A stretch of DNA of 59,524 nucleotides from positions 1 to 59,524 of the forward strand of contig JAGOLR010000006.1 of the NCBI GenBank assembly GCA_017993955.1. The letters run 5' to 3'. The DNA is from Candidatus Omnitrophota bacterium. GTDB lineage: Bacteria > Omnitrophota > Gorgyraeia > 2-01-FULL-45-10. Both the position numbers and the translations under genes were made by a program. Shown one piece after another: positions 1-59,524 of the stretch. The notes under the pieces are model-generated. The model did no database searches. It was given only the letters and a program-made list of their open reading frames with translations, and had not been told where the DNA came from. Each line of letters starts with the position of its first letter. The stretch's first letter is position 1.

Positions 1-2
1 GG

Positions 3-293
3 TCTGACTCCAAAGTGTTCGCTACCCCTCCCGTTAGACCGGTAACAGACTCCTCCGTATTGGCGGCTATGGCTGACGGCTTCATAATGGTCGTCCAGGC
101 CGGCCGAACGCAGCGCGATATAGTGAAACATGCAGAACATCGCCTTTCGCACGCCCACGCCAATCTCCTGGGCTATGTGATGACCAATATAGAATATCAT
201 CTTCCTCAGTACCTCTACCGCTACGTCCACAAATATAGCGATAATGCCTATTATGGCAAAAAAGTAGATAGTAGCGTGCCGGTGAATGCCTAG
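3..293 (+). CDS. C-terminal fragment of a polysaccharide co-polymerase tyrosine autokinase (BY-kinase, Wzc/EpsG/CpsD-like); 5' end outside window
   Basis: Frame open to window edge; DSSVLAAMADGFIMVVQAGRT...LLGYVMTN resembles the end of the BY-kinase ATPase core; tail YHLPQYLYRYVHKYSDNAYYG is a tyrosine cluster. Confidence 0.65.
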   Translation, partial: SDSKVFATPPVRPVTDSSVLAAMADGFIMVVQAGRTQRDIVKHAEHRLSHAHANLLGYVMTNIEYHLPQYLYRYVHKYSDNAYYGKKVDSSVPVNA

Positions 294-384
294 GATTTTG
301 CATAGGTATAAAAGTAAAACTATGCCTATAGCGTAAATATAATAAAAATCTTAAAATTATAATTAATGAACGGAGAATGGTGGT

Positions 385-1407
385 ATGCGATTTTTAGTAA
401 CAGGTGGAGCCGGTTTTATAGGAAGTCATATCGTTGAACGCTTACTCAACGAAGGCCACTTTGTCCGCGTCCTTGACAATTTCTCAAGCGGCAAAGAGTC
501 AAATCTTAGTTTTGTGCTCGATCCGATAACCGCTAACCGAAAACCGACAACCGACAACTTTGAACTGATTCGCGGTGACATCCGCGACTCCGCGACATGC
601 ATGCTTGCCACCCAGGGTATTGATTACGTACTGCACCAGGCGGCCTTGAGAAGCGTGCCGAAGTCGATGATTATGCCTCACGAATACAACGCAGTCAATA
701 TAGATGGCACAGTAAACATGCTTGAAGCGGCTTTAAAGAATAAAGTGAAACGGTTCGTTTATGCTTCATCGAGCTCGGTCTATGGAGATGCCAAGTCTTT
801 TCCTCAGAAAGAGACAGATCCTTGTTATCCCATTTCACCATACGCACTTACAAAGTTGACGGACGAACACTATGCCAGGGTCTTTAGCGTAAATTTTGGC
901 CTTGAGACCTTAGGTTTAAGATATTTTAATGTTTTTGGCCCACGGCAGTCAGCCGATGACGAATATGCGATAGTTATACCTAAATTCGTGACTTGTATAC
1001 TGAACGACAAGAATCCGCCTATCCACGGCACCGGCAAGCAGTCCCGGGACTTTACCTACGTCGATAATGTGGTCCAAGCGAACATCTTAGCTGCCACCAC
1101 AAACACTAAGACCTACCACCTAAGACCTAATATAGCAAAATCAACTTTTTACGGGATATTCAACGTGGCATGTGGACAGGATCAAACAATCCTCGACCTC
1201 GTCGCTACCATTAGTAAGATCATTAGCAAGTCAGTAAAACCCTTACATGGCCCTGTTCGCCAGGGAGATGTGTTCCGTACCCTTGCTGATATATCTCATA
1301 CAAAGTTAGTTCTTGGTTATAAACCACAAGTCAGTTTTGAGGACGGATTGAGGTTGACCGTAGCATGGTTTGAACAAAAATTGTCTAATACTATAGAGGC
1401 TAAATGA
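385..1407 (+). CDS. NAD-dependent sugar-nucleotide epimerase/dehydratase (extended SDR, WbpP/TviC-like UDP-sugar 4-epimerase family)
   Basis: Rossmann motif VTGGAGFIGSH, HQAALRSVPKS, catalytic YALTK (YxxxK); GGAGA Shine-Dalgarno upstream of ATG. Confidence 0.85.
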   Translation: MRFLVTGGAGFIGSHIVERLLNEGHFVRVLDNFSSGKESNLSFVLDPITANRKPTTDNFELIRGDIRDSATCMLATQGIDYVLHQAALRSVPKSMIMPHEYNAVNIDGTVNMLEAALKNKVKRFVYASSSSVYGDAKSFPQKETDPCYPISPYALTKLTDEHYARVFSVNFGLETLGLRYFNVFGPRQSADDEYAIVIPKFVTCILNDKNPPIHGTGKQSRDFTYVDNVVQANILAATTNTKTYHLRPNIAKSTFYGIFNVACGQDQTILDLVATISKIISKSVKPLHGPVRQGDVFRTLADISHTKLVLGYKPQVSFEDGLRLTVAWFEQKLSNTIEAK

Positions 1408-1466
1408 AATTATAACGTATTAGTACTTTTTTCCACTGCAAATCAAATTGTGATATAGGAAAAAGA

Positions 1467-2933
1467 ATGGCTTTAAAACAAGAAACTATTTCTGGAATCA
1501 AGTGGCAGGTAGGAATGAGCCTGGCGCAAAAAGCCATATCTTTTCTTGGCACCATAATTCTAGCTAGGCATTTAGGCCCGTCTGTATTTGGCTTATTTGC
1601 GTTCGCTATGGTCATAGAAGGGTCATTTGAATTATTTAAAAGTATGGGCATAGATTCCGCCCTTATACGGAGGCAGGGCGATTTTAAAAAGGCAGCAAAC
1701 ACTGCTTTTTTGATAATCCCCCTACTTGGTGTTGCACTTTTTTTAGCAATGTTTTTTTCCGCCCCTTCGATTGGCAATATGTTAGGAAATAAGGATATTG
1801 TGCCGATACTTAGGGCCCTGGGCATTATTTTTGTTTTTAGCTGTTTTGCAAGGGTTCCATCCGCGATACTTGAAAAAAGAATGGAATTTAAGCGAATTTC
1901 AATTGCGGAATTTTATTCCTCCATTTTATTTACCGGTTTTGCCATAATCTTTGCATTTTTAAGTTTTGAAGTATGGTCCTTAGTTTTTGCATATATAATA
2001 AAGACTTTTTTTTACATGGTCATGGTATTTATGTTCGCTAGATGGCGTTTTACCTTCGACTTTGATATAAAATTGGCTAAAGAAATGATCGTTTTCGGGA
2101 AATTTATTTTTTTAGCAACATTAGTAGCATTTCTAAAATCCAATCTTGATAATTTGCTTGTAGGTAAGCTTCTAGGAGTTACGATGCTGGGTTATTATGC
2201 CGTTGCCTTTAACGTTGCAAACCTTTGTTATGATTATATCGGGAGCAAGATCGGCAGGGTTATTTACCCCGCATATTCAAAACTCTCTCGTGATTTTGAT
2301 AACATGCGGAACGCTTTTCTTAAAACTTTTAAATATACGGCAATCTTTGTAATTCCTATAGGGCTGGGGACATTCTTTTTAGCTAAAGATTTTTTGTTGC
2401 TTGCATATGGTGAAAAATGGGTTGATGCTTATAAAGTATTGCAGATATTAGCATGGGCCGGAATTTTTAATACATTGCCGGTTCCCTTAAGGGCCATATT
2501 TTTTACTATGAATAAACCTAATCTTGCTTTTTTTATGTCCGCTATACAAGTGGTAATATTTTTCATTTTTATAACACCTGCGGCTAAAATGTTTATGCTT
2601 AATGGAGTTGGTATAGTTGTAAGCGTATCCAGTTTTATGGCTTTTATAATATCATTATTTTGGGGTATGCGTCTGTTATCAATAACTTATTACCAGATTT
2701 ACGCATGCCTCAAACCAGCCCTCGTTGCTTCTTTTTACACTTTTTCGGTAATGATTATTTTGAGGTTTTTGTTTATGACGAACAAATTTATTATATCCTT
2801 TAACGGTGCCATTGCCTTTGCAAGCATTGTTCTTATTGCAGTTTTTATGTACATAGCTATCATACAAAAGACCGAAAAAGATGTATCTATAGACCTGAAG
2901 CTTTTGATTTGGCGTAAGCTGTGCAAAAACTAG
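1467..2933 (+). CDS. Wzx-type polysaccharide flippase (MOP superfamily)
   Basis: 488 aa, a dozen or more hydrophobic segments, N-terminal GIKWQVGMSLAQKAISFLGTIILARHLGP typical of polysaccharide biosynthesis/flippase proteins; EPS operon context. Confidence 0.8.
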   Translation: MALKQETISGIKWQVGMSLAQKAISFLGTIILARHLGPSVFGLFAFAMVIEGSFELFKSMGIDSALIRRQGDFKKAANTAFLIIPLLGVALFLAMFFSAPSIGNMLGNKDIVPILRALGIIFVFSCFARVPSAILEKRMEFKRISIAEFYSSILFTGFAIIFAFLSFEVWSLVFAYIIKTFFYMVMVFMFARWRFTFDFDIKLAKEMIVFGKFIFLATLVAFLKSNLDNLLVGKLLGVTMLGYYAVAFNVANLCYDYIGSKIGRVIYPAYSKLSRDFDNMRNAFLKTFKYTAIFVIPIGLGTFFLAKDFLLLAYGEKWVDAYKVLQILAWAGIFNTLPVPLRAIFFTMNKPNLAFFMSAIQVVIFFIFITPAAKMFMLNGVGIVVSVSSFMAFIISLFWGMRLLSITYYQIYACLKPALVASFYTFSVMIILRFLFMTNKFIISFNGAIAFASIVLIAVFMYIAIIQKTEKDVSIDLKLLIWRKLCKN

Positions 2934-2952
2934 CCTATTACAGGAAACCTCG

Positions 2953-4146
2953 ATGATAGTTAAGAATATACGAATGTGCGAAGGGAAAAACGATTGCAGA
3001 CTAAGCGCAACCGTTTCGTGCGGCAGCTTAAATACTGCTACCGACTTTGATTTGTGGTATGCCTTTCCTAAAGAATACAAACAATTTATCTCGCTTACAG
3101 CGAATCCTTTTTTTGCAGCTCTTTTGCTTCCAAGTATGAGTATGTGTGAACCCCTCATTATAGATGGGCCCATTTCACCGCGGCTATATTCCGCATCATC
3201 AAAAATAATGGATATTTTTAATGCATGGGATAAATCCTTTAAAAAAATAAAAATCGAAGCCGAAGATGGTATGAATTTTATGGATCCGATTGCAAATGCC
3301 AGCTTTTTTTCAGGGGGAGTCGATTCGTTCTATACTATCTTGAAAAACATGGAGCTCCATCAGAACGATGCGGATTCAATATCTCATCTTATACTAATAC
3401 ATGGTTTTGATATTCCGTTAAATGATGAAGAAATGTTCAATAAAGTTTTTAAAAATATTTCTAATATAGGAGAGCGTTTAGGCAAAAAAGTAATTACAGT
3501 TAAAACTAATCTTAGGGACGTGACGAAGGCTTATGCAAAATGGGGTCTTTATCATGGCGGCGCCTTAGTAAGCATTGCTTTGGTGTTGGAAAAATTATTT
3601 AAGAAGGTTTATATAGCGGGTGCGGATTCTTATGCACAGCTTATTCCTACGGGTCTTACTCCATATCTTGATCCACTATGGTCTACCGAAAATTTAATAT
3701 TCGAGCACGATGGTGCGGAAGCAACTAGGCTTGAAAAGATACAATATCAGATTATCAAATCTCCTGTAGCTCTGGAAAATTTGAGGGTTTGCTGGAAGAA
3801 TGCCGCTCAGGAATTTAATTGCTGTGAATGTGAAAAATGTCTTAGGACCATGATATCCTTGTCGTTGCTGGGAGTTCTGGGAAAATGTAGCACATTCAAT
3901 AAGCCGATCTCTTTGGAAAAAGTACGAAATTTGGAAATAGATGACTCCACTGCAATGTTTTTCAAAGAGAATCTGGAATTGGCAGGCACGTTAAAGGATG
4001 ATTCTGCTATGCTATTATCAATACAAACATGCCTTCGCAAGAACGGTTATTATAAGCGGTTCGGCGGCCTAAAGACTTTTTTAAAAAAAATAGATGAAAA
4101 TGTAACCGCGGGTTCCTTAAAAAAAATTTACAGACTATTAAGATAA
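2953..4146 (+). CDS. Hypothetical protein with PP-loop-like SGGVDS motif and C-terminal Cys cluster (QueC/ATP-pyrophosphatase-like?)
   Basis: 397-aa ORF in operon; FFSGGVDSFYT matches the SGGxDS PP-loop; CWKNAAQEFNCCECEKCLRT resembles the Zn-binding Cys cluster of QueC-type enzymes; no family recognised with certainty. Confidence 0.6.
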   Translation: MIVKNIRMCEGKNDCRLSATVSCGSLNTATDFDLWYAFPKEYKQFISLTANPFFAALLLPSMSMCEPLIIDGPISPRLYSASSKIMDIFNAWDKSFKKIKIEAEDGMNFMDPIANASFFSGGVDSFYTILKNMELHQNDADSISHLILIHGFDIPLNDEEMFNKVFKNISNIGERLGKKVITVKTNLRDVTKAYAKWGLYHGGALVSIALVLEKLFKKVYIAGADSYAQLIPTGLTPYLDPLWSTENLIFEHDGAEATRLEKIQYQIIKSPVALENLRVCWKNAAQEFNCCECEKCLRTMISLSLLGVLGKCSTFNKPISLEKVRNLEIDDSTAMFFKENLELAGTLKDDSAMLLSIQTCLRKNGYYKRFGGLKTFLKKIDENVTAGSLKKIYRLLR

Positions 4147-4160
4147 ATGGCTTAAATAAC

Positions 4161-5480
4161 ATGAAAAAAATTTTACATCTTCATGCGGCTAGAATAAATA
4201 TGGGGGATGATGCGCTGGTTCGCGCCATACATTCCTCATTTCATAAAGCACTAAAAAAATACGGAGGAGCTAAATTTTTCGATATTTCAAGCGCAGAATT
4301 TAATGATGACGCAGATCCGATAGAAAATTTTATTCCTCTTGGTAGCTTTTTTAAACTCCGATTTTTTTTGAAGCTTATAAGAGCTCTGTACGAATCCGAT
4401 TTCGTTATATGTGGGGGTGGCGACCTAATTAACGGTACAGTTTCATATCTAGGAGTTATTGCAATTGCTAAAATTCTCGGTGTCCCCGTAGTCTTATTAA
4501 GTGTTGGTGCCGATATGCGGTCAGCTTCGAAAGTTCAGCGTCTATATTCACGACTAATTATTCCTTTTGTGGATGCGGTAATTTTAAGGGAGGAAGGAAG
4601 TGCGGAAGAGTTTGCGAAACTTCGAGTACCAGCAAAAAAAATATTTAAAGCTGCTGATATTGCTTTGGTCCTTGATGATGCCGGTATAAAACAGGCGAAG
4701 AATATATTAAAAAACGAGCAGATTAACTCTTCTCGAGATCATATCGGTATATCTATACGCACCCCAGAGGATCGGCGGCTAATTTGGGGCGAGAAGGAAT
4801 ATCTATGTATTGCCGAATTATGTGATTATATAACCGAATCTTTTGGTGTCGATATAATTTTTGTGCCTATGCTTAATAACAAACGATGGCATTTTTCATC
4901 TTTTTCCAAATTCGACTCATCCTATTCCGATGAAAAAATATCTGATCTCATTATTGATAAAATAATCAATAAAAAAAATGTGCACGTTATCAGGGGAAAT
5001 TATACTGCTTCGGAAATTCAGTCATTATTTGGATCTATGAAAATTGTGCTAGGGATGAGGTTGCATTCGCTGATATTGTCCCTTAATGCAGGTAGCCCTT
5101 TTGTAGCTATTAATTACAGTCCAAAATCAGATCGTTTTACAAATCTTTTGGACATTCCGGGTATCACTATTTCTGCCCATGCTTTAAATTTTGATATGTT
5201 AAAACAAAAAGTTGATTATGTTTGGGAACGCAGGGACGATTTGCGAATGCTTTTAAAAGAAAAGCATGGTGAATTGAAAAATCGTGCATTACGTAATACC
5301 GAAATTGCATTACAATTCATGCGCAAAAAAAACATATTTCAATTTTGGATTTTTATAATTCCAGCTTTTCTCTTTAATTTTTTTATACATATCCCCACTT
5401 ATTTAATCGCAAATAGCAGCATTACTATATTCCCACCTTTTATGGAAACATGTAAACCGAAGAGATGTCAAAATGGGTAG
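4161..5480 (+). CDS. Polysaccharide pyruvyl transferase (CsaB/WcaK-like) with C-terminal hydrophobic tail
   Basis: ICGGGDLINGT and MRLHSLILSLNAGSPFVAINYSPKSDRF are the two signature blocks of the pyruvyl transferase family. Confidence 0.75.
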   Translation: MKKILHLHAARINMGDDALVRAIHSSFHKALKKYGGAKFFDISSAEFNDDADPIENFIPLGSFFKLRFFLKLIRALYESDFVICGGGDLINGTVSYLGVIAIAKILGVPVVLLSVGADMRSASKVQRLYSRLIIPFVDAVILREEGSAEEFAKLRVPAKKIFKAADIALVLDDAGIKQAKNILKNEQINSSRDHIGISIRTPEDRRLIWGEKEYLCIAELCDYITESFGVDIIFVPMLNNKRWHFSSFSKFDSSYSDEKISDLIIDKIINKKNVHVIRGNYTASEIQSLFGSMKIVLGMRLHSLILSLNAGSPFVAINYSPKSDRFTNLLDIPGITISAHALNFDMLKQKVDYVWERRDDLRMLLKEKHGELKNRALRNTEIALQFMRKKNIFQFWIFIIPAFLFNFFIHIPTYLIANSSITIFPPFMETCKPKRCQNG

Positions 5481-6621
5481 AAGGTTAAATGTATTATTTT
5501 ACGAGTCTTCATCTGGTTTTGGCGGTTCTGCAAATGCGTTAGCAAATTTAATTCGCCATTTAGATCCAATAAAATATAATCCTTTTATTGCAGTAGTTAG
5601 AATGGGTTTTCAGATTCAGAAAATTGAAGGAACCAAAATTTTTCAAGTTGCTGGCTGCGATGAGCCAGCGCAAATGAGCAATCTCAGTTTTTTGAAGTTT
5701 TTTATCTGTCGCATTTTTCTTAATGCGTTGAAAATTTCAAGGATTATCTGGAGTCACAAGATTGATATTGTTCATGTGAATACTAATGTTATGCTGGGAT
5801 TACCGGCTATTATTGCAGCTAAGGTGGCAAGAATTCCTTGTGTTTGCCATATTAGGGATACGCGCTGTTTGATTCGTCGTGAACAATATTTTTCTCGATG
5901 GGTCACTCATTTTGTTATTATAAATAGCAGGGCGTTCGATATCTATAAAAAGGATATTCCCAAAACCAAGCTGAAGCTTATTCATGATGGTATAGATTTG
6001 CTAGATTTTGCTCACGTGCAAAAAAATCAATTACGAAGGGAGTTGCGTATAGGGCAAGATCCATTGGTCGGATTGGTAGGCCGGATTATAGCGGGAAAGG
6101 GGCAAAAAGAATTTATTTTATCAGCAAAAGAAGTGCTTAAGAAAAAACACGATCCAATATTTTTAATTGTCGGTGATGCCAAAGGTGAAGATGGTGTCTA
6201 TTACAGAGAGGTTGTGGAGTCTGTGCATGAAAATAAGCTCGAAGATAAGATGATTTTGACCGGCTGGCGCAACGATATCAAAGAAATAATCAACGATTTT
6301 GACATATTGGTTCAGGGTACCACTACTTTTCCTGAGGGGTTTGGCTTGACCTGCATAGAGGCAATGGCATTAAGTAAGCCGGTTATAGCAACACGGGTGC
6401 CCGGTCCAGCCGATATTGTAGTTGATGGACAAACAGGTTTTTTAGTCCCACCCGGAGACGTAAAGGCCATGGCTGATAAGATTGTTTATCTGCTTGATCA
6501 TCCGGATGTTGCCAAAAAGATGGGAGAAGCCGGCAGGGAAAGAGCGGAAAGCGTATTTAATATCAAGCATACAGTAAGGCAGATAGAAAGCATTTATGAA
6601 GAGCTGCTTAATGGAAAATAA
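5473..6621 (+). CDS. Glycosyltransferase family 4 (GT-B)
   Basis: EGFGLTCIEAMALSKPVIATRVPGPADIVVDGQTGFLV = EX7E-type GT4 C-terminal signature; 8-nt overlap with upstream gene. Confidence 0.85.
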   Translation: MGRRLNVLFYESSSGFGGSANALANLIRHLDPIKYNPFIAVVRMGFQIQKIEGTKIFQVAGCDEPAQMSNLSFLKFFICRIFLNALKISRIIWSHKIDIVHVNTNVMLGLPAIIAAKVARIPCVCHIRDTRCLIRREQYFSRWVTHFVIINSRAFDIYKKDIPKTKLKLIHDGIDLLDFAHVQKNQLRRELRIGQDPLVGLVGRIIAGKGQKEFILSAKEVLKKKHDPIFLIVGDAKGEDGVYYREVVESVHENKLEDKMILTGWRNDIKEIINDFDILVQGTTTFPEGFGLTCIEAMALSKPVIATRVPGPADIVVDGQTGFLVPPGDVKAMADKIVYLLDHPDVAKKMGEAGRERAESVFNIKHTVRQIESIYEELLNGK

Positions 6622-6623
6622 AT

Positions 6624-7142
6624 ATGTTTAGAAATATCAAAGCAGATTTTAAAAGAGAGTTATGCGGTGCCGCTAGCAATAATAAACTATTTAGAGTTAT
6701 GGAGTGCTTAGGCAATCAAGGTTTTCAGGCAGTGTTATGCTATCGCCTATGCAGATGGTTGATGCTAAAGCACATTCCGTTATTGGGCATAGTCATGCAA
6801 AGATTTATTGAAATTACTACTGGGATTTCAATATCACCAAGAGCCGATATAGGTAAAGGATTGCTTATATATCATTTTGGCGGGATAGTTGTTCATGAGT
6901 CTGCAAAGATCGGTGAAAATTGCACATTGCATCACGGGGTCACTATAGGCAATAAGGAGCCGGGCGGTAAGGCTCCAGTGATAGGGTTTAATGTTTGCAT
7001 CGGGGCCGGTGCTAAAGTATTAGGAAATATTACTATAGGTGATAATTGTAAGATCGGTGCGAATGCCGTAGTCGTATCTTCTATTCCCTCTAATTGTACA
7101 GCGGTAGGAATACCTGCCAGCATAAAAAATGCGAAAATATAA
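6624..7142 (+). CDS. Hexapeptide-repeat O-acetyltransferase (serine acetyltransferase/CysE-like)
   Basis: Left-handed beta-helix hexapeptide repeats IGENCTLHHGVTIG...IGAGAKVLGNITIGDNCKIGANAVV. Confidence 0.8.
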   Translation: MFRNIKADFKRELCGAASNNKLFRVMECLGNQGFQAVLCYRLCRWLMLKHIPLLGIVMQRFIEITTGISISPRADIGKGLLIYHFGGIVVHESAKIGENCTLHHGVTIGNKEPGGKAPVIGFNVCIGAGAKVLGNITIGDNCKIGANAVVVSSIPSNCTAVGIPASIKNAKI

Positions 7143-9423
7143 AATAGTATTTATTATAGATAGCCTGCTAGTCGCGGGTGCACAGCGGCAACTTTTAAGA
7201 TTGGCAAATGAGCTCATAAAGTGTGATTTTAATCTGGAAATAGTTTGCCTTGGCGGTGTAGATGAATCATTTGTAGGGCGTGACAGTTTAATCAAGATTC
7301 GCAAGGTCTCAATGGAAAGTATTAGAAACCCAAGCTTCTGGAAAGGATTTTTTGTATTGATCTCCGTATTGCGCAAGCATAAGCCTAATATTGTACATAC
7401 GTATCTTAATACAGCAAATGTTTTTGGAGCGATTGCTGCCAAGATAGCGGGGGTACCTGTTATTGTTACTTCCCGGCGTGACATGGGGCTTTTTAAGTCC
7501 GTCAGGATCGGTTTTTTGGAGCGCATGATAAATAGGTTTGCTGCGCGAATTATTTGTGTTTCAAATGCGGTAAAGGATAAAACCATACAAACGGAGAAGT
7601 ATGCCAATGGAAAAGTTGCGGTAATTTATAATGGCGTTGACCCATCTATTTTTCAGAGAGAAGGAAGGATTATCGAAAATGGTAAGTATTTTAATGTAGG
7701 AATAGTAGCTGCCATAAATCGAGAAACAAAGGGCCATAGGTATTTTATTGAAGCGGGCGAGAGTATCTTGCAAAAAAGAAGAGACGTTCGCTTTATTATC
7801 GTCGGCGATGGCCCGCTCAAACGGGATCTTGCAAAGCGGGTCAAAGATAAAGGGTTGGAGGAGTATTTCATATTTAAGAATGGACAAGATGATATAAGTA
7901 TTGAATTGAAGAGAATGGATATTTTTGTCATGCCATCGCTAAGTGAGGGATTCTCAAACGCTGTTTTAGAGGCAATGTCTATGGAGATCCCAGTTATAGC
8001 GACTGCTGTAGAGGGGAATCTGGAGATGATAGAAGATGGTGTTTCCGGATGTCTGGTCAAGCCGGCTGACCCGGATGCCATTGCGGAAAAGGTATCGTAT
8101 CTTTTAGAAAATCCGGATAAGGCAAAAGAAATAGGTGCAAAAGCTAGAGAACGGGTATTGGAGAGGTTTACCCTTGATGAGATGGTGGGAAATTATATTA
8201 GTCTGTATAAAAGCCTGGTAGAAAAGAAAAAAATCGGTTATGCGGTGTCTCTTTTTCCATGCTGGTCAGAGGTATTTATCCTGAATGAGATATCGGAACT
8301 GGTTAAAAAAGATGTCGACATAACAATATTTTCGATACGCAAGGATCTGGAGAATTTTACCCAGGAAAAAGCGAGGCCATTCCTGAAAAATACAAAGTAT
8401 GTAGCCATGCCAGGCTTAATAAGATCGACACTTGTATGGCTGATCAAAAAACCTTTTACTTTTATATCCATTTTCTTTCTAATCATATCGAACCGGTATA
8501 ACAATTTTGAAAAACTTGCCAAGGATCTCTGGAGCATGTTCGCGGGTTATTATTTTGCGGATATAGCTCGAAAAGAGCATATTTCGCATATTCATGCCCA
8601 TTTCGCGACATATCCTGCGCTTACAGCGATGACAGTATCGAAACTGACAGGTATACCGTTTACCTTCACCGCGCATGCTCACGATATATTTTTAGATAAA
8701 AAGTTATTATTGGAGAAATCGATTAATGCCAAAGATATCATCGCGATATCTGATTTTAATCGAAAATATATTACCGATCATTGCAAGAACGGAGTAGCAT
8801 CAAAAATTAAGGTGGTTCATTGCGGTATTGATCTTAACGAATTCGCTTTTTCTCATGAAAAAACGGAAACTGGTGAGAATGTGATCATTGGTATAGGTCG
8901 TCTTTCTAAGATGAAAGGATTCGACTATCTTGTAAAGGCGTGTGGCTTAATTAAAGCTCGCATCCCTTTCAAGTGCTACATCATAGGGGAAGGTCCTATG
9001 CGGAATGAGCTGGAAGGGCTGATAGGCACTCTGGGGCTTGATAAACAAGTAATTTTAACCGGAGTTTTAGATAGTTCGCAGATAAAGAATATGCTTGGCA
9101 AAGCAACTGTATTTTCCTTGCCTTCTATATGGGACGATGAAGATGGCCAGGATGGGATACCGGTTGTACTTATGGAGGCGATGGCTATGGGTATACCGGT
9201 AGTATCTACGCGAATTTCTGGTATCCCAGAACTTATCGAGGATGGTAAGGCCGGGTTTTTAGTTGAACCAAAAAATGTAAAAGAATTGGCGGACAAGTTA
9301 TATAGTATTATTACGGATAAAACGTTACGAGAAAAATTTTCAGCAAATGGTAGAAGAAAGGTTGAGCAAGGGTTCGACATTAATAAGAACGCGGCGTCGC
9401 TTCTTGAGGTCTTTACAAGATGA
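7129..9423 (+). CDS. Fused double glycosyltransferase (two complete GT4 units in one 764-aa protein)
   Basis: Two separate GT4 signatures: EGFSNAVLEAMSMEIPVIATAVEGNLEMIEDGVSGCLV (aa ~270-310) and DGIPVVLMEAMAMGIPVVSTRISGIPELIEDGKAGFLV (aa ~665-705). Confidence 0.8.
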   Translation: MRKYKIVFIIDSLLVAGAQRQLLRLANELIKCDFNLEIVCLGGVDESFVGRDSLIKIRKVSMESIRNPSFWKGFFVLISVLRKHKPNIVHTYLNTANVFGAIAAKIAGVPVIVTSRRDMGLFKSVRIGFLERMINRFAARIICVSNAVKDKTIQTEKYANGKVAVIYNGVDPSIFQREGRIIENGKYFNVGIVAAINRETKGHRYFIEAGESILQKRRDVRFIIVGDGPLKRDLAKRVKDKGLEEYFIFKNGQDDISIELKRMDIFVMPSLSEGFSNAVLEAMSMEIPVIATAVEGNLEMIEDGVSGCLVKPADPDAIAEKVSYLLENPDKAKEIGAKARERVLERFTLDEMVGNYISLYKSLVEKKKIGYAVSLFPCWSEVFILNEISELVKKDVDITIFSIRKDLENFTQEKARPFLKNTKYVAMPGLIRSTLVWLIKKPFTFISIFFLIISNRYNNFEKLAKDLWSMFAGYYFADIARKEHISHIHAHFATYPALTAMTVSKLTGIPFTFTAHAHDIFLDKKLLLEKSINAKDIIAISDFNRKYITDHCKNGVASKIKVVHCGIDLNEFAFSHEKTETGENVIIGIGRLSKMKGFDYLVKACGLIKARIPFKCYIIGEGPMRNELEGLIGTLGLDKQVILTGVLDSSQIKNMLGKATVFSLPSIWDDEDGQDGIPVVLMEAMAMGIPVVSTRISGIPELIEDGKAGFLVEPKNVKELADKLYSIITDKTLREKFSANGRRKVEQGFDINKNAASLLEVFTR

Positions 9424-10538
9424 AAGAACAAGTAAAGGTATTATTTATAATATGGTCGCTTGAAAAGGGTGGGGCCGAGAGATTTTTGACAACCCTTCTT
9501 AAAAATATCGATAAAACTAGAATAGCGCCGGTTGTCTGTTGTCTTAACTGGAAAGGTGTATGGGCGAGGGAAGTCGAGGATGCCGGGGTAGAGGTAATAG
9601 AATTGAACAAAAGAGGTAAATTCGATCTTATCGCATTTCTAAAGTTAATAAAAATTATAAAGAATGGAAAATTCGATATAGTAAATACGCATCTCTGGGC
9701 TGCTGATGTTATTGGCAGGATGGCTGCTATGTTTGTAGGCACGAAGGTTATTGTAAGCACGGCGCAAAATGTGGATATATGGAAAAAGAGTTGGCACAAA
9801 AACGTGGACAAGCTGTTATCGTATCGGACCAACCAGGTAATCGCCGTATCAGGGGCAGTGAAAGAATATTATCATAATCAGGTCGGTATCCCGCTAAAGA
9901 AAATATCCTATATTCCTAATGCCATTGAAACCGAAAGGTTCGAGGATACTAAAAGCGGGGAATATATTTATAAAGAGTCGGGCTTCAGTGCGAATGATTT
10001 TATTCTTGCATGTGTTGGACGGCTGACAGAACAAAAAGGCCAGAAATACCTTTTAGCAAGTCTTAGTCTATTAAAGCCGCGATATCCTAATATCAAGATA
10101 CTTTTTGTAGGGTATGGCGAAGATGAGAAGAAGCTGAAAGAGTTGGCGAATAAGTTGGGGGTTCAAGATTCAGTAAGGTTTATGGGATACAGAAATGATA
10201 TACCTCAGATACTAAGTATTTCTAGCGGATTGGTTTTACCGTCTTTGTATGAAGGTTTGCCTCTATGTGTGCTGGAGGCAATGGCTGCAGGGAAGCCGGT
10301 TATAGCAACAGACGCCGGCGGGACTAAAGAAGTAATCGTTAATGATAAGACCGGCTTTCTGGTTCCGTACGAAAATTCGGAAAAGTTATCCGCCGCGATA
10401 GAGAAGCTATTTAATTTGCCCGATCAAGGCAAAAAAATGGGAGAAAAAGCCAGGGAAGTAGTTAATGTGGATTATTCCATAAGATCAGTCGCGGACCAAA
10501 CAGCCGAGTTGTTTTGCAATCTGGTAAGCAAAACATGA
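9420..10538 (+). CDS. Glycosyltransferase family 4
   Basis: EGLPLCVLEAMAAGKPVIATDAGGTKEVIVNDKTGFLV; ATGA start/stop overlap with upstream gene. Confidence 0.85.
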   Translation: MKEQVKVLFIIWSLEKGGAERFLTTLLKNIDKTRIAPVVCCLNWKGVWAREVEDAGVEVIELNKRGKFDLIAFLKLIKIIKNGKFDIVNTHLWAADVIGRMAAMFVGTKVIVSTAQNVDIWKKSWHKNVDKLLSYRTNQVIAVSGAVKEYYHNQVGIPLKKISYIPNAIETERFEDTKSGEYIYKESGFSANDFILACVGRLTEQKGQKYLLASLSLLKPRYPNIKILFVGYGEDEKKLKELANKLGVQDSVRFMGYRNDIPQILSISSGLVLPSLYEGLPLCVLEAMAAGKPVIATDAGGTKEVIVNDKTGFLVPYENSEKLSAAIEKLFNLPDQGKKMGEKAREVVNVDYSIRSVADQTAELFCNLVSKT

Positions 10539-13492
10539 TAAAAAATTTTATACTAGCGTTATTTATTATCTACTCCCCGTTTCAGCTTCGACTCCCGCAG
10601 TGGGATTTTGTTAATGTGGCCAATGTATTTTTGCTAGTATTATTTTTTATTTTTATTTTGCAAAGAAACCATATAAATGTAAAGACTGCAGTCGACCTTC
10701 CTTTGCTATTATTTATTTGCGTGTGGTTTTTTTCCTTCATCCATTCATTGTTGGCGCCTGGAAATGATATGTGGAGGGTGGCGATAGCGATAGAATTTAA
10801 GAGGATATTCACGCTCGTATTTGCTTATTTTGTATTCGCGAAAAGTTTAAATACAAAAAAGGATGTTAATTTACTATTTGGAGTTTTTGTGTTTACGATT
10901 TTTCTGGTTGGGCTACACACCTGGAGGAATGGCACGCTGGAAGGCGTAAACTTTGCGGATTTTAAGAGATCTTCCGGTCCGTTTGCCGAAGATTTTAAGG
11001 GTAGCGATATCGCTGGAGGATTTTTAGCGACTTTCATCCCATTTCTTTTGACCTATTCCTTTTTTGAAAAAAGACTAGCGTGGCAAATCGCAGGTTTTGC
11101 CGGGACAGGGATTTCTTTGTTTGGCCTTCTCGCTACTTACTCCAGAGGCTCTATGATAGCTTTGGGGGCATCGTTCATTTTAATAATTTTATTCAGTCTT
11201 AGGCGTCTTTCGAGGGTCTCACATATTACCAAGATCGCTATTATAATCATTGCGCTGGGAGGATCGCTAGGATGGAAGATGTGGGTTCCTCAGACAATCG
11301 TCAATAGAATAGACGGCACTGTACAGGAAGGCTCTTATGACCAGACAAGGTTCGATGAAAGCTCGGAAAAAAGGATGGCGATCTGGGCTTCCGGCATAGA
11401 AGTGTTTAAAGAAAATCCAATATTCGGAGCCGGATTCAAACAGGTTCAGCACAAACTTGGAGTTGATACGCACAATTCTTTTATTCTTATCATGGCAGAG
11501 ATGGGGTTAGTAGGTTTTTTAATATTTTTATGGCTTTTATTTGCAATATTTAAAGAGGCGGTGGGATTATTTAAAACGCAAAATATTGCTATTGGGATGG
11601 GTTTTATCGGGTGTCTTTCAGGGTTCGTATTGGTAAATATGTTTTACTCTAATTTCTTTCGCGATACCGTATCGGGAAGCTTCTGGGCGATTTTAGGCAT
11701 TATGGTTGCGGCAAAAAAAGTTTCGGCGCAAAGTGAAGATGCTATAGAAGCAACTTATGCTAAAAAGAGAAAGGGTTTAATTAAAAAACGTTTGGGCGCT
11801 ACTACTGCTTTATTATTAATCTTGTACAATTCAAATTTTGTTTTCGCTGAAAATGTAAGCCGATGGTGGGATGAAAAAGAAGTCCAAACGCTAAATGTTA
11901 TAAAAGATTTAAAGCAAGGGGCCGGGAATGTGTTGTATGTTGATGGGGAAAATGGGGATGACCGCAATGGGGGAGGTTCATTAAAAAATTCATTTAAAAC
12001 TATTCAAAATGCTCTGGAACGCCTGGGCCCTGGTGATACCCTGGCTATTAGCGCTGGTGTATATCATGAAAAATTGTTAATACAGCGTAGCGGTCACGAA
12101 GATAATAGGATCCTTATCGGCCCTCGTGGGAATGGAGAAGTTGTTATTGACGGATCGAAAAAGATGGGGCTATGGGAGTTGCATGAGGACGGAATCTATA
12201 AAACAGAATGCCTCTTTAAACCTGCTGCGGTTGTAGTTAATGAAAAACCTTTTTACCCGGAATTCTCTCTTGCCACATTGCGCGAGGGTAGGTGGTATTA
12301 CGATGCAACAATTAAAGCGCTTTATATTTGCTCGATTGACGGAGACGATCCATCGCATCATAATATCGGTGTTGTTTCTGATGATCAGTATCAAGACGGC
12401 ATATTGCTTAACGGCGCTAGCAATATAACGTTGTATGGGTTGACAGTCAGGTATGCGGGCGGCAGGGGCGTGTCGATCTTGGGTCATAATAATTGCATCG
12501 AGAAGTGCAATATCAAATTTAACGGTGGCATTGGAATAAGTATGTTTAATTACAAAGAAACTATTACCGACAATACACAGATAATCAGGAATCATTCATA
12601 CCACAATTTCTTAAGGAATTGGCCTCGAGGCAGATATAAGTGGGGTAGTTGGGGGGCTGGCGCAGGAAGTCAGGGTGCCTCAAATACCCAGTATATCGGT
12701 AATGTGGTCCATAAAAACGGTGGCGAAGGATTGCTGGCGTATGGTGGTAAAGGTGGAACGATCTATCGCGATAATATCGTTTATGATAATTGGAGTGTGA
12801 ATATCTATATCGATAATCAGGCAAATGGGGTGATCGATAAAAATTTAGTTTATTGCACCGAACCAGACCCTAAAGATTTATACAATAACGGTGATGAAAA
12901 CCCGCGCGATGGTAAGAATCTCAGGCGGTTGAGAGCGGAAGGAATAATGACTGCTGATGAAAAGTATAAGCTAAATCCACCTGCTAACTTGCAGAATGTA
13001 AATATTTCAAATAATGTGATTATCGGATGTCGGCGTGGAATAACTCATTATGCCCAGGCGCAGGGTTCTGGATTAAAAAACATTTCAATAAACAATAATA
13101 CCATTATACTACCGAATTCTAAGGGTAATGGTGAAGAGTATATAGGTATAAGAATTCCGTATAATGATGGAAATAATGCAGATGTGTATATAAAAGATAA
13201 TGTAATATATGGTTCCAATCCCAGCACTTATTTATTGTCGCTTGATACAGGTTTCCCCGGAAATGATGTGCCTATGCGCGGGTTAACTTTTGACCGCAAT
13301 ACCTGGTATCACATGAGTAATCCCAAGCCTTTCCATGTTGGTCTAAGTGATCTTAGCTTTGACTCATGGGTTAATAATCCGAAGTATATGAAGCATTGCG
13401 TGAACAATCTGTATCAGGAGCCAAAGTTTGTCAAGGGGCAGGATTATTCCGACATTATTGCTCAACTGATAAGAGATTTCAAAAATGAATAA
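10535..13492 (+). CDS. O-antigen ligase/polymerase-like (Wzy_C) membrane domain fused to a C-terminal right-handed parallel beta-helix domain
   Basis: N-terminal ~400 aa multi-pass with TYSRGSMIAL and HNSFILIMAEMGLVG (Wzy_C-type loop); C-terminal ~550 aa has DUF1565-like GENGDDRNGGGSLKNSFKTIQNAL...GDTLAISAGVYHE and beta-helix repeats (NIVYDNWSVNIYIDN, ISNNVIIGC); ATGA overlap gives start 10535. Confidence 0.75.
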   Translation: MIKNFILALFIIYSPFQLRLPQWDFVNVANVFLLVLFFIFILQRNHINVKTAVDLPLLLFICVWFFSFIHSLLAPGNDMWRVAIAIEFKRIFTLVFAYFVFAKSLNTKKDVNLLFGVFVFTIFLVGLHTWRNGTLEGVNFADFKRSSGPFAEDFKGSDIAGGFLATFIPFLLTYSFFEKRLAWQIAGFAGTGISLFGLLATYSRGSMIALGASFILIILFSLRRLSRVSHITKIAIIIIALGGSLGWKMWVPQTIVNRIDGTVQEGSYDQTRFDESSEKRMAIWASGIEVFKENPIFGAGFKQVQHKLGVDTHNSFILIMAEMGLVGFLIFLWLLFAIFKEAVGLFKTQNIAIGMGFIGCLSGFVLVNMFYSNFFRDTVSGSFWAILGIMVAAKKVSAQSEDAIEATYAKKRKGLIKKRLGATTALLLILYNSNFVFAENVSRWWDEKEVQTLNVIKDLKQGAGNVLYVDGENGDDRNGGGSLKNSFKTIQNALERLGPGDTLAISAGVYHEKLLIQRSGHEDNRILIGPRGNGEVVIDGSKKMGLWELHEDGIYKTECLFKPAAVVVNEKPFYPEFSLATLREGRWYYDATIKALYICSIDGDDPSHHNIGVVSDDQYQDGILLNGASNITLYGLTVRYAGGRGVSILGHNNCIEKCNIKFNGGIGISMFNYKETITDNTQIIRNHSYHNFLRNWPRGRYKWGSWGAGAGSQGASNTQYIGNVVHKNGGEGLLAYGGKGGTIYRDNIVYDNWSVNIYIDNQANGVIDKNLVYCTEPDPKDLYNNGDENPRDGKNLRRLRAEGIMTADEKYKLNPPANLQNVNISNNVIIGCRRGITHYAQAQGSGLKNISINNNTIILPNSKGNGEEYIGIRIPYNDGNNADVYIKDNVIYGSNPSTYLLSLDTGFPGNDVPMRGLTFDRNTWYHMSNPKPFHVGLSDLSFDSWVNNPKYMKHCVNNLYQEPKFVKGQDYSDIIAQLIRDFKNE

Positions 13493-14168
13493 AATCTTAG
13501 CATATCATTCCATAGGATCTCCGCTTGCCGGCGAAGTCGGGTCGGAGTTGTATTGTATACCGGTCGAAAACTTCCGTGCCCAGATGGAATATTTACGCAA
13601 TACGCAATACACAATACACAATACACAAATAACATTCGATGACGGTGACATAACGAACTATACCCATGCTTTTCCGGTTCTAAAGGAGCTTGGTCTGACG
13701 GCATATTTCTTCATCATTGGCGGGCGGATCGGTTCGCCAGGATATATGAATTGGGAGCAGATAAAAGAGCTGCGCGACGCCGGTATGACCATCGGATCTC
13801 ATGGCATCACGCATAGGATACTTACAGGATTAACGGATAGCGAGATAGATTACGAGCTGCGTGAATCAAAAAGAATCCTGGAAGAAAATTTGAATACCAC
13901 TATAGAGCACCTTTCAATACCGCGTGGTTTTTATGACGAACGTATAATACAGAAAGCTGACGAGATAGGTTATAAAACCATTTTTACATCGAAGGAGAGG
14001 GTGGCAGTAAAGGCGGATTGGGACATGGATAAGTTTGAAAGAATGCTATTCGCCAAGCCATCGCTGGATGATAAGGTCATGGATTTTATAAAGGAATCAT
14101 CGAAAAGAATACTCGGGCCTAAAAATTACGACATATTAAGAACTAAAATCTTAACGCGGGGCCTATGA
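13485..14168 (+). CDS. Polysaccharide deacetylase (CE4 / NodB-homology domain)
   Basis: ITFDDGDITNY and GSHGITH motifs of the NodB fold. Confidence 0.8.
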   Translation: MNKILAYHSIGSPLAGEVGSELYCIPVENFRAQMEYLRNTQYTIHNTQITFDDGDITNYTHAFPVLKELGLTAYFFIIGGRIGSPGYMNWEQIKELRDAGMTIGSHGITHRILTGLTDSEIDYELRESKRILEENLNTTIEHLSIPRGFYDERIIQKADEIGYKTIFTSKERVAVKADWDMDKFERMLFAKPSLDDKVMDFIKESSKRILGPKNYDILRTKILTRGL

Positions 14169-15307
14169 TATATATATTCTGGATATCTTTTATGGCGTTA
14201 TTTTATACATATTTCGGTTATCCTCTATATCAGTATTTAAGATCCGGTATATCCAGAAGAGACGCAGCGAAGGATGTGAATTATAAACCTAAGGTTTCAA
14301 TAGTTTTCTCTGCATATAACGAAGAGGATTACGTCTTAGATAAAATAGAAAATCTCCTTAAGTCGGATTACCCAGGAGATAGGCTGGAGATATTGGCATG
14401 TTCGGATGGCTCTACTGATTCTACCGGTAATCTGCTTTCGGGCATAAAAGATAATAGGGTAAAAGCATTTGTTTTTGAGAAAAGACGCGGGAAGCCCAGT
14501 GTTTTGAATGACATAGTTCCTCTGGCCGACGGCGAGATAGTAGTGCTATGCGATGTCCGTCAAAAATTCGATAAAGATGCCGTATCGCAGCTTGTTTCGA
14601 ATTTTGCAGATAACAGGATAGGGTGCGTAAGTGGAGAGCTGATATTTATTGATGCCGGGTCGGAAAGAGGCATATCCGATGGCATAGGGTTATACTGGGA
14701 GTATGAGAAATTCATCCGCCGGTGCGAAAGCAATATTCATTCCATGGTGGGGGCGACAGGCGCTATATATGCTATAAGAAAATATCTATATGTTGATTTG
14801 CCAGCGGATGTCATATTGGATGACGTTTATATCCCTCTTTCGATTGTTCGTAAAGGATACCGGTCGATATTCGATCCATCAGCAAAAGCATATGACAGGC
14901 CTGCTACGACCCCTGCAGGTGAATACCGAAGAAAGGTCCGGACGCTTGCGGGTAATTATCAGATATTCAGGTTTTTCCCCGGGCTATTTATACCATTAAA
15001 AAACCATATGGCATTGGCGTTATTTTCGCATAAGTTCCTAAGATTGTTAGCACCGTTTTCCATGATAATGATGTTCTTGAGCAATCTATTTATGGCGAAA
15101 GAAAGTTTTTATGGTTCAACGCTTGTGTGTCAGGTGATATTTTATATATTGGCGATATTGGGAAGCATGACTTACAGAGATGCTGATAAAAGATTGTTTG
15201 TTCGGATAGCTAGCACTGCCTATGCATTTTGCCTGATGAATTTTACAGCTATAATAGGTTTATACAGGTACTTATTCGGTAAACAGAAGGTGGCCTGGGA
15301 GAAATAG
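14165..15307 (+). CDS. Membrane-bound glycosyltransferase family 2
   Basis: N-terminal TM, VSIVFSAYNEE, CSDGSTDST (DxD-type), C-terminal hydrophobic segments; ATGA overlap with deacetylase gene. Confidence 0.8.
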   Translation: MIYIFWISFMALFYTYFGYPLYQYLRSGISRRDAAKDVNYKPKVSIVFSAYNEEDYVLDKIENLLKSDYPGDRLEILACSDGSTDSTGNLLSGIKDNRVKAFVFEKRRGKPSVLNDIVPLADGEIVVLCDVRQKFDKDAVSQLVSNFADNRIGCVSGELIFIDAGSERGISDGIGLYWEYEKFIRRCESNIHSMVGATGAIYAIRKYLYVDLPADVILDDVYIPLSIVRKGYRSIFDPSAKAYDRPATTPAGEYRRKVRTLAGNYQIFRFFPGLFIPLKNHMALALFSHKFLRLLAPFSMIMMFLSNLFMAKESFYGSTLVCQVIFYILAILGSMTYRDADKRLFVRIASTAYAFCLMNFTAIIGLYRYLFGKQKVAWEK

Positions 15308-15310
15308 AAG

Positions 15311-16144
15311 ATGACTACTACTGCAAAGAATGCGTTTATTAGGTTCGGGGTGGCTTTTTTCTTGCTAATGGTGGCATACATACCTACGATTAAGTGGATG
15401 GTGGACAGATGGAATGCCTCCGACGGTTATTATGGACACGGGTTTTTGATACCTATCGTATCTGCCTTTATAATATGGCAGAGAAGGGCGGTACTGCAAA
15501 AGATAAATTTTACAACCAGCGTCTTGGGTATCTGGATCACGGCATCGGCGCTATTGGTAAATATTGTATGCGCCGCGCTAAAGATATATTTTATTTCCGG
15601 CTTTTCGCTTGTCTTTGCTTTATACGGTCTTATCCTGTTCTTTTTTGGGCGCGAGATGGTGAAGAATCTGCTATTCCCCGTATTTTTCTTATTGGCGATG
15701 GTGCCCCTGCCCTTGGTAGTAGTTGGGAACCTTACCGTAAAGATGAAGCTTTTTGCCGCTCAGTGTTCGACGTTTGTGCTTAATAAGATAGGTTTTCCTT
15801 CTATTCTTGACGGTAGCACTATACGCATGCCGAAATCTTTTATAGCAGTTGAGGCGCCTTGTAGCGGGCTTCGTTCGCTTATAGCACTTTTGACCTTAGG
15901 GTTACTTTTTGCCTATGCTCTCAAAACGTCGAAAATTAAAAAAGGGGTACTTCTGGCTTCCTCCGTACCGATAGCTATGGCTTCGAATGTGATGAGGATA
16001 GTGATGCTCGCAGTCGTAAATGATCTGTACGGTGGAAAGGTGGCCATGGGTTTCTTTCATGATATGTCAGGGTTCCTGGTATTTGGCTTTGCATTTGCCG
16101 CGTTGCTGGCGGTCAGTAAAGTCCTGGAAGGTGGCAGGAGATGA
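15311..16144 (+). CDS. Exosortase (EpsH/Xrt family transpeptidase)
   Basis: 277 aa polytopic; GHGFLIP block, catalytic-type Cys in VEAPCSGLRSL, Arg in SNVMRIVML and His in FFHDMSG, the conserved exosortase triad context. Confidence 0.85.
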   Translation: MTTTAKNAFIRFGVAFFLLMVAYIPTIKWMVDRWNASDGYYGHGFLIPIVSAFIIWQRRAVLQKINFTTSVLGIWITASALLVNIVCAALKIYFISGFSLVFALYGLILFFFGREMVKNLLFPVFFLLAMVPLPLVVVGNLTVKMKLFAAQCSTFVLNKIGFPSILDGSTIRMPKSFIAVEAPCSGLRSLIALLTLGLLFAYALKTSKIKKGVLLASSVPIAMASNVMRIVMLAVVNDLYGGKVAMGFFHDMSGFLVFGFAFAALLAVSKVLEGGRR

Positions 16145-16812
16145 TATCTAAAAACACTGCTCAATTTATAGCCTTAGTCGTAATACTGGTAGTTGCATGC
16201 GTGTTATCTCTCCAGCTCTTTTTCCGCGAGCGGACGATGCATGACGTAGTTGATATACGTAAATTCCCCATAAAACTTGGGGTGTGGACCGGGAAAGACC
16301 GCGTCCTGACCGAGAAAGAGTACGACATTTTGGAGACTCGTAACCTGTTTACACGCGAATATTCCGACCGTTCGGGGCGCGAAATATTTTTGTTCATAAT
16401 ATATTCTGAGACTAACCGCTCAGTTTTTCATCCGCCCGAAGTATGCATGCTCGGGAGCGGGTTTAACATTGTAAATAAAGAGCGTGCGGAAATCGTCTCC
16501 CCGTCACGTAAATTTTATGTAAATAAACTGAATACACAGAAGAGCAATTTTAAAGAGCTGGTACTTTATATGTATAAAGCCGGCGAGCTCTACACGGATA
16601 ATTTTTATCTGCAGCAGGCATATCTCGCCTTGCATCAAGTCCTGGGCAGGCGCGTCCCGGGAGCTACCATACGCGTGTCTATGCCGATAATGGGCGATGA
16701 AAAGAAGACCCTTACTACTCTTCAGCAGTTTTTGGGGGATGTAGTCAAGGCCGTCGACCAGATGACAACTTTGAAGGATCGGCAGAACGCGAAAAATACC
16801 AAAGCCAAATAA
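16141..16812 (+). CDS. epsI: EpsI-family exosortase-associated protein (stand-alone)
   Basis: N-terminal TM anchor, FHPPEVCMLGSG motif characteristic of EpsI; ATGA overlap with exosortase gene. Confidence 0.75.
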   Translation: MISKNTAQFIALVVILVVACVLSLQLFFRERTMHDVVDIRKFPIKLGVWTGKDRVLTEKEYDILETRNLFTREYSDRSGREIFLFIIYSETNRSVFHPPEVCMLGSGFNIVNKERAEIVSPSRKFYVNKLNTQKSNFKELVLYMYKAGELYTDNFYLQQAYLALHQVLGRRVPGATIRVSMPIMGDEKKTLTTLQQFLGDVVKAVDQMTTLKDRQNAKNTKAK

Positions 16813-16830
16813 TGTCAAATCCAAAATCCC

Positions 16831-16874
16831 AATAGTACCAAATCCCAAATAAGCTCCAAATCTCAAATCCAAAA
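16831..16874 (+). repeat. Repeat R1 core (AATAGTACCAAATCCCAAATAAGCTCCAAATCTCAAATCCAAAA)
   Basis: Identical to 17554-17597; starts right after the epsI stop codon. Confidence 0.8.
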
Positions 16875-16963
16875 GCAGCATCCGGATATTTTTTTAAAAA
16901 TAAATGCAATAAAATCGCCTCCAAAAGCGTCTATATATATGGACGAGCCGCAAGTCGAGAGCA

Positions 16964-16986
16964 TTGTGCTATGGGCTATGGGCTAA
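16964..16986. repeat. 7-nt-period array (GTGCTAT GGGCTAT GGGCTAA), single arm
   Basis: Near-identical to the reverse complement of 21394-21420. Confidence 0.55.
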
Positions 16987-17011
16987 AAAAATCAAAAAAA
17001 ATGGGGGCGGT

Positions 17012-17575
17012 ATGAAAGAGATGGTTTTGCAGGGGGTGATTGAGAATAAGATTTACTTGATCCGCGGGCAAAAGGTTATGCTGAGTACGCACCTGGCTGT
17101 ACTTTATGCGGTGGAGGCAAGGGCGCTAATCCAGGCAGTAAAAAGGAACTTCGAAAGATTTCCGAAAGATTTTGTATTCCAATTAACAGACAATGAGTAT
17201 CAGGGCTTGAAGTCACAGATTGTGATTTCAAGTTGGGGCGGTATAAGACGCGCAAATCCCTATGCGTTTACCGAGCAGGGAGTGGCTATGCTTTCGAGTG
17301 TTCTTAAAAGCAGGCGCGCCATCCAGGTTAATATAGCAATAATGCGCGCGTTTGTTAAGCTCAGGAGGGAATTAGCCACCAATAAAGAACTCGCTTCGAA
17401 ATTACGCGAACTTGAAAATAAAGTATCGAAACACGATGAGGAGATTATTGCTATTTTTGAAGCGATACGACAGCTTATGGCGCCTCCGCCTGTGGCTCCG
17501 AAGAGAAGGATAGGTTTTCGTCAGGAGAATGGCGTAGAAAAATCCCAAATCCAAATAGTACCAAATCCCAAATAA
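17012..17575 (+). CDS. ORF6N-domain (KilA-N-related) DNA-binding protein
   Basis: IYLIRGQKVMLSTHLAVLYAVEARALIQAVKRNFERFPKDFVFQLT matches the ORF6N domain; C-terminal coiled region; last residues and stop are encoded by repeat R2; start at MKEMV chosen over the upstream non-ATG start in the ORF track. Confidence 0.7.
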   Translation: MKEMVLQGVIENKIYLIRGQKVMLSTHLAVLYAVEARALIQAVKRNFERFPKDFVFQLTDNEYQGLKSQIVISSWGGIRRANPYAFTEQGVAMLSSVLKSRRAIQVNIAIMRAFVKLRRELATNKELASKLRELENKVSKHDEEIIAIFEAIRQLMAPPPVAPKRRIGFRQENGVEKSQIQIVPNPK

Positions 17576-17597
17576 GCTCCAAATCTCAAATCCAAAA
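17554..17597 (+). repeat. Repeat R2 core, identical to R1
   Basis: Exact 44-nt match to 16831-16874. Confidence 0.8.
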
Positions 17598-17607
17598 AGG
17601 AGAAGTT

Positions 17608-17954
17608 ATGTCGGAGAAAATATATGATCTAAAAGACAGGACTTTTGTATTTGCGCAGAGAGTATTGAGCATAACTGAGCGTTTGCCGAAAAGTCCGGAG
17701 TCAGAAGTGATTCGTAAGTAATTAGCCAAAGCGGGGACATCCGTAGGAGCTAACGTGGAGGAAGGTGATGGCACATTGACTAAGAAAGATTTTATAAATA
17801 AGATGGTATCGCACGAAAAGAAGCAAAAGAGGCGCGGTATTGGCTGAGGATTATCTCCGGAAAATATATAAAAAGAGAAGAAGTTGCTCTTGATATTATA
17901 GAGGCTCAGGAATTGGTTAATATACTTAGCGCTATTATTAATAAAATCCGGTAG
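17608..17954 (+). pseudogene. Decayed four-helix-bundle protein gene (23S rRNA intervening-sequence-protein family)
   Basis: MSEKIYDLKDRTFVFAQRVLSITERLPKSPESEVIRK then in-frame TAA (17719-17721) where homologues have Gln, continues LAKAGTSVGANVEEGDGTLTKKDFINKMV, then a 1-nt frameshift near 17806-17812 restores IARKEAKEARYWLRIISGKYI...LSAIINKIR*. Confidence 0.7.
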
Positions 17955-17956
17955 GG

Positions 17957-18016
17957 TTGATTTTGATTTTTTTGATTTGGGATTTATTTAGCAGTATTGG
18001 TATTATTTGGATTTTG
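17957..18016 (-). repeat. Repeat R3, inverted degenerate copy of R1/R2
   Basis: Reverse complement reads CAAAATCCAAATAATACCAATACTGCTAAATAAATCCCAAATCAAAAAAATCAAAATC, same CCAAATC-type composition. Confidence 0.55.
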
Positions 18017-18097
18017 TATTTATCGTTAAGCGCTTTTTCTCTGTCCACGAGTCTCAACACTATTCTTAGAATGTCCAAAATCCACACATCACCTATA

Positions 18098-18121
18098 CAT
18101 GACTGTCATGGTATGTCATAC
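18098..18121. promoter_or_regulatory. Two adjacent perfect palindromes sharing TGTCAT (CATGAC-T-GTCATG, GTATG-T-CATAC); candidate enhancer (UAS) for the sigma-54 promoter
   Basis: Located ~110 nt upstream of the -24 element, the usual distance for bacterial enhancer-binding proteins. Confidence 0.35.
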
Positions 18122-18218
18122 TTTGACTATTTTTTAATCAAAATCACGTTTGTAACACATTGAATTACAATGAGTTGCAATTCAATTTTTTCATAATTTT
18201 TTATTCCAGAAATCAATT

Positions 18219-18234
18219 TGGCACACTTAATGCT
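18219..18234 (+). promoter_or_regulatory. Sigma-54 (-24/-12) promoter TGGCACacttaaTGCT
   Basis: GG and GC exactly one helical turn plus 2 apart as in consensus TGGCACG-N4-TTGCW; intergenic, 138 nt upstream of the sugar transferase ATG; sigma-54 activator encoded at 24519. Confidence 0.6.
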
Positions 18235-18247
18235 TTAAAGTTTGTAT

Positions 18248-18385
18248 ATGAAGAAAATTATTGATGCTTTTGGCCAGTTCATCGATGACTTAAAGAGCGA
18301 TATCGACGTCTATCTTACTATACGCAGGTACGCCAGAATAGATAAGAAGGAGAAGAGGTCTAAGATAGTTTATGCGAAAGATTAA
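18248..18385 (+). CDS. Possible 45-aa leader/small protein (MKKIIDAFGQFIDDLKSDIDVYLTIRRYARIDKKEKRSKIVYAKD)
   Basis: ATG ~3 nt after the predicted sigma-54 start site, overlaps the transferase start by 14 nt; no homology recognised. Confidence 0.25.
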   Translation: MKKIIDAFGQFIDDLKSDIDVYLTIRRYARIDKKEKRSKIVYAKD

Positions 18386-19148
18386 ATCAGGTTTTCAATA
18401 CATTTTTATAGCATCCTTCCTCGTAATATCCACGCTATTTCTGATAGGCTTATGTTATGCGCAGGCAGATACTCAATCTCCGCTTGTTGTGCCGGAGCCG
18501 AGTACTGTGGCGCTCATGTCCACAGGATTTATCGGTTGGATAATACGTTTTGCCAGAAGGCGTTTTCAGGAGTTTAAGCGTATCTTCGATGTGGTCTCTT
18601 CGGCTATCGGCATAGTAGCGGTTTCTCCGGTTATCGCGCTTACGGCGGTAGTTGTAAAGACCGTATCGCCGGGCCCGGTATTTTTCAGACAAGAGCGTGT
18701 AGGTTTAAACGGAAGACTCTTCGATATTTATAAGATAAGGACGATGCGTCTAGACGCCGAAAAAGCTACAGGACCGGTCTGGGCCCAGGAGAATGACCCG
18801 CGCCTTATAAAATTCGGAAAACTGATACGCAAGATGCACATAGATGAGCTGCCCCAGCTTTATAACGTACTTAAGGGTGAGATGAGCATAGTGGGGCCGA
18901 GACCCGAGAGACCTGTTTTCGTAAAAGAATTGAGTAACCAGATCGGCGATTATGCAAAAAGAATTCAGGTAAAACCGGGCATAACCGGTCTTGCCCAGGT
19001 ATGGCACAAGTATGATGAGACTCTCCAGGATGTAAGGAAGAAAGTGAAGTATGATCTCCTATATATAAGAGAGATGTGCCTTATGGTGGATATAAGAATA
19101 CTTATGAGGACAGTGCTTGTTTCGGCTCGAGGAAAGGGTGCAAGATAA
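18372..19148 (+). CDS. Polyprenyl-phosphate glycosyl-1-phosphate transferase (small bacterial sugar transferase, PglC/WbaP-C type) with N-terminal signal peptide + PEP-CTERM-like module
   Basis: KRIFDVVSSAIGIVAVSPV re-entrant helix, PGPVFFRQERVG, DELPQLYNVLKGEMSIVGPRPE; preceded by VPEPSTVALMSTGFIGWIIRFARRRF. Confidence 0.9.
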   Translation: MRKIKSGFQYIFIASFLVISTLFLIGLCYAQADTQSPLVVPEPSTVALMSTGFIGWIIRFARRRFQEFKRIFDVVSSAIGIVAVSPVIALTAVVVKTVSPGPVFFRQERVGLNGRLFDIYKIRTMRLDAEKATGPVWAQENDPRLIKFGKLIRKMHIDELPQLYNVLKGEMSIVGPRPERPVFVKELSNQIGDYAKRIQVKPGITGLAQVWHKYDETLQDVRKKVKYDLLYIREMCLMVDIRILMRTVLVSARGKGAR

Positions 19149-19170
19149 TTTTTTAAGGGACAACTAACTT

Positions 19171-19860
19171 ATGAAGAATATGATATTAGCATTGGTTATT
19201 ACAATGATGGTTATTGCGGCATGCGCTTCGAATGCCTATGCAATACCCGCATTACAACTCTACATACCCGGATCAGAGTATATAGATGGAGAGGATCCAT
19301 ATACTTGGTCAAGCGAGAACTGGTATACCCCGGATTCCTCATTCAATATTCAAGTGATGGCAGTAGAAAAATTTTCCTCGGTAACATTGGTGGTGGCGGT
19401 TCCGGGTGGTCAAGAGGGGGGCGTTATTATAAATGGCTCTTCATACGCAAGCGGCCAATTTGGTTACGGTACCCCAGTGATGGGTATCGCAAAAAATGGT
19501 AAACCTGACTATATGCCTTCGCATTCTATATACGATACCTCATATCTACTATATAATCTCGGACCGATAACGGTGCTTGATACTCCAGTATACGATGAAG
19601 TTGCGAGGTATTATGGGGAAGAGGGCATTACGCCTAAGCCGGGGGCTGTTATAGAGCTCGATTTTTCCAAAACAAATTTCAGTATGGCCCATTTTGACGT
19701 TTTTGGGACTACTGAAGATGGCCAGATAAAATTTGCTCCTTTCGGCCACGATGCTGAAGACGGGCCTGTGCAGCATTCCCAGACGCCGGAGCCGGTTACG
19801 ATGGCGTTATTTGGTTTAGGCCTGGCGGGAGTGGCAGGGCTTAAAATAAAGAAGAGTTAA
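19171..19860 (+). CDS. PEP-CTERM sorting-domain protein 1
   Basis: Signal peptide MKNMILALVITMMVIAACASNAYA; C-terminus TPEPVTMALFGLGLAGVAGLKIKKS. Confidence 0.85.
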   Translation: MKNMILALVITMMVIAACASNAYAIPALQLYIPGSEYIDGEDPYTWSSENWYTPDSSFNIQVMAVEKFSSVTLVVAVPGGQEGGVIINGSSYASGQFGYGTPVMGIAKNGKPDYMPSHSIYDTSYLLYNLGPITVLDTPVYDEVARYYGEEGITPKPGAVIELDFSKTNFSMAHFDVFGTTEDGQIKFAPFGHDAEDGPVQHSQTPEPVTMALFGLGLAGVAGLKIKKS

Positions 19861-19904
19861 CGAGTTGACGGGTTAGCGGATTTTTATCAATGGAAGGGAT
19901 ATGT

Positions 19905-20645
19905 ATGAAGAAGACTATTGTGGCTGCGGTTATAATCTTAACGGCTGTCGCCTCGCCGGCTTTTGCAAGTTTCATCGGTACCGAGATAAGTTTGAACCAT
20001 CGCTATGGTCGATCAAGCGATATCAAGTCGGGCCAGCCGTATGAACTTTGGCGTGTTCTATCCGATATGGGGTATGCGGCTCTTGCCGATGATGTGAGAA
20101 GGGATGTACTTGGCCAGACCACATCTTCGGCTTATAGCGCTTATAAAAATGCCTTCTGGCAGACATGCAAATATAGCAATTATCTTACTATAGAGGTTTC
20201 GGCTTATTCGTCTGCCAGTAAATTTGGCTGGTACGAAAAAGGTTTTGCCGACGATGTGGGGGACATGTCTAAATCTACTTGGGCTACCGTGTTTACAGGT
20301 GTTGATGGGGCAGGCTCTACCGCGGTGTTTAAAAATAGAAACCAACTCGGGTTCTGGATAAACCCGAATGGCGTTGCGGGCAGGTATTATTTTACTGATG
20401 CCGCTTCGAATGGCGGTAATCTTCAAGCCGTTACATTTGAGCTTGGAGGATATCAGGGGTATGACCAGGATGATTATCTTGTATGCTTTGAGGACCTTAG
20501 ATATTCTTCATGCGATTGCGATAGAGATTTTCAGGATATGATAGTCAGAGTCCATACTTCAAGAGAATGTCCCGAACCTATCACCATGGCCCTATTTGGC
20601 TTGGGGGTGGTTGGCGTTGCTTTAAGTAGATATAGGAAACATTAA
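19905..20645 (+). CDS. PEP-CTERM sorting-domain protein 2 (DUF4114-like segment)
   Basis: Signal peptide MKKTIVAAVIILTAVASPAFA; DYLVCFEDL...DRDFQDMIVRV; C-terminus CPEPITMALFGLGVVGVALSRYRKH; start 19905 has GGAAGGG 6 nt upstream. Confidence 0.85.
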   Translation: MKKTIVAAVIILTAVASPAFASFIGTEISLNHRYGRSSDIKSGQPYELWRVLSDMGYAALADDVRRDVLGQTTSSAYSAYKNAFWQTCKYSNYLTIEVSAYSSASKFGWYEKGFADDVGDMSKSTWATVFTGVDGAGSTAVFKNRNQLGFWINPNGVAGRYYFTDAASNGGNLQAVTFELGGYQGYDQDDYLVCFEDLRYSSCDCDRDFQDMIVRVHTSRECPEPITMALFGLGVVGVALSRYRKH

Positions 20646-20681
20646 TATTAGTCATTATAGATAAAAAATGGAGGTGGATGG

Positions 20682-21356
20682 ATGAAAAAAATAGTTGTTG
20701 TAGCTGTTTTAATATTGATTTTTGGATTTGCCGGTTCAGCGTATGCGACCGTAACGCCAATATCATATCCGACCGGATATAGCGAGAAATGGCTCGATAG
20801 AGACAGGTGGCTTTCTACGTCTATAATAGGGACGCTATTCGGTTTAAATAATGTCACGAGGATAGATGACGATCTGGACCAGATATGGGCGGCCGGCGCT
20901 AACGCAAATGTCAGAGCCGTTGCTAAGTATGCCGGGGACGCTCAGCGTCTATACGCCGGAACTACCCATCTTTTGGATATAACAAGCGGCAATTTCTGTA
21001 GCCTGACAAGCGGCGCTACGGCAGGTTTCACCGCTTCCGGGGCTTTCAAATTTTACGATGACTCGGGTCCGGCTGGCGGGACGATCTGGAGCTCGTTGGT
21101 AAGCGAGAATTCGGACGGTCGTGACCATATGGTTACTTACAGGATAATCAATTCCGGTGGTACAAATTATTCCATTGGTGACTATGTCATAGCCTGGGAA
21201 GACGGGACCGACTGGGATTATAACGATATGGTGTTTGTGCTTCATGATGTGACCAATAATCCCGAGACTAGTCACGCTACTCCTGAGCCGGCCACGATGG
21301 CGCTTATGGGGCTGGGGTTGGCGGGGTTAGTGGCGCGTAAGAAAAAAAGAATTTAG
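20682..21356 (+). CDS. PEP-CTERM sorting-domain protein 3 (DUF4114-like segment)
   Basis: Signal peptide; YVIAWEDGTDWDYNDMVFVL; C-terminus TPEPATMALMGLGLAGLVARKKKRI. Confidence 0.85.
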   Translation: MKKIVVVAVLILIFGFAGSAYATVTPISYPTGYSEKWLDRDRWLSTSIIGTLFGLNNVTRIDDDLDQIWAAGANANVRAVAKYAGDAQRLYAGTTHLLDITSGNFCSLTSGATAGFTASGAFKFYDDSGPAGGTIWSSLVSENSDGRDHMVTYRIINSGGTNYSIGDYVIAWEDGTDWDYNDMVFVLHDVTNNPETSHATPEPATMALMGLGLAGLVARKKKRI

Positions 21357-21428
21357 CTCTGAGCTTTGTGCTATGCGCTGTGTGCTTAATATCTTAGCCC
21401 ATAGCTCATAGCACAAAGCCCCTAGCTC
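21354..21428. repeat. Long imperfect palindrome built of 7-nt units (TAGCTCT GAGCTTT GTGCTAT GCGCTGT GTGCTTA / TTAGCCC ATAGCTC ATAGCAC AAAGCCC CTAGCTC)
   Basis: 13-bp perfect stem GCTTTGTGCTATG/CATAGCACAAAGC plus extensions; lies between PEP-CTERM genes 3 and 4. Confidence 0.6.
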
Positions 21429-21466
21429 TAATATAGTAAAATTCACGAACGGAAGGAGGTGAACAG

Positions 21467-22066
21467 ATGAGAAAAGCTTATTTAGTTCTGTTTGTTTTGC
21501 TGATGGCAGCAGCTATGCCTGTAATTAGCGCTGAGGCAGCAATACTGGCGGATGGGTATACGACTTATGCTGCCACTTCATTTGATGCTGTGGTGTATTG
21601 GAGGGTATATTCACCGTTAGATACTTCGTCACCGTTGGGTTCGATAAATGACTATAGTTATTTTTATCAAGTCCATAATGCTGGTACTGGGACTGATAGA
21701 TCAATAACTCAGCTTGGCGTTGATAATCCATTCCAGCTGACGATCACCACCGCGGGGTATCTGACAACGCTTAATCTGGACGGGTTATCAGGAACCGTGG
21801 CGCCTAACACTACTACATATGGCGGTGAGAATAGTGGTCTATGGACTTTCCAGACACCATCAATTGGTTTAGGGAAGGACAGCTATTTGCTGTATTTTAC
21901 ATCTCCATATGCTCCTAGTAAGGTTAACGGGGGCGTGCAGGCCGGATCTTATAACGCAGAAGGCCCTGTTCCGGGGCCGGTTCCGGAGCCAGCTAGTATG
22001 GCGTTGCTGAGTATTGGCTTAGCAGGATTCGCTGGTAAAGCACTAAGAAGGAAGTTCAGGTCATAG
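21467..22066 (+). CDS. PEP-CTERM sorting-domain protein 4
   Basis: Signal peptide MRKAYLVLFVLLMAAAMPVISAEA; C-terminus VPEPASMALLSIGLAGFAGKALRRKFRS; GGAGGTG SD. Confidence 0.85.
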   Translation: MRKAYLVLFVLLMAAAMPVISAEAAILADGYTTYAATSFDAVVYWRVYSPLDTSSPLGSINDYSYFYQVHNAGTGTDRSITQLGVDNPFQLTITTAGYLTTLNLDGLSGTVAPNTTTYGGENSGLWTFQTPSIGLGKDSYLLYFTSPYAPSKVNGGVQAGSYNAEGPVPGPVPEPASMALLSIGLAGFAGKALRRKFRS

Positions 22067-22250
22067 TCTCGTATCACGCATTGCGTTAAGCGCGCAGTGC
22101 GCGGTACGGGGGTATGCTTGAACCATTAAGCATGCTTATGTGGGGAGAGCGCAAGATCTTGAGTTTACGCTCCCCCGCCGGACTCATAATTTCTACATCA
22201 TATTTATAAAAGAATTATAAAGGTATTGAGAAATGGTATGAATGAAAGAA

Positions 22251-22279
22251 AAAAGGGGTGAGCGCGATACCCCTTTTTT
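22251..22279 (+). terminator. Rho-independent terminator (AAAAGGGGT-gagcgcgat-ACCCCTTTTTT)
   Basis: GC-rich 5-bp stem flanked by A-run and T-run, after the PEP-CTERM gene block. Confidence 0.55.
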
Positions 22280-22280
22280 C

Positions 22281-22308
22281 TTTACATTTTGTTAGGGTGT
22301 AATATAAT
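22281..22308 (+). promoter_or_regulatory. Sigma-70-type promoter TTTACA-N16-TATAAT, 9 nt from ATG 22318
   Basis: Hexamers read directly; no SD between -10 and ATG. Confidence 0.4.
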
Positions 22309-22317
22309 CTTACAAAT

Positions 22318-23196
22318 ATGAAATACAACATAACAAAAAATTGGACCCAGACCATAGATGCGCTTGCATCCAGGCCGGCTATACTACTGCCTTTCTTTTT
22401 TATAGCTTTCTTCGAAGCGCTCTCCCTGGAGATAATATATTTTTCTAGCAGGAAACCCATCCTTTTAGTCGCAGGTCCTATAGTACGAAAGTTTTTCGGC
22501 GAATCATTTCTGCATTATCCGGGCAATCTTATAATACTACCCAAACTTTTTTATTACGCGCAGACCGTGATATACATATTTATCGGCGTGTTTTTAATAT
22601 CCTGCTCGGTGCAGATATTTAAGAACACGAAGATGAATTTGCCCGTTATACCAAACGCGCTCATCAAAAACAGCGTTAAGCGTTATTTCGCGTTCTTCTC
22701 TTATGCGGTTTTGATAATAGTATTGATAACAGCAGCTCAATCTGCCCAATCCATAGTTTTTTCTAAGATATCCAACTTATCCCAGAAGTATTTGCCGATG
22801 ATACCGGCAGGAACTTTATCTATAACGATATCCTTATTATCGATAATCTCTCTTTTTATCACGACAGTCCTTATCTACACGTTTTTATTTATGGTCATAC
22901 CGATTATGGTTATTCAGGGTAAATCTCTGGTAAAAGCTCTTGGTCAAAGCATCGTTAATGGTTTTCGGCATTTTACCAGCCTTTTCTTTCTTATCTTTTT
23001 TCCGTTCCTGGTATATCTGCCGATTATAATGCTGAAAAGCTTCGCTCTTGTTATAGTAAATAAGACTTTTCCGGAGATCAATCTCTGCGTTATCATCGTC
23101 AGTATAGTATTATCGGCATTTGTAGATTGCTTTATAATAACTTCACTATCCCAATTTCTGCTGGACCATGAAAAGTTAGCGGCGGAAGCATCATGA
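22318..23196 (+). CDS. Polytopic membrane protein, unknown function
   Basis: 292 aa, ~7 hydrophobic segments; no recognised motif. Confidence 0.65.
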   Translation: MKYNITKNWTQTIDALASRPAILLPFFFIAFFEALSLEIIYFSSRKPILLVAGPIVRKFFGESFLHYPGNLIILPKLFYYAQTVIYIFIGVFLISCSVQIFKNTKMNLPVIPNALIKNSVKRYFAFFSYAVLIIVLITAAQSAQSIVFSKISNLSQKYLPMIPAGTLSITISLLSIISLFITTVLIYTFLFMVIPIMVIQGKSLVKALGQSIVNGFRHFTSLFFLIFFPFLVYLPIIMLKSFALVIVNKTFPEINLCVIIVSIVLSAFVDCFIITSLSQFLLDHEKLAAEAS

Positions 23197-24050
23197 AAAA
23201 GACAGTTTTTATACTAATAGCGATACTTATCGCGTTCCCGGTAGCTTTATCTTTTATGAGTTCCTCGTATGAATACGGGGCCGAAAGATTATTGTACAGG
23301 GCTGTCAAACTTAATGAGAAGATAGCGGTTAATCCTGACGTGGCGCCTCCGGTCATGGTGGCTAACGTAGAGAATACATTAAAGGATGTATTGAAGAAAT
23401 ATCCGGAAGCCGACGCTGCAAAAGCGGCCAATCTGGCCCTGGCGGAATTCTATGTGCAGAATAAAAAATATGAAGACGCTTTAAAGCTTATAGACTCCAT
23501 ATTGAGTTCTAAAAAGAGCAATAAAGGCATGCTGAGTTCTGCGCAGTTCATGAAGGGAGCTCTTTATGAGAAGCAGGGTAAGTGGGAAAGGGCACTCCAG
23601 GAATACATAAAACTTAGAGATAATTATAAAGATACCCCGATCGGTCTTCAGATACCTGTATATATAGCGCGCCATTACAGCGAAAAGGGCCAGGATGAAG
23701 CGAAGAAGGCTTATGAAGATGCCGCTAAGTACTATGAGAAGCTGGCGAATGAGTATAAGGGCAAGCCTCTCGGTTACGAAGCGACCAATATGATGATAAG
23801 CATATACTTCGGTTTAAAAGAGTATGATAAGGCGGGAGACGCTGTCGAAAAGGCTGTCGATATATACCCTTTACAACTTACATTATCCCGGTACGCTCCG
23901 TCGATGGAATTTGTCTTTGCCAAGCAGTTGAAAAGGCCTGAGCGCGTAATAAAATTTTATAACGCGGCGATGAAAAAGACCGAAGATCCGAAATTAAAGA
24001 AGGCCTTGCAGGATAGGATCGACGAGCTAAATAAAAAAGATAGCCAATAA
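23193..24050 (+). CDS. TPR-repeat protein with N-terminal signal/anchor
   Basis: MKKTVFILIAILIAFPVAL; TPR-like AEFYVQNKKYEDALKLID, GALYEKQGKWERALQEYIKL; ATGA overlap with upstream gene. Confidence 0.7.
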   Translation: MKKTVFILIAILIAFPVALSFMSSSYEYGAERLLYRAVKLNEKIAVNPDVAPPVMVANVENTLKDVLKKYPEADAAKAANLALAEFYVQNKKYEDALKLIDSILSSKKSNKGMLSSAQFMKGALYEKQGKWERALQEYIKLRDNYKDTPIGLQIPVYIARHYSEKGQDEAKKAYEDAAKYYEKLANEYKGKPLGYEATNMMISIYFGLKEYDKAGDAVEKAVDIYPLQLTLSRYAPSMEFVFAKQLKRPERVIKFYNAAMKKTEDPKLKKALQDRIDELNKKDSQ

Positions 24051-24093
24051 TTGTTAGTGTTAAAAATAGCTAGATTATTTTCTTGATTTGATT

Positions 24094-24429
24094 ATGGATA
24101 AAATGGTAAACTCAAAAAACGTTAAAAATATAAAACGATATCGAAGCCGTAAGGTTAGAGCGGACCGTTACAGAAGATTGATTTCTATGGGCGAGATATC
24201 GAAGGCAATCATAAGTGATCTGTCGGTCCCGCTCGATGCGACGAATAGATTTATAAATCTCGCGCTTCTTAGCGTGGGCGATGGATCACAAGGCAGACAG
24301 TTTTTACTGGATTCGAAGCAGGGTCTGAGAGAGACATCGCTTCTTTTAAAAAGATTGAACACTTACGCTAAGAAGATGGAGGAAGAGATCCGTAGTATCG
24401 TAGATTCTAGCGGCCGCAAGGTCGGATAG
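24094..24429 (+). CDS. Small stand-alone DHp (HisKA)-like protein lacking the phospho-acceptor His
   Basis: RRLISMGEISKAIISDLSVPLDATNRFINLAL aligns by eye to the HisKA block (L..G..A..IAHE..NPL..I.....L) with H replaced by S; no ATPase domain; start among 24088/24094/24103 uncertain. Confidence 0.5.
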   Translation: MDKMVNSKNVKNIKRYRSRKVRADRYRRLISMGEISKAIISDLSVPLDATNRFINLALLSVGDGSQGRQFLLDSKQGLRETSLLLKRLNTYAKKMEEEIRSIVDSSGRKVG

Positions 24430-24447
24430 AATAACGTAATACTACTA

Positions 24448-24476
24448 TTGACAACACCCTAACAAGCGAGTAAAAT
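24448..24476 (+). promoter_or_regulatory. Sigma-70-type promoter TTGACA-N17-TAAAAT
   Basis: Perfect -35, good -10, 42-nt leader to ATG 24519; makes the GTG at 24480 an implausible start. Confidence 0.5.
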
Positions 24477-24518
24477 ATCGTGGCCAATGCTAATAGTTTA
24501 CAATTTCGTCAGGGCGAA

Positions 24519-25904
24519 ATGATAAAAAACCGAATATTAGTTGTTGACGACGATCAATTAGTCCAGAAATCGCTTTATGAGATGCTGTGCCGCGCGGGTT
24601 ACGGCGTGGATATAGCGGATTCTATCAACAAAGCCCTGGACCACCTACATGAAAACTCCTACCAGGTAGTGCTCCTAGACTCAAATATCTCCGATACCAA
24701 ACAATTGACCAGGCTTCTCGACATGCCCTCGAGGCAATCGCGGGTGATATTGCTGGCATCCTACGGCGACGTGGATAATATAGTCAAGAATTTTAAGCCA
24801 AAGATATTCGATTATATAACGCGGCCCGTCGAGGATGAGAAGATACTGAAGATGATCGAGCGTTCTTTCGCCAGCAGACCTGTCGCTATATCCATGGACC
24901 TTTTGCGCGAGAAGGTCGATCTCTCGCCCGAAATATCATATAACGGGCTCGTAGGTATCAGTAAGGGGATGAGGGATATATATTCAGTAGTAAGCCGGGT
25001 GGCCCAATCAAAGGCCACCGTTCTTTTGCGCGGAGAGAGCGGCACCGGTAAGCGCATGATAGCCCATGCTATACATAAGGCCGACAAGATCCGGAAAGAC
25101 AGACCTTTTATAGAGATATCGTGCGGGGCTCTGCCGCGGGAGATAATAGAGAGTGAACTATTTGGCCACACCAAAGGATCCTTTACCGGCGCGACCAATG
25201 ATAGGAAAGGTCGCTTTGAGCTTGCTAACGGCGGCACGATACTTCTCGACGATATAGATACGATGCCTCTGGACCTGCAAGTCAAACTCCTCCGAGTGCT
25301 TCAGGAAAAAGAGTTCGAAAGAATAGGCGACCATAAGACGATAAAGGTCGATGTACGTATAATAGTGTCCACCAACCAAGACCTGGAAAAGCTGATAGCC
25401 GAGAAGAAGTTCAGGGAAGACCTGTACTACCGCGTGAATGTCATCTCTATAAATGTCCCGCCTTTGAGAAGTAGAAAAGACGACCTGAGATATCTTGTAG
25501 AGCACTTTGTTAGGATCTACGTAAAGGAGAATCATAAAAATATCCATTCGGTATCTCAGGACGCTTTTGAGGCCTTGGAGCAATACAATTGGCCCGGTAA
25601 TATAAGAGAGCTGGAAAATATCATCGAGCGGGCTGTTATTTTGGATACAGATAACATAATCGACTGCGACGACTTCCCGAGTCTCATAACTACCAGCGTG
25701 CCCTTGGATGAAAAAGCGGCGGCATCCAAAGATCTGTCAAGCGCAATGGCGGATTGCCTTAAAGATGCATTAAAGGAGCCGGAGAAGGTATATATACTGC
25801 GGATAATGGAAGAGACCGGATGGAATAAACGCAAGGCGGCCGAACGTCTTGGCATTAACCGCACGACGCTGTACAATAAATTAAAAAAACTTAACATACT
25901 CTAA
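24519..25904 (+). CDS. Sigma-54-dependent transcriptional activator (NtrC family: receiver + AAA+ + Fis-type HTH)
   Basis: ILVVDDD, VVLLD; Walker A GESGTGK, GAFTGA-type loop GSFTGA, ESELFGH, C-terminal RKAAERLGINRTTLYNKLKK. Confidence 0.9.
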   Translation: MIKNRILVVDDDQLVQKSLYEMLCRAGYGVDIADSINKALDHLHENSYQVVLLDSNISDTKQLTRLLDMPSRQSRVILLASYGDVDNIVKNFKPKIFDYITRPVEDEKILKMIERSFASRPVAISMDLLREKVDLSPEISYNGLVGISKGMRDIYSVVSRVAQSKATVLLRGESGTGKRMIAHAIHKADKIRKDRPFIEISCGALPREIIESELFGHTKGSFTGATNDRKGRFELANGGTILLDDIDTMPLDLQVKLLRVLQEKEFERIGDHKTIKVDVRIIVSTNQDLEKLIAEKKFREDLYYRVNVISINVPPLRSRKDDLRYLVEHFVRIYVKENHKNIHSVSQDAFEALEQYNWPGNIRELENIIERAVILDTDNIIDCDDFPSLITTSVPLDEKAAASKDLSSAMADCLKDALKEPEKVYILRIMEETGWNKRKAAERLGINRTTLYNKLKKLNIL

Positions 25905-25946
25905 TACGGACCACCCATCAATAGTTAAAGGCTTGGCGAATTTTAA

Positions 25947-26990
25947 ATGCTCAATAAACCCGTCGGACTCGGAGACCTGGTCGGTCTGGAGGATTGGCAA
26001 AAGGTACAAAACTATTTTGCCGAAGCTATCGACGTCACCCTCAATACCGTATCTTTAGAAGGAACCCCTTTAACAAAACCCAGCCGCCCAACGCGCCTTT
26101 GCAGCAGCAATTTCCCGAAAGACAGCAAGTGCAAGTCGCTCTGTGACTCCTGCGTAACCAAGAGACTAAATCCTTCGAATATCGCCGATATAAAGAAGAT
26201 GGCAAACTTCAAATGCCATCTAGCGGACCTCGATATGTTCGTCCTTCCGATAGAGGCCGTGGGCAGGCAGATAGTCGCGTATATCGTGCTGGGGCCCATG
26301 ATACTGAAGTCCAGGAAATCGATACCGGAATACATAGAGGAAGCGAAACCCCACGGCATCGGCGCGGACGACATAACCGATGCCCTGATCGAGATAAATG
26401 TATTCTCCTATAGTAAGATATATAATATAACAAATCTTATAACTACCATATTCTCCTATATGGCGCAGACCGGTTACCACAAGAAGCGTCTGGGCGAGAT
26501 AGCGCCCGAGATACTCGGCATGGACCCCGTATTCGCCAGATATCACGAAGAGAGGATATTGAACTCGCTTCTGAAATCCTGTCTCGTGGCGCTAAACGCC
26601 GATTCCGGTTCTGTCATGGTGCGTGACAACAGTACGAATCTACTCCATATCAAGGCCGCATCCAAAATAGACGATGATATCGTCGAGAAGACCGAGATAA
26701 AGGCCGGAGAAGGGATAGCGGGATTTGCCGCCGCCACCGCCCAGCCGATATTACTTCCGAAGGACGGAGAGAAAGGGAATCTGAAAAATAAGATGCGCAG
26801 GGGAGAGATCAAATCTTCTATGATAGTCCCCTTTGCTACGAGCGATGAGACTGACGTATACGGTGTTATAAACCTTAATATATTGCGCACAAATGCGGAT
26901 TTTTCGGAAAAAGACATATCTTTAGTAAAAGAGCTTATCAATCTTACCAAGACCGCATTAGCTTCTGTCCAAGTCTCCACTAAAATCTGA
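25947..26990 (+). CDS. PocR-like sensory domain + GAF domain protein (no output domain)
   Basis: N-terminal LEDWQKVQNYFAEAIDVTLNTVSLEGTPLTKPS...C..C pattern resembles PocR; C-terminal GSVMVRDNSTNLLHIKAA...GEGIAGFAAATAQPILL...VYGVINLN is GAF-like. Confidence 0.65.
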   Translation: MLNKPVGLGDLVGLEDWQKVQNYFAEAIDVTLNTVSLEGTPLTKPSRPTRLCSSNFPKDSKCKSLCDSCVTKRLNPSNIADIKKMANFKCHLADLDMFVLPIEAVGRQIVAYIVLGPMILKSRKSIPEYIEEAKPHGIGADDITDALIEINVFSYSKIYNITNLITTIFSYMAQTGYHKKRLGEIAPEILGMDPVFARYHEERILNSLLKSCLVALNADSGSVMVRDNSTNLLHIKAASKIDDDIVEKTEIKAGEGIAGFAAATAQPILLPKDGEKGNLKNKMRRGEIKSSMIVPFATSDETDVYGVINLNILRTNADFSEKDISLVKELINLTKTALASVQVSTKI

Positions 26991-27039
26991 AAATTTAAGA
27001 AATAATTTTGTTAACGATTAAAAAGTAAGAAAATAATTG

Positions 27040-27067
27040 TTTACATTATTTCACTATTTTGTATAAT
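27040..27067 (+). promoter_or_regulatory. Sigma-70-type promoter TTTACA-N16-TATAAT
   Basis: Read directly in AT-rich intergenic region, ~40 nt before the AGGAGG SD. Confidence 0.5.
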
Positions 27068-27108
27068 AAATACATATTATAATATTTGAAACATAGGAGG
27101 GCGCAAAC

Positions 27109-28623
27109 CTGGAAATCATTAATAAAACTAAATTATTTCCACTCGTACTAATTCTTATATTTTCTTTAATTATACCTGTTTGTGCCGCCGATAAGCCAAG
27201 TCCCACTCTGGAGAAGGGGATAGGCCAATATAAGCACGAAAACTACGACGAATCGATTATTACACTTAAAACAGCGCGTGAGGAGGATCCGAAATCCACA
27301 CTCGCCGCTTTTTATCTAGGCCTTGCTTATAAGCAGACGCAGGATTATAAGGGAGCCGTTTCGCATCTTCGCGACGCTGTAACTTACGAGCCTAAAATAA
27401 AAGGCGCTCTTATAGAGCTTATAGATTGTCTTTATCAGATAAACGAATTGGACGAAGCGAAAAAGTGGATAGTTGAAGCGGAGAGTGAGGCCATAAGGCC
27501 TGCGCAGACCGCCTTTTTAAAAGGGCTTGTCCTGGCCAAGGCGGGCGACGGGGAAGGCGCAATAACGGCATTCGAAAAAGCAAAAGAATTGGATAAATCG
27601 ATGGCCCAGGCCGCCAACTATCAGATCGGCGTGTGCTGTCTTAAAGATAAAAAACTGGATCGGGCTAAACGCGCTTTTGAAGAAGTGGTCCTTATACAGC
27701 CAGGATCCAATATGGCCAACTACGCGAACGAGTATGTAAATTCCATAGAAAAACAGGGGGAGCCAAAGAAACCTTTCAGGATGTCTGTAGCGGAGTATTG
27801 GCAGTATGACGACAATGTAGTCCTTATGCCAAGCGACTCGGAGCTGGTAACCAGCATATCCGATAAAGGCGATTCCCGCGAAGTCACGACCGCGACCGCC
27901 GATTACGATATGAAGCTGAACGACATGGTGACGCTCACCGCGCACTACGGTTTTTATTGGGCAAAGCAGAACGACCTGGGGTTCTACGATACTTTAACGA
28001 ACAACTTCTTGCTTCAGCCGACATTTTATTTTAAGAATAGCGTCCTGACGATACCGTCGGGGTACAACCATACTTTGGTCAACGATAAGGCGTATCTTTC
28101 CAATCCGGTCACCACATCTATCTATAACGTTATGGTGGGTAATTCCAGTATGCTACAGTCGTTTCTGAGATACCAATACCGCGACTATCTTTGGCAGCCC
28201 ATAACTCCGGCGGAGGACAAGGACGGCAGTGACTTTGGCGGAGGCGTGGGTTGGTACACATTCTTCGCTAAAAACAAAGGTTTTATAAATATACGTTATG
28301 CGCTCAATAAAGAGTGGACCGACGGTAATAATTGGGAATATGTAGGGAACCGAGTCGGCGCTACGGTGCTGGTCCCGGTATTGGATAAGCTGAATGTAAG
28401 CGTTACGGGCGATGCCTTTTTCCAGAATTTTGCCAACTCCAACACCATATTCGGGGTAGTACGTAAAGACCAGGTCTATACGGTATCGTCGCTTGTGGCG
28501 TATAAATTCTATAAAGATTCCGAGGTCCAACTGCAATATACTTTCGTAAAAGACAGCTCTAACGTTTCTTTCTATGATTACAACCGCAATATTTATAGCG
28601 CAGGGGTGGAGATAAAATTCTAG
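27109..28623 (+). CDS. Secreted TPR-repeat + C-terminal beta-barrel protein (Slam/DUF560-like or PgaA/BcsC-like architecture); probable CTG start
   Basis: Frame open from stop TAG 27094; AGGAGG 27095-27100 then CTG 8 nt later; signal peptide KTKLFPLVLILIFSLIIPVCAAD lies upstream of the first ATG/GTG/TTG (27448); TPR-like repeats; C-terminal alternating-hydrophobic strands ending YSAGVEIKF (terminal Phe, OMP-like). Confidence 0.7.
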   Translation: MEIINKTKLFPLVLILIFSLIIPVCAADKPSPTLEKGIGQYKHENYDESIITLKTAREEDPKSTLAAFYLGLAYKQTQDYKGAVSHLRDAVTYEPKIKGALIELIDCLYQINELDEAKKWIVEAESEAIRPAQTAFLKGLVLAKAGDGEGAITAFEKAKELDKSMAQAANYQIGVCCLKDKKLDRAKRAFEEVVLIQPGSNMANYANEYVNSIEKQGEPKKPFRMSVAEYWQYDDNVVLMPSDSELVTSISDKGDSREVTTATADYDMKLNDMVTLTAHYGFYWAKQNDLGFYDTLTNNFLLQPTFYFKNSVLTIPSGYNHTLVNDKAYLSNPVTTSIYNVMVGNSSMLQSFLRYQYRDYLWQPITPAEDKDGSDFGGGVGWYTFFAKNKGFINIRYALNKEWTDGNNWEYVGNRVGATVLVPVLDKLNVSVTGDAFFQNFANSNTIFGVVRKDQVYTVSSLVAYKFYKDSEVQLQYTFVKDSSNVSFYDYNRNIYSAGVEIKF

Positions 28624-28654
28624 ACGCTTGGCACTAGCTAAAGGAGCACATGTT

Positions 28655-31600
28655 ATGCGAAACTTACATAGAGCTGTAGGCTTTAATATTTTTACGACGA
28701 TACTTATTGTATACGCCGCGTCTTCGTTTGCATTTGCCGCGGACGTTGGCACCGTGACATACGTCGAAGGCAGGGTCGACACCCTTAGCTCCGGTTCCGA
28801 TATGGGCATGCCGCTAAGACAGGGCGATACCATAGCGGTAGGCGACGCCTTGAGGACGAAATCAAATTCAAAGCTGGAGGTCACATTTAACGATAAATCC
28901 GTCCTCAGAGTGGCTCAAAACTCAAAAGTAGTGGTCAAAGACTATCAGCTCGATGCATCCAACAGAAGGCAGGCCGCCAACATTCTGCTGGAGAGGGGCA
29001 AGGCCAGGACTATCATAGCTAAGATGCCGCGCGCGGCTGACTTCATAATATCTACACCCAATGCATCCGGAAGCGTCAAGGGTTCGGACATATTTACTTC
29101 TTACCAGGCGGGCAACAGCGGAATGCTTGTTGCCGAGGGAAAACTTTCCGTGGTTAATACTTTGAAGCCCGAGCCCGCCGTTATTATACCGGCCGGCAGC
29201 GCAGTAGTCGTATCCCTGGAAGAGACTCCGAAGGGGCCGAGGCAGTATTTCGAAACAGAAAAGAAGATGTATGAACAGGATACGGAGATACCAGCCACCA
29301 TAGCGAGAACTCCCGGCGCGTCCGAGATAAAGGGCGCCATAGCCAAGCTGTCCGGAGACGTCAGGGTGACCTTTAAGAAGACGGGCGAGACGCGCGAGGC
29401 AAGCATCAACGATATCTTGGAGGCCGGAGATACCATCGCGACCGGCGACAACGGTATGGTCGAAATAAAATTCGATAACGGTAACGGCATAAATCTGAAG
29501 CCTAATTCCGACATAAAGATAAACAGCCTTGTTATGGACGCTAAGACCGGTGAATACGAGAACCTTTTTGAGTCTACTAAAGGCAGGATACGTTCACGCA
29601 TAGAAGGTCTTAAGGGTAAGTCCAAATTCGAGATCAAGACGCCCGTTGCCGTGAGTGGAGCCCGAGGCACCATAATGTACCTGGAGATAACGCCTACCAG
29701 AGTGAGGGCGTTTTTCGAAGGCGGTAGAGGAAGCCTTATGAGTTTGATAAGCGGTATCGAGAAGATGGTGGAGGCGGGTGAGAACGCGTGGTCGGATGTC
29801 TCCGGGTTAGTTTCCGAGTCTATGCGCACGCCAGAATCCGAAAGGACATCCTGGGGTGAAGGATGGACTCCCGGGAACGGCACGGAAGGCTACAGCGCTC
29901 CCGACGGTTCTACCGGCGTATATCTTTCGAACGAAGGTGGAAACATAGATATAGTTGAACGTGTATCGACGGAAAACTTTACCGGCCCTGGGAATGACGG
30001 GCCTTTGAACGACCCGCTCCTAAACCCGATCTTCGGTTCCGATGAAGAAGGAAATGGGGAGGGGGAGGAAGAGATCGGCGTTACGGCGGCCGGTTGGATG
30101 GATGGCAGCGTCTACTCTACGGAAACCTCCGGTAGTTTTAATGGGCTTGTCACTATTCTGGGTAATTTCTGGGATGGAAACTCCGCCCAATTTTCATCGG
30201 CAGGAGATTTTTACGGAGGCGCACACGGCCAGTCATTTAGCTGGTCAGGGCCTTTGTATAGTTATTACACTGTATCCGAAGGAGAGCATTCATATACCAC
30301 GTACGACGGAGGCGCTTTTTACGGTATGGCCGTAGGGATAGGCGGGCTTAACGGTTACGAAATAATGGAAGGACTTGCAAAACTTCTGTATATAGATCCA
30401 TCCGGCAATGCCGGTATCGCCGAAGGAGATCTCGCGGGAATATACGACGAGGCGAACTACAAATTTTTATTGCTTAGCGATAATATAACCGGATACCAAA
30501 AGGCGGAAAATATAGGCGTATCTCCCGAGATGCTGTATGATTCCATACATACAACTATGGGAAGCGGATATATGTACGGGGATTCTATCGACGCATATGA
30601 GGAGCTTAGAACTATGTGCATAGCTAATTACGATGAAAGTTATGCGCAGAATTGGGGCATATATGACCAGAGGTTCACTTCGGGCTATATCGGTTCGGAA
30701 GGTGAATGGGCCGCGCATATGGGCGGTAAGGATGCTTTTGGCGCCTACACCTATATAGAACAGAGCCTGACCAATAATCTCGAAGGTACGGGTCCTGGCC
30801 AACTTTTGGACGACTATGGATATTGGGTAGCCGATATTACCGAAGGTACGGCGGAAAACGGCTGGTTATCGGCCAAGCTAAACGGTAAATTTGTCACAAG
30901 ATATAAGATGGGAACTCTGAGCGGTGATATACTCGGTGTATACAACATGGAGGGTGGTTTAGAGACGGCTTATGGTGAGGGCTCGTGGCAAGGGGTCGGC
31001 ATAGGCGTATGGGAAGGGACCCCGCTTACGTTGAGCGGTTACCTGGACCATGGTTACAACGAAGACTCTCCGGGTCTTTACTACAATAACGGCGGGATGA
31101 TGGAATTCGGATCCAATACAGACGGATTGTTGGGAAGCGTAGATTCGCCTCTTTACGGCGTATATGGTTTTAACATGATGGGCGAATACGAGGATTATGG
31201 GTCTCAATCGATCTGGCGAGCCAACATAGCCGGCGACGATGCCGCCGGCGGCAGTTACGCATATTACGGATTTGTTTCAGGATTATGGGATGACGATCTG
31301 GTCGATGCGTATATCACCGCTATCTACATGAACGATCAGGGTGAGGCCGGATATCTTACCGGAGAGGCTAAGGGGCGCGCTTATCCCGGTATTGATATGT
31401 GGATGGTCGAAGGCACCCTTCAATCGGAAATAATGGCATCTGAGATGGAATCTAACGACATATCCGCTTTTTTGGAGTATATATCATACGGCAGTCTGTC
31501 GGGCGAAGTATATGGTTCCGAGTCCGAGTCTTACTATATGAGCGGGTCCTCGTATTCCGGTTCTACTTATTATCTGGCATATGAGGATTGGGGTATATAC

Positions 31601-33298
31601 AACATAGCTTTTGGAAGTGAAAACACTTATGGAAACTATGACGGACGTAAAACCTGGTGGGCCGATATATACGGGGAAGGCATGTTTGGCAACTTCTATG
31701 GATATCAAGGCATAATGAAAGGCAAATTCCATGGTTTGCACGATGGTGAAGGGACATGGATCGGTAACAGTTCAGGTATATGGTACGCAATCGATACGGC
31801 TGAAGAGTACGGCGAGTACGGTGTTTATGCCGGTTTCATGAACGGAGTGTGGGATGAGAACGGGATTATGACAGGTAATATGATAGCCATTTACGACCAA
31901 TCCCCGGGTGCTTGGCTTGAGGAGACCTTTTTATCTATACCATACGAAGGAGGGCTCTTCTATGGCGGTTTCAACGGCGGAAGCGATATGTATTTGTACG
32001 ATCTGAACGGGAAGTTCTACAACTTTTCCGGTAAGGATTGGGGTATATGGAGGGCAAACCTTGCGGGTGAATCGTATAGTCAGGGTGGTATATTAAAGCT
32101 ATTTATGGCAGGCGATATGAATTATGACAACGACGGCTATATGGTTACCGATGGTTACTGGTTCGGCGTAGTGGCGGGAGTCCAGGTGCCCGGATTTCAA
32201 AAGATTACAGGTATATTCAGAGGTCTATCGCTAAGTTTTATCGGCGATGGTATGAGTAACGTCTCTTTGGACTCGGGGGATATGGTCGGGGCCATCTATG
32301 ATATAGACGGGGAATATAATATATGGGAGATGGCCGGTCTCGGTACCTCGCAAAATATCGGTACCATATATACTAGCCCCGAAGGTACCAGCGATTTTAC
32401 GAATAATTTTATAATGGAAGGCGACGTCAACATGTCCGGCGCCGGCCGTTTTATAGACGGAGGCGAGATAAATATCGAACCGTTCGGAGGTAATGTATAT
32501 AACATCCAGGGCGAGAAAGACGGTATATGGATAAACGCCTTTAGCGGCACATGCTCCGATCCGACTGAATCTTTTGACATAGCGCTGTACGGGATAGGTG
32601 GTGAGAATACTTATCGTTATATACTGGCGGAGGCCAAAGGCGAGATGCAGGAGCCTGTGCTGTCAGGCACTTTTGACGGTATATGGATAGGTCTTTCCGA
32701 GGAACAATACGGCGCATTATCCGGCGGCGTAATGACAGGGGAGATGGTAGGTTATATAGATGTTGAAGAGGAGGGGGTCTGCAGTCTTCAAGCGGTGGCG
32801 GCAGGGGAGTGGGTAGAGGCCGAATCGCTTCTTAATACGACCGATATAAACACTCTCAATACATCTATCCAGGAGTTAGCAAGCGCTGTCAATATACCGA
32901 TAACAGAAGTTTATAGTGTGGTCAATATGACCGGTGTCGGAACCGGCGGAATAACATCAGCTGTCATGGATATAAATCTGTACGCACTGCAGCCTAATAT
33001 GCTCCAAGGTATATGGGCATCTATAATAAACGGCGCTTATTCAAACATAGAAAGTCCTGCCGGATGGACAGCCACCGTTGTGAACGGCGGGGATACGGCA
33101 ACTTTGTTGGGAACAAACTGGGGCGATGGCCAGTGGGCAGCCAATGTTTCAGGTACTGTAGGCGGTAATGCCATAACCGGTCAGGCCGGCGGTACATACA
33201 GCGGAGAGGGTTCCGGTACATTCACCGGGGTAGGCGCCGGCACATGGAATGCTCCCGGAGTGGATCCGATACAGCCTCCGCAGCAGGATCCTAGCTAA
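28655..33298 (+). CDS. 1547-aa secreted protein: two FecR-like domains followed by ~1050 aa of degenerate Gly/Tyr/Trp/acidic repeats
   Basis: Signal peptide FNIFTTILIVYAASSFAFA; FecR-like LRQGDTIAVGDALRTKSNSKLEVTFNDKSVLRV and ILEAGDTIATGDNGMVEIKFDNGNGINLKPNS; recurring (D/Q)xGIW/Y motif; AAGGAG SD 8 nt before ATG. Confidence 0.8.
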   Translation: MRNLHRAVGFNIFTTILIVYAASSFAFAADVGTVTYVEGRVDTLSSGSDMGMPLRQGDTIAVGDALRTKSNSKLEVTFNDKSVLRVAQNSKVVVKDYQLDASNRRQAANILLERGKARTIIAKMPRAADFIISTPNASGSVKGSDIFTSYQAGNSGMLVAEGKLSVVNTLKPEPAVIIPAGSAVVVSLEETPKGPRQYFETEKKMYEQDTEIPATIARTPGASEIKGAIAKLSGDVRVTFKKTGETREASINDILEAGDTIATGDNGMVEIKFDNGNGINLKPNSDIKINSLVMDAKTGEYENLFESTKGRIRSRIEGLKGKSKFEIKTPVAVSGARGTIMYLEITPTRVRAFFEGGRGSLMSLISGIEKMVEAGENAWSDVSGLVSESMRTPESERTSWGEGWTPGNGTEGYSAPDGSTGVYLSNEGGNIDIVERVSTENFTGPGNDGPLNDPLLNPIFGSDEEGNGEGEEEIGVTAAGWMDGSVYSTETSGSFNGLVTILGNFWDGNSAQFSSAGDFYGGAHGQSFSWSGPLYSYYTVSEGEHSYTTYDGGAFYGMAVGIGGLNGYEIMEGLAKLLYIDPSGNAGIAEGDLAGIYDEANYKFLLLSDNITGYQKAENIGVSPEMLYDSIHTTMGSGYMYGDSIDAYEELRTMCIANYDESYAQNWGIYDQRFTSGYIGSEGEWAAHMGGKDAFGAYTYIEQSLTNNLEGTGPGQLLDDYGYWVADITEGTAENGWLSAKLNGKFVTRYKMGTLSGDILGVYNMEGGLETAYGEGSWQGVGIGVWEGTPLTLSGYLDHGYNEDSPGLYYNNGGMMEFGSNTDGLLGSVDSPLYGVYGFNMMGEYEDYGSQSIWRANIAGDDAAGGSYAYYGFVSGLWDDDLVDAYITAIYMNDQGEAGYLTGEAKGRAYPGIDMWMVEGTLQSEIMASEMESNDISAFLEYISYGSLSGEVYGSESESYYMSGSSYSGSTYYLAYEDWGIYNIAFGSENTYGNYDGRKTWWADIYGEGMFGNFYGYQGIMKGKFHGLHDGEGTWIGNSSGIWYAIDTAEEYGEYGVYAGFMNGVWDENGIMTGNMIAIYDQSPGAWLEETFLSIPYEGGLFYGGFNGGSDMYLYDLNGKFYNFSGKDWGIWRANLAGESYSQGGILKLFMAGDMNYDNDGYMVTDGYWFGVVAGVQVPGFQKITGIFRGLSLSFIGDGMSNVSLDSGDMVGAIYDIDGEYNIWEMAGLGTSQNIGTIYTSPEGTSDFTNNFIMEGDVNMSGAGRFIDGGEINIEPFGGNVYNIQGEKDGIWINAFSGTCSDPTESFDIALYGIGGENTYRYILAEAKGEMQEPVLSGTFDGIWIGLSEEQYGALSGGVMTGEMVGYIDVEEEGVCSLQAVAAGEWVEAESLLNTTDINTLNTSIQELASAVNIPITEVYSVVNMTGVGTGGITSAVMDINLYALQPNMLQGIWASIINGAYSNIESPAGWTATVVNGGDTATLLGTNWGDGQWAANVSGTVGGNAITGQAGGTYSGEGSGTFTGVGAGTWNAPGVDPIQPPQQDPS

Positions 33299-33327
33299 AA
33301 GAGAAAAGGCTGGATATCCCGTACCAT

Positions 33328-34125
33328 ATGATTAAGCTATATTTTATAATTTCGACCCTTATTCTATGCCTTTCCGGGTGCGGCAAGTCCGAGACCATCG
33401 ATAAAAAGGATATCATAGGATACGTCAACAAAGAGCCGATACTTGCATCCGACCTTGCGCGCGATATAGAGCTAAGAGCAAAACAGGACCCTTCCTTCAG
33501 ATTTACACCTGAAACCCAAGCCGAACAGCTGGATATCCTGATAGACAAAAAAATAATCACCCAGGAAGCCATAAAAGAAGGCCTGGCTCGCAAAGACAGG
33601 TTTGTCAATACCATAAAGGCTTTCTGGGAACAGACTCTTATCAGGGATTTTATAGAGACCAAGAAGGAAGAGTTTGCCGACAGCATTATCATCACAGAGG
33701 ATGATATAGATAAATATTATTCAAAATTGTCGGAGCGCGTCACCTTTAAGGCGATAAAGGCCAAGGACAAGAAGTATCTTCAGACAGCAAAGGCGGAGTT
33801 CGAGAGAAATAAAGATTCGACTCTCATACCATGGCAAGTCATAGGACCTGTGGGTTACGACGACTTAGCGCCCGGGGTATTGATGGATTCTTTTGATATG
33901 CCTGCCGGGGATGTCAAGATAGTCGATATGGATCCGGATTACTACCTTATATACATGTCGGCTCGCGACAAGAGGCTTACCGAACCGCTTGATAATATAC
34001 GTTCCGACATAGAGAAGAGAGTCCGGGAGCTTAAAGACAGGGAGATGTTTGAGGATTGGCTCAAAAAAGAACGGAAAAAAGCCAAAGTGACTATGATAGA
34101 TAATGCGGATGGTAAAAGTAAGTAA
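33328..34125 (+). CDS. Lipoprotein, SurA/PrsA/PpiD-like chaperone with degenerate parvulin domain
   Basis: Lipobox LSGC; GYVNKEPILASDLARDIE (SurA N-terminal-like); later parvulin-like segment. Confidence 0.6.
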   Translation: MIKLYFIISTLILCLSGCGKSETIDKKDIIGYVNKEPILASDLARDIELRAKQDPSFRFTPETQAEQLDILIDKKIITQEAIKEGLARKDRFVNTIKAFWEQTLIRDFIETKKEEFADSIIITEDDIDKYYSKLSERVTFKAIKAKDKKYLQTAKAEFERNKDSTLIPWQVIGPVGYDDLAPGVLMDSFDMPAGDVKIVDMDPDYYLIYMSARDKRLTEPLDNIRSDIEKRVRELKDREMFEDWLKKERKKAKVTMIDNADGKSK

Positions 34126-34144
34126 TACTACCGGGGGTCAGACC

Positions 34145-34714
34145 ATGCAAAGGCGAAGGAATTATTTTATAAAGAAGAGGTTTCAGTTCAGCTTTGCCGC
34201 CGGTTTCGTGGTATTGCTTTTACTGGAATCATTGCTTATCGCCGCATTCCTGGTAAACCTTTCCAATAATACGATAACTACGGGATATTCGGGCTCAGTA
34301 TTAAGGGTCGAAAGGACATCGGATTTCTTTCTCACGTCTTTCATGCTGGGTACATTCATAGTGGCTGGGGCTGTAGCCATAGCCGGCATGCTGATCTTTA
34401 TACTGCTTTCGCACCGGATTGCCGGACCCCTGTACAGATTTGAAAAGACGGTAAAGGATATAGAGGCCGGGGACCTTACGGCAAGGATATCCCTAAGGAA
34501 GAAAGACGAAATAATAGCCTTGAAAGAGGCCCTTAATGTGTTTGTGGATTCCATGGATAAGCGCATAGGCAGGATAAAGAGAAGCCTCCACGAGATAAGG
34601 GTTCTGCATGCCGAAAAGGCCGATCCTGAGGTCGTAGGTCGTAAGATCGCAGCGCTTGAGGATGAGGTAAAGCATTTTAAAGTAACCCAAGACCTTCAAA
34701 AAGAGAGGCGATGA
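34145..34714 (+). CDS. Two-TM protein with cytoplasmic HAMP domain, no output domain
   Basis: Two hydrophobic helices then HRIAGPLYRFEKTVKDIEAGDLTARISLRKKDEIIALKEALNVFVDSM (HAMP signature). Confidence 0.7.
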   Translation: MQRRRNYFIKKRFQFSFAAGFVVLLLLESLLIAAFLVNLSNNTITTGYSGSVLRVERTSDFFLTSFMLGTFIVAGAVAIAGMLIFILLSHRIAGPLYRFEKTVKDIEAGDLTARISLRKKDEIIALKEALNVFVDSMDKRIGRIKRSLHEIRVLHAEKADPEVVGRKIAALEDEVKHFKVTQDLQKERR

Positions 34715-35202
34715 AACGCCTTATCATCTTACCAATAACGATTTTCTCCGCTATAACCATCTTCCAAGAGGCAGTATTTTGCGCATCCGGTAAAGAATTT
34801 ACCACCAGATACACCACCATACATTATAACGAAGACAAGGACATGGACGACTTTATCTGGAGGCTCGGGGGCCAGAAATTGGAGTTCAGCCATGATCGAG
34901 CCCTCGCATCCAGCAGGGTCGACCGGATCATAGACCGAGTGCGGAATGTGCTGGATATACAGCCTGCGAAGTTTACGGTGGATATATATCTATATAGGGG
35001 GCCGCTCGAATCCGGACAACCGGCATTTTTCGAGTATAAAACCCGCTCCATACACATTTCCATCGAAAATGTTACGGACGGCGTATTTGCCCATGAAGTC
35101 GCGCACGCCATTATCAACTTTAATTTCGGTCCGGCGTTACCATCAAAGGTTCAGGAGATACTGACTCAATACGCCGACAAATATCTTTGGAGCGATTACT
35201 AA
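34711..35202 (+). CDS. Secreted protein with HExxH metallopeptidase-type motif
   Basis: Signal peptide MKRLIILPITIFSAITIFQEAVFCA; FAHEVAHAI; ATGA overlap with HAMP gene. Confidence 0.55.
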   Translation: MKRLIILPITIFSAITIFQEAVFCASGKEFTTRYTTIHYNEDKDMDDFIWRLGGQKLEFSHDRALASSRVDRIIDRVRNVLDIQPAKFTVDIYLYRGPLESGQPAFFEYKTRSIHISIENVTDGVFAHEVAHAIINFNFGPALPSKVQEILTQYADKYLWSDY

Positions 35203-35211
35203 AATTTTTTG

Positions 35212-35234
35212 TGATATAATGAGTATATACTCAT
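35212..35234 (+). promoter_or_regulatory. Extended -10 promoter (TGATATAAT) overlapped by perfect 16-nt palindrome ATGAGTATATACTCAT
   Basis: Read directly; upstream of the DUF134 DNA-binding protein gene. Confidence 0.3.
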
Positions 35235-35279
35235 AAAATAAGCTGTGAGTAACTTTTTTAAAATGCGGGGTTTGAAATC

Positions 35280-35348
35280 GTCATGTGAAGCCGCGATATC
35301 GGCTGAAGCAACCTAAAAGATATATTGCTTCGATTCGCTCGCAATGAC
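35280..35348. repeat. Palindromic element copy a (degenerate left arm GTCATGTGAAG ... CTCGCAATGAC)
   Basis: Shares CGAAGCAA / TTGCTTCG and CTCGCAATGAC blocks with copies b-f. Confidence 0.65.
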
Positions 35349-35366
35349 AGAAAAACCATAAAGTTT

Positions 35367-35666
35367 ATGCCAAGAGGCCGTCCCGTAAAGATTAAAACTA
35401 TAAGAAAGAAGCCGCCTATAAGCCAATTTAGCCCAAGAGGCCGTATAGGAAGGCCTGGCTATGCAGGGCTTAAATTTGAGGAGTTTGAGGCTATAAGACT
35501 GTCAGATCATATAGGCCTTGACCAGAAACAGGCCGCGAAATTTATGGATATAAGCCAGCAGACTTTTTCACGCGTTTTACGTAACGCCAGAAAAAATATC
35601 GCCAAAGCGCTGGTTGACGGAGAAATTATAAAGATAACCGGAGGCCTGTATAAACTTGAAAAGTGA
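35367..35666 (+). CDS. DUF134 (UPF0251) predicted DNA-binding protein
   Basis: MPRGRPVK...FSPRG...FEEFEAIRLSDHIGLDQKQAAKFMDISQQTFSRVLRNARKNIAKALVDG; the ORF-track extension MLRFARNDRK is encoded by repeat copy a. Confidence 0.75.
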   Translation: MPRGRPVKIKTIRKKPPISQFSPRGRIGRPGYAGLKFEEFEAIRLSDHIGLDQKQAAKFMDISQQTFSRVLRNARKNIAKALVDGEIIKITGGLYKLEK

Positions 35667-35790
35667 CGTTCTATTATTGGTAATTATCGCGGCAATAATC
35701 ATATGCTGCGTGGGATTGGGCGGGTGTGCATCGATACCGATACCAAACCAGCTGCCGATACCTAATTTTATACCGTTTATAGGGAGCTAG
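35656..35790 (+). CDS. Possible 44-aa lipoprotein (TTG start)
   Basis: LKSDVLLLVIIAAIIICCVGLGGCASIPIPNQLPIPNFIPFIGS: hydrophobic helix + LGGC lipobox; overlaps DUF134 stop; no SD evident. Confidence 0.3.
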   Translation: MKSDVLLLVIIAAIIICCVGLGGCASIPIPNQLPIPNFIPFIGS

Positions 35791-35819
35791 CATATAACAC
35801 ATGTAACGGGTATGGTTTT

Positions 35820-35842
35820 ATAGGGCCTAAATACGGCCCTAT
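35820..35842 (+). terminator. Hairpin ATAGGGCC-taaatac-GGCCCTAT
   Basis: 8-bp perfect stem after the small ORF; weak T-tract so function uncertain. Confidence 0.3.
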
Positions 35843-36007
35843 TATAATAATAACTAACGTCCTATAATATATCTTATGTTAACTTGAGCTTATGAAAATA
35901 TGCGTTGTAAACAATTGAATGCCATATAGTTATAAACATATGTAAATTACCTGTTGATAACATCGATTTTTACGCGGCTTAGGTCATGCTATGGCTTCTG
36001 CTATTAT

Positions 36008-36126
36008 GTCATTGCGAGAAACCCTTCGTTTTCTCTCAACGCGGCGAAGCAGCCTGCTATTATCTATTTAAGCGCAATCTGATATGGATTGCTTCGGCCT
36101 TACTATCGTTCCAGCCTCGCAATGAG
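36008..36126. repeat. Palindromic element copy b (GTCATTGCGAG...CGAAGCAGCC...GATTGCTTCG...CTCGCAATGAG)
   Basis: Both arms present, long loop; lies just 3' of yjbQ. Confidence 0.7.
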
Positions 36127-36144
36127 ATTTGGGATCGATGCGGC

Positions 36145-36573
36145 TTATTCTCCAGAGAATTGCAGGATTACTTCGCGGGAACGGCTTCTGTTATCGAATT
36201 CTGCCAGCACTACTTGCTGCCAGGTGCCTAAGGAAGTCTTTGAATCTTCAAATGGTATTACAATAGATGGTCCGAAAAGGCTTGCTCTAATATGGCTGGA
36301 ACCGTTGTTGTCACCCCAGGTTTCATCGTGATGATAATGCCGGTTTGACGGGGCTATCTTTTCGAATAATTCCTGCATATCCTTGACAAGCCCCGGTTCG
36401 TATTCAAGCGTGGTTATGGCGGCCGTGGAACCTACTACAAATACGCATACAGTGCCTTTTTTTAGGCCCGTTTCGGTCAAGGCTCTACCTATCATGTCTG
36501 TTATATTTATAAGGTCTCCAGGGCCTTTTGTGGGGATTTTAAGGGTGGTTCTGGTGGTCTTTAAACCTGCCAT
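36145..36573 (-). CDS. yjbQ: YjbQ/UPF0047 family (secondary thiamine-phosphate synthase) protein
   Basis: GLVKDMQELFEKIAP...HYHHDETWGDNNGSSHIRASLFGPS...GTWQQVVLAEFD typical UPF0047 blocks. Confidence 0.85.
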   Translation of the reverse strand: MAGLKTTRTTLKIPTKGPGDLINITDMIGRALTETGLKKGTVCVFVVGSTAAITTLEYEPGLVKDMQELFEKIAPSNRHYHHDETWGDNNGSSHIRASLFGPSIVIPFEDSKTSLGTWQQVVLAEFDNRSRSREVILQFSGE

Positions 36574-36577
36574 TTTA

Positions 36578-36979
36578 TCAGTCTGTTTCTATGGTTACGG
36601 TTTCTTCAGGTAATTCCGGATCGGGCGTCATCGGCACCTGGTTTTTTCTTATTTTGGCTCTTATCTCAGCCGATTGTTTTTTGGCGAATTCCACGTCTCT
36701 TTTATGCATCTTTTCTTTGAAGGCCTTATTCTCTTTTGCCTGGTTTGCGTAGTAATCCTTTACCAATGTTTTTTGTCCGCTTTTTGGGACAAATTTAAGT
36801 ATGCCGCGGAATATGTTATTTTTGAACTCCTGGCGGGATGCGTGGGACTTGGCTATATTGGCTTGTTTTTTACGAAAAGCTACGGTTTCTTTTGGGAGCT
36901 CGCCTGCGTAAAGCAGGTGAGGAAGAGGCGCAAGGCAGGCTGTTATAGCTATGGCTACCCCTAGCTTAACATACCTCAT
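36578..36979 (-). CDS. Secreted Lys-rich protein, unknown function
   Basis: Signal peptide MRYVKLGVAIAITACLAPLPHLLYA; 133 aa; operonic with neighbours. Confidence 0.5.
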   Translation of the reverse strand: MRYVKLGVAIAITACLAPLPHLLYAGELPKETVAFRKKQANIAKSHASRQEFKNNIFRGILKFVPKSGQKTLVKDYYANQAKENKAFKEKMHKRDVEFAKKQSAEIRAKIRKNQVPMTPDPELPEETVTIETD

Positions 36980-36992
36980 ACGCCACTCTCCC

Positions 36993-37697
36993 CTATCGTT
37001 TTTTGGCAGGGTATTTATTCAGGATCTTTAGCACGCTGTCTGCGGATGGCGGCATCTTTGCCTTGCCGTCTATCATTATATCGTATGCCGACAAAGACTT
37101 TCCGTATAGCTCCCTGTCTCCATCCCAATGCTGCGTTATTACGGCCCCTTCAAGTTTGACACCGGCGAAAAGGCCGCGGCTTCTTGAGTATGACAAGATT
37201 CCGCCCTTCATCTGGATATCCGTAGAGGCTTCCGCAGCTCGGCCCACAGGGCCTGCGGCGACCGATGCGTCACCGCCAAGTTTGAACTGGCCTTGCAGGA
37301 TCCCGTCAACGCTTCGGCGGTTCATTATTAGAAGCACGAAGTCGGTAGCCTGGCCGCCTATCTGCCACCCGAGGCTTCCGCCCGCTATAGTGAATATGCC
37401 GGGCGGCATCCATTTACCGGTCTTTTCATCCCTGACCATTATGATCCCTTGGCCGTATTTCCCACCTATTATAAAACCAGCGGATACGGTACTGGGGAAT
37501 ATGGCGATCGCGGAGCAGTTTCTCATAAGATCTTCAGGTATGCCTTGGTCTGGCATCTGCTGTATCTCGCCAAGGACCCTCCCGGACTCATCTACAAGTC
37601 GGGTCCATTTATTATCTTCCGCTTTTACATTAACCGGCGCAGTAAAAACGAGCGTCAAGGCGATTGCAAATACCAAGAATATTCTGATATTATTCAT
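36993..37697 (-). CDS. SYLF (Ysc84/DUF500) lipid-binding domain protein, secreted
   Basis: AIAIFPSTVSAGFIIGGKYGQGIIMVRD...GGSLGWQIGGQATDFVLLIMN...FKLGGDASVAAGPVGR. Confidence 0.8.
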   Translation of the reverse strand: MNNIRIFLVFAIALTLVFTAPVNVKAEDNKWTRLVDESGRVLGEIQQMPDQGIPEDLMRNCSAIAIFPSTVSAGFIIGGKYGQGIIMVRDEKTGKWMPPGIFTIAGGSLGWQIGGQATDFVLLIMNRRSVDGILQGQFKLGGDASVAAGPVGRAAEASTDIQMKGGILSYSRSRGLFAGVKLEGAVITQHWDGDRELYGKSLSAYDIMIDGKAKMPPSADSVLKILNKYPAKKR

Positions 37698-37789
37698 AAC
37701 AGCTGCCTCCTTGAATAGGTATTAGAAAATTACGTAATCTGATTTTCAATACAATTATAGATACCGTTCTAACCGGTGTCAAGGAATAC

Positions 37790-37817
37790 TTGTTTTTAGC
37801 GGCTTTTATGATATACT
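37790..37817 (+). promoter_or_regulatory. Promoter TTGTTT-N16-TATACT with TGn extension, 10 nt from glgC ATG
   Basis: Read directly; no SD between -10 and ATG 37828. Confidence 0.45.
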
Positions 37818-37827
37818 CTATCTTACT

Positions 37828-39099
37828 ATGGAAAGAAGAAACCAAAGAAAGATGGTTGCTTTGATACTGGGCGGCGGCCAGGGTAAGCGGTTATTCCCGC
37901 TTACCATGTACCGCTCCAAACCGGCCGTACCGATAGGCGGTAAATACAGGCTTATAGACATACCGATATCCAATTGTCTCCATTCAAATATTAAAGACAT
38001 ATACGTCCTTACCCAATTTAACTCCGAATCTCTTAATAACCATATAAATAATACATATCGTTTTGATTATTTCTCAAGGGCTTTTGTGCGCATACTCGCG
38101 GCCGAGCAGACTCTGGACAATATAAACTGGTTCCAGGGGACTGCCGATGCAGTACGTAAGAATATAATCCATCTCAACCTCCAGGGTGACGAAGACGTGC
38201 TGATACTCTCCGGCGACCATCTTTACAATATGGATTACAGGGATTTTGCCGCTTTTCATAGAAAGACCGGCGCGGATTTTTCGGTTTCAGTCCTCCCTAT
38301 ACGCGAAAGCGAGGTCAGGGAATTCGGCATACTTGAGTTGGCCGCAAACGGCCGGATATCCCGGTTCAAGGAAAAGCCTAAAACAAAGTCGGATCTTAAA
38401 GGGTTCCATTATGTCGGCGGCAAGGGTTTTCCCGGAGGCCGTTTCTCCAAAGGGTCTTATTTTCTGGCATCTATGGGTGTGTACATATTCAATGCGAAGG
38501 CCCTTAAAAAAGCGCTGGATAATACGGATGCCGATTTCGGTAAAGAGGTTATACCGCATTCCATAAAGAACCTTAAAGGCTACGGATATGTGTTTGACGG
38601 TTACTGGAAAGATGTCGGGACGATAAAATCTTTTTACGATGTGAATATGGAGATGGCCGCTTCTAAACCGCATTTCGATTTTTTCTACGAAGGTGACGTA
38701 TTTACCAGGCCTCGGTTCCTTCCGGCTGCCAGAGTATTAAATTCCAGGCTCCAGCATTGCATAGTTTCCGAAGGTTGCGTTATAAGCGACGCGGAGGTTA
38801 AAAACTCTATCGTTGGCTTGCGCACTATAATAGAAAAACGCTGCCGCATAACCAGGACGGTGCTTATGGGCGCGGATTATTTTGAGCGCGATAAGGCTAG
38901 CGGGTCCGTAAAGCTGGGTATCGGTGATGGCACCACTATAGATAAGGCTATAGTCGATAAGAACGCCAGAATAGGCAAGAACTGCGTTATAAGGAACCTC
39001 AAAGGACTGAAGAATTTTGACGGGCCGAATTATTATATCCGCGACGGAGTCGTGATAATACCGAAGAATGCGGTCATTAAGGATAACACCAAGATATAA
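37828..39099 (+). CDS. glgC: Glucose-1-phosphate adenylyltransferase
   Basis: LILGGGQGKRLFPLTMYRSKPAVPIGGKYRLIDIPISNC, C-terminal hexapeptide domain; start could also be ATG 37852. Confidence 0.9.
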   Translation: MERRNQRKMVALILGGGQGKRLFPLTMYRSKPAVPIGGKYRLIDIPISNCLHSNIKDIYVLTQFNSESLNNHINNTYRFDYFSRAFVRILAAEQTLDNINWFQGTADAVRKNIIHLNLQGDEDVLILSGDHLYNMDYRDFAAFHRKTGADFSVSVLPIRESEVREFGILELAANGRISRFKEKPKTKSDLKGFHYVGGKGFPGGRFSKGSYFLASMGVYIFNAKALKKALDNTDADFGKEVIPHSIKNLKGYGYVFDGYWKDVGTIKSFYDVNMEMAASKPHFDFFYEGDVFTRPRFLPAARVLNSRLQHCIVSEGCVISDAEVKNSIVGLRTIIEKRCRITRTVLMGADYFERDKASGSVKLGIGDGTTIDKAIVDKNARIGKNCVIRNLKGLKNFDGPNYYIRDGVVIIPKNAVIKDNTKI

Positions 39100-39108
39100 T
39101 CAGGCATG

Positions 39109-39199
39109 GTCATTGCGAGGAGCATGCCGTTTTTCGTATAGTGCGACGAAGCAACCTATAAAAACGGGATTGCTTCGCCCCTTCGGGGCTCGCAATGAC
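39109..39199. repeat. Palindromic element copy c (complete)
   Basis: GTCATTGCGAGGAGC...CGACGAAGCAACC-loop-GGATTGCTTCGCC...GGCTCGCAATGAC between convergent glgC and radical SAM genes. Confidence 0.75.
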
Positions 39200-39202
39200 G
39201 TC

Positions 39203-40108
39203 TCAGATCGCGCTCCCTTGTCCACTGCCTCTTCTCTCCAGCTCTTCCTTTATCCGATTTATCGTTCCCATTTTGTCGAGTGCCCATTTCGGCGCGACGT
39301 GGCTTTCTTTACTGCCCTCGCCCGTTAGCCGCTGTATTATTATGTCTTTTGAGAGGCGCTCCAGGAAATCCGATACAAGTTTTGCATATTCATCCTGCTC
39401 TAGCAATTTTACCATCCCCTCCCTATAAAGTTTTTCAAGTTCGCTTCCCTTCAGTATGTGAAGTAGATGGATCTTCGCCCCGTCAACTTTAAGTTCCGTG
39501 AGGGCTCTCGCTGTCGACATCATATCTTCATGGCTCTCGTCAGGCAACCCCAGGATCACGTGGGCGCATACTTTTATTCCGAGCTCTTTTGTCATGTCGT
39601 ATGCCCTAAGGAATGCGCCATAGTCATGGCCGCGCCGTATGATTTTAAAGGTTTTGTCGTGGATAGACTGGAGGCCGTATTCAACCCATACATCATAGCG
39701 ATCCATATATGATGCTATGAGTTTCAGTTTTTCGCGGTCGACTGCATCAGGCCTTGTCCCTATGGATAACCCCGCGATCTCTTTAAAATCGGTTACCGCA
39801 TCATAGATATCCCGCAGTTTTTCAACGGGAGCGTATGTATTGGTGAATGCTTGAAAGTAGGCGATGAATTTAGTCGCCCTTTTAGATCTTTGAAGGAATT
39901 TTATGCGGTCCGCGATCTGATCGCGGACGGACTTCCGAGGGTCTGTATATGTAGAGCGGGATCCCGCCGAGTCGCAATAGATACACCCAGCAGTTCCGGA
40001 TGTCCCATCGCGGTTCGGGCATGTAAATCCCGCATCTATACCGATGCGATACACTTTCGTGCCGAATTTTTTCAGGAGGTAAGAGCTGTAGTCGTTATAG
40101 AAAGTCAT
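39203..40108 (-). CDS. TIGR01212-family radical SAM protein (YhcC-like)
   Basis: GFTCPNRDGTSGTAGCIYCD Cys cluster and overall 301-aa layout. Confidence 0.85.
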   Translation of the reverse strand: MTFYNDYSSYLLKKFGTKVYRIGIDAGFTCPNRDGTSGTAGCIYCDSAGSRSTYTDPRKSVRDQIADRIKFLQRSKRATKFIAYFQAFTNTYAPVEKLRDIYDAVTDFKEIAGLSIGTRPDAVDREKLKLIASYMDRYDVWVEYGLQSIHDKTFKIIRRGHDYGAFLRAYDMTKELGIKVCAHVILGLPDESHEDMMSTARALTELKVDGAKIHLLHILKGSELEKLYREGMVKLLEQDEYAKLVSDFLERLSKDIIIQRLTGEGSKESHVAPKWALDKMGTINRIKEELERRGSGQGSAI

Positions 40109-40114
40109 AATGCG

Positions 40115-40795
40115 TTAGAAAGAAATTTTGTTCTTGAGCCATAATACGTTGGCTTCGTACCACTTGTCGCCCTTACCTCTTAAGGATTGCAGCATATAAG
40201 AGACATCGAACTTGATGTATTTATTTATTTCTATCTCCAGGCCCGATTGGAACCTGTTTTGGCTGAACCCGCGGCCGTTTGATAACACAAATATCTCATT
40301 TGAGCTGTATGGCACTATTTTCATGCCTCTGAATTCTAACGGATATTTTAATGAAAACTTATTCCTATATCTTATATTGTCATCGGCGAACCTGGAATGG
40401 CGGTATTCAAGGCGGTTCCGGTCTTCGAATTTCAGCCCACACAGATCCTGCTTCCATGAAAGTATCACATAAGGTTCATCCGATTCCATCCATTTATGTT
40501 TGGCCCTTTCCAGGACCAACCTGTACCCAAGATTGAGCTCGAGCCTCTTGTCGAAAGCCCATGCGAAACCCCAGTCGTAATGCTGGTAGAAGAACTCCGT
40601 GGCGGTCTCCGCGTATCTGAGCTCCTCCTCCATGGTAAATTTCGTGGCTTTGCCTATTTTGAGATCCTGGGCGTTGGTGTTCCATATCTGAAAGTCATCA
40701 TCTTTATATGCCGCTTCGGAAGCGCAGGCGCAAAAAAGCGCCAAGGTGGTAAGGCCTAGCGCAAAAGCTCTTCTTGCAGACACGAAAGCAGTCAT
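40115..40795 (-). CDS. Outer-membrane beta-barrel protein (DUF2490-like)
   Basis: Signal peptide ending CACASEA; alternating-pattern strands, ends in ...LKNKISF; family call tentative. Confidence 0.5.
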
Positions 40796-42582
40796 GCTTT
40801 CTTCTCCCGTCTCAATTTATCCAAGTATACCATGAGAATCGATATCGCTGCAGGCGTTATACCAGATATTCTGGATGCCTGACCCAAGTTTGCCGGTTTT
40901 ATCCTGGATAGCTTCTCCCTGACCTCGGCTGATATGGCGGATACCTTTTTGTAGTCTATGGCGCCGGGGATCTTTATCTTCTCTATCTTTTTGAGGCGAA
41001 GTACATCCGCCAGCTGGCGCTGTATGAAACCCTCATATTTTATCTCTATCTCGACCTCTTTCTTCTCTTCGGCAGAAAGCCCCGAATCCGGCGCTATTTC
41101 ATCGTAAGTAACACCCGGCCTTCTCAGTAGTTTATCTTTGCGGGATTTTTTAAGCCTGGTTATCTCAGCGTCTACACTTTTTCTTTTCTCTAAAATGGCC
41201 GTATGCCTATCTTTACCGATCAAACCCAGCTTGTACCCTATATGAGTTAACCTTGAGTCCGCGTTGTCCTCGCGCAGTATCAGGCGGTATTCTACTCTCG
41301 AAGTGAACATGCGGTAAGGTTCGTTGGTACCTTTAGTTACAAGATCGTCTATCAGGACTCCTATGTAGGCCTGGGAGCGCTCGAGTATTAGCGGTGCCTT
41401 GCCGGTGACTTTGAGCGCGGCGTTTATACCCGCGATCAAACCCAGGCAGGCAGCCTCTTCGTAACCGGTGGTGCCGTTTATCTGTCCGGCAAGATACAGC
41501 CCTTTTACAGACTTTGTTTCAAGCGTCGGGAAGAGCTCTGTGGGGTCTATGAAGTCATACTCTATGCCGTATCCAGGCTTCACGATCCTGGCATTCTCAA
41601 GGCCTTCTATGGAATGGACCATCTCCTCCTGTGCGTCCAGGGGCAGGCTTGTTGAGATACCGTTGGGATAATAATCCGTGGTCGAAAGGCTTTCCGGTTC
41701 CAGAAATATATGGTGGCGCTCGCGGTCAGGGAAACGATATATCTTATCCTCTATCGAAGGGCAGTATCGTACTCCGGTCCCTTTTATCTTTCCCGTGAAT
41801 AGAGGTGACCTGTCAAGATTGTCCCTTATTATATCGTGTGTTTTTTTATTGGTGTAAGTTATGTGGCAGGGAAGCTGTTTTATATCTATGCCTTTTGTGG
41901 AAAACGAGAAAGGAGTTATGTATTCGTCGCCGTTCTGAACCATAAGCTTTGAAAAATCTATGGTCCTTCCGTCAATCCTGGCGCAGGTGCCTGTCTTCAG
42001 GCGGCCCATCCTGAACCCCAGGGTCTTTATCGATGCGGCAAGAGATGTCGCCGCCTTCTCCCCCACCCTCCCCCCCGGTTCGTGATCCAAACCTATGTGT
42101 ATAAGGCCCCGCAGGAATGTGCCCGGTGTTACCACAAGAGCATTAGTGCGGTATTCCGCTCCTCCGCAGACCCTGACCCCCTCGACCCCACCTTTATTAA
42201 CTATTATATCTTCAACCATGGCCTCAGAAACTTCCAAGAGTCGCTGGCGCGATATTATATTTTTCATGTATTCGCGGTAAGCATGGCGGTCTATCTGAGC
42301 TCTTGAAGACCTTACGGCGGGCCCTTTTTTGGTATTTAGAGTGCGGAATTGCATCATAGTCGCGTCAGCGGCCTTGCCCATCTCTCCGCCAAGGGCATCG
42401 AGCTCCTTTACAAGCTGACCCTTGGCCAGGCCTCCTATGGCTGGGTTGCAGGACATCTCCCCTATCATCGACTTATTCATTGTCAATAGAAGGGTCTTGC
42501 ATCCCATGCGGCTGGCCGCAAGAGATGCTTCTATGCCTGCGTGGCCTCCGCCGATTACTATGACGTCGTATTTTGGATTCAT
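40792..42582 (-). CDS. mnmG: tRNA uridine 5-carboxymethylaminomethyl modification enzyme MnmG (GidA)
   Basis: [22 protein letters not shown] motif; full-length similarity pattern; 50-codon upstream extension in ORF track lacks conservation. Confidence 0.95.
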
Positions 42583-42589
42583 AGGGCGT

Positions 42590-42598
42590 ATTTTACCA
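42590..42598 (-). promoter_or_regulatory. Extended -10 element TGGTAAAAT, 7 nt from mnmG ATG
   Basis: Read on - strand; weak -35 (TATACA at N18); no SD. Confidence 0.4.
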
Positions 42599-42798
42599 TA
42601 ATTTTGGGAATGGTGTATAGGTGGGAATGAATTATTGTCCGGGGTTTTTTTGCTACTGTAAGATAGCAGGCAAAAAAAGGATGGCAACAGCACGTGTCGG
42701 CACTTGGTGCCATAGGCCCGAGAACGGGTCACTCTTGGCTGTTGTCATCCAATACAAGTATACCCTATCTTTTACAAAAAGCAATAGAACGGTTACCG

Positions 42799-43440
42799 TT
42801 ACTTTCCGTAGAATTTATTGATGGAATCCAGTATCTCCTGTGGCGTGTCCACGACGGAAAACAGGTTGAATTCCGTTTTACTTATCGTCTTATATCTCAC
42901 GCAAGTCTTTTTCATCCATGAGACGGCGCCTTTCCAGAAATCCCTGCCAACCAGTATTACCGGGAAAGGGTCCACCCTTTCGGTCTGTACGAGCGTTATA
43001 GCTTCAAATAGCTCATCCAGGGTGCCGTAACCGCCGGGGAACACCACGAAGGCGCGCGCGTATTTTACGAACATAACTTTTCTTACAAAGAAGTATCTGA
43101 AAGAGACCAATCTTGTTACATAAGGATTCGGTTTTTGAACCGTAGGTATCAATATATTCAGCCCTATCGACTCCCCGCCGGCTTCTTTAGCGCCTTTATT
43201 ACCTGCCTCCATTATCCCGCCGCCGGCTCCGGTGATGACCGCGTAGCCCGATTCTACCAGAAGCCTCGCGGTCTTCTCGGCTATTTTGTAGGGCTTGCTC
43301 GAAGGATGAGAACGGGCAGAGCCGAATATGGATACGGCGTTGTCGACATCGGAGAGTTCTTCAAAACCATCGACAAATTCGCTCATTATCCGGAATATAC
43401 GCCAAGGGTCTTCTTTTACAAAATCGCCTTTTAATGCCAT
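42799..43440 (-). CDS. LOG family (TIGR00730) cytokinin riboside 5'-monophosphate phosphoribohydrolase-like protein
   Basis: ITGAGGGIMEAGNKGA and PGGYGTLDELFE motifs. Confidence 0.85.
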   Translation of the reverse strand: MALKGDFVKEDPWRIFRIMSEFVDGFEELSDVDNAVSIFGSARSHPSSKPYKIAEKTARLLVESGYAVITGAGGGIMEAGNKGAKEAGGESIGLNILIPTVQKPNPYVTRLVSFRYFFVRKVMFVKYARAFVVFPGGYGTLDELFEAITLVQTERVDPFPVILVGRDFWKGAVSWMKKTCVRYKTISKTEFNLFSVVDTPQEILDSINKFYGK

Positions 43441-43441
43441 A

Positions 43442-43882
43442 TTATTTTTTTACCTCCGTTATTATGGTTTTTATATTAAATCTCATCAGGATGCGGTAAG
43501 TCAGAAAGTATGACATCGGGGTTACGGGGTTCACTATTTGATCGAATATCAGATGTTGAGTGAATCCTATGGCCGCGGCCTTCCATATATCTGACAGAGA
43601 ATACGCGTATATTACTATCCAGAGGATGGCTATGAATTCATATGAGTGCAGGACAAGATAAAGCCTCTTAAAGTTTATATCGAGGCAGGCCGCATAGATC
43701 TTTTTAATATTTAACGTGTAAGGATGGTTTAAGTAGTAGTCTATGAAATGGTCGGCGTCTACGAGTACGCCTGCGGCAAAAGAGACGATAGCGCACCATA
43801 AGGATTGGAAATGCGACCATACGTATACGCTTATTATGCCGGAAGTTACGACGTGAGCCAGAGGTCTCGTGGAAATTCTCCG
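43442..43882 (-). CDS. Membrane-bound metal-dependent hydrolase-like (YdjM/DUF457-like) ORF without canonical start codon
   Basis: 146 sense codons open between stops; PLAHVVTSGIISVYVW...AAGVLVDADHFIDYY...; only ATT (43876) or CTG (43861) near the 5' end; stop 1 nt before LOG ATG; missed by ORF track. Confidence 0.4.
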   Translation of the reverse strand, partial: RRISTRPLAHVVTSGIISVYVWSHFQSLWCAIVSFAAGVLVDADHFIDYYLNHPYTLNIKKIYAACLDINFKRLYLVLHSYEFIAILWIVIYAYSLSDIWKAAAIGFTQHLIFDQIVNPVTPMSYFLTYRILMRFNIKTIITEVKK

Positions 43883-43886
43883 TTAT

Positions 43887-45182
43887 TTAGAGCTTTATCA
43901 CGGAGTCGAATGTACCGAAAGAGTTCTGCTCCAGATTTTTATTGTCTGAATCTATGGTCCACTCACCGTCGACTACGTATTTGTACTTATACTTATTACC
44001 CGGGGCCAGTTGAATACGCTTCTCCCACCTTCCCTCAGCGGTTCTGGATAGGCGGCTGGAGTCGTTGATCTTCCAGTGATTGAAGTCACCTACAAGAAAT
44101 ATATCCTTAGCGTTAGGCGCGTTTATGGCAAAGGTGATCTCCTTTTCGGAGTCTGTGTCGACTATGGGACTCTGTGACGCAGGAGCCGCGTTTTGGACGA
44201 CGGCCTCTTCTGTGAGGGTTTTCGGCGCTACCGTTTCTATCTCATTCTTTACTACAGGCGCAGTAGTTGTAACGGGATCGACCCTGTCTTCTACCGGAGA
44301 AGCGGTGGTTAACGTTACGGGTTCGGGCTCGCTGGTTGTAGCGACCCGGTCTTTTTTCACATCATCGATATTTTTCACTATAGATGATATCTTCATATCC
44401 TTTTCGAACTCTGATACGCCGTCGACCCGAAGGATTTCATGCGCCAAAGCCAGATAATCGATCGCGCCGTTGGATTCCCTGTCGAATTGCACTACGGACA
44501 TCCCCCTGGCGGCGGCTTTTTTCAGGGATATGCTCATCCTTATGACGGTCGAGAGCATCTGCTCTTTGAAGAACGAGCGTATGTCTTCGAGCATAGTCTG
44601 GCAATATTTTGTCCTTTTATCGTAGATGGTGCCCAGGGCATTGACGCGCGGCGAGTGGTGTATCTTTATCTTTATAAGCTCCAGCATCCCTAAAAGCTTC
44701 CCCACTCCCATGAGAGAGAAGGCGCTCATGTCTATCGGGACTATTATGTATTCCGCCGCGCGGAGGGCATTGAATGTTAGAAAGCCCAGGCTGGGCGGGC
44801 AATCTATTATCGCGTAATCGTAGTCGAGTTTTCCGTCATAAAGGGACTGGTGCAGTTTGGATACGGCGTCCTCTTTATCTTTCAGCTCCTGCTCCAGCGT
44901 GCTCAAAAGTATATTAGAAGTGACCATGTCAAGCTTATCGCTTACATTGGTTATGCACTCAGTTATAAGGCGGTGTTTTTCAAGATTTTCGGTCAGGACG
45001 TTGTATATGGACCTGTCTACGGTCTGGTTTGTCGCTCCCAGGCCGAAAGTCGCGTGGGCCTGCGGGTCCAGATCTATGAGGAGCACCCTTACTCCGGATA
45101 CGGCCAATGCGCTTGCCAGGTTTATGGCTGTCGTAGTCTTACCGCAGCCGCCTTTTTGGTTTGCTATTGCGATAGTCTTCAT
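43887..45182 (-). CDS. ParA/Soj/MinD-type ATPase fused to C-terminal CBM48/AMPK-beta-type glycogen-binding domain
   Basis: KTIAIANQKGGCGKTTTAINLA...LIDLDPQ; T/P/V/E-rich linker; ITFAINAPNAKDIFLVGDFNHWKI...GRWEKRIQLAPGNKYKYKYVVDGEWTIDSDN; AAGGAGA SD. Confidence 0.8.
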   Translation of the reverse strand: MKTIAIANQKGGCGKTTTAINLASALAVSGVRVLLIDLDPQAHATFGLGATNQTVDRSIYNVLTENLEKHRLITECITNVSDKLDMVTSNILLSTLEQELKDKEDAVSKLHQSLYDGKLDYDYAIIDCPPSLGFLTFNALRAAEYIIVPIDMSAFSLMGVGKLLGMLELIKIKIHHSPRVNALGTIYDKRTKYCQTMLEDIRSFFKEQMLSTVIRMSISLKKAAARGMSVVQFDRESNGAIDYLALAHEILRVDGVSEFEKDMKISSIVKNIDDVKKDRVATTSEPEPVTLTTASPVEDRVDPVTTTAPVVKNEIETVAPKTLTEEAVVQNAAPASQSPIVDTDSEKEITFAINAPNAKDIFLVGDFNHWKINDSSRLSRTAEGRWEKRIQLAPGNKYKYKYVVDGEWTIDSDNKNLEQNSFGTFDSVIKL

Positions 45183-45217
45183 GCCGCGCCTCTCCTTTTA
45201 GTATGAAACAACAAGAT

Positions 45218-45257
45218 AAAAAAATACACAGATCGTCTTTTTAATTCAATCTGTGTA
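45218..45257 (-). terminator. Rho-independent terminator after purQ (TACACAGAT-loop-ATCTGTGTA + T7)
   Basis: 9-bp perfect stem, 15-nt loop, seven T on the - strand. Confidence 0.65.
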
Positions 45258-45388
45258 ATATGAGGTTTATCTGTTTAATCATAATTTTATATTTGCTAAT
45301 AAATATACGCTATAAATCGTATATTGACAACCTTTTTAGTTAAAAAATTATGGAAAGCCAGATCGTTAAATCCATCAAATATTTAACT

Positions 45389-46210
45389 CTATAGATGTTT
45401 TTTAGCAAAATCGACGCCGCTTTTAAATATCGCTAGCCCATCTCCGTCACCTCTGTGGTTTGACCTTGTCCATGCCGGGTGTTGACTGTAATGTATATGC
45501 CTCTCGGGGTGTGGCATAAGTCCGAAGACCCTGCCCGTCGGATCGCATATGCCGGCGATGCTTTCCACTGAACCATTCGGGTTGTGAGGATATCCCGAAC
45601 GCCTGCCGTTGCTGTCAGAATATTCAAATACGATCAGCCCCTCGTCCCGCAATCTCTTAAGTATCGATCCGTCGCGCGGGATGAACTTACCCTCTCCATG
45701 CGCTACGGGTAGATAGATTATGTCTTTCAACCCGCGCGTCCATACGCATTTTGTTTTTTCGATTTTTAACTTTTCGCTTTTCGCTTTACGCTTTACACTT
45801 TTTAGGTGCACCCACCGGTCCTCGAATTTATCGGAATCGTTCAGGGTAAGCGTGGTCTCTATAGTCTTGAAATCTCCCGAAAGATTCGGCAGCAGCCCTG
45901 ATTTTACGAGTATCTGGAAACCGTTGCATATGCCTATTATGAGCTTGCCTTCGGATATGAAGCGGACCAGACTGTCTTTTAATTTGAATTTAAGCTCATT
46001 AGCCACTATCTTACCGCTTGCTATATCGTCCCCGTATGTGAAGCCGCCGGGTATCGCAAGTATCTGATATTCCGATAAAGACTTTTCCTTATTGCGCAGG
46101 GCATTTATATGAACGAGCTCAGTAGACGCGCCCGCCCTTTCGAAGGCGAAGGCCGTCTCTTTGTCGCAGTTTGTTCCGGCGGTTCTTAGTATTATGACTT
46201 TGACTGACAT
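45389..46210 (-). CDS. purQ: Phosphoribosylformylglycinamidine synthase glutaminase subunit
   Basis: LAIPGGFTYGDD, GICNGFQIL (nucleophile Cys), VAHGEGKF, MPHPER. Confidence 0.9.
   Translation of the reverse strand: MSVKVIILRTAGTNCDKETAFAFERAGASTELVHINALRNKEKSLSEYQILAIPGGFTYGDDIASGKIVANELKFKLKDSLVRFISEGKLIIGICNGFQILVKSGLLPNLSGDFKTIETTLTLNDSDKFEDRWVHLKSVKRKAKSEKLKIEKTKCVWTRGLKDIIYLPVAHGEGKFIPRDGSILKRLRDEGLIVFEYSDSNGRRSGYPHNPNGSVESIAGICDPTGRVFGLMPHPERHIHYSQHPAWTRSNHRGDGDGLAIFKSGVDFAKKHL
45771..45798. repeat. Intragenic 7-nt tandem array (TTTTCGC TTTTCGC TTTACGC TTTACAC) inside purQ
   Basis: Four consecutive units; on the coding strand encodes part of the Lys-rich stretch KSVKRKAKSEKLKIEKTK. 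Confidence 0.7.
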
Positions 46211-46223
46211 AAGTAAACTTTCT

Positions 46224-46400
46224 AGCGTATAGCGGATAGCGTTTAGCGTATAGGGAAAAACGTCATTGCGAGCGAACGTAGTGAGCGAAGCAATCTAATA
46301 AAGAGATTACTTCGTCGGAAAACAGTCTATCGATACCCTCCCCGCAATGACAACGCAAGTATTTTTGTTTTTCTATGCGCTATCCGCTAAACGCTACAAC
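46224..46400. repeat. Composite element d: 7-nt array (AGCGTAT AGCGGAT AGCGTTT AGCGTAT) + palindromic element 46262-46351 + inverted 7-nt array (CTATGCG CTATCCG CTAAACG CTACAAC)
   Basis: Read directly between purQ and purSL; right arm of core is degenerate (CCCCGCAATGAC). Confidence 0.7.
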
Positions 46401-49258
46401 TTTTTGAACGTTGACTGCCATGAATTCTTTAAAGCGTCGATGGTCGTATTTACGATTGTCTTATCGTCGAAGTTGCGTATATTGAATGTTTTGCCCTTTA
46501 CGGTTTTGCCCAGTTTCCATACCGGGAAACCGTCCATGGCGGCAAGGAATTTCTTTTCATCCTCGATCTCCAATACGAATCTGGTGTTCGATTCCGAGAA
46601 AAGAACAGTGTGATCAGGAAGTATCTTCTGTCCGAAAGGCAGTATCCCCGGGTCGAGCCTGATATCCATGCCGATCCCGCCGGAAAACGCCATTTCTGCG
46701 AGAGCAACGGCCATTCCTCCGTCGGAGCAGTCGTGGCAAGACCTGACGAGGCCTTTATCGATAGCATGGCTTAATGCCTCCATGAGCTTCTTGCTGTATT
46801 CTGGGTCGAGTCTGGGGACATTGTTCCCGACGAATCCTTTCATCTTGTAATATTGTGATCCGCCCAGCTCATCATGGGTGATACCCACGATGTAGACGCT
46901 GTTTCCCGGACTTTTTATGTCCATGGTTATGGCCTTGGAGACATCATCCATTATAGCTATACATGATATAAGAAGAGTCGGCGGTATGGAGATGGTCTCT
47001 TTTCCGGTGGAGAATTCATTGTTTAAGCTGTCCTTACCTGAAATGAACGGCACCTCATAAACCTTGGCAACGTCATAGCATGCCTGGGAGGCTCTCACCA
47101 ATCCGCCAAGCCTATCCGGCTTGTTACAATTCCCCCAGCAGAAATTGTCCAATATAGCCGCTCTGTCGATCTTTCCTCCTACCGAGACTACCTGGCGCAA
47201 GGCTTCGTCTATGGCGCTTGCCGCCATCCAGTAAGGGTCTATCTTGCCGTAGTCAGGATTTATCCCGCAGGATAGTATGATGCCCTTCATGGAACTAAGT
47301 ATAGGCCGGGTTATAGACGCATCTCCCGGCCCGTCATGGTTTATCCCCTGGAGAGGTTTTAATACGCTCCCGCCTTGCACCTCATGGTCATACTGGCGTA
47401 TGATCCATTCCTTGCTTGCGATGTTTGGCATGGCGAAGAGTTTGAGAAGATCGCCGGTTAGATTGCCCCTTGTAGTAATATTCGGTTCTTTGTGAAGAGG
47501 TCTCTTCCATACGGCTTTTCTCCGCACGTTCGGTACGCCGTCATGTATAAACTTCATTGCGATGTCGCAGACATTCTCGCCTTTATAAAAGAGCCTCAAC
47601 CGCCCGTCATCCGTGAATTCGCCTATAGCGGTCGCCTCTACATTCTCCTGCTCGAAGACCTTTTTAAGCCTTGCGAGATTTTCAGGAGGGACTGCGAGCA
47701 CCATGCGCTCTTGTGCTTCGGATATCCATATCTCTGAATAGCTTAGCCCTTTATACTTCAAAGGTACCTTATCGAGATCTACCCTTGCGCCGAGTTCCTC
47801 GCCCATCTCCCCCACCGCGCTGGATAGCCCCCCGGCGCCGCAATCGGTTATTGCGGTATATAATCCCATGTCCCTGGCCTGGAGAATGGTGTCTGTCATC
47901 TTCTTTTCCTGTATGGGGTTACCTATCTGAACGGCGGATCCAGATACGGTCTCCGACTCATGGGTAAGCTCTCCCGAAGAGAAAGTGGCTCCGTGTATTC
48001 CGTCTCTTCCAGTCCTTCCACCTACCACTACTACCAGATCGCCTTTTCGCGCCTTCTTGAAGTCCTTATCCTTAGGCATGACCCCGACATTTCCGCAGAA
48101 GACGAGGGGGTTACCTACAAAATTCTCATCGAAAAGAACGGCGCCGTTTGACGTGGGTATGCCCATGCGGTTACCATAGTCACGCACTCCCGAGACAACT
48201 CCCTTCATGACCCTTTTGGGATGAAGAGAACCTTTTGGGAGTTTTTTGTAAGGATAGTCCATCGGACCGAAGCAGAATATGTCCGTATTAATTATTGGTT
48301 TTGCGCCCAATCCCGTGCCGAGTGGATCCCGTATGACGCCGCCTATGCCGGTACCGGCGCCTCCGTATGGTTCCAGAGCAGACGGATGGTTGTGAGTTTC
48401 CACCTTGAAACAGACATCGTGCTTTTCATCGAATCTTATTATTCCGGAATTGTCCTTAAATACTGAAACACACCAGGGTTTGGCGAGCTCTTCGGTGACC
48501 TTCATGACCGTGCTTTTCAGCAAGTTCTTTATTACCTTGCCTTCGTATTCTATGAGGCCTCTGAATGTCTTGTGCTTACAGTGTTCGGACCATGTCTGCG
48601 CTATGGTCTCGAGTTCGCAATCGGTAGGGTTCCTTTTTAACTTTTTGAAGTAGTCTTTTATGGCGCGCATTTCGTCGAGGCTGAGGAATAACTGCCCGTC
48701 CTTGGATATTTTAGCCAGACGTTCGTCGCTTGCATGAAGGATATCCACTGTGGTCAATTTGAAATTGTAAGGTGGGGGCTCCGGCGGTATGCTTGAATGG
48801 CCTATGACGAGATGTTGGATGACTTTGTTATAAAGTATCTTATCGGCTATTGCGCGTATGTCTTTATAGGATAGGCTGCCTTTGATAAGATATTTTCTGG
48901 CGGTCTTCACCGTTCTTATGTCTTTGATACCGAGGTCTTTTACGGCCTTCTTGGCGCTCTCCTCTACCGGATCCATAACGCCGGGATTATAGGCGACCTC
49001 TACGATCTTATATCCCTTATCTTCGGGGTTTGCCTCATCACCTATCTTGTAGTCCTGAGTTATCGGATCAGTAAACAGATTCTTGCACAGAAGTTTTACG
49101 TCGGGCTCTTCAAGACCTCCCTCGATCAGATAGACCTGCACGGTCTTGACTTCCTTGACCTTGCCTTTATACCCGAGATCGGAGATGTCCTTCTTTACGC
49201 TTTCGCCTAAGGCGTCGTAAAAACCTTTTTTTTCGCGGACTTCTATTCTGTATGTCAT
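46394..49258 (-). CDS. purL: Phosphoribosylformylglycinamidine synthase, PurS-like N-terminal domains fused to PurL
   Basis: N-terminal MTYRIEVREKKGFYDALG...VQVYLIEG (PurS-like, duplicated) then PurL blocks ETHNHPSALEPYGGAGTGIGGVIRD, ISGKDSLNNE; start 49258 (ATG) or 49288 (TTG). Confidence 0.9.
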   Translation of the reverse strand: MTYRIEVREKKGFYDALGESVKKDISDLGYKGKVKEVKTVQVYLIEGGLEEPDVKLLCKNLFTDPITQDYKIGDEANPEDKGYKIVEVAYNPGVMDPVEESAKKAVKDLGIKDIRTVKTARKYLIKGSLSYKDIRAIADKILYNKVIQHLVIGHSSIPPEPPPYNFKLTTVDILHASDERLAKISKDGQLFLSLDEMRAIKDYFKKLKRNPTDCELETIAQTWSEHCKHKTFRGLIEYEGKVIKNLLKSTVMKVTEELAKPWCVSVFKDNSGIIRFDEKHDVCFKVETHNHPSALEPYGGAGTGIGGVIRDPLGTGLGAKPIINTDIFCFGPMDYPYKKLPKGSLHPKRVMKGVVSGVRDYGNRMGIPTSNGAVLFDENFVGNPLVFCGNVGVMPKDKDFKKARKGDLVVVVGGRTGRDGIHGATFSSGELTHESETVSGSAVQIGNPIQEKKMTDTILQARDMGLYTAITDCGAGGLSSAVGEMGEELGARVDLDKVPLKYKGLSYSEIWISEAQERMVLAVPPENLARLKKVFEQENVEATAIGEFTDDGRLRLFYKGENVCDIAMKFIHDGVPNVRRKAVWKRPLHKEPNITTRGNLTGDLLKLFAMPNIASKEWIIRQYDHEVQGGSVLKPLQGINHDGPGDASITRPILSSMKGIILSCGINPDYGKIDPYWMAASAIDEALRQVVSVGGKIDRAAILDNFCWGNCNKPDRLGGLVRASQACYDVAKVYEVPFISGKDSLNNEFSTGKETISIPPTLLISCIAIMDDVSKAITMDIKSPGNSVYIVGITHDELGGSQYYKMKGFVGNNVPRLDPEYSKKLMEALSHAIDKGLVRSCHDCSDGGMAVALAEMAFSGGIGMDIRLDPGILPFGQKILPDHTVLFSESNTRFVLEIEDEKKFLAAMDGFPVWKLGKTVKGKTFNIRNFDDKTIVNTTIDALKNSWQSTFKKL

Positions 49259-49307
49259 TTTTCCTGTTATTTTACTAAAAACTAGCAACTGACAACCAGT
49301 AACTTAA

Positions 49308-50846
49308 TTATTCCCACTCGATCGTCGATGGCGGTTTCGAGCTGATGTCGTATACTACCCTGTTTACGCCTTTCACCTCGTTTATTATCCTGTTAGATAT
49401 CTTGCCGAGTACGTCGTAAGGTATCTTAGCCCAATCCGCGGTCATACCATCCACGCTTGTAACGGCCCGGACAGCTACGACGTTTTCATACGTTCTTTCA
49501 TCGCCCATGACCCCGACCGATTTTATGGGCAGTAGCACCGCGAACGCCTGCCATATCTTATCGTAAAGCTTTTCTTTGTGCAGAGTCTGGATGAACCGGT
49601 CATCCACCTCGCGAAGGATGTCGCAGCGTTCCCGCGTGACATCTCCCAATATGCGTATGGCAAGCCCGGGACCGGGGAAAGGATGGCGGCCGAGCACTTC
49701 GGCGGGCATCTTAAGCTCTCTGCCTACCATCCGGACTTCATCCTTGAATAGATATTTAAGCGGCTCTATGAGTTTCAGGCGCATCTTCTTGGGCAGTCCA
49801 CCTACGTTATGATGCGTCTTTATGGTGGCGCTGGGCCCTCCAAAGGCTGAACGGGATTCTATAAGATCGGGATAGAGAGTGCCCTGAGCCAGGAATTTAA
49901 CATTTCCTATCTTCTTAGCCTCCCTGTCGAACACTTTTATAAAGGTTCTGCCTATTATCTTCCTTTTCTTCTCCGGTTCCGTTACGCCTCTAAGATTTTT
50001 TAAGAACTCCTCCGAAGCGTCGATGCAGCGTAAGTTTATCTTAAAATGTTTCTGGAATACTTCCCTGACCAGCCTGGCCTCGTTCTTTCGCAGGAGTCCG
50101 TTGTCGACGAATATGCACACAAGCCTGTGTCCTATCGCTTTATTTATAAGAACGGCCGCTACGGACGAGTCTACGCCCCCTGATAGTCCCAGGACCACTT
50201 TGTCGTTGCCGGCGGTATTTCTTATATCGCGGACGGTCTCATCCACAAAAGACCGCATCGACCAATCGGCCTTGGTGCCGCATATCTCCCTTACAAAGTT
50301 TTTTATTACGGATTTGCCGTGCTCGGTATGGGCAACTTCCGGATGGAACTGCACTCCAAAGAACTTCTTTTTGGGATTGGCGAATGCGGCTATGGAAGTG
50401 TTTCTGGACAGGGCCAAGCGCTTAAAACCTTTGGGCATATGCCTTACTTTATCCCCGTGGCTCATCCACGTGACGCTCTTTTTCGGTATACCTTTGAATA
50501 ACATGTCCGGGCTGGTGACCGTGAGGACGGCCCGGCCGTATTCCCTGGAATGGGCGCGTTCCACTTGCCCTCCCAGCATCTTTGCCATAAGCTGCATGCC
50601 GTAACATATCCCCAGCACCGGTATGCCAAGGTTTAAGAGCCCCGGATCGCAGGTGGGAGCTCCGTGCGCGTATACGCTGGCTGGCCCACCGGAAAGTATA
50701 ATGCCTTTGATGTCGCGCCTGTCTATTTCTGACATCTTTGTATCCGGCGGTACTATCTCGCAATAGACATTATGCTCGCGCACCTTTCTGGCTATGAGCT
50801 GGTTGTATTGCGAACCGAAGTCGATGATCAGTATCTTTTCACGCAT
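49308..50846 (-). CDS. guaA: GMP synthase (glutamine-hydrolysing)
   Basis: GICYGMQ glutaminase Cys, [13 protein letters not shown]-loop, C-terminal PPSTIEWE. Confidence 0.95.
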
Positions 50847-50861
50847 AAGTAAACATAAGTT

Positions 50862-52271
50862 TTAAGTTTTCTTTGATACTCCTTCGCATCTCGTCCGCTC
50901 CAGCGCTTTCTTATAAGGCGGTTTACAGATGGAGGTCGGGTAGTCCCCGGTGAAGCATGCGGTGCAAAACTCCTCCTTAGGCAGGAGCATCGCGCCGAGC
51001 ATGCCCTCGAGGCTTAAGTATTTAAGGCTATCGACCCCTACGAATTGTCTTATCTCCTCGATGGAATGGTTCGATGCTATAAGCTCTTTTTTCGTCGGGA
51101 AGTCTATGCCGTAGAAGCATGGTGATATCAATGGCGGACAGCTGACGCGCATATGTATCTCTTTTGCCCCGGCCTCGCGCAGGGCTTTCACGCGGCTTCT
51201 CGACGTAGTGCCTCTCACTATCGAATCCTCCACTATCACTATGCGCTTACCTTTCAAAAGGTCGCGTATGGGGTTTAATTTTACCTTGACCTTAAAATCA
51301 CGTATAAGCTGACTAGGTTGTATGAAAGTCCTTCCGATGTAATGGTTCCTCACGTAGGCCATCTCAAGCGGTATCCGCGATTCTTCCGCGTATCCCAGTG
51401 CGGCATAGGTGCCTGAATCCGGGATGGGCATGACTATATCAGCCTCCACCGGGTGTTCTTTTGCCAGGGCGCGGCCTAGATTTTTTCTCGAAAGATATAC
51501 GCTTTTGTTGAAAATGTTGGAATCGGGCCTTGAGAAATATATGTATTCGAATATGCAAAAAGCGTGGCGCTTCTCTTCAGGCTGTTTCAGCGAAGTTATT
51601 CCGCTTTTATCAATTATGACGACCTCGCCAGGTTCAACGTCCCTGATGTAGGAGGCCTGTATCATGTCGAGCGCGCAGGTTTCGCTGGCTACGATATAAC
51701 CGCCGTCGATCTTGCCTATGCATAAAGGTCTGAAACCGTGCGGGTCACGCATGGCGTATATCTTGTCGTTTATCATCACGACAAAAGAATAGGAGCCTTC
51801 CATCCTTGACGCTATGGGCAGGATCTTCTGGACGTAGTTATTTTTGTGATCGCGGACGAGGAAATGTATGATGAGCTCCGAATCCATGGTCGTCTGGAGT
51901 ATAGACCCCGCATCCTCCAGTTCGTTCCTTAGGGCTACGGAATTTGTGAGGTTACCATTATGTGCTACGGCTATGAAACCTTTTTTGTGGTTTATAAGAA
52001 GAGGCTGGACGTTCTTTACCGTAGATGAACCGGTGGTGGAGTATCTGACGTGGCCTATCGCGAGGTGTCCTTTTAATTTCTTGAGGACGCTTTCGGAAAA
52101 TACGTTTCCTACAAGCCCCATGCCTTTATGCTGGTATACTCTTTTCCCGTCATGGCTTACTATGCCGGCGGACTCCTCTCCTCTGTGCTGGAGCGCGTAT
52201 AGCGCCAGGTATGTCAACTGAGCGGCGTTTTTGTGGCCGTATATGCCGACTACTCCACAATAATCATGCAT
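50862..52271 (-). CDS. purF: Amidophosphoribosyltransferase
   Basis: MHDYCGVVGI (N-terminal nucleophile Cys), PRTase loop VIVEDSIVRGTT, C-terminal Cys cluster. Confidence 0.95.
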   Translation of the reverse strand: MHDYCGVVGIYGHKNAAQLTYLALYALQHRGEESAGIVSHDGKRVYQHKGMGLVGNVFSESVLKKLKGHLAIGHVRYSTTGSSTVKNVQPLLINHKKGFIAVAHNGNLTNSVALRNELEDAGSILQTTMDSELIIHFLVRDHKNNYVQKILPIASRMEGSYSFVVMINDKIYAMRDPHGFRPLCIGKIDGGYIVASETCALDMIQASYIRDVEPGEVVIIDKSGITSLKQPEEKRHAFCIFEYIYFSRPDSNIFNKSVYLSRKNLGRALAKEHPVEADIVMPIPDSGTYAALGYAEESRIPLEMAYVRNHYIGRTFIQPSQLIRDFKVKVKLNPIRDLLKGKRIVIVEDSIVRGTTSRSRVKALREAGAKEIHMRVSCPPLISPCFYGIDFPTKKELIASNHSIEEIRQFVGVDSLKYLSLEGMLGAMLLPKEEFCTACFTGDYPTSICKPPYKKALERTRCEGVSKKT

Positions 52272-52288
52272 GTAAAAACTCCATGTGT

Positions 52289-52452
52289 AGCGAATAGCGA
52301 TAATAAAACTCGGTCATTGCGAGGAGGATGGCGTCAAGCTATTTTTCCGACGAAGCAATCTCTTTTAGATTGCTTCGCTCACTGCGTTCGCTCGCAATGA
52401 CGACTTTTTTACTTTTCCTATGCGCTACCCGCTAAACGCTATACGCTATTTT
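52289..52452. repeat. Composite element e: short 7-nt array + complete palindromic element 52313-52401 + inverted 7-nt array (CTATGCG CTACCCG CTAAACG CTATACG CTATTTT)
   Basis: Read directly between purF and carB; carB stop codon lies in the last unit. Confidence 0.75.
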
Positions 52453-55400
52453 ACCGACTTATGGTATTCCTGCAAAGGCTTAACGACCGCCTTTGGTTTC
52501 TTTATAAGATTCTCGATGCCGTTTACCGAGGCTTGAGCGCCGGATACTGTCGTGATGAGCGGCACGTTATACAATATGGCATTGGATCGTATCTTCATCT
52601 CGTCTTCCTTGGTGGCTTTGCCGGAAGGCGTGTTGATGATGAGGTGAACTTTGTTATCTTTTATCAGGTCTATTACATTGGGTCTGCCTTCGTGCAGTTT
52701 GGGCAGGACCTGGACATTGATATCGTTACTCTTAAGCGCATCCGCAGTTCCGGAAGTCGCCATGATCTTGAACCCGAGATCGACGAGTTTCTTCGCGACG
52801 AATACTATATTTCTCTTGTCCTGGTTCTTTACGCTTATAAAGACATTGCCTTTTACCGGAAGCTTCTGTCCGGCGGCGAGCTGACTTTTCGCATAGGCCG
52901 CTCCGAAGGTCGTGTCGATACCCATAACCTCGCCCGTCGATTTCATCTCCGGTCCCAGGATGGCATCTACCCCGGGGAACCTGACAAACGGGAATACCGA
53001 TTCCTTTACCGTTACGAAATTTATATGCTTCTCTTTAGTGAATCCGAGTTCCTGCAGTGTTTTGCCGAGCATGATCTTGGTAGCCAATTTCGCCAAAGGC
53101 ACTCCTATGGCCTTGGATACGAAAGGTACGGTGCGGCTAGCTCTCGGGTTGACCTCTAGTATGTAGACTATGTTGTTTTTTACCGCATACTGGACATTCA
53201 TAAGCCCTTTTACTTTAAGCTCAAGGGCCATGGCGTAAGTGTTACGTTTTATCTCTTCTATGATATCTTTACCAAGGGTATGAGGGGGCATCACCATAGC
53301 GCTGTCGCCGGAATGTATCCCCGCCTCTTCTATGTGTTCGAGTATCCCGCCTATGACGCATGTCTTGCCGTCGCATATGGCGTCCACGTCGACTTCGATG
53401 GCGTCTTCCAGGAATTTATCTATCAATATAGGCCTTTCCGGGGACGCTTCGACAGCCTTCTCCATATAATCTGCTAAGCCCTTTTCCTCGTATACTATCT
53501 CCATGGCGCGGCCGCCCAGTACGTAGGAAGGTCTTACGACTACCGGATACCCTATGCGGGAGGCTACTTTCTGGGCCTCCTCGAATGAAGTGGCGGTACC
53601 GTTATCGGGCTGGACAAGTTTTAATTTTTTAAGCATCTGCTGGAACCTTTTTCTGTCCTCGGCTATGTCTATTGAGTCGGGACTCGTCCCGAGTATGTTA
53701 AGGCCTGCCGCGGACAGCGGTCCTGAAATATTGAGAGGCGTCTGCCCTCCGAACTGGACTATCGCGCCGATCGGCTTCTCGATATCGACGATATTCAAGA
53801 CGTCTTCTACGGTAAGCGGCTCAAAATAGAGTTTGTCGGAAGTGTCGTAGTCAGTAGATACCGTCTCCGGGTTGCAGTTTATCATGATGCTTTCGATGCC
53901 TTCTTCCTTAAGGGCGTAAGAAGCGTGGCAGCAGCAGTAGTCGAATTCTATACCCTGCCCTATCCTGTTTGGGCCACCGCCCAATATGAGGACCTTCTTG
54001 TTTTTAGTGGGTTCGCTTTCGTCCTTGGTTTCGTATGTAGAATAGTAATAAGGTCTCTTGGCCTTAAATTCTCCGCCGCATGTGTCGACTAACTTGTATG
54101 CGGTCTTTATATTCTTTTTGATCCTCGCTTTTCTCACGTTGGTCTCCGTAGAATTTAGAAGGAAGGCGAGCTGGACGTCCGAAAATCCGAACTTCTTTGC
54201 CTTGAGAAAAAGCTCCCCGGGCAGCCTGACGTCGTCTTCCTTGTCCGTATTTTTATATCTCTTTATATCTTCTTCGGTCTCGACTATCTCTTTAAGGTTG
54301 TCGATAAACCACCGGTCCACCCTGGAGAGATCATATATCTCGTCGGTGGTCAATCCGAGCTTTATTCCGTAACGTATGTAAAATAATCTGTCATCGTTGG
54401 GGGTGCGTATCTTCTCTTTTATTTCGCTTATCAAATCCTGAGAGGCCGCGGTTAACATAGAGTCCGTGATCTTGTCTCTGCCGTCAGAGCCCAGGCCGAA
54501 CCTTTTGGACTCTGTAGAGCGGATGCCTTTCTGAAGGGCCTCTTTGAAGTTCCTGCCTATAGACATCGCCTCTCCCACCGCCTTCATTGATGTATTCAGT
54601 ATTCTTTTGGTGCCGGGGAACTTCTCGAATGTGAACCTGCAGATCTTGAACACACAGTAATCTACCGTAGGTTCGAAAAATGCCGTGGTGCGGCCGGTAA
54701 CTTCGTTCAGCACCTCGGGAAGGGTCAATCCTATCGCGAGCTTTGTCGCTACGCGCGCTATCGGGAATCCGGTAGCTTTGGAAGCGAGCGCCGAACTTCT
54801 CGAAAGGCGTGGGTTTACCTCTATTATAACTATCTTGCCGTTATCCGGGTTTTGGGCGAATTGTATATTGGCTCCGCCGCCCGTTATGCCTATCTTTCTT
54901 ATTATCTTTTTCGATAGATTTACGAACTGGAGGTATTCCTCGGCGGTGAGGCTTTGAGACGGGGCCACAACGGCCGAATCGCCTGTGTGCACGCCCATCG
55001 GGTCGACGTTTTCCATTGATGTTATCATTATAACGTTATCTGCGCAGTCGCGCATGACCTCGAACTCTATCTCTTTCCAGCCGAGCACGGATTGTTCTAC
55101 AAGGACTTGGTGAACAGGGCTTATTTCCAGGGCGTTTGCCAGAGCCTTTTCGAGCTCTTCCCTGTTGTAAGCGGTGGCGCCGCCCGATCCGCCAAGGGTG
55201 TATGCGGGCCTGAGTATGAGAGGGAAACCTATCGCAAGGCCTATCTTCATCCCTTCCTCAACGTCCGTAGCGATGCCGCTCTTCGGCACATCGATGCCTA
55301 TTTCGACCATGGACTTTTTAAACAATTCGCGATCCTCGGCTCTGGATATGGCTTCTACGTTTGCGCCGATAGCTTCCACGCCGTATTTTTTAAGTATACC

Positions 55401-55715
55401 CTGTTTCATAAGGAAGAACGCGAGGTTTAGCCCCGTCTGGCCTCCCAGGGTCGGGAGTATGGCGTCCGGCTTTTCTTTTTTGATTATCTCGGTTACCGCC
55501 TCCACAGTAAGGGGTTCAATGTATGTGACATCGGCCATATTGGGGTCGGTCATGATCGTGGCGGGGTTTGAGTTAACCAGTATAGTGTAATACCCCTCTT
55601 CTCTAAGGGCTTTACACGCCTGAGATCCGGAATAGTCAAATTCACATGCCTGGCCTATCACTATAGGGCCGGAGCCTATCATCAGTATCCTGCGGATATC
55701 CTTACGCTTTGGCAT
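52446..55715 (-). CDS. carB: Carbamoyl-phosphate synthase large subunit
   Basis: [30 protein letters not shown] and duplicated ATP-grasp halves, MGS-like C-terminus. Confidence 0.95.
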
Positions 55716-56841
55716 ATGCCACCTCACGGTCTTTTTTGGAGTTCTTTGGAAGCTTTGCGGTTTTTGCCTTGGCCGCCGGTATCATATTCAGGAATCTTAG
55801 GAATACATTATTGACTTCGTCGAATCCTGGGCTTGCCGGGTAATATTGAGTGGAGATGAGTTTTAGGCCCCTACCCTCCATCTCTTCGACTGATTTGTCG
55901 TTTACGTTGCGCAAAGTTATCTTTAACTCTTTGCGTGATGTAAGGGAATCCGCCTTCACTACATAGGCGTGGTTTTGTACGGTTATATGGCCTTTAAAAG
56001 AGTTATCAGGCTTGACGGGATAATTCACGCCCCGGTGTCCTAGCCGCATCCTTTCCAGTTTCCCACCCAGAGCCATGGCTATGACCTCGTGTCCGGTAGA
56101 TATGCCCAATAATGGGACATTCCCGAGCAGGGATCTTACGTTCTGGGCTACCAGCCTCAGCGCTTCGTCGTTCTCGGGGCCATTCGATATGATGACGCCG
56201 TTGTAGCCTTTGCTTAAGATCAAAGCGGGATCGGTATCGTAAGGCAGTAGGGTTATATCGCAGCCGAGAGTGGTCAATTGCTTTATAAGGCTATTGGTCG
56301 TTCCCAGGTCTATGATTGCTATTTTGGCACCCTTACCCTTGATCTCGAATGGTTTTTTAACGGAGATCTTTTTAACGAAGTCTGCCTTAGCGGATTTTTT
56401 GTATTCTTTTATCTTGGCAAGGAGCTCTTCTTTCTTTGCGCTCTTTGTGGATATTATGCCGAACATCTCGCCCTTGTCCCTTATGGTGACAGCTAGGGTT
56501 CTGGTGTCTATGTCACTTATGGCCACGACCCCTTCTTTTTTTACGAATTCATCGAACGATCCCTCCGCCTGCCAGTTAGAATATATCCTCGACGGTTCTT
56601 TTATAGCAAGGCCCGATATCCAGCATTTGTCGGACTCGTTGAACTTCTTTGCTACGCCGTAGTTGCCTATCAGCGGATAGGTGAGGACCAGTATCTTCCC
56701 TGCGTTAACCGGGTCGGTCATAAGTTCCTGATACCCGACGACCGCCGTGTTCAGGACAACTTCGCCTATCTTCTCCCCTTCAACCCCTAATGACTTTCCC
56801 TCAAAAGAGCTTCCGTCTTCCAGAACGAGAATGGCTTTCAT
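55702..56841 (-). CDS. carA: Carbamoyl-phosphate synthase small (glutaminase) subunit
   Basis: [19 protein letters not shown]...; GISTGHEV region; 14-nt overlap with carB; GAAGGAAAA SD before ATG 56841. Confidence 0.95.
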
Positions 56842-56881
56842 ATCGTTTTCCTTCGTATTGTTCAAGTCACGAACTAAAAAC

Positions 56882-56913
56882 AAAAAAACCAGCGAAGACG
56901 ATAGTCCCGCTGG
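56882..56913 (-). terminator. Intrinsic terminator/attenuator hairpin in the carA leader (CCAGCGGGAC-tatc-GTCTTCGCTGG + T7)
   Basis: Stem with U-run located ~40 nt upstream of carA ATG and ~145 nt downstream of a consensus promoter. Confidence 0.55.
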
Positions 56914-57063
56914 CCTATAAATTCAGGTTCCCAGAGCTTTTTAGTTTGGCTGTACTTGGAGCTCCCCGTAGTGGTAAACATTAAAACGATCCGTATATCT
57001 ACTCATGTTAATATGTGATCACACTCCAGTAATAAGGAAGCGTGCATTGTCCTGACGCGATGC

Positions 57064-57092
57064 ATTGTAGCATGAGGAATTCGGCGTGTCAA
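57064..57092 (-). promoter_or_regulatory. Sigma-70 promoter TTGACA-N17-TACAAT
   Basis: Perfect -35, 5/6 -10, 17-nt spacer on - strand, ~215 nt upstream of carA. Confidence 0.6.
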
Positions 57093-57115
57093 GTTTCGTG
57101 TTTGAAGCCCGGCTT

Positions 57116-58657
57116 TTACGTTACAAAGAGATTCCGCGACGAAAACTTGCCATCCGTAGTGAGGTTGACCCCAAGCATCTTCAAACCGACCTCATCGCCC
57201 GGGGTTGGTATGTGGGTCATGTGGACTTCAGTGCCGCGAAGTTCAGATAGCTTCTTCATGGCTATCTCCGCGGTGTGGTTGGTCGGCGCGCTTACGGACA
57301 AAGCTATCAACATCTCCTCGAGGTCGAGGCTCTCCGAATCTCCGTGCAGCACCCCTTCCTTCAGCGCGGCTATCTGATTTATGATATTCGGCGATATAAG
57401 CAGTATCTCATCGGGTATATTGGCCATTACCTTTACAGCGTTTAGTACAAGCGACGAAGCGGCATGCATAAGATTGGAATTCTTTCCCGTTATCATCCTG
57501 CCGTCTTTTAACTGCATGGCCGCGCCGCAGAATATACCCGAATGACCCTTGCCGTTCTTTTCGGCCTCCTCGGCCGCTTTCCGGGCGGGTTCCACAACTG
57601 CCCTATCCGTCACCCGGATGCCCATCCCTTCCATAAGAACGAGCGCCCTGTCAACGGTCTCTTTCTTTTCTATTCCCATCACATACTCGGCGTTATACCT
57701 GAAGTAGCGCCTTATAAGCTCCTGTTTTGCGGCCTCCTGCACTATGGCGTCGTTTACTATACCGAAACCGGCCCGGTTGACCCCCATATCAGTGGGAGAA
57801 TTATACATCGGCGTGTCGGCATTCTTATCAAGTATCTTAGTAAGTATCAGCTTCAATATAGGGAAACTCTCTACGTCGCGGTTGTAGTTTATGGCGATCT
57901 CGTTATATTTTGAAAGGTGAAAAGGGTCTACGAGGTTAAAATCCAATATATCCGCAGTGGCGGCTTCGTATGCGACATTTACAGGGTGTTTTAAAGGCAG
58001 GTTCCATATCGGGAATGTCTCAAACTTAGCATAGCCGGCCTTTATTCCGCGCTTATGCTCGTGGTATAGCTGGGAAAGACAGGTGGAGAGCTTGCCGCTA
58101 TTTGGACCCGGCGCGGTAACTACTACTATGGGGTTTTTGGTCTCGATGTAGTCGTTCTTGCCGAACCCGTTATCGCTTACGACCTTATCTATGTCTGTGG
58201 CGTAATTTTCTATCGGGTAGTGGTAATATACCTTTATACCGCGTCGCTCCAGTTTGTTCCTGAATGTCACGGCCGAAGGCTGGTTGTTGAACCGCGTTAT
58301 CACCACCGCAAGTATATCGAGGCCCCATTTGCGCAGGTCGTCTATGAGCTTAAAAGTGGCAGCGTCGTATGTGATGCCGAAGTCGCCGCGGACCCGGCCC
58401 TTTTCGATGTCACCGGCATATATGGAGAGGACTATATCTATCTTGTCTTTTAATTTCTGGAGCAGTCTTATTTTGACGTTTGGGTCGTATCCCGGGAGGA
58501 CGCGGGCGGCGTGGTAGTCGTAACAGAGTTTACCGCCGAATTCGAGATAGAGCTTGTTGGTGAACTTTTTTGCGCGGTCGGTGATGGCCGTCGTCTGTTC
58601 GCTGAGGTATTTGTCGTTATCGAAACCGACCTTTGAGGGTATGTTCTGCTTAACCAT
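57116..58657 (-). CDS. DUF1846 (UPF0371) family protein
   Basis: GFDNDKYLSEQTTAI...LYLEFGGKL..DYHAARVLPGYDPN typical UPF0371 N-terminus; 513 aa. Confidence 0.85.
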   Translation of the reverse strand: MVKQNIPSKVGFDNDKYLSEQTTAITDRAKKFTNKLYLEFGGKLCYDYHAARVLPGYDPNVKIRLLQKLKDKIDIVLSIYAGDIEKGRVRGDFGITYDAATFKLIDDLRKWGLDILAVVITRFNNQPSAVTFRNKLERRGIKVYYHYPIENYATDIDKVVSDNGFGKNDYIETKNPIVVVTAPGPNSGKLSTCLSQLYHEHKRGIKAGYAKFETFPIWNLPLKHPVNVAYEAATADILDFNLVDPFHLSKYNEIAINYNRDVESFPILKLILTKILDKNADTPMYNSPTDMGVNRAGFGIVNDAIVQEAAKQELIRRYFRYNAEYVMGIEKKETVDRALVLMEGMGIRVTDRAVVEPARKAAEEAEKNGKGHSGIFCGAAMQLKDGRMITGKNSNLMHAASSLVLNAVKVMANIPDEILLISPNIINQIAALKEGVLHGDSESLDLEEMLIALSVSAPTNHTAEIAMKKLSELRGTEVHMTHIPTPGDEVGLKMLGVNLTTDGKFSSRNLFVT

Positions 58658-58665
58658 TAGGCAAA

Positions 58666-58694
58666 ATTATACAGTTTGTGAGGCATCGTGTAAA
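58666..58694 (-). promoter_or_regulatory. Sigma-70 promoter TTTACA-N17-TATAAT, 8 nt from the DUF1846 ATG
   Basis: Read on - strand; no SD in the 8-nt gap. Confidence 0.5.
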
Positions 58695-58716
58695 GGAGAA
58701 AATTCTTACCACGTCC

Positions 58717-58752
58717 GTCATTGCGAGGAGGCCGGAGGCCGACGAAGCAATC
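58717..58752. repeat. Palindromic element copy f (left arm only: GTCATTGCGAGGAGGCC...CGACGAAGCAATC)
   Basis: No matching right arm; abuts the 205-nt TIR-bounded element. Confidence 0.6.
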
Positions 58753-58761
58753 TCTTGTATT

Positions 58762-58966
58762 AAAATTTTGGGTCCCCGCCTTGCCCGATGTCTATAGCTT
58801 GCAGTCGAGGCAGGCTGCCGCGACCTCGTCTTTTGTTATATAGGGGCTTTCAAGGGCCTCGAGGCGTATATCAAAGCTTGAATAGGACTACCAATCCGGT
58901 CGTGTCCCCCCTAGCGCCGTAGAGCCCCTATGCGACAAAAGCCTCGGTCGCGTCACCCAAAATTTT
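58762..58966. other. 205-nt element bounded by perfect 12-nt inverted repeats (AAAATTTTGGGT / ACCCAAAATTTT) with long internal imperfect hairpin; MITE or structured RNA candidate
   Basis: Arms 58819-58848 and 58924-58953 pair over ~30 nt with a few mismatches; GC-rich relative to surroundings; no ORF. Confidence 0.4.
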
Positions 58967-59009
58967 CTTTATTTTTCGATACTGACCTTTATCCCTTACT
59001 CTTTCTTAA

Positions 59010-59147
59010 TTATGAACAACAACCCGGCTTCTTCGGTTCGTCCTTATTGGTGTTGCCGGTGCCGCAACAACAGCTGCTTTTTTTTCTGCAATAAAAGAAA
59101 CCGGCCGCGACTATCGCTATTATTACCAATGCTATCAGAATTGACAT
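59010..59147 (-). CDS. 45-aa single-TM protein with Cys-rich tail (FeoB-associated Cys-rich membrane protein-like)
   Basis: MSILIALVIIAIVAAGFFYCRKKSSCCCGTGNTNKDEPKKPGCCS; AAGGAGG SD 5-6 nt upstream; not in ORF track (<60 aa). Confidence 0.45.
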   Translation of the reverse strand: MSILIALVIIAIVAAGFFYCRKKSSCCCGTGNTNKDEPKKPGCCS

Positions 59148-59160
59148 ATCCCCTCCTTTT

Positions 59161-59524
59161 TTATTTTTCTACTCTACCTTCCACATCTATGACATCATCG
59201 TAATCTTTCGGTTGCGACTTGGGCGGCATCCGGTAAAAACTCCCTGTCTTTATCGATATGGACGGTGTTAATAAAACGTTCAGGAAAAAACTTATGACGC
59301 TAAATATGATAGACGCCCAGAAGGCGTTCCAGAAACTGACTATGTGGAACCCTTTAACGAATTTCGCGGCCAGATAAAATAATGAACCGTTTATGAATAG
59401 CGTCAGGACGCCGAGAGTGAGTATGTTAAAAGGCAGTGTAAGCATTATTAACGCAGGTTTCAGGAATGCGTTCAGAAGCCCTAGGACCAGGGCCGCGACT
59501 ATTATCGATTCCCAGGAATCGACG
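59161..59524 (-). CDS. Phage-holin-family-4-like (YvlD/PF04020-like) membrane protein, 5' end outside window
   Basis: Frame open to window edge: VDSWESIIVAALVLGLLNAFLKPALIMLTLPFNILTLGVLTLFINGSLFYLAAKF. Confidence 0.6.
   Translation of the reverse strand, partial: VDSWESIIVAALVLGLLNAFLKPALIMLTLPFNILTLGVLTLFINGSLFYLAAKFVKGFHIVSFWNAFWASIIFSVISFFLNVLLTPSISIKTGSFYRMPPKSQPKDYDDVIDVEGRVEK

Follow-up and report, generated by a model that had tools for sequence, protein, structure and literature searches.

The PEP-CTERM signal is defined by its location at the extreme C-terminus of a protein, its cleavage by exosortase is still largely a model, and the link between exosortase and exopolysaccharide (EPS) has since 2006 been based on gene neighbourhood and phylogenetic profiles. 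Among described systems, the PEP-CTERM/exosortase (EpsH, XrtA-type) system (PMC1569441) resembles the locus reported here in its gene content, both having an exosortase, EpsI, EPS genes, a sigma-54 regulator, a TPR protein and an upstream sigma-54 site. Its sorting signal, moreover, has the same composition as a module that we found in a phosphoglycosyl transferase (PGT) of this locus, namely PEP, about 14-17 hydrophobic residues and a basic cluster, and in both cases a signal-peptide-like segment comes first. In the PGT, however, the module is N-terminal and is followed by a 190-residue, presumably cytoplasmic enzyme, while the 'cargo' ahead of it comprises 10 residues. The exosortase of this locus also differs from the XrtA type, scoring below the cut-off of the exosortase A model TIGR03109 (177.6 versus 208 bits).

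A PF02397 PGT tied genetically to an exosortase locus is also represented by TIGR03013 (EpsB_2, XrtA/PEP-CTERM system-associated sugar transferase). The present enzyme, in contrast, reaches 266.2 bits against that model's cut-off of 393.35, matching only positions 252-443 of about 443, and consists of a small-PGT core with two extra helices, whereas the proteins of TIGR03013 are large PGTs that are not known to embed a sorting signal. Small monotopic PGTs of the PglC type (8g1n, 8e37) are alike in core, Ser-Pro re-entrant helix, Asp-Glu dyad and fold, at 38-39% identity, but PglC begins a few residues before the KRIFD motif, whereas this PGT carries a 66-residue N-terminal extension predicted to form two membrane-spanning segments and a periplasmic loop. 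Finally, the bifunctional monoPGTs (Bi-PGTs), a class that the monoPGT classification (PMC10312794) defines by functional domains joined to the catalytic core, likewise have a functional module fused at the N-terminus of a PGT core; here, what is fused is instead a signal for protein sorting, in some cases together with a surface-protein domain. Our search of the open-access full-text literature yielded no prior description of a sorting-signal/PGT fusion, and there is no NCBIfam model for the architecture, in keeping with an earlier note on this DNA that had regarded it as undescribed. The catalogue of PGT architectures gains a new accessory type.

The PGT and its embedded PEP-CTERM module

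The PGT is encoded at positions 18372..19148 of the window, by which we mean the whole 59.5-kb stretch of DNA analysed; this and all other features described below lie on the + strand. The whole ORF, supported by its translation, HMMs and homologues, specifies 258 amino acids and is the sole Bac_transf protein in the window. Residues 1-30 (18372..18461) comprise MRKIK, a hydrophobic helix of about 21 residues and CYA, and may be a signal peptide or a signal-anchor. They are followed by a putatively periplasmic linker or 'mini-cargo', QADTQSPLVV (residues 31-40; 18462..18491), then by the PEP-CTERM module PEPSTVALMSTGFIGWIIRFARRRF (residues 41-65; 18492..18566) and by the monotopic PGT core (residues 69-258; 18576..19145). 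Within the module PEP, STVALMSTGFIGWII and RFARRRF succeed one another in the order of motif, hydrophobic helix and basic cluster. ORF, translation and motifs are all as the earlier note had described them in placing a PEP-CTERM module inside the PGT N-terminus, and the HMM scoring that it had proposed as a check gave significant matches with both models: PF07589 (PEP-CTERM) scored 24.4 bits with the whole protein and 30.5 bits with residues 1-70 (gathering cut-off 20.7 bits), and TIGR02595 scored 20.4 and 22.4 bits, respectively (cut-off 16 bits).

A six-frame scan of the window for PEP followed by a hydrophobic pattern returned five occurrences, namely four downstream C-termini and the PGT N-terminus, and since the pattern is so rare in the window, chance can be discounted as the source of the PGT module. 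The PGT module and the tails of the neighbouring cargo proteins have in common PEP-x4-L-x3-G-x2-G with a basic cluster after it, each with a flavour of its own: S-T-G, a Trp at +15 and RFARRRF mark the PGT module of the 258-aa clade, and G-L-G-L-x-G the cargo. This distinct flavour could stem from constraints unrelated to exosortase. The extreme C-terminal location usual for PEP-CTERM is not found in the PGT, where 193 residues follow the module (41-65 of 258). PEP-CTERM modules are thus not confined to C-termini, so that annotation demanding a C-terminal position will miss such modules; the precomputed annotation of the 120 closest homologues carries the Pfam label in only about 12. The presence of a sorting signal and the first enzyme of a polysaccharide pathway in one polypeptide constitutes domain-fusion evidence, which predicts a physical or functional interaction; at the level of sequence, it is evidence that sugar-chain initiation and protein sorting may be physically connected. 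It also offers a simple way into experiments, since the enzyme is a single small membrane protein whose activity can be assayed and whose defined motif is a ready target for mutation.

The PGT N-terminus has a positive n-region, a hydrophobic stretch of about 21 residues and a conserved signal-peptidase-like site, (C/S)-Y-A then Q/E/D, with Ala at -1 invariant in 117/117 homologues and C, S, V, G or A at -3 in about 110. The earlier note had likewise seen a signal-peptide-like N-terminus; its placement of the end at AQA with an 8-residue linker did not hold, since cleavage would fall after A30 rather than after AQA, making the linker 10 residues long, which is exactly its length in 95 of about 104 scorable homologues. 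The first helix could also be an uncleaved signal-anchor, as its length would be unusual in a cleaved signal peptide: the four neighbouring cargo proteins have signal peptides with a hydrophobic stretch of about 13-15 residues, versus about 21 here. A lipoprotein signal in 'LCYAQ' was considered and rejected, because the C varies among homologues (C in 56, S in 31, also V, G and A) and the residues preceding it are unlike a lipobox. The AF2 model shows a helix over residues 2-28 and coil over the linker 31-40; being of moderate quality (pLDDT 74, and 50-59 over residues 31-50), it was relied on for the core fold assignment only. From the charge distribution and the PglC-like fold we infer a topology with the N-terminus in, the loop out, and the Arg cluster and catalytic domain in, which agrees with the N-out/C-in orientation previously proposed for the module.

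The catalytic core is recognized by PF02397 (Bac_transf) with 218.9 bits over residues 69-250 and contains KRIFD, a re-entrant helix with S85-P86, the D158-E159 dyad and PRPE at 176-179; D158-E159, P86 and PRPE are invariant among homologues. Foldseek searches with the model returned PglC (2.3e-11; E about 2e-11 for 8g1n and 8e37) and WbaP (8t53; 3.8e-8) as top matches. HMM, Asp-Glu dyad, Ser-Pro re-entrant helix and fold thus place the protein in the monotopic PGT class (PF02397, PglC/WbaP core), and from sequence and model its catalytic core looks competent. TIGR03025 (EPS polyprenyl glycosylphosphotransferase) reaches 288.5 bits, below its cut-off of 295.55, and matches with the C-terminal half of the model only.

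Conservation of the module and the translation start

The module is carried by 118 of the 120 best homologues, which are 63-100% identical to the PGT. Among 117 homologues, all have the P and E of its PEP motif, 113 the second P, 111 G+11 and 110 G+14, and the Arg cluster is conserved across the same range of identity. This pattern of substitution points to strong purifying selection on the PGT module. The earlier note had asked whether the extension might be absent from orthologues; it is found in essentially all of them, adjoining an exosortase wherever the flank suffices.

The two homologues without the module (P0011 and P0012) are database gene calls of 210 amino acids that begin at the internal Met, Met49, and they speak for a reading, foreseen as a refuting possibility by the earlier note, in which Met49 is the true start and the 'module' ahead of it is non-coding, an annotation artefact or a product of chance. 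In its favour also counts that the nearest Shine-Dalgarno-like sequence lies 13-20 nt from ATG 18372, but against this stands the translational coupling offered by an overlapping 45-aa ORF. Furthermore, the Met49 column is mostly I, V or L among homologues, with Met not conserved, and codons 1-48 differ from those of two homologues by 16/7/29 and 22/11/38 at codon positions 1/2/3, a divergence dominated by third positions, so that they are coding sequence. HMM scores above the cut-offs and a full module encoded in nearly all homologues are likewise at odds with a Met49 start, and the unconserved Met together with the codon-position statistics rules it out, leaving it a practically negligible chance. 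We conclude from these sequence comparisons that the PEP-CTERM module in the PGT N-terminus is real, neither a chance match nor a start-codon artefact.

The small ORF, which spans ATG 18372 and had been missed in the earlier note, encodes 45 aa (MKKIIDAFGQFIDDLKSDIDVYLTIRRYARIDKKEKRS...; 18248..18385) and shares 14 nt with the start of the PGT gene, which is read in another frame. In about 10 loci an HMM of its family finds it immediately ahead of the PGT, and it is fused in frame with the PGT N-terminus in three loci (L003, L008, L011) and in about 8/120 homologues. Further upstream, at 18219..18234, lies a sequence match to a sigma-54-type -24/-12 promoter-like element, TGGCAC-N5-ATGCT; TGGCAYNNNNNWTGCW has 1 exact match in the window versus 0.12 expected, and about 20 related loci have the same motif, in a single copy, 130-475 nt upstream of the PEP codon of the PGT. 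Sigma-54 promoter-like sites have been reported ahead of PEP-CTERM genes.

The exosortase locus and possible recruitment of the PGT

The PGT lies downstream of a set of Wzx/Wzy-type EPS genes (385..15307) encoding an epimerase, a Wzx flippase, a pyruvyl transferase, GT4s, an acetyltransferase, a Wzy_C and beta-helix protein, a polysaccharide deacetylase and a GT2. These are followed by a 277-aa exosortase of the EpsH family (15311..16144; PF09721 209.3 bits; TIGR02602 156.6 bits, above the cut-off of 105.55), which at a distance of 2.2 kb confirms the exosortase that the earlier note had located about 2 kb upstream of the PGT, and by the exosortase-associated protein EpsI (16141..16812; TIGR02914 84.7 bits, cut-off 42.8; PF11984 118.5 bits). 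Downstream of the PGT are four PEP-CTERM cargo proteins: the first has a choice-of-anchor N domain (19171..19860; NF038141 96.9 bits, PF07589 24.9 bits), the second a DUF4114 domain (19890..20645; PF13448 35.7 bits, PF07589 27.6 bits), and the third (20682..21356; PF07589 34.7 bits, TIGR02595 27.1 bits) and fourth (21467..22066; PF07589 28.9 bits) are identified by their tails. Next come, within 22318..24429, a 292-aa polytopic membrane protein (22318-23196), a 285-aa TPR protein (23193-24050) and a 113-aa protein (24088-24429), the membrane protein and the 113-aa protein having no NCBIfam match. By phmmer synteny the membrane-protein and TPR pair is conserved downstream of the PGT across loci, and in L034, L037 and L039, too, the PGT is followed by a pair of the same sizes, recognized there from length and Pfam alone. 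Synteny further identifies, within 24480..26990, a PrsR-like sigma-54-dependent response regulator (24480-25904), which scores 375.7 bits with TIGR02915 (cut-off 502.6), and a PocR/GAF-type sensor protein (25947-26990), the Pfam labels for the two being those of their L001 orthologues.

Related loci were picked in a genome scan by the motif at the junction of Arg cluster and PGT, not by exosortase. An exosortase is nevertheless found upstream of the PGT in 28/28 related loci whose upstream flank extends to 3 kb or more, nearly all of them labelled Omnitrophota, with EpsI beside it in 27, and PEP-CTERM genes follow the PGT in related loci. On balance, we lean towards the explanation that the PGT is the priming enzyme of a Wzx/Wzy-type EPS locus, anchored by a functional PEP-CTERM signal, recruited by exosortase and probably clipped. 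In such a scheme the first helix would insert N-in/C-out, with signal peptidase possibly cutting after A30, the short linker and the PEP motif would come to lie at the periplasmic face, and the PEP-CTERM helix would cross back into the cytoplasm, where the Arg cluster RFARRRF leads directly into KRIFD of the PglC-like core. The exosortase encoded 2.2 kb upstream would then recognize the PGT helix and PEP as it would the four cargo tails, so that the priming enzyme would be recruited to exosortase and probably clipped at PEP, and polysaccharide initiation and PEP-CTERM sorting would take place at the same site under the same sigma-54 control.

A more far-reaching and, in our estimate, rather doubtful version is a metabolon in which exosortase holds the PGT via the PEP-CTERM helix and an undecaprenyl-diphosphate-linked sugar or glycan serves as the acceptor for acyl-bound cargo proteins. 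If true, PEP-CTERM proteins would be covalently joined to exopolysaccharide or a lipid carrier, and the second substrate of exosortase would be identified.

We consider it unlikely that the module is instead a relic, that is, a plain N-out/C-in transmembrane anchor without exosortase contact, left from the fusion or recombination of a PEP-CTERM gene into a PGT gene. Small PGTs need no extra helices, and any helix might serve; the clade-specific flavour of the PGT module, unlike that of the cargo tails, would also fit such an origin. So would the finding that some loci lack an exosortase nearby: in L036, L037 and L039, which have longer cargo or belong to other lineages, none was found within the flanking DNA examined. 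A further point for the relic is that PGT modules co-vary weakly with the cargo modules of their own locus, a permutation test over 22 loci giving p = 0.037 and, without L034, p = 0.24; the result is driven by L034 and cannot serve as evidence where the 258-aa clade is concerned. What a mere anchor would leave unexplained, however, is the invariance of P-E at the periplasmic boundary, the retention of a signal peptide with its -3/-1 site merely to expose 10 residues, and the strict exosortase adjacency in all loci with sufficient flank. In L034 itself the PGT module is nearly identical to two cargo modules of that locus whose cargo domains are unrelated; a species-specific flavour of the module has been described for true substrates (Haft et al. 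2006; PMC1569441).

Relatives with other N-terminal architectures

We observed the architecture across hundreds of sequences, in which the 'cargo' spans about 3 to 265 residues with an unchanged PGT core. Sister clades have linkers of 30-60 residues before PEP or whole domains, and in some relatives full surface-protein domains of 180-265 aa precede PEP. In P0137, which lies in the same synteny, a choice-of-anchor N domain (53.8 bits) stands between a signal peptide and PEP-CTERM (26.4 bits), with the PGT last, and about 20 clusters of 470-513-aa fusions resemble P0192, whose type of cargo domain also occurs as a stand-alone protein with a C-terminal PEP-CTERM (P0244-P0248). Since fused surface domains can reach the surface only if the module is processed, these full-cargo fusions favour processing, and they too are hard to reconcile with a relic anchor, as such cargo would be useful only once released. 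At the other extreme, L040 has a PEP-TM-basic module without a signal peptide, with a stop 18 codons upstream and a likely start at MLAM-PEP, and in L042 no more than about 20 in-frame codons precede PEP, with no hydrophobic segment among them. Retention of the module without a signal peptide, in at least one variant, speaks for a role of the module in the enzyme itself and not just for cargo. Together with the module flavour of L034, the full-cargo fusions and the signal-peptide-free variant strengthen the case, put forward in the earlier note, that the PGT would dock in, or be clipped by, exosortase.

The range of cargo length also bears on the possibility that the cut at PEP is a switch, the PGT being made as an inactive or mislocalised precursor that exosortase cleavage activates or inactivates, so that EPS production is gated by the sorting machine. 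The evidence for recruitment and clipping fits this equally, the constant linker length of 10 residues and the conservation of the signal-peptidase-like site hint at a set route of N-terminal processing, and PGTs are known control points, with regulation by phosphorylation, a response regulator and UMP having been described (PMC10312794, PMC12802240). We nevertheless judge it quite improbable, because the stub in the periplasm and the active site in the cytoplasm are far apart, which makes allostery from the loss of 10 residues hard to picture, variants with few residues before PEP leave almost nothing to remove, and the core stays unaltered whatever the length of the cargo. Recruitment of the PGT by exosortase, with probable clipping, is the reading that we retain.

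P0185, a variant with a degenerate PEP and in principle a natural test of exosortase loss, sits on a contig of only 3.6 kb. The modules of the relatives vary in their match to the PEP-CTERM models: several subfamilies fall just under the Pfam cut-off (16.9-20.2 versus 20.7 bits), and the L040 variant gave no PEP-CTERM HMM match.

The priming transferase and its N-terminal module

The sole phosphoglycosyl transferase (PGT) within the 59.5-kb window is the 258-aa product of the ORF at 18372-19148 (+), which the protein sequence quoted in an earlier note, made from the sequence alone, matches exactly. It begins with a signal-peptide-like segment (residues 1-30; MRKIK, about 21 hydrophobic residues and a CYA end), followed by a linker (residues 31-40, QADTQSPLVV), a PEP-CTERM module (residues 41-65, PEPSTVALMSTGFIGWIIRFARRRF) and a bacterial sugar-transferase domain starting at K69. 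The note had proposed a PEP-CTERM-type module, and two models recognised it: PF07589 (cut-off 20.7 bits) at 24.4 bits for the complete protein and 30.5 bits for its first 70 residues, and TIGR02595 (cut-off 16 bits) at 20.4 and 22.4 bits, respectively. The four cargo proteins encoded directly downstream (19171-22066) scored in a comparable range (TIGR02595 15.3-27.1 bits; PF07589 24.9-34.7 bits), and a six-frame scan of the window found only five occurrences of a PEP motif with a hydrophobic stretch, at the four cargo C-termini and the PGT N-terminus.

The enzyme itself is a small monotopic PGT core. As the note had claimed, a PglC/WbaP-type domain follows the module: PF02397 gave 218.9 bits, and the AlphaFold model (pLDDT 74) matched PglC (8g1n, 8e37; E ~2e-11) and WbaP (8t53). 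With D158-E159, P86 of the re-entrant helix and PRPE invariant, motifs and model together suggest a catalytically competent core. Its score on TIGR03013, the model for the known exosortase-associated transferase (266 bits versus a cut-off of 393), places the protein outside that family, and it falls slightly short of TIGR03025 (288.5 versus 295.55), while the window exosortase passes the general exosortase family model but not the XrtA model. Since the module has the defining PEP-CTERM sequence but lacks the C-terminal position, we call it a PEP-CTERM-type module in a new position and not an ordinary PEP-CTERM protein.

The published PGT classification distinguishes small, large and bifunctional enzymes and contains no sorting-signal class (summarised in PMC10312794). 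Full-text searches of open-access papers turned up no account of a PGT carrying a PEP-CTERM module, and there is no NCBIfam model for one, in line with the note's statement of novelty. Source databases name these proteins plainly 'sugar transferase', and precomputed annotation assigns PF07589 to only ~12 of the 120 closest homologues, since the scores of several subfamilies fall slightly below the cut-off. The architecture is a new combination of known elements, a PEP-CTERM sorting signal and a small PGT. Its real interest is that a 20-year-old genomic association of exosortase with exopolysaccharide becomes a specific, testable physical link.

Conservation and diversity of the N-terminal segment

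The homologues recovered by protein search are 63-100% identical and mostly of 258 aa, the named ones being Candidatus Omnitrophota. The earlier note had envisaged that the extension might be absent from orthologues; the entire module is present in 118 of the 120 best homologues, and the other two are 210-aa gene calls starting at an internal Met. Among 117 scorable homologues, P and E of the PEP motif are invariant (117/117), the second P occurs in 113, Gly +11 in 111 and Gly +14 in 110, and the RFAR(R/K)RF cluster is almost invariant. In the signal-peptidase-like site Ala -1 is invariant (117/117) with C, S, V, G or A at -3, and exactly 10 residues separate this Ala from PEP in 95 of the ~104 homologues scorable for the spacer. 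A start at the internal Met49, another objection raised earlier, is ruled out, since the Met49 position is not conserved and codons 1-48 differ from two homologous genes by 16/7/29 and 22/11/38 at codon positions 1/2/3; the PEP motif is therefore made, and the idea that the module is an annotation artefact is refuted.

A profile of the N-terminal 76 residues, run against 1.84 billion representative proteins, gave 100 matches, in 31 of which the PGT domain directly follows the PEP module. The architecture is wider than the earlier note saw, and the segment before PEP is highly variable in length: the linker has ~10 residues in the window's clade and 30-60 in sister Omnitrophota clades, where '...RGRAPEPS' or 'QKSRAPEPST' is conserved, and some relatives carry entire domains of 180-265 residues. 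One such homologue, P0137, whose locus has the synteny of the window, runs from a signal peptide through a domain of the choice-of-anchor N family (NF038141, 53.8 bits), to which the first cargo protein of the window also belongs, to PEP-CTERM (26.4 bits) and PGT. Some 20 clusters of fusions, 470-513 aa long, are similar to P0192, whose family's cargo domain also stands alone, with an ordinary C-terminal PEP-CTERM at its end (P0244-P0248), and P0203, from an Elusimicrobiota genome, has a different 183-residue N-terminal region. At the other extreme, an in-frame stop 18 codons upstream and a likely start at MLAM-PEP make a signal peptide impossible in the PGT of locus L040, and that of L042 has at most ~20 residues ahead of PEP, without a hydrophobic segment; HMM support is weak for both, with no Pfam PEP-CTERM match in L040 and 20.2 bits versus the 20.7 cut-off in L042. 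Species-specific flavour has been reported for genuine PEP-CTERM domains (Haft et al. 2006, PMC1569441). Locus L034 shows such a flavour: its PGT module (IPEPGTLLLFGTGLLGMIGSFARKRF) is near-identical to the tails of the two cargo proteins encoded there (IPEPGSMLLFGTGLIGLIGIGRRRFF), the three cargo domains being unrelated.

The profile also matched, outside the window, 'PEP-CTERM polyproteins' (P0125, P0131, P0134, P0135, P0148-P0150 and ~30 others), single ORFs of 500-2500 aa with 2-10 units of domain, PEP, helix, RRRR and signal-peptide-like segment, several from Planctomycetales MAGs (e.g. NCBI MCA9247495.1). An internal PEP-CTERM module with protein beyond it is thus not exclusive to PGTs; we found no literature description of these polyproteins.

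Exosortase linkage and a possible role for the module

The PGT gene lies in a complete Wzx/Wzy-type polysaccharide locus with sugar genes (epimerase, flippase, pyruvyl transferase, GT4s, acetyltransferase, a Wzy_C + beta-helix protein, deacetylase, GT2) and sorting and regulatory genes (exosortase, EpsI, four PEP-CTERM proteins, a TPR protein, a sigma-54 response regulator). A search for the junction motif AR[RK]RFx[EQ]FKR, a criterion independent of any exosortase, in GTDB species represented by a single genome each yielded 31 loci, nearly all labelled Omnitrophota and all encoding, in order, a signal-peptide-like segment, PEP, helix, RFARRRF and KRxFD. The link between extension and exosortase, a point to check in the earlier note, holds in these loci: where 3 kb or more of DNA precedes the PGT, all of them (28/28) have an exosortase upstream of it, EpsI being detected beside the exosortase in 27. 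Related loci share a fixed order of deacetylase, GT2, exosortase, EpsI, PGT, PEP-CTERM proteins, 290-aa membrane protein, TPR protein, small protein, sigma-54 regulator and PocR/GAF protein.

Charges in the window PGT (MRKIK ahead of helix 1, a loop without positive charge, and R59, R62-64, K69 and R70 past helix 2) predict an N-in, loop-out, C-in topology. This would put the PEP motif on the periplasmic side of the membrane and the PGT core on the cytoplasmic side, where PglC-type enzymes work; this is the exosortase-substrate geometry of Haft's model (Haft et al. 2006, PMC1569441). Release of the surface domains of full-cargo relatives needs cleavage at PEP, and near-cargo-less relatives retain PEP, helix and basic cluster. 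Their simplest reading, which we favour by a little, is a module that the exosortase would recognise, with this recognition mattering for the transferase itself; an inert relic anchor we consider unlikely. Recognition would recruit the priming enzyme to the exosortase, which would probably clip it there. The interpretation of the earlier note is partly supported, its observation being confirmed and extended. Several findings count against exosortase recognition: the 258-aa clade module has its own flavour (S-T-G, Trp at +15) versus G-L-G-L-x-G in cargo; same-locus similarity of PGT and cargo modules is weak by permutation test (p = 0.037; 0.24 without L034); and no exosortase was found within the fetched DNA of L036, L037 and L039, three loci that have longer cargo or belong to other lineages. 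The length of helix 1 (~21 residues versus 13-15 in neighbouring cargo signal peptides) also counts against it, as this helix may stay uncleaved. An on/off switch dependent on cleavage of the module appears rather improbable, less credible even than the relic.

Other features of the locus

The PGT and four PEP-CTERM genes, spaced by only 22-110 nt, probably form one sigma-54-dependent operon. A sigma-54-type -24/-12 element (TGGCAC-N5-ATGCT; 18219-18234 (+)) is the sole exact match in the window, where 0.12 would be expected; ~20 related loci also have this motif, in single copy, close upstream of PGT, and in another subclade it precedes the exosortase. Directly upstream of PGT is a conserved 38-60-aa ORF (window 18248-18385 (+); L001 9880-9996; L007 9809-9946) with the motif KKDIDVYLxIxRYxRxxR, no hydrophobic segment and no Pfam or NCBIfam match. 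In the window its overlap with the PGT start is 14 nt, whereas L003, L008, L011 and ~8/120 homologues have it as an in-frame fusion to the PGT N-terminus. It may encode a small cytoplasmic protein that partners PGT, or serve as a coupling/leader ORF.

The ~1.5-kb gap between EpsI and PGT looks like a variable insertion spot within the otherwise fixed gene order: in the window it is occupied by an ORF (16964-17575 (+)) that is a phmmer homologue of two L001 genes labelled ORF6N (PF10543; L001 8396-9494), the L001 gap holds these two and a 23S-rRNA-IVP gene, and L034 has an IVP gene between exosortase and EpsI. The second cargo protein (19890-20645 (+)) has an ORF-finder start of MEGICMKK..., but the second Met is where its signal peptide (MKKTIVAAV) starts, so the true start is probably nt 19905. 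After the cargo block, most related loci encode a polytopic membrane protein (292 aa), a TPR protein (285 aa) and next a 113-aa protein (all three at window 22318-24429 (+)), the first and last without a family match; similar-sized membrane-protein and TPR pairs also follow the long-cargo/Elusimicrobiota fusions (L034, L036, L037, L039), and these proteins may be further parts of this exosortase system. The EPS cluster also encodes an unusual 992-aa fusion protein (10514-13492 (+)), which has a Wzy_C (O-antigen ligase/polymerase-like) membrane domain at its N-terminus and a right-handed beta-helix domain at its C-terminus. Downstream of the EPS locus lies the gene for a probable large surface adhesin of 1556 aa (28628-33298 (+)), which has adhesin-like repeats and a retention module of the LapA type (NF033682, 52 bits).

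Follow-up and report, generated by a model that had tools for sequence, protein, structure and literature searches.

The window analysed here, a 59,524-nucleotide stretch of DNA from an uncultured Omnitrophota bacterium, carries five tightly packed open reading frames (ORFs) on the + strand, termed G1 to G5, all of which are present at the coordinates given in a first-pass annotation of the same DNA. These encode a protein with TPR repeats and a barrel (G1, 27109-28623), a Sec-exported giant protein of 1547 amino acids (G2, 28655-33298), a SurA/PrsA-like lipoprotein and putative chaperone (G3, 33328-34125), an inner-membrane protein with two transmembrane (TM) helices and a HAMP domain (G4, 34145-34714), and a secreted 163-amino-acid protein with an HExxH...E motif (G5, 34711-35202). 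The close, same-strand spacing described in that annotation is confirmed, with gaps of 31 nt (G1-G2), 29 nt (G2-G3) and 19 nt (G3-G4), and an ATGA overlap of G4 and G5.

G1 begins at a non-canonical CTG codon (27109), placed 8 nt downstream of an AGGAGG Shine-Dalgarno sequence (27095-27111, including the CTG); an in-frame TAG lies at 27094-27096, the earliest in-frame ATG, GTG or TTG is at 27448, and the CTG start is backed by the alignment of homologues from residue 1 and by a public protein record (P0001). A sigma-70-like site upstream, TTTACA-N16-TATAAT (27040-27067, + strand), had been put forward as the promoter of all five genes. It does match at 11 of 12 positions, but because consensus-like sites are not enriched in the region (21 found vs. 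19.1 expected from shuffles), and neither relative checked (L005, L001) has an equivalent site upstream of G1, such a role is plausible from the sequence but unproven. No sigma-54 promoter (GG-N10-GC) is visible in 26991-27108.

Immediately upstream of the unit lies an exosortase locus (385-24050) containing Wzx, GT4s, Wzy_C, a deacetylase, a GT2, an exosortase, EpsI, a priming transferase and four PEP-CTERM proteins; this placement directly behind a PEP-CTERM/exosortase locus had gone unremarked. Only one of ∼37 related loci (L005) shares it, suggesting that the presence of G1-G2 is independent of that of an exosortase. The intervening + strand genes (24480-26990), encoding a sigma-54 response regulator (PrsR-like, below cut-off) and a PocR-GAF protein, are possible regulators outside the conserved unit, and are lineage-specific, being found among the relatives in L005 only. 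In the relatives, the commonest neighbour is a CHASE2-PP2C (CHASE2-SpoIIE) gene, which in 19 of 40 loci immediately precedes G1 or follows G5 and is often joined by genes encoding an RsbW-like kinase, STAS and MlaEFD, a partner-switch linkage that the first-pass annotation had also missed. The window has no CHASE2 gene in the 27 kb before the unit or the 24 kb after it, and no TonB or TonB-dependent receptor is encoded near the cluster.

G1 comprises a signal peptide, a periplasmic TPR region (residues ∼30-217; Pfam, best E 8e-17) and a barrel (residues 218-504; 27760-28623) that ends in a C-terminal phenylalanine (...IKF). The beta-barrel proposed earlier is borne out by a confident AlphaFold2 model (pLDDT 88.8), in which the TPR helices are accompanied by 14 strands across residues 223-503. 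Foldseek searches with the whole chain place the exopolysaccharide (EPS) porins BcsC and PelBC first, at low TM-scores (0.3-0.44), while the barrel alone best matches the 14-strand OmpG and CymA. Like G1, the EPS porins (BcsC, PgaA, PelB/PelC) combine TPR repeats and a barrel in a single polypeptide, but their barrels have 16-18 strands, their TPR arrays are much longer, and they are conserved beside GT2 synthases, whereas G1 has a protein, and no synthase, as its invariant neighbour.

The comparison with Slam (DUF560) made in the first-pass annotation proves the best lead. The SlipAM family (PF04575/DUF560) matches neither G1 nor its 19 closest relatives, even at an E-value of 10; these proteins match only the final ∼70 residues of BBP2_2, and no solved Slam structure is among the top 50 Foldseek matches of G1. 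However, a family member with 38% identity to G1 across 476 ungapped residues (P0196) exceeds the Pfam SlipAM cut-off (34.8 vs. 22 bits) over profile positions 5-278 of 288, covering the whole barrel, and a second member (P0339) matches at 17.5 bits. At the sequence level G1 thus appears to be a distant relative of Slam/type 11 secretion system (T11SS) outer-membrane proteins, through a link that is transitive because G1 and its closest relatives themselves give no SlipAM match. G1 has more than 415 full-length homologues, and 1492 representative clusters match the barrel profile.

G2 contains a signal peptide followed by a basic pair of FecR-like, LapA-retention-module-like domains (residues 31-190 and 226-389; 28745-29821; pI 8.8; Pfam FecR, 84.9 bits). 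This N-terminus scores 56.1 bits against NCBIfam retention_LapA (NF033682; cut-off 50), a cut-off passed by all 13 of 13 G2 homologues; matches to Lsa33 and LipL45 fall below threshold, and the PDB yields a single match, to the N-terminal part of the MpIBP adhesin (5ix9, E 0.012). The retention-module character of the N-terminus is absent from the first-pass annotation.

The other ∼1100 residues of G2 evolve fast, are strongly acidic and differ in length among homologues. Residues 1-400 have a pI of 8.8 and 51 Lys plus Arg, residues 400-1547 a pI of ∼4 and only 28 in 1147 amino acids; between loci, identity is 37-59% in the N-terminal part and 22-41% in the C-terminal part, and homologues span 870-2366 amino acids. 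Behind a conserved EGW..G.EGYS motif, a Gly/Asp/Asn/Glu-rich linker (residues ∼400-480; 29852-30094; pI 4.05, 22% Gly, one Lys or Arg in 80 residues) is a candidate barrel-spanning segment. Further downstream, a variable region of degenerate ∼150-residue modules (residues ∼790-1335; 31022-32659), delimited by tblastn coverage, is missing in homologues of ∼900 amino acids and enlarged in those of 1500-2366. The label ‘repeat protein’ given earlier holds in part: BLASTP finds no internal repeats and similarity among the modules is marginal, but the degenerate motif W-x-[AGSTV]-x-h-x-G occurs seven times (0.7 expected). The C-terminal domain (residues 1336-1547; 32660-33298), a family signature conserved in an alignment that includes deltaproteobacterial homologues, has no Lys or Arg, gave no match in Pfam or PDB searches, and ends in the motif G-T-F-x-G-x-G-x-G-T-W.

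The lipobox of G3 (LSGC) is kept in 17 of 17 homologues. Its matches to SurA_N_3, Rotamase_2 and EpsD are all sub-threshold and that to Leptospira LIC12922 (3nrk) is weak; the middle of the protein is degenerate and parvulin-like, a part that short homologues lack. In three deltaproteobacterial loci (L035, L041, L011), an OmpH/Skp-like gene, identified by sequence inspection and not by an HMM match, takes the position of G3 downstream of G2. G4 combines its two TM helices and HAMP domain (31.5 bits; cut-off 25) with a conserved periplasmic loop of ∼24 residues (motif TTGY..S.LR.E.T..FF) and a C-terminal helix of ∼50 residues, without an output domain; its homologues begin M-x-RRKNYFIKK. G5 has a signal peptide and invariant H128-E129-x-x-H132 (35092-35106) and E149 (35155-35157), with Q148, Y154 and D156 also invariant among 71 homologue clusters. 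No family for G5 was found in Pfam or NCBIfam, and the top Foldseek matches of its AlphaFold2 model (pLDDT 90) are nearly all zinc metallopeptidases, chiefly gluzincins with the minigluzincins selecase and abylysin at the top, at weak scores (E 3e-3, TM 0.35-0.5). G5 looks like a minimal gluzincin in this model, sharing with selecase, projannalysin and proabylysin a catalytic unit of ∼110-160 residues in which HExxH is followed by a Glu on the next helix; it differs in being secreted and bacterial, in an extra N-terminal beta/alpha part, and in having weak structural matches and no sequence family.

The cluster is made up of two modules, A (G1-G2) and B (G3-G4-G5), and is not one unit. G2 directly follows G1 in 33 of the 34 related loci with room for it, which supports the earlier proposal that a putative substrate is encoded beside the barrel and agrees with the rule that T11SS cargo is encoded next door (10.1101/2020.01.20.912956). 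Loci with G1-G2 are found in Omnitrophota and in Syntrophorhabdaceae/‘Deltaproteobacteria’, the Syntrophorhabdaceae members sharing the pairing at 30-33% identity. The full G1-G5 order, with module B after module A, recurs in at least 17 loci, but the ‘self-contained’ five-gene module of the first-pass annotation does not survive: because G3-G5 are missing after G1-G2 in ∼9 loci, and stand without an adjacent module A in two (L045, L047), module B may serve clients other than G2.

We tentatively favour, with a confidence that falls somewhat short of even, a mechanism joining the two modules, in which G1 acts as a Slam-like translocon, threading G2 to the cell surface, and G2 is tethered by its periplasmic N-terminus. 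The domain identities, the modelled 14-strand barrel, the synteny and the contrast in charge and conservation within G2 are observed; export through G1, the topology, and the roles of G3, G4 and G5, among them the private chaperone and maturation protease of the first-pass annotation, are inferred. G2 would reach the periplasm via Sec, where G3 would hold it unfolded as a dedicated chaperone, and its acidic, fast-evolving C-terminal ∼1100 residues would travel to the predicted surface location by way of the G1 barrel, either through it or alongside it. The two basic FecR-like domains would fold in the periplasm and could not follow, so that G2 would stay tethered, the Gly/Asp-rich linker spanning the barrel. 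G5, as a small periplasmic zinc protease, would process or release a client, most plausibly G2, and G4 would couple the handling by G3 and G5 to a cytoplasmic or membrane signal. In most relatives the FecR domains probably communicate as well with the CHASE2-PP2C phosphatase encoded next door, in which case module A may double as a surface sensor.

G1 resembles the T11SS proteins (Neisseria Slam1, Xenorhabdus NilB, HrpB) in its ∼500-residue length, signal peptide, periplasmic TPR and C-terminal 14-strand barrel, in the partner gene immediately beside it, and in the SlipAM match of its close relative P0196, although G1 itself lies below detection. A periplasmic holdase is also common to both: Skp serves Slam cargo (PMC9090332), and G1-G2 operons carry SurA-like or Skp-like genes. 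T11SSs have, however, been described only in Proteobacteria, while the G1 family is found in Omnitrophota and Desulfobacterota-type lineages. Known cargo is 5-10 times smaller than G2, which has no C-terminal barrel of the TbpBBD type, the hallmark of cluster-1 T11SS cargo, and whose N-terminus is conserved instead of variable; nor are G1-G2 linked to TonB or a TonB-dependent receptor.

Trans-envelope signalling without export, which does not exclude translocation, is a rather unlikely but serious alternative. Here a periplasmic G2 would dock its FecR domains on the TPR or periplasmic face of the G1 barrel, as FecR does on FecA, relaying an outer-membrane or envelope signal to the CHASE2 PP2C phosphatase and on to a partner switch (STAS/anti-sigma kinase), with G4 and G5 supplying HAMP signalling and regulated proteolysis. 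The FecR match of G2, its pairing with an outer-membrane protein, the frequent CHASE2-SpoIIE neighbours, and the reported clusters of CHASE2, FecR-protein and TPR-protein genes in Campylobacterota (the cAMP cluster; PMC9239204) and LysM-FecR with CHASE2 kinase operons in Burkholderia (PMC5192318) all speak for such signalling, although PP2C is the CHASE2 output in the relatives of G1-G2. Yet the window itself lacks CHASE2, G2 has no TM helix or anti-sigma domain, and no ECF sigma factor or TonB-dependent transducer accompanies the pair; moreover, an acidic, hypervariable extension of 1100-2000 residues, nearly free of Lys and Arg, is hard to square with a periplasmic adaptor, and dedicated SurA/Skp-type chaperones point to an unfolded client in transit.

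The giant adhesins LapA and MpIBP, controlled by LapG and LapD, share with G2 an acidic character, a retention-module-like N-terminus and, beyond a flexible linker, a long variable extension. A strict Lap-like switch, in which G5 cuts the retention module to shed G2 and G4 sequesters or controls G5 as LapD does LapG, would suit the NF033682 score and the at least 17 loci in which genes for a HAMP protein of the inner membrane and a periplasmic protease accompany G2. It is nevertheless improbable, as G5 is gluzincin-like instead of belonging to the C93 cysteine proteases, G4 has neither GGDEF/EAL nor a periplasmic domain (its loop being too small to act like LapD), G2 carries a Sec signal peptide without an RTX/C-terminal type I secretion (T1SS) signal, T1SS genes are absent, G1 is a monomeric TPR-barrel in place of a TolC-like LapE, and module B is also found with no module A beside it. 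Least probable is that these are accessory genes of the neighbouring PEP-CTERM/exosortase EPS system, with G1 an EpsL-/PrsT-like outer-membrane component for polysaccharide or PEP-CTERM proteins and G3 an EpsD-type isomerase: the full locus and PrsR-like regulator directly upstream, the BcsC and PelBC matches and some weak NCBIfam matches fit, but the scores of the latter for PrsT (71.7 bits), EpsL (20.8), TIGR03016 (16.9) and EpsD (26.1) fall far under their cut-offs (312, 275, 91 and 109), the context is confined to a single relative, the barrel has 14 strands and not 16-18, and the invariant partner is a FecR giant protein without a PEP-CTERM tail.

If G1 does thread G2 to the surface while the FecR-like domains hold it from the periplasm, as we favour, the locus suggests an undescribed way to display and anchor a huge surface protein in an uncultured Omnitrophota bacterium.

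Five open reading frames follow one another on the + strand, almost without spacing, within 27040-35202 (ORF listing and translation). They are G1, encoding a TPR + barrel protein (27109-28623, 504 aa), G2, encoding a giant FecR-domain protein (28655-33298, 1547 aa), G3, encoding a SurA-like lipoprotein (33328-34125, 265 aa), G4, encoding a two-TM HAMP protein (34145-34714, 189 aa), and G5, encoding an HExxH protein (34711-35202, 163 aa). Start codons of G2 and G4 were chosen to agree with the N-termini of homologues. An automatic ORF listing begins G1 only at 27448, and ATG, GTG and TTG are absent from the frame before that position, 339 nt past a CTG at 27109; this CTG lies 15 nt 3' of an in-frame TAG stop (27094-27096) and is preceded, 8 nt upstream, by AGGAGG. 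Homologue alignments reach residue 1 of G1 and the public protein record has the same start: CTG 27109 is the actual start codon. The best promoter-like site in the region is TTTACA-N16-TATAAT at 27040-27067 (11/12 matches). Sigma-70-like sites in the region show no excess over shuffles, no equivalent was found upstream of G1 in the two relatives checked (L005 and L001), no sigma-54 promoter is visible in 26991-27108, and an Rfam search of the whole window gave zero matches. Downstream by 120 nt, on the same strand as G5, lies a gene for a putative DNA-binding DUF134 protein (35325-35666), which follows G5 in none of the relatives; a perfect 16-nt AT-rich palindrome, ATGAGTATATACTCAT, occupies about 35219-35234 between the two genes.

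The first-pass annotation had described these genes as one self-contained five-gene surface-export module, a description that the relatives do not bear out. Scanning a single genome from each species yielded 37 true loci, in Omnitrophota (some labelled Planctomycetia) and in Syntrophorhabdaceae/'Deltaproteobacteria', the latter at 30-33% identity. G2 directly follows G1 in 33 of the 34 loci having room for it, the one exception being a single-cell assembly (L038) in which FeoB comes after G1. The G3-G4-G5 set follows this pair in at least 17 loci (inverted once) and is absent after it in about nine, all with a short G2. When the search starts from G5, two of four long contigs, L045 (Thermodesulfobacteriota) and L047, carry G3-G4-G5 without adjacent G1 or G2. 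The operon thus consists of two modules, A (G1 + G2) and B (G3 + G4 + G5), that are frequently fused. One metagenome-assembled genome holds two copies of module A (L006 and L030), and in the deltaproteobacterial loci and L011 a gene of 171-179 aa that looks like OmpH/Skp on inspection of its sequence comes after G2.

In G1, TPR repeats (Pfam TPR_2, E 8e-17, and others) follow a signal peptide. An AlphaFold2 model built from 33 homologues (pLDDT 88.8) places 11 helices in residues 32-217 and 14 DSSP strands in residues 223-503, with Phe as the last residue of the protein, so that the C-terminal domain is predicted to be a 14-strand beta-barrel. In Foldseek searches, the whole chain retrieves the TPR + barrel proteins BcsC and PelBC (TM 0.3-0.44), and the barrel alone best matches the 14-strand OmpG and CymA (TM 0.54-0.73). 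Full-length homologues number more than 415 at 53-79% identity, are named merely 'tetratricopeptide repeat protein', and belong to Candidatus Omnitrophota where an organism is stated; a barrel-only profile extends the family to 1492 representative clusters, nearly all of ~500 aa with a C-terminal barrel.

The TPR + barrel architecture proposed in the first-pass annotation is thus upheld by the Pfam matches and the 14-strand model, and the proposed likeness to Slam/DUF560 can be traced through a relative of G1 rather than through G1 itself. SlipAM (PF04575/DUF560) gave zero matches at E up to 10 for G1 and 19 close relatives; these proteins match only the final ~70 residues of Pfam BBP2_2, seven of the 19 relatives match DUF2860, and 30 of 33 family members give sub-threshold matches to TPR_Slam. 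The relative P0196 matches the barrel profile of G1 (E 1.7e-87), aligns with G1 over 476 residues without gaps (38% identity), and matches SlipAM at 34.8 bits (cut-off 22) across profile positions 5-278 of 288; a second relative, P0339, reaches 17.5 bits against the same cut-off. In sequence terms, the connection of G1 to SlipAM therefore runs only via relatives. P0196 (667 aa) has an additional OmpA-like peptidoglycan-binding domain N-terminal to its TPR and barrel regions. Together with the TPR repeats, the 14 predicted strands and the next-door partner gene, the SlipAM match of P0196 suggests that G1 is a distant relative of the type 11 secretion (T11SS, Slam-type) proteins. A SlipAM match alone is no proof of Slam-type function, as the PF04575 data set also takes in 16-strand PgaA proteins (T11SS preprint; 10.1101/2020.01.20.912956 or 10.1101/2024.09.26.615229).

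G2 combines a Sec signal peptide (cleavage AFA|AD) with two FecR domains (84.9 bits, Pfam), and its N-terminal 460 aa score 56.1 bits (cut-off 50) with the NCBIfam LapA retention module (retention_LapA, NF033682), a model that 13 of 13 homologues match too (E ≤ 0.001). The sole PDB match of this part is 5ix9 (E 0.012), an N-terminal fragment of the ice-binding adhesin from Marinomonas; resemblances to Leptospira Lsa33 and LipL45 are below cut-off, and FecR PRK09774 is matched weakly in two of the 13 homologues. A conserved EGW..G.EGYS motif and a Gly/Asp/Asn-rich linker then lead into ~1070 residues without a known domain. Charge is unevenly distributed along the chain: residues 1-400 have a pI of 8.8 and 51 K+R, residues 400-1547 a pI of about 4 and just 28 K+R, none of them within the last 212 residues. 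Residues 1-790 and 1336-1535 are common to homologues, and 790-1335 are absent from forms of ~900 aa and enlarged in forms of up to 2366 aa. G2 had been called a repeat protein, a term that applies only loosely: the degenerate motif W-x-[AGSTV]-x-h-x-G is enriched (seven occurrences vs 0.7 expected) and Smith-Waterman windows give a marginal excess (71 vs 58.6 +/- 5.4 in shuffles), but BLASTP self-comparison finds no internal repeats even at E 50. The conserved C-terminal domain has no Pfam or PDB match, TbpBBD / TbpB_B_D included, and its profile retrieved just seven fragments in a word-indexed homologue search. This C-terminal part is 22-41% identical between loci; the corresponding values for G1, the N-terminal part of G2, G3, G4 and G5 run from ~30% to 65%.

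Within module B, G3 is a lipoprotein whose lipobox is kept in 17 of 17 homologues. Resemblances to SurA_N, parvulin and EpsD all score below threshold, the parvulin-like part is missing from short forms, and the only match among PDB profiles is a weak one to Leptospira LIC12922. G4 comprises two TM helices, a conserved periplasmic loop of ~24 aa, a HAMP domain and a C-terminal helix. G5, with 71 homologue clusters, has an HExxH motif and a Glu149 that are invariant among 33 aligned sequences; it has no match in Pfam, NCBIfam or PDB profiles and stands outside described families. Foldseek searches with its model (pLDDT 90) return as top matches almost only zinc metallopeptidases, mainly gluzincins with minigluzincins first, all of them weak (E 3e-3 or worse, TM 0.35-0.5).

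T11SS proteins have been described as proteobacterial, 14-stranded and TPR-bearing, and their cargo is encoded by an adjacent gene and directed to secretion by its C-terminus (10.1101/2020.01.20.912956; 10.1101/2024.09.26.615229). As modelled, G1 would share with them an N-terminal periplasmic TPR domain and a C-terminal 14-strand barrel, and the presumed cargo gene likewise adjoins the barrel gene, in 33/34 loci; G2 differs from known cargo in that searches of Pfam and PDB detect no C-terminal 8-strand barrel domain of TbpBBD type. Slam cargo requires the holdase Skp (PMC9090332), which the SurA-like or Skp-like genes of these operons parallel. G2 also resembles LapA-type adhesins in its N-terminal retention module. 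Those adhesins use type 1 secretion (T1SS), with ABC/MFP/TolC genes and a C-terminal signal in place of a signal peptide, and are controlled by a LapG/LapD switch; G2 has a cleavable Sec signal peptide, and no T1SS, LapG or LapD genes are present in the window.

These likenesses are consistent with a tethered form of export, in which G2 is moved through G1 and held by its N-terminus, a reading we put forward tentatively, as just short of probable. G2 would leave the cytoplasm via Sec and be kept unfolded by G3 (by Skp in the deltaproteobacterial loci), and G1 would pass its acidic C-terminal part across the outer membrane. The two FecR/retention domains would fold in the periplasm and halt translocation, so that G2 would be left tethered, its flexible linker inside the G1 pore; the retention logic of LapA would in effect have been transferred to a Slam-like barrel and Sec export. 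G5 could then trim or release G2, and G4 could connect its action to a signal. Several observations weaken the case for tethered export: SlipAM is not matched by G1 directly, a TbpBBD domain is missing from G2, module B can stand apart from module A, the periplasmic loop of G4 is too small for a LapD-like role, and the structural matches of G5 are weak.

A purely periplasmic signalling complex, with no export, appears rather unlikely, and export and signalling can both hold, since neither excludes the other. Clustering of all ORFs from 40 loci identified a CHASE2-SpoIIE (PP2C) protein as the commonest further neighbour (19/40 loci), encoded immediately before G1 or after G5 and often preceded by genes for an RsbW-like kinase, a STAS protein and MlaE/F/D. 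In L001 a block of RsbW-like kinase, STAS, MlaE, MlaF, MlaD and CHASE2-SpoIIE genes (4792-9873) adjoins G1, and the block is conserved beside G1 in L007, L010, L020 and L038 as well; it corresponds to a partner-switch pathway linked with an Mla-type lipid transporter. The window has no CHASE2-SpoIIE, RsbW-like, STAS or Mla genes. Clusters of CHASE2, a FecR protein and a TPR protein have been reported in Campylobacterota (PMC9239204), and FecR-CHASE2 operons in Burkholderia (PMC5192318). Within the tethered-export model, the conserved CHASE2-PP2C neighbour of relatives suggests that the periplasmic FecR domains also provide input to the partner-switch pathway, a second role that these reports support. 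Our searches of the literature on Omnitrophota FecR proteins, FecR retention modules and CHASE2 partner-switching/PP2C found no description of the present cluster.

Tethered export and signalling might be combined in a Sec-dependent, 'retained-cargo' relative of T11SS, with a Slam-like barrel and a tether cut by G5, that is also a cell-surface sensor acting through CHASE2-PP2C; we consider this combination distinctly unlikely as a whole. The giant G2 would be threaded through the barrel with its periplasmic FecR/retention domains touching the CHASE2-PP2C phosphatase, partner-switch signalling would result when the variable surface part met a target (for bacteria as ultra-small as these, a host cell for example), and the small gluzincin-like G5 would be able to sever the tether.

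A kinship with exopolysaccharide porins, namely BcsC and PgaA, both offered as a likeness in the first-pass annotation, and PelB, is rejected on strand number (14 vs 16-18) and on synteny: the conserved neighbours of G1 are the FecR protein and CHASE2-PP2C, not a GT2 synthase, and the polysaccharide locus adjoining the operon in the window and in L005 only is of Wzx/Wzy/exosortase type. A role as a PEP-CTERM accessory is rejected as a general explanation, since NCBIfam scores are far under cut-offs (PrsT TIGR02917, 71.7 vs 312; EpsL TIGR03014, 20.8 vs 275; TIGR03016, 16.9 vs 90.9; EpsD TIGR02925, 26.1 vs 108.9) and the context recurs in one relative only. In the window, a full PEP-CTERM/exosortase polysaccharide locus occupies 385-24050 and is followed by genes for a PrsR-like sigma-54 regulator and a PocR-GAF protein and then by the operon, an arrangement shared with L005 alone (1 of about 37 relatives). 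Known FecR anti-sigma factors join a cytoplasmic anti-sigma domain and a TM helix to periplasmic FecR and act with an ECF sigma factor and a TonB-dependent transducer, so a classical anti-sigma reading of G2, FecR domains notwithstanding, fails for want of the anti-sigma/TM part, the sigma factor and the transducer.

The exosortase locus encodes an epimerase, a Wzx flippase, a pyruvyl transferase, several GT4s, a deacetylase, a GT2, a 992-aa Wzy_C + beta-helix fusion, EpsI/DUF3485, a priming sugar transferase, the exosortase EpsH (15311-16144) and four PEP-CTERM proteins (19171-22066); neither a Wza-like exporter nor a regulator of chain length was noticed in it. GC falls to 35-36% at 2000-6000 within this locus. 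Between EpsI and the priming sugar transferase lies a gene (16964-17575) for an ORF6N domain, a DNA-binding domain associated with phages and antirepressors, which may be an insertion. Genes downstream of the operon are housekeeping. A ParA/MinD-type ATPase fused to a C-terminal glycogen-binding module (AMPK1_CBM/CBM48) is encoded on the - strand at 43887-45182, near glgC (37828-39099), and might serve to position glycogen granules. A Ysc84/SYLF-domain gene lies a few kb from the five-gene cluster in three loci: the window (36993-37697, - strand), L001 (4090-4791) and L005 (just after G5).

To our knowledge, T11SS (Slam) has been described in Proteobacteria only, with small cargo bearing a TbpBBD barrel. 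What is new here, as far as sequence comparison can indicate, is that a Slam/T11SS-like barrel is encoded outside Proteobacteria and paired with a new class of partner carrying a retention module, together with a recurrent chaperone-HAMP-gluzincin-like module and a CHASE2 linkage. A related barrel with a giant FecR/retention partner in Omnitrophota and Desulfobacterota-type bacteria would broaden the phylogenetic range and cargo rules of T11SS, and would join two hitherto separate ideas, translocation of the Slam type and the retention of giant T1SS adhesins by an N-terminal 'plug'. We know of no ligands for CHASE2 and of no explanation so far for the clusters of FecR-protein, TPR-protein and CHASE2 genes found in several phyla; a TPR protein that is, as predicted here, an outer-membrane barrel would give signalling upstream of CHASE2 a concrete architecture. 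If the sensor reading is true, T11SS reaches past Proteobacteria, acquires a new class of cargo and a first mechanism for retaining it, and CHASE2 gains a protein partner. The uncultured Omnitrophota are very small, and a dependence on other cells is suspected; the conserved, fast-evolving giant G2, a putative surface protein, is a candidate attachment factor.

Follow-up and report, generated by a model that had tools for sequence, protein, structure and literature searches.

An orphan ParA-type ATPase from Omnitrophota with its own CBM48 module: a possible tether between glycogen and the nucleoid

ParA/MinD ATPases are a general bacterial means of placing chromosomes, plasmids, carboxysomes, chemoreceptor arrays, and division sites; for glycogen, the commonest bacterial carbon store, we know of no placement system. 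A single gene in the 59.5-kb window examined here (the whole stretch of Omnitrophota DNA that was analyzed) raises the question of whether such a system may exist: its product joins a Soj/ParA-type ATPase to a module of the CBM48 type. In E. coli, glycogen forms condensates at the old pole that displace both nucleoid and division site (PMC12706056), and a spatial problem therefore exists for such a system to solve; E. coli itself has no such ParA-CBM48 protein. Omnitrophota have been inferred to make glycogen (PMC8542988). A literature search on ParA/MinD-type ATPases in connection with glycogen, CBM48, storage granules, and Omnitrophota found no paper on this architecture, in line with the statement in the initial annotation of the locus that no partition system for storage-polysaccharide granules was known to have been characterized.

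The gene encodes a protein of three parts, an ATPase, a linker, and a CBM48 module (Table 1). This division, first proposed from the letters of the DNA, is borne out by Pfam, by alignment to solved relatives, by disorder prediction, and by the fold of the CBM48 module. The profile searches recommended at that time matched AAA_31 in the ATPase and both AMPK1_CBM and CBM_48, each above its cut-off, in the C-terminal module. An artifact of gene fusion or frameshift was ruled out, the architecture being common to all 120 of the closest protein clusters and to 83 of the 84 family loci compared. The AF2 model of the full-length protein was mediocre (pLDDT of 65) and gave no reliable signal on contacts between domains. 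The gene is read from the minus strand, a detail absent from the initial annotation.

Table 1. Positions of the fusion gene, its parts, and neighboring features in the window
Feature	Position	Strand	Evidence or remark
ParA-linker-CBM48 fusion gene	43887..45182	minus	Intact 431-aa ORF, stop codon included; Pfam; homologues of the same architecture
Soj/ParA-type ATPase, aa 1-262, with conserved EFEK helix at its end	44397..45182	minus	AAA_31, E=1.6e-52; Soj alignments
Deviant Walker A NQKGGCGKTT, aa 8-17	45132..45161	minus	Signature lysine K10, catalytic K15, family-specific Cys13
Disordered T/P/V/E-rich linker, aa 263-345 (83 aa)	44148..44396	minus	pLDDT <50 over aa 265-345
AMPK-beta-type CBM48, aa 346-431	43890..44147	minus	Pfam; residue mapping to 1Z0M; AF2; Foldseek
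Sigma-70-like promoter match TTGTCA-17-TATATT	45302..45330	minus	Within the 206 bp that separate purQ from the fusion gene; pointer only
YdjM-like small membrane protein, 142 codons	43442..43870	minus	Shares 57% identity across 137 aa with the L001 gene directly downstream of the fusion
LOG/lysine-decarboxylase-like gene	42799..43440	minus	Pfam Lysine_decarbox, 2e-36
glgC, ADP-glucose pyrophosphorylase	37828..39099	plus	NTP_transferase and LbH_GLGC; genomic context, not shown to belong to the system

By its motifs, the ATPase is a member of the ParA/MinD deviant Walker A superfamily. In Pfam, AAA_31 covers aa 1 to 174 and CbiA covers aa 4 to 230, and the best solved relatives, aligned over aa 2 to 254, are the chromosomal ParA/Soj proteins 8RAY (1.1e-43), T. 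thermophilus Soj, and H. pylori Soj. Matches to BcsQ, MinD, and tyrosine kinases are far weaker than these (Pfam CBP_BcsQ at 1.2e-6 and NCBIfam cellulose_yhjQ are both weak), and the score against the NCBIfam ParA_partition equivalog (NF041546), 110.3 bits, is below its cut-off of 180. Of the 84 family sequences, 83 carry K10 and K15, the remaining one being truncated, and 82 carry the string KGGCGKT; D37 and D39 (DLDPQ, Walker A'/switch) and D127 (IIDCPP, Walker B) show little or no variation within the family.

Soj proteins bind nonspecific DNA (nsDNA) through a basic patch, formed in BsSoj by R189, K201, R215, and R218 (PMC6393308). Of these positions, two are basic in the window protein (R190 and R202) and two are not (M216 and S219), with the basic residues R215, K221, and K222 nearby. 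Across the family, R fills position 190 in every sequence (84/84), and a basic residue (K or R) is found at position 202 in 74, at position 219 in 68, and at position 221 in 83, such that three of the four canonical positions are mostly basic; the window's lineage has no basic residue at position 219 and has K222 where other members have E. On this comparison, the Soj-type patch appears largely kept in the fusion family, and nsDNA binding may have been kept with it.

The linker that follows is not conserved (6 to 158 aa in the family, with a median of 42), and variation in its length and sequence between two conserved domains is as expected of a tether. In the C-terminal module, AMPK1_CBM matches aa 357 to 429 at 38.2 bits (gathering cut-off, 26.8) and CBM_48 matches aa 344 to 408 at 32.7 bits (gathering cut-off, 22.4). 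Modelled alone, the module reached an AF2 pLDDT of 93.6, and its top Foldseek matches in the PDB were the CBMs of AMPK beta1 and beta2, SEX4, and SNF1 beta (probability of 1.00, TM of 0.82 to 0.91, and rmsd of 1.2 to 1.8 Å), the AMPK beta modules superimposing at about 1.2 Å. The closest matches in sequence and fold (AMPK beta, SEX4, LSF1, and the GlgB N-domain) are all alpha-glucan binders. The residues of AMPK beta1 that we take to contact carbohydrate, W100, K126, W133, L146, and N150 (Polekhina et al. 2005), map through 1Z0M onto W370, K401, W408, F422, and D426, each position being kept or conservatively replaced. Equivalents of both platform tryptophans, W370 and W408, are found in 83 of 84 relatives and K or R at position 401 in 77. 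The aromatic residues that the initial annotation had singled out for inspection are kept in the window protein, and the full W, K-or-R, W triad recurs in 77 of the 84 relatives, drawn from at least six phyla. By sequence and modelled fold, the module is an AMPK-beta-type CBM48 and would be expected to bind glycogen. The protein ends with this all-beta module (...FDSVIKL) and has no MinD-type amphipathic membrane-targeting helix.

The fusion is an orphan ParA, with no ParB or parS nearby. Using a ParB probe validated on an annotated ParB, we found a ParB-like ORF within 10 kb of the fusion in none of 87 family loci (each screened over 10 kb on either side of the match); in the control, such an ORF lay within 3 kb in all 80 canonical ParA loci. 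In the window, a ParB domain is absent from every ORF of at least 120 aa, no second ParA is present, parS (TGTTTCACGTGAAACA, up to 3 mismatches) has no match, although sites elsewhere in the genome are possible, and no iterated repeats were found near the fusion gene. The adjacent parB and centromere-like repeats reported missing at the outset were thus missing from the respective scans also. Consistent proximity of homologues to parB or plasmid genes would have spoken against a role with glycogen, but ParB accompanies none of the 87 loci and plasmids carry essentially no copies of the fusion. Identification as a plasmid partition protein was itself rejected: among at least 5000 ParA-carrying plasmid records, one alone covers at least 80% of the query. 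Canonical ParA-ParB loci were found by a scan with M. xanthus ParA in the same phyla as the fusion, none of them in the same assemblies.

Judged by its homologues, the protein is one member of a large, widespread family and not an isolated case. The survey of taxonomic spread called for earlier recovered the fusion in seven phyla (Omnitrophota, Planctomycetota, Thermodesulfobacteriota, Myxococcota, Gemmatimonadota, Spirochaetota, and Auribacterota), and its ATPase cores form one exclusive clade, marked by KGGCGKT, apart from canonical ParAs. Q replaces the equivalent of K126 in six relatives, and one (L068) has an acidic tail in place of the CBM48 module. JGI annotates homologues as "chromosome partitioning protein." A search with the CBM profile by itself was dominated by proteins with several CBM48 modules in tandem and was of no use for estimating family size.

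The 446-bp stretch downstream of the fusion gene is not intergenic but holds the intact YdjM-like ORF, which begins 17 nt past the fusion stop codon with ACG at the start position and no canonical start codon; the corresponding protein of L001 gives a weak Pfam YdjM match. The LOG gene begins 1 to 2 nt past this ORF, and the gene order is kept in four other loci (L001, L003, L005, and L007). The small ORF is probably cotranscribed with the fusion gene, and the LOG gene probably belongs to the same transcription unit. Promoter and terminator matches near the fusion gene were not more frequent than in shuffled sequence, and Rfam and tRNA scans of the window gave no matches. In the window's lineage, the fusion gene lies two to three genes from mnmG/gidA.

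Linkage to alpha-glucan genes was found only in Omnitrophota. The glgC gene, initially placed about 5 kb away, is indeed 4.8 kb from the fusion gene on the opposite strand, a position conserved in five Omnitrophota loci. In a second Omnitrophota lineage (15 loci), a GH57 gene precedes the fusion by two genes on the same strand, and the array GH57-c1-fusion-c5-c2 has median gaps of 55, 20, -1, and 17 bp, with overlapping stop and start codons. Around about 50 non-Omnitrophota loci, no alpha-glucan gene was found beyond one PGM-like ORF, an absence that is indicative only, the screen having consisted of crude regular expressions (GlgA, GlgP, GH13, and PGM) and BLAST with glgC and GH57 seeds. The suggested association with glg genes therefore holds for Omnitrophota, in about two independent or ancestral arrangements, but does not extend to the other phyla surveyed.

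Small membrane proteins adjoin the fusion in most Omnitrophota loci (the YdjM-like protein here, and c1/c23 and c5 in relatives) and hint at a membrane-linked process that the tethering model set out below does not explain. HMMs of the relatives' neighbors c1, c2, c5, and c23 had no match in the window, and NCBIfam and Pfam searches with c1, c2, c5, c23, c37, and the YdjM-like ORF gave nothing but the weak YdjM match. The Lys-rich c2 protein (120 to 180 aa), encoded one to two genes downstream of the fusion in 19 loci of another Omnitrophota lineage, is a candidate only for an ATPase-activating partner in that lineage. In the window, no adjacent McdB-like partner is evident, the genes downstream being those for the YdjM-like membrane protein and LOG.

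The reading that we favor, tentatively and at a little below even chances, is that an orphan Soj/ParA-type ATPase with its own CBM48 tethers glycogen to the nucleoid and distributes it there in an ATP-dependent manner. Binding of ATP would lead to the sandwich dimer typical of deviant Walker A ATPases; this dimer would hold the nucleoid nonspecifically via the Soj-type basic patch, and its two tethered CBM48 modules would hold glycogen particles. Many weak, ATP-gated links could together anchor glycogen and spread it along the nucleoid, such that it would not coalesce at a pole and would be inherited by both daughters, and ATP hydrolysis would release the DNA contact and reset the cycle. Glycogen binding, DNA binding, dimerization, and an effect on granule position are the elements that we infer. 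With slightly more reserve, the same may be proposed for the family as an adaptor-less ParA system in Omnitrophota, Planctomycetota, and several other phyla, with glycogen as its cargo and ATP-gated tethering between granule and nucleoid.

In known ParA systems, the cargo-bound adaptor doubles as the activator of the ATPase, and positioning needs one. In McdAB-like systems, this partner is a small protein encoded next to the ATPase, which it typically stimulates by way of a basic N-terminal tail. The earlier proposal that the adaptor is fused to the ATPase here stands insofar as the CBM48 module is part of the ATPase protein but falls short on activation, since the window shows no evident ATPase activator. 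The protein would more likely act as a dynamic tether, or hitch-hiking device, than as a classical ratchet driven by ParB or McdB, both for that reason and because the ATPase itself, not an activating adaptor, sits on the cargo. The want of a stimulating partner in the window also counts against tethering as such, as do the two of four canonical basic-patch positions (M216 and S219) that are not basic in the window protein and the absence of glycogen-gene linkage from the approximately 50 non-Omnitrophota loci. Many Omnitrophota have been reported as very small cells, in which active positioning seems less necessary.

Other roles have to be weighed against this one. The CBM48 module could be a sensor, as in AMPK beta, through which glycogen sequesters or modulates a ParA-type switch with its output elsewhere, e.g., in division site placement (as for MipZ, PomZ, or MinD) or in replication and segregation (as for Soj acting on DnaA), thereby coupling cell cycle events to carbon reserves. 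We consider this unlikely, if the least so of the alternatives. It would suit a CBM that is nearest in sequence and fold to the regulatory AMPK-beta/SEX4 type rather than to the type at enzyme N termini, an ATPase core nearest to chromosomal Soj/ParA with its basic patch largely retained, and the location of the fusion gene outside glg operons in most phyla, and the perturbation of nucleoid and division position by glycogen condensates in E. coli (PMC12706056) is also in keeping with it. However, none of the loci shows linkage to a known target or partner (ParB, DnaA, or FtsZ regulators), a tether that is long, variable, and disordered is better suited to reaching a bulky particle than to allosteric coupling, and the CBM-kinase contacts needed for AMPK allostery have no counterpart here. 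Somewhat less probable again is an organizer of granules that is independent of the nucleoid, in which the ATP dimer would pair two CBM48 modules and cross-link particles, controlling granule size or clustering or acting as a scaffold for enzymes or membrane anchors. BcsQ-type MinD/ParA ATPases, which organize polysaccharide machinery and of which the weak CBP_BcsQ and cellulose_yhjQ matches are reminiscent, provide an analogy, and both the tight GH57 array of one Omnitrophota lineage and the adjoining small membrane proteins, including that in the window, would fit. The apparent family-wide retention of a Soj-type DNA-binding patch with an invariant R190 would be needless for such an organizer, though, the BcsQ, MinD, and tyrosine kinase matches are much weaker than those to Soj/ParA, and outside that one lineage no enzyme partner is conserved.

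Improbable to a greater degree is that the protein is the organism's own chromosome partition ParA (Soj), with ParB and parS encoded elsewhere and the CBM48 module an accessory, e.g., one anchoring the segregation machinery or origin to glycogen. The solved relatives, the name given by JGI, the nearby mnmG/gidA (a classical parAB neighbor), and the lack of another ParA in the window all point that way, but the ParB counts (0/87 fusion loci against 80/80 canonical loci), the absence of parS from the window, a ParA_partition score of about 110 bits against a cut-off of 180, and the separate clade of the fusion family point the other way. Moreover, Myxococcota, Gemmatimonadota, Thermodesulfobacteriota, and Spirochaetota have canonical ParA-ParB pairs too, in different genomes, and the proximity to mnmG is confined to one lineage. 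Least probable of all, and very unlikely in our judgment, is a CBM48-like beta-sandwich for a ligand other than glycogen (a protein partner or another glycan), which would make the glycogen link spurious. CBM48/E-set folds are reused elsewhere, aa 349 to 424 give a weak match to an NCBIfam T9SS plug protein, and the Q-bearing relatives and the acidic tail of L068 depart from the pattern, but conservation of both platform tryptophans and of the other contact positions and the uniformly alpha-glucan-binding nearest matches oppose it, as does the lack of a signal peptide, the cytoplasmic alpha-glucan being glycogen.

If glycogen tethering by the fusion protein is correct, bacteria would have a first machinery dedicated to placing a storage polysaccharide and sharing it out, and such a polymer would join the known cargos of ParA proteins. 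The fusion would also be a case of a ParA that binds its cargo directly, without an activating adaptor, and so would challenge the standard ratchet scheme. One gene with two separable domains and clear point mutants would offer a handle on how bacterial glycogen is organized and inherited, and the family is prominent in Omnitrophota and Phycisphaerae, poorly understood lineages with few cell biology leads.

Comparison with known systems places the fusion closest to chromosomal ParA/Soj of type Ib (M. xanthus 8RAY, T. thermophilus 1WCV, and H. pylori 6IUB), to which its ATPase aligns end to end; identity to the canonical ParAs sampled is 36 to 41%. Both have a deviant Walker A bearing the signature lysine, a DxD switch, and Walker B, and apparently most of the basic patch; both are small and lack an N-terminal DNA-binding domain. 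The fusion differs in having KGGCGKT with an invariant Cys rather than KGGVGKT, in forming a separate clade below the NCBIfam ParA_partition cut-off, in the absence of ParB and parS nearby, and in its C-terminal tether and CBM48. MinD and BcsQ belong to the same P-loop superfamily and recall the membrane protein neighbors of the fusion's relatives and the polysaccharide theme, but their matches are weaker (about 1e-8 for MinD and 1.2e-6 for BcsQ) and the fusion has no C-terminal amphipathic helix. With the CBM48 modules of AMPK beta, SEX4, and LSF1, the C-terminal module has its fold and glucan-contact residues in common, but those modules are carried by eukaryotic kinase scaffolds or glucan phosphatases, whereas this one is carried by a bacterial ParA via a long disordered linker.

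In function, the proposed system would resemble McdA/McdB, ParC/ParP, and PpfA/TlpT, in which a separate cargo-bound adaptor links the cargo and stimulates the ATPase. Like these, the fusion is an orphan ParA-type ATPase, presumably nucleoid bound and dedicated to a bulky, non-DNA, cytoplasmic cargo; unlike them, it has the cargo-binding module inside the ATPase and no adaptor or activator evident in the window, and McdA is a far weaker sequence match (E of about 1e-12). In the PomXYZ system of M. xanthus, a large cytoplasmic cluster is held on the nucleoid by dimers of PomZ, and in Ralstonia, PhaM ties the PHB storage granule directly to DNA for granule inheritance. PomZ binds its cluster via PomX and PomY and not by a domain of its own, PhaM lacks ATPase character and has a polyester cargo, and neither system is known to involve glycogen or a CBM, but both are conceptual precedents for the tethering of a granule to the nucleoid.

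The architecture of the fusion protein is solid. As the initial annotation had described, a ParA-type ATPase, a linker, and a CBM48 domain follow one another, and the profile searches proposed there recovered both the ParA-type and the CBM48/AMPK1_CBM signatures. In Pfam, AAA_31 spans aa 1 to 174 (E = 1.6e-52), CbiA matches aa 4 to 230, and two overlapping carbohydrate-binding models, AMPK1_CBM (aa 357 to 429, 38.2 bits) and CBM_48 (aa 344 to 408, 32.7 bits), exceed their curated cut-offs (26.8 and 22.4 bits, respectively). The solved structures nearest to the ATPase are chromosomal ParA/Soj proteins, i.e., Myxococcus ParA (8RAY; 1.1e-43), T. thermophilus Soj, and H. pylori Soj, aligned over aa 2 to 254; matches to McdA, ParF, MinD, MipZ, and FlhG were much weaker. 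The full-length AlphaFold model is mediocre overall (pLDDT 65), with a disordered linker (aa 265 to 345). Modelled on its own, the C-terminal module reached a pLDDT of 93.6, and its best Foldseek matches in the PDB were the AMPK beta1/beta2 carbohydrate-binding modules, SEX4, and SNF1 beta (probability 1.00, TM 0.82 to 0.91, rmsd ∼1.2 Å). Residue alignment to 1Z0M places W370, K401, W408, F422, and D426 of the fusion at W100, K126, W133, L146, and N150 of AMPK beta1, which we take to be the sugar-contact residues of that structure.

All of the 120 best protein clusters (49 to 94% identity to the fusion) share this architecture; the named ones belong to Candidatus Omnitrophota MAGs, and the only annotations they carry are “AAA family ATPase” and “chromosome partitioning protein.” Scanning species-representative genomes yielded at least 593 candidate family loci. 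The best 80, nearly all of them full-length fusions, are spread over Omnitrophota, Planctomycetota (Phycisphaerae, Sedimentisphaerales, Tepidisphaerales, and MAGs labelled Pirellulales), Thermodesulfobacteriota, Gemmatimonadales, Spirochaetaceae, Auribacterota, and one Myxococcota chromosome. Five third-party assemblies (L014, L022, L026, L027, and L038) are MAGs labelled “uncultured Planctomycetia/Planctomycetales,” yet gene order around the fusion is of the Omnitrophota type; their labels are probably unreliable, which makes the phylum counts approximate.

In an alignment of 84 family sequences, the Walker A string KGGCGKT is present in 82, and the aspartates of the switch and Walker B motifs vary little or not at all. 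Conservation of the glucan-binding aromatics, another proposed check, was clear: both platform tryptophans of the CBM are kept in 83 of 84 sequences, and the K126 equivalent is K or R in 77. The linker is not conserved, with lengths of 6 to 158 aa (median, 42). Cys13 of the Walker A motif is unusual, as the canonical ParA/Soj proteins examined have KGGVGKT; redox sensitivity is one possible explanation for this conserved P-loop cysteine. A rough neighbour-joining tree placed 83 family ATPase cores in one exclusive clade, separate from canonical ParAs. One locus (L068, a Desulfobacteraceae MAG) encodes a family core with 49% identity and KGGCGKT, but an acidic, repetitive, disordered tail of ∼150 aa replaces CBM48, which suggests that the C terminus of this clade is an exchangeable module. 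The nearest relatives of the fusion CBM48 in a library of 1.8 billion proteins (P0121 to P0270) carry 3 to 18 tandem CBM48 copies, many being ∼480-aa proteins with four.

A study of H. pylori Soj and DNA described a four-residue basic patch, equivalent to R189, K201, R215, and R218 of BsSoj (PMC6393308). Across the family, position 190 is R in 84/84 sequences, 202 is R or K in 74/84, 216 is hydrophobic, 219 is K or R in 68/84, and 221 is K or R in 83/84. The window's lineage has no basic residue at 219 and has K222 where other members have E, which looks like compensation. Judged from these residues, putative DNA binding by the fusion is plausible.

No credible ParB match was found in any of 87 family loci (±10 kb), whose six-frame translations were probed with two motif regexes, a B. 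subtilis Spo0J sequence, and an annotated Aerococcus ParB; the Spo0J probe was validated by its match to the annotated ParB (E = 4.6e-87). Probed identically, all 80 canonical ParA loci fetched with a Myxococcus ParA query had a ParB-like ORF within 3 kb. These control ParA-ParB pairs included ones from Myxococcota, Gemmatimonadota, Thermodesulfobacteriota, and Spirochaetota, in assemblies other than the fusion-bearing ones; no control loci were from Omnitrophota or Planctomycetota. In the window, ParB was absent from all ORFs of ≥120 aa (Pfam scan), no parS-like sites with ≤3 mismatches were present, and no iterated repeats were found near the fusion, in agreement with the earlier observation that neither parB nor centromere-like repeats adjoin it. 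At least 5,000 plasmid records match the fusion; the matches listed involve the ATPase part alone (≤41% identity), and only 1 of these ≥5,000 records reaches ≥80% query coverage. Homologues thus do not consistently neighbour parB or plasmid genes, the association that the initial annotation had named as counterevidence.

The fusion lies in the minus-strand run carA-carB-purF-guaA-purSL-purQ-fusion-small ORF-LOG-mnmG-DUF2490-radical SAM (LOG being a lysine-decarboxylase-like gene), and glgC, noted earlier as 5 kb away, is 4.8 kb distant on the opposite strand. The small ORF was missed by ORF listing because its start position is ACG: it lacks ATG, GTG, and TTG, with ACG at the homologous start and ATT and CTG nearby. 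Its product is 57% identical to a small YdjM-like membrane protein encoded directly 3' of the fusion in two relatives (L001 and L003). Spacings of 17 nt from the fusion to the small ORF and 1 to 2 nt from there to LOG suggest a single putative transcription unit. The exopolysaccharide locus elsewhere in the window further holds an EpsI-like DUF3485 protein, several GT4 and GT2 glycosyltransferases, and a pyruvyl transferase.

Features of the window and of family loci in other genomes
Feature	Location	Strand	Remarks
Large exosortase/PEP-CTERM exopolysaccharide locus	1-24050		
Wzy_C + beta-helix fusion	10514-13492		992 aa; exopolysaccharide locus
Exosortase	15311-16144		Exopolysaccharide locus
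Five PEP-CTERM proteins in succession	18372-22066		Exopolysaccharide locus
Sigma-54 response regulator	24480-25904		After exopolysaccharide locus, as is a PocR-GAF sensor
1556-aa protein	28628-33298	+	N-terminal FecR the sole recognisable domain; ∼1400 aa unannotated; preceded by TPR protein
Small YdjM-like ORF	43442-43870	-	Intact 142-codon frame in 446-bp apparent gap 3' of fusion
Fusion ORF	43887-45182	-	Intact, 431 aa (ORF listing)
Cys13 codon	45144-45146		Walker A of fusion
GH57	L018:7801-9360		Example from array
c2	L023:11514-11936		1 to 2 genes 3' of fusion, as in 18 other loci
Family ParA core	L068:10001-10768 and downstream		Tail replaces CBM48

Linkage to glycogen genes, for which a survey had been proposed, held within Omnitrophota and not beyond: the order purQ-fusion-(YdjM-like)-LOG-mnmG-radical SAM-glgC is kept in 5 loci of the window's lineage and GH57 (Pfam, 1e-60) was found in 15 loci, but in non-Omnitrophota loci a crude screen turned up no glycogen genes within 10 kb of the fusion. 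The association is genuine, though narrow. Genes for GlgABC have been reported from Omnitrophota MAGs (PMC8542988). In a second Omnitrophota lineage (∼37% identity to the window protein; L017, L018, L020, L023, L024, L029, and others), GH57, the fusion, and three further protein clusters form the tight same-strand array GH57-c1-fusion-c5-c2, with median gaps of 55, 20, −1, and 17 bp. The c1 protein spans the membrane once and contains a beta-sandwich domain; its homologue c23 (hhalign, 96.8%) takes this upstream slot in other Omnitrophota. Cluster c5 is a 108-aa membrane protein, with overlapping stop and start codons at its array junction. In cluster c2 (∼120 to 180 aa), the N-terminal tail is strongly Lys-rich and the C-terminal domain is a conserved small beta-barrel; no Pfam or NCBIfam model matches this protein. 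It may act either as a nucleoid protein or as a partner that stimulates ParA, a role for which it is the sole candidate noticed. None of c1, c2, c5, and c23 is encoded in the window.

The best-supported reading, which we hold tentatively, is that the fusion is an ATP-gated tether of glycogen to the nucleoid; this function, which we infer throughout, is a directly testable hypothesis. In its ATP-bound form, the fusion would sit on the nucleoid as a dimer, whose two flexible CBM48 arms would hold glycogen particles; the particles would thereby be spread and anchored, kept from coalescing at a pole, and passed to both daughters. The need for placement is real: condensation of glycogen at the old pole of E. 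coli cells pushes aside the nucleoid and the site of division (PMC12706056). The main weakness of the tether is mechanistic: it is the ATPase itself that would ride on the cargo, with no activator in evidence, which favors dynamic tethering over a classical ratchet.

Membrane-protein neighbours in the GH57 array are not accounted for by a nucleoid tether; they and the array itself suggest a granule or enzyme organizer independent of the nucleoid, which we consider unlikely. A glycogen-status switch in the style of AMPK, whose beta subunits provide the closest folds, is unlikely too, if slightly less so. It is quite improbable that the fusion is no more than the usual chromosomal ParA of this organism, carrying an accessory domain. 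The C-terminal module, with its widely kept tryptophans, might bind a ligand other than glycogen, which we regard as very improbable.

Our literature searches turned up neither a ParA/MinD ATPase joined to CBM48 nor glycogen acting as a ParA cargo. Each domain belongs to a well-known family; what is new is their combination, the breadth of the family, and the implied direct binding of cargo. In known ParA systems, it is the activator of the ATPase, and not the ATPase, that rides on the cargo, whereas in the fusion the ATPase itself carries the putative cargo-binding module.
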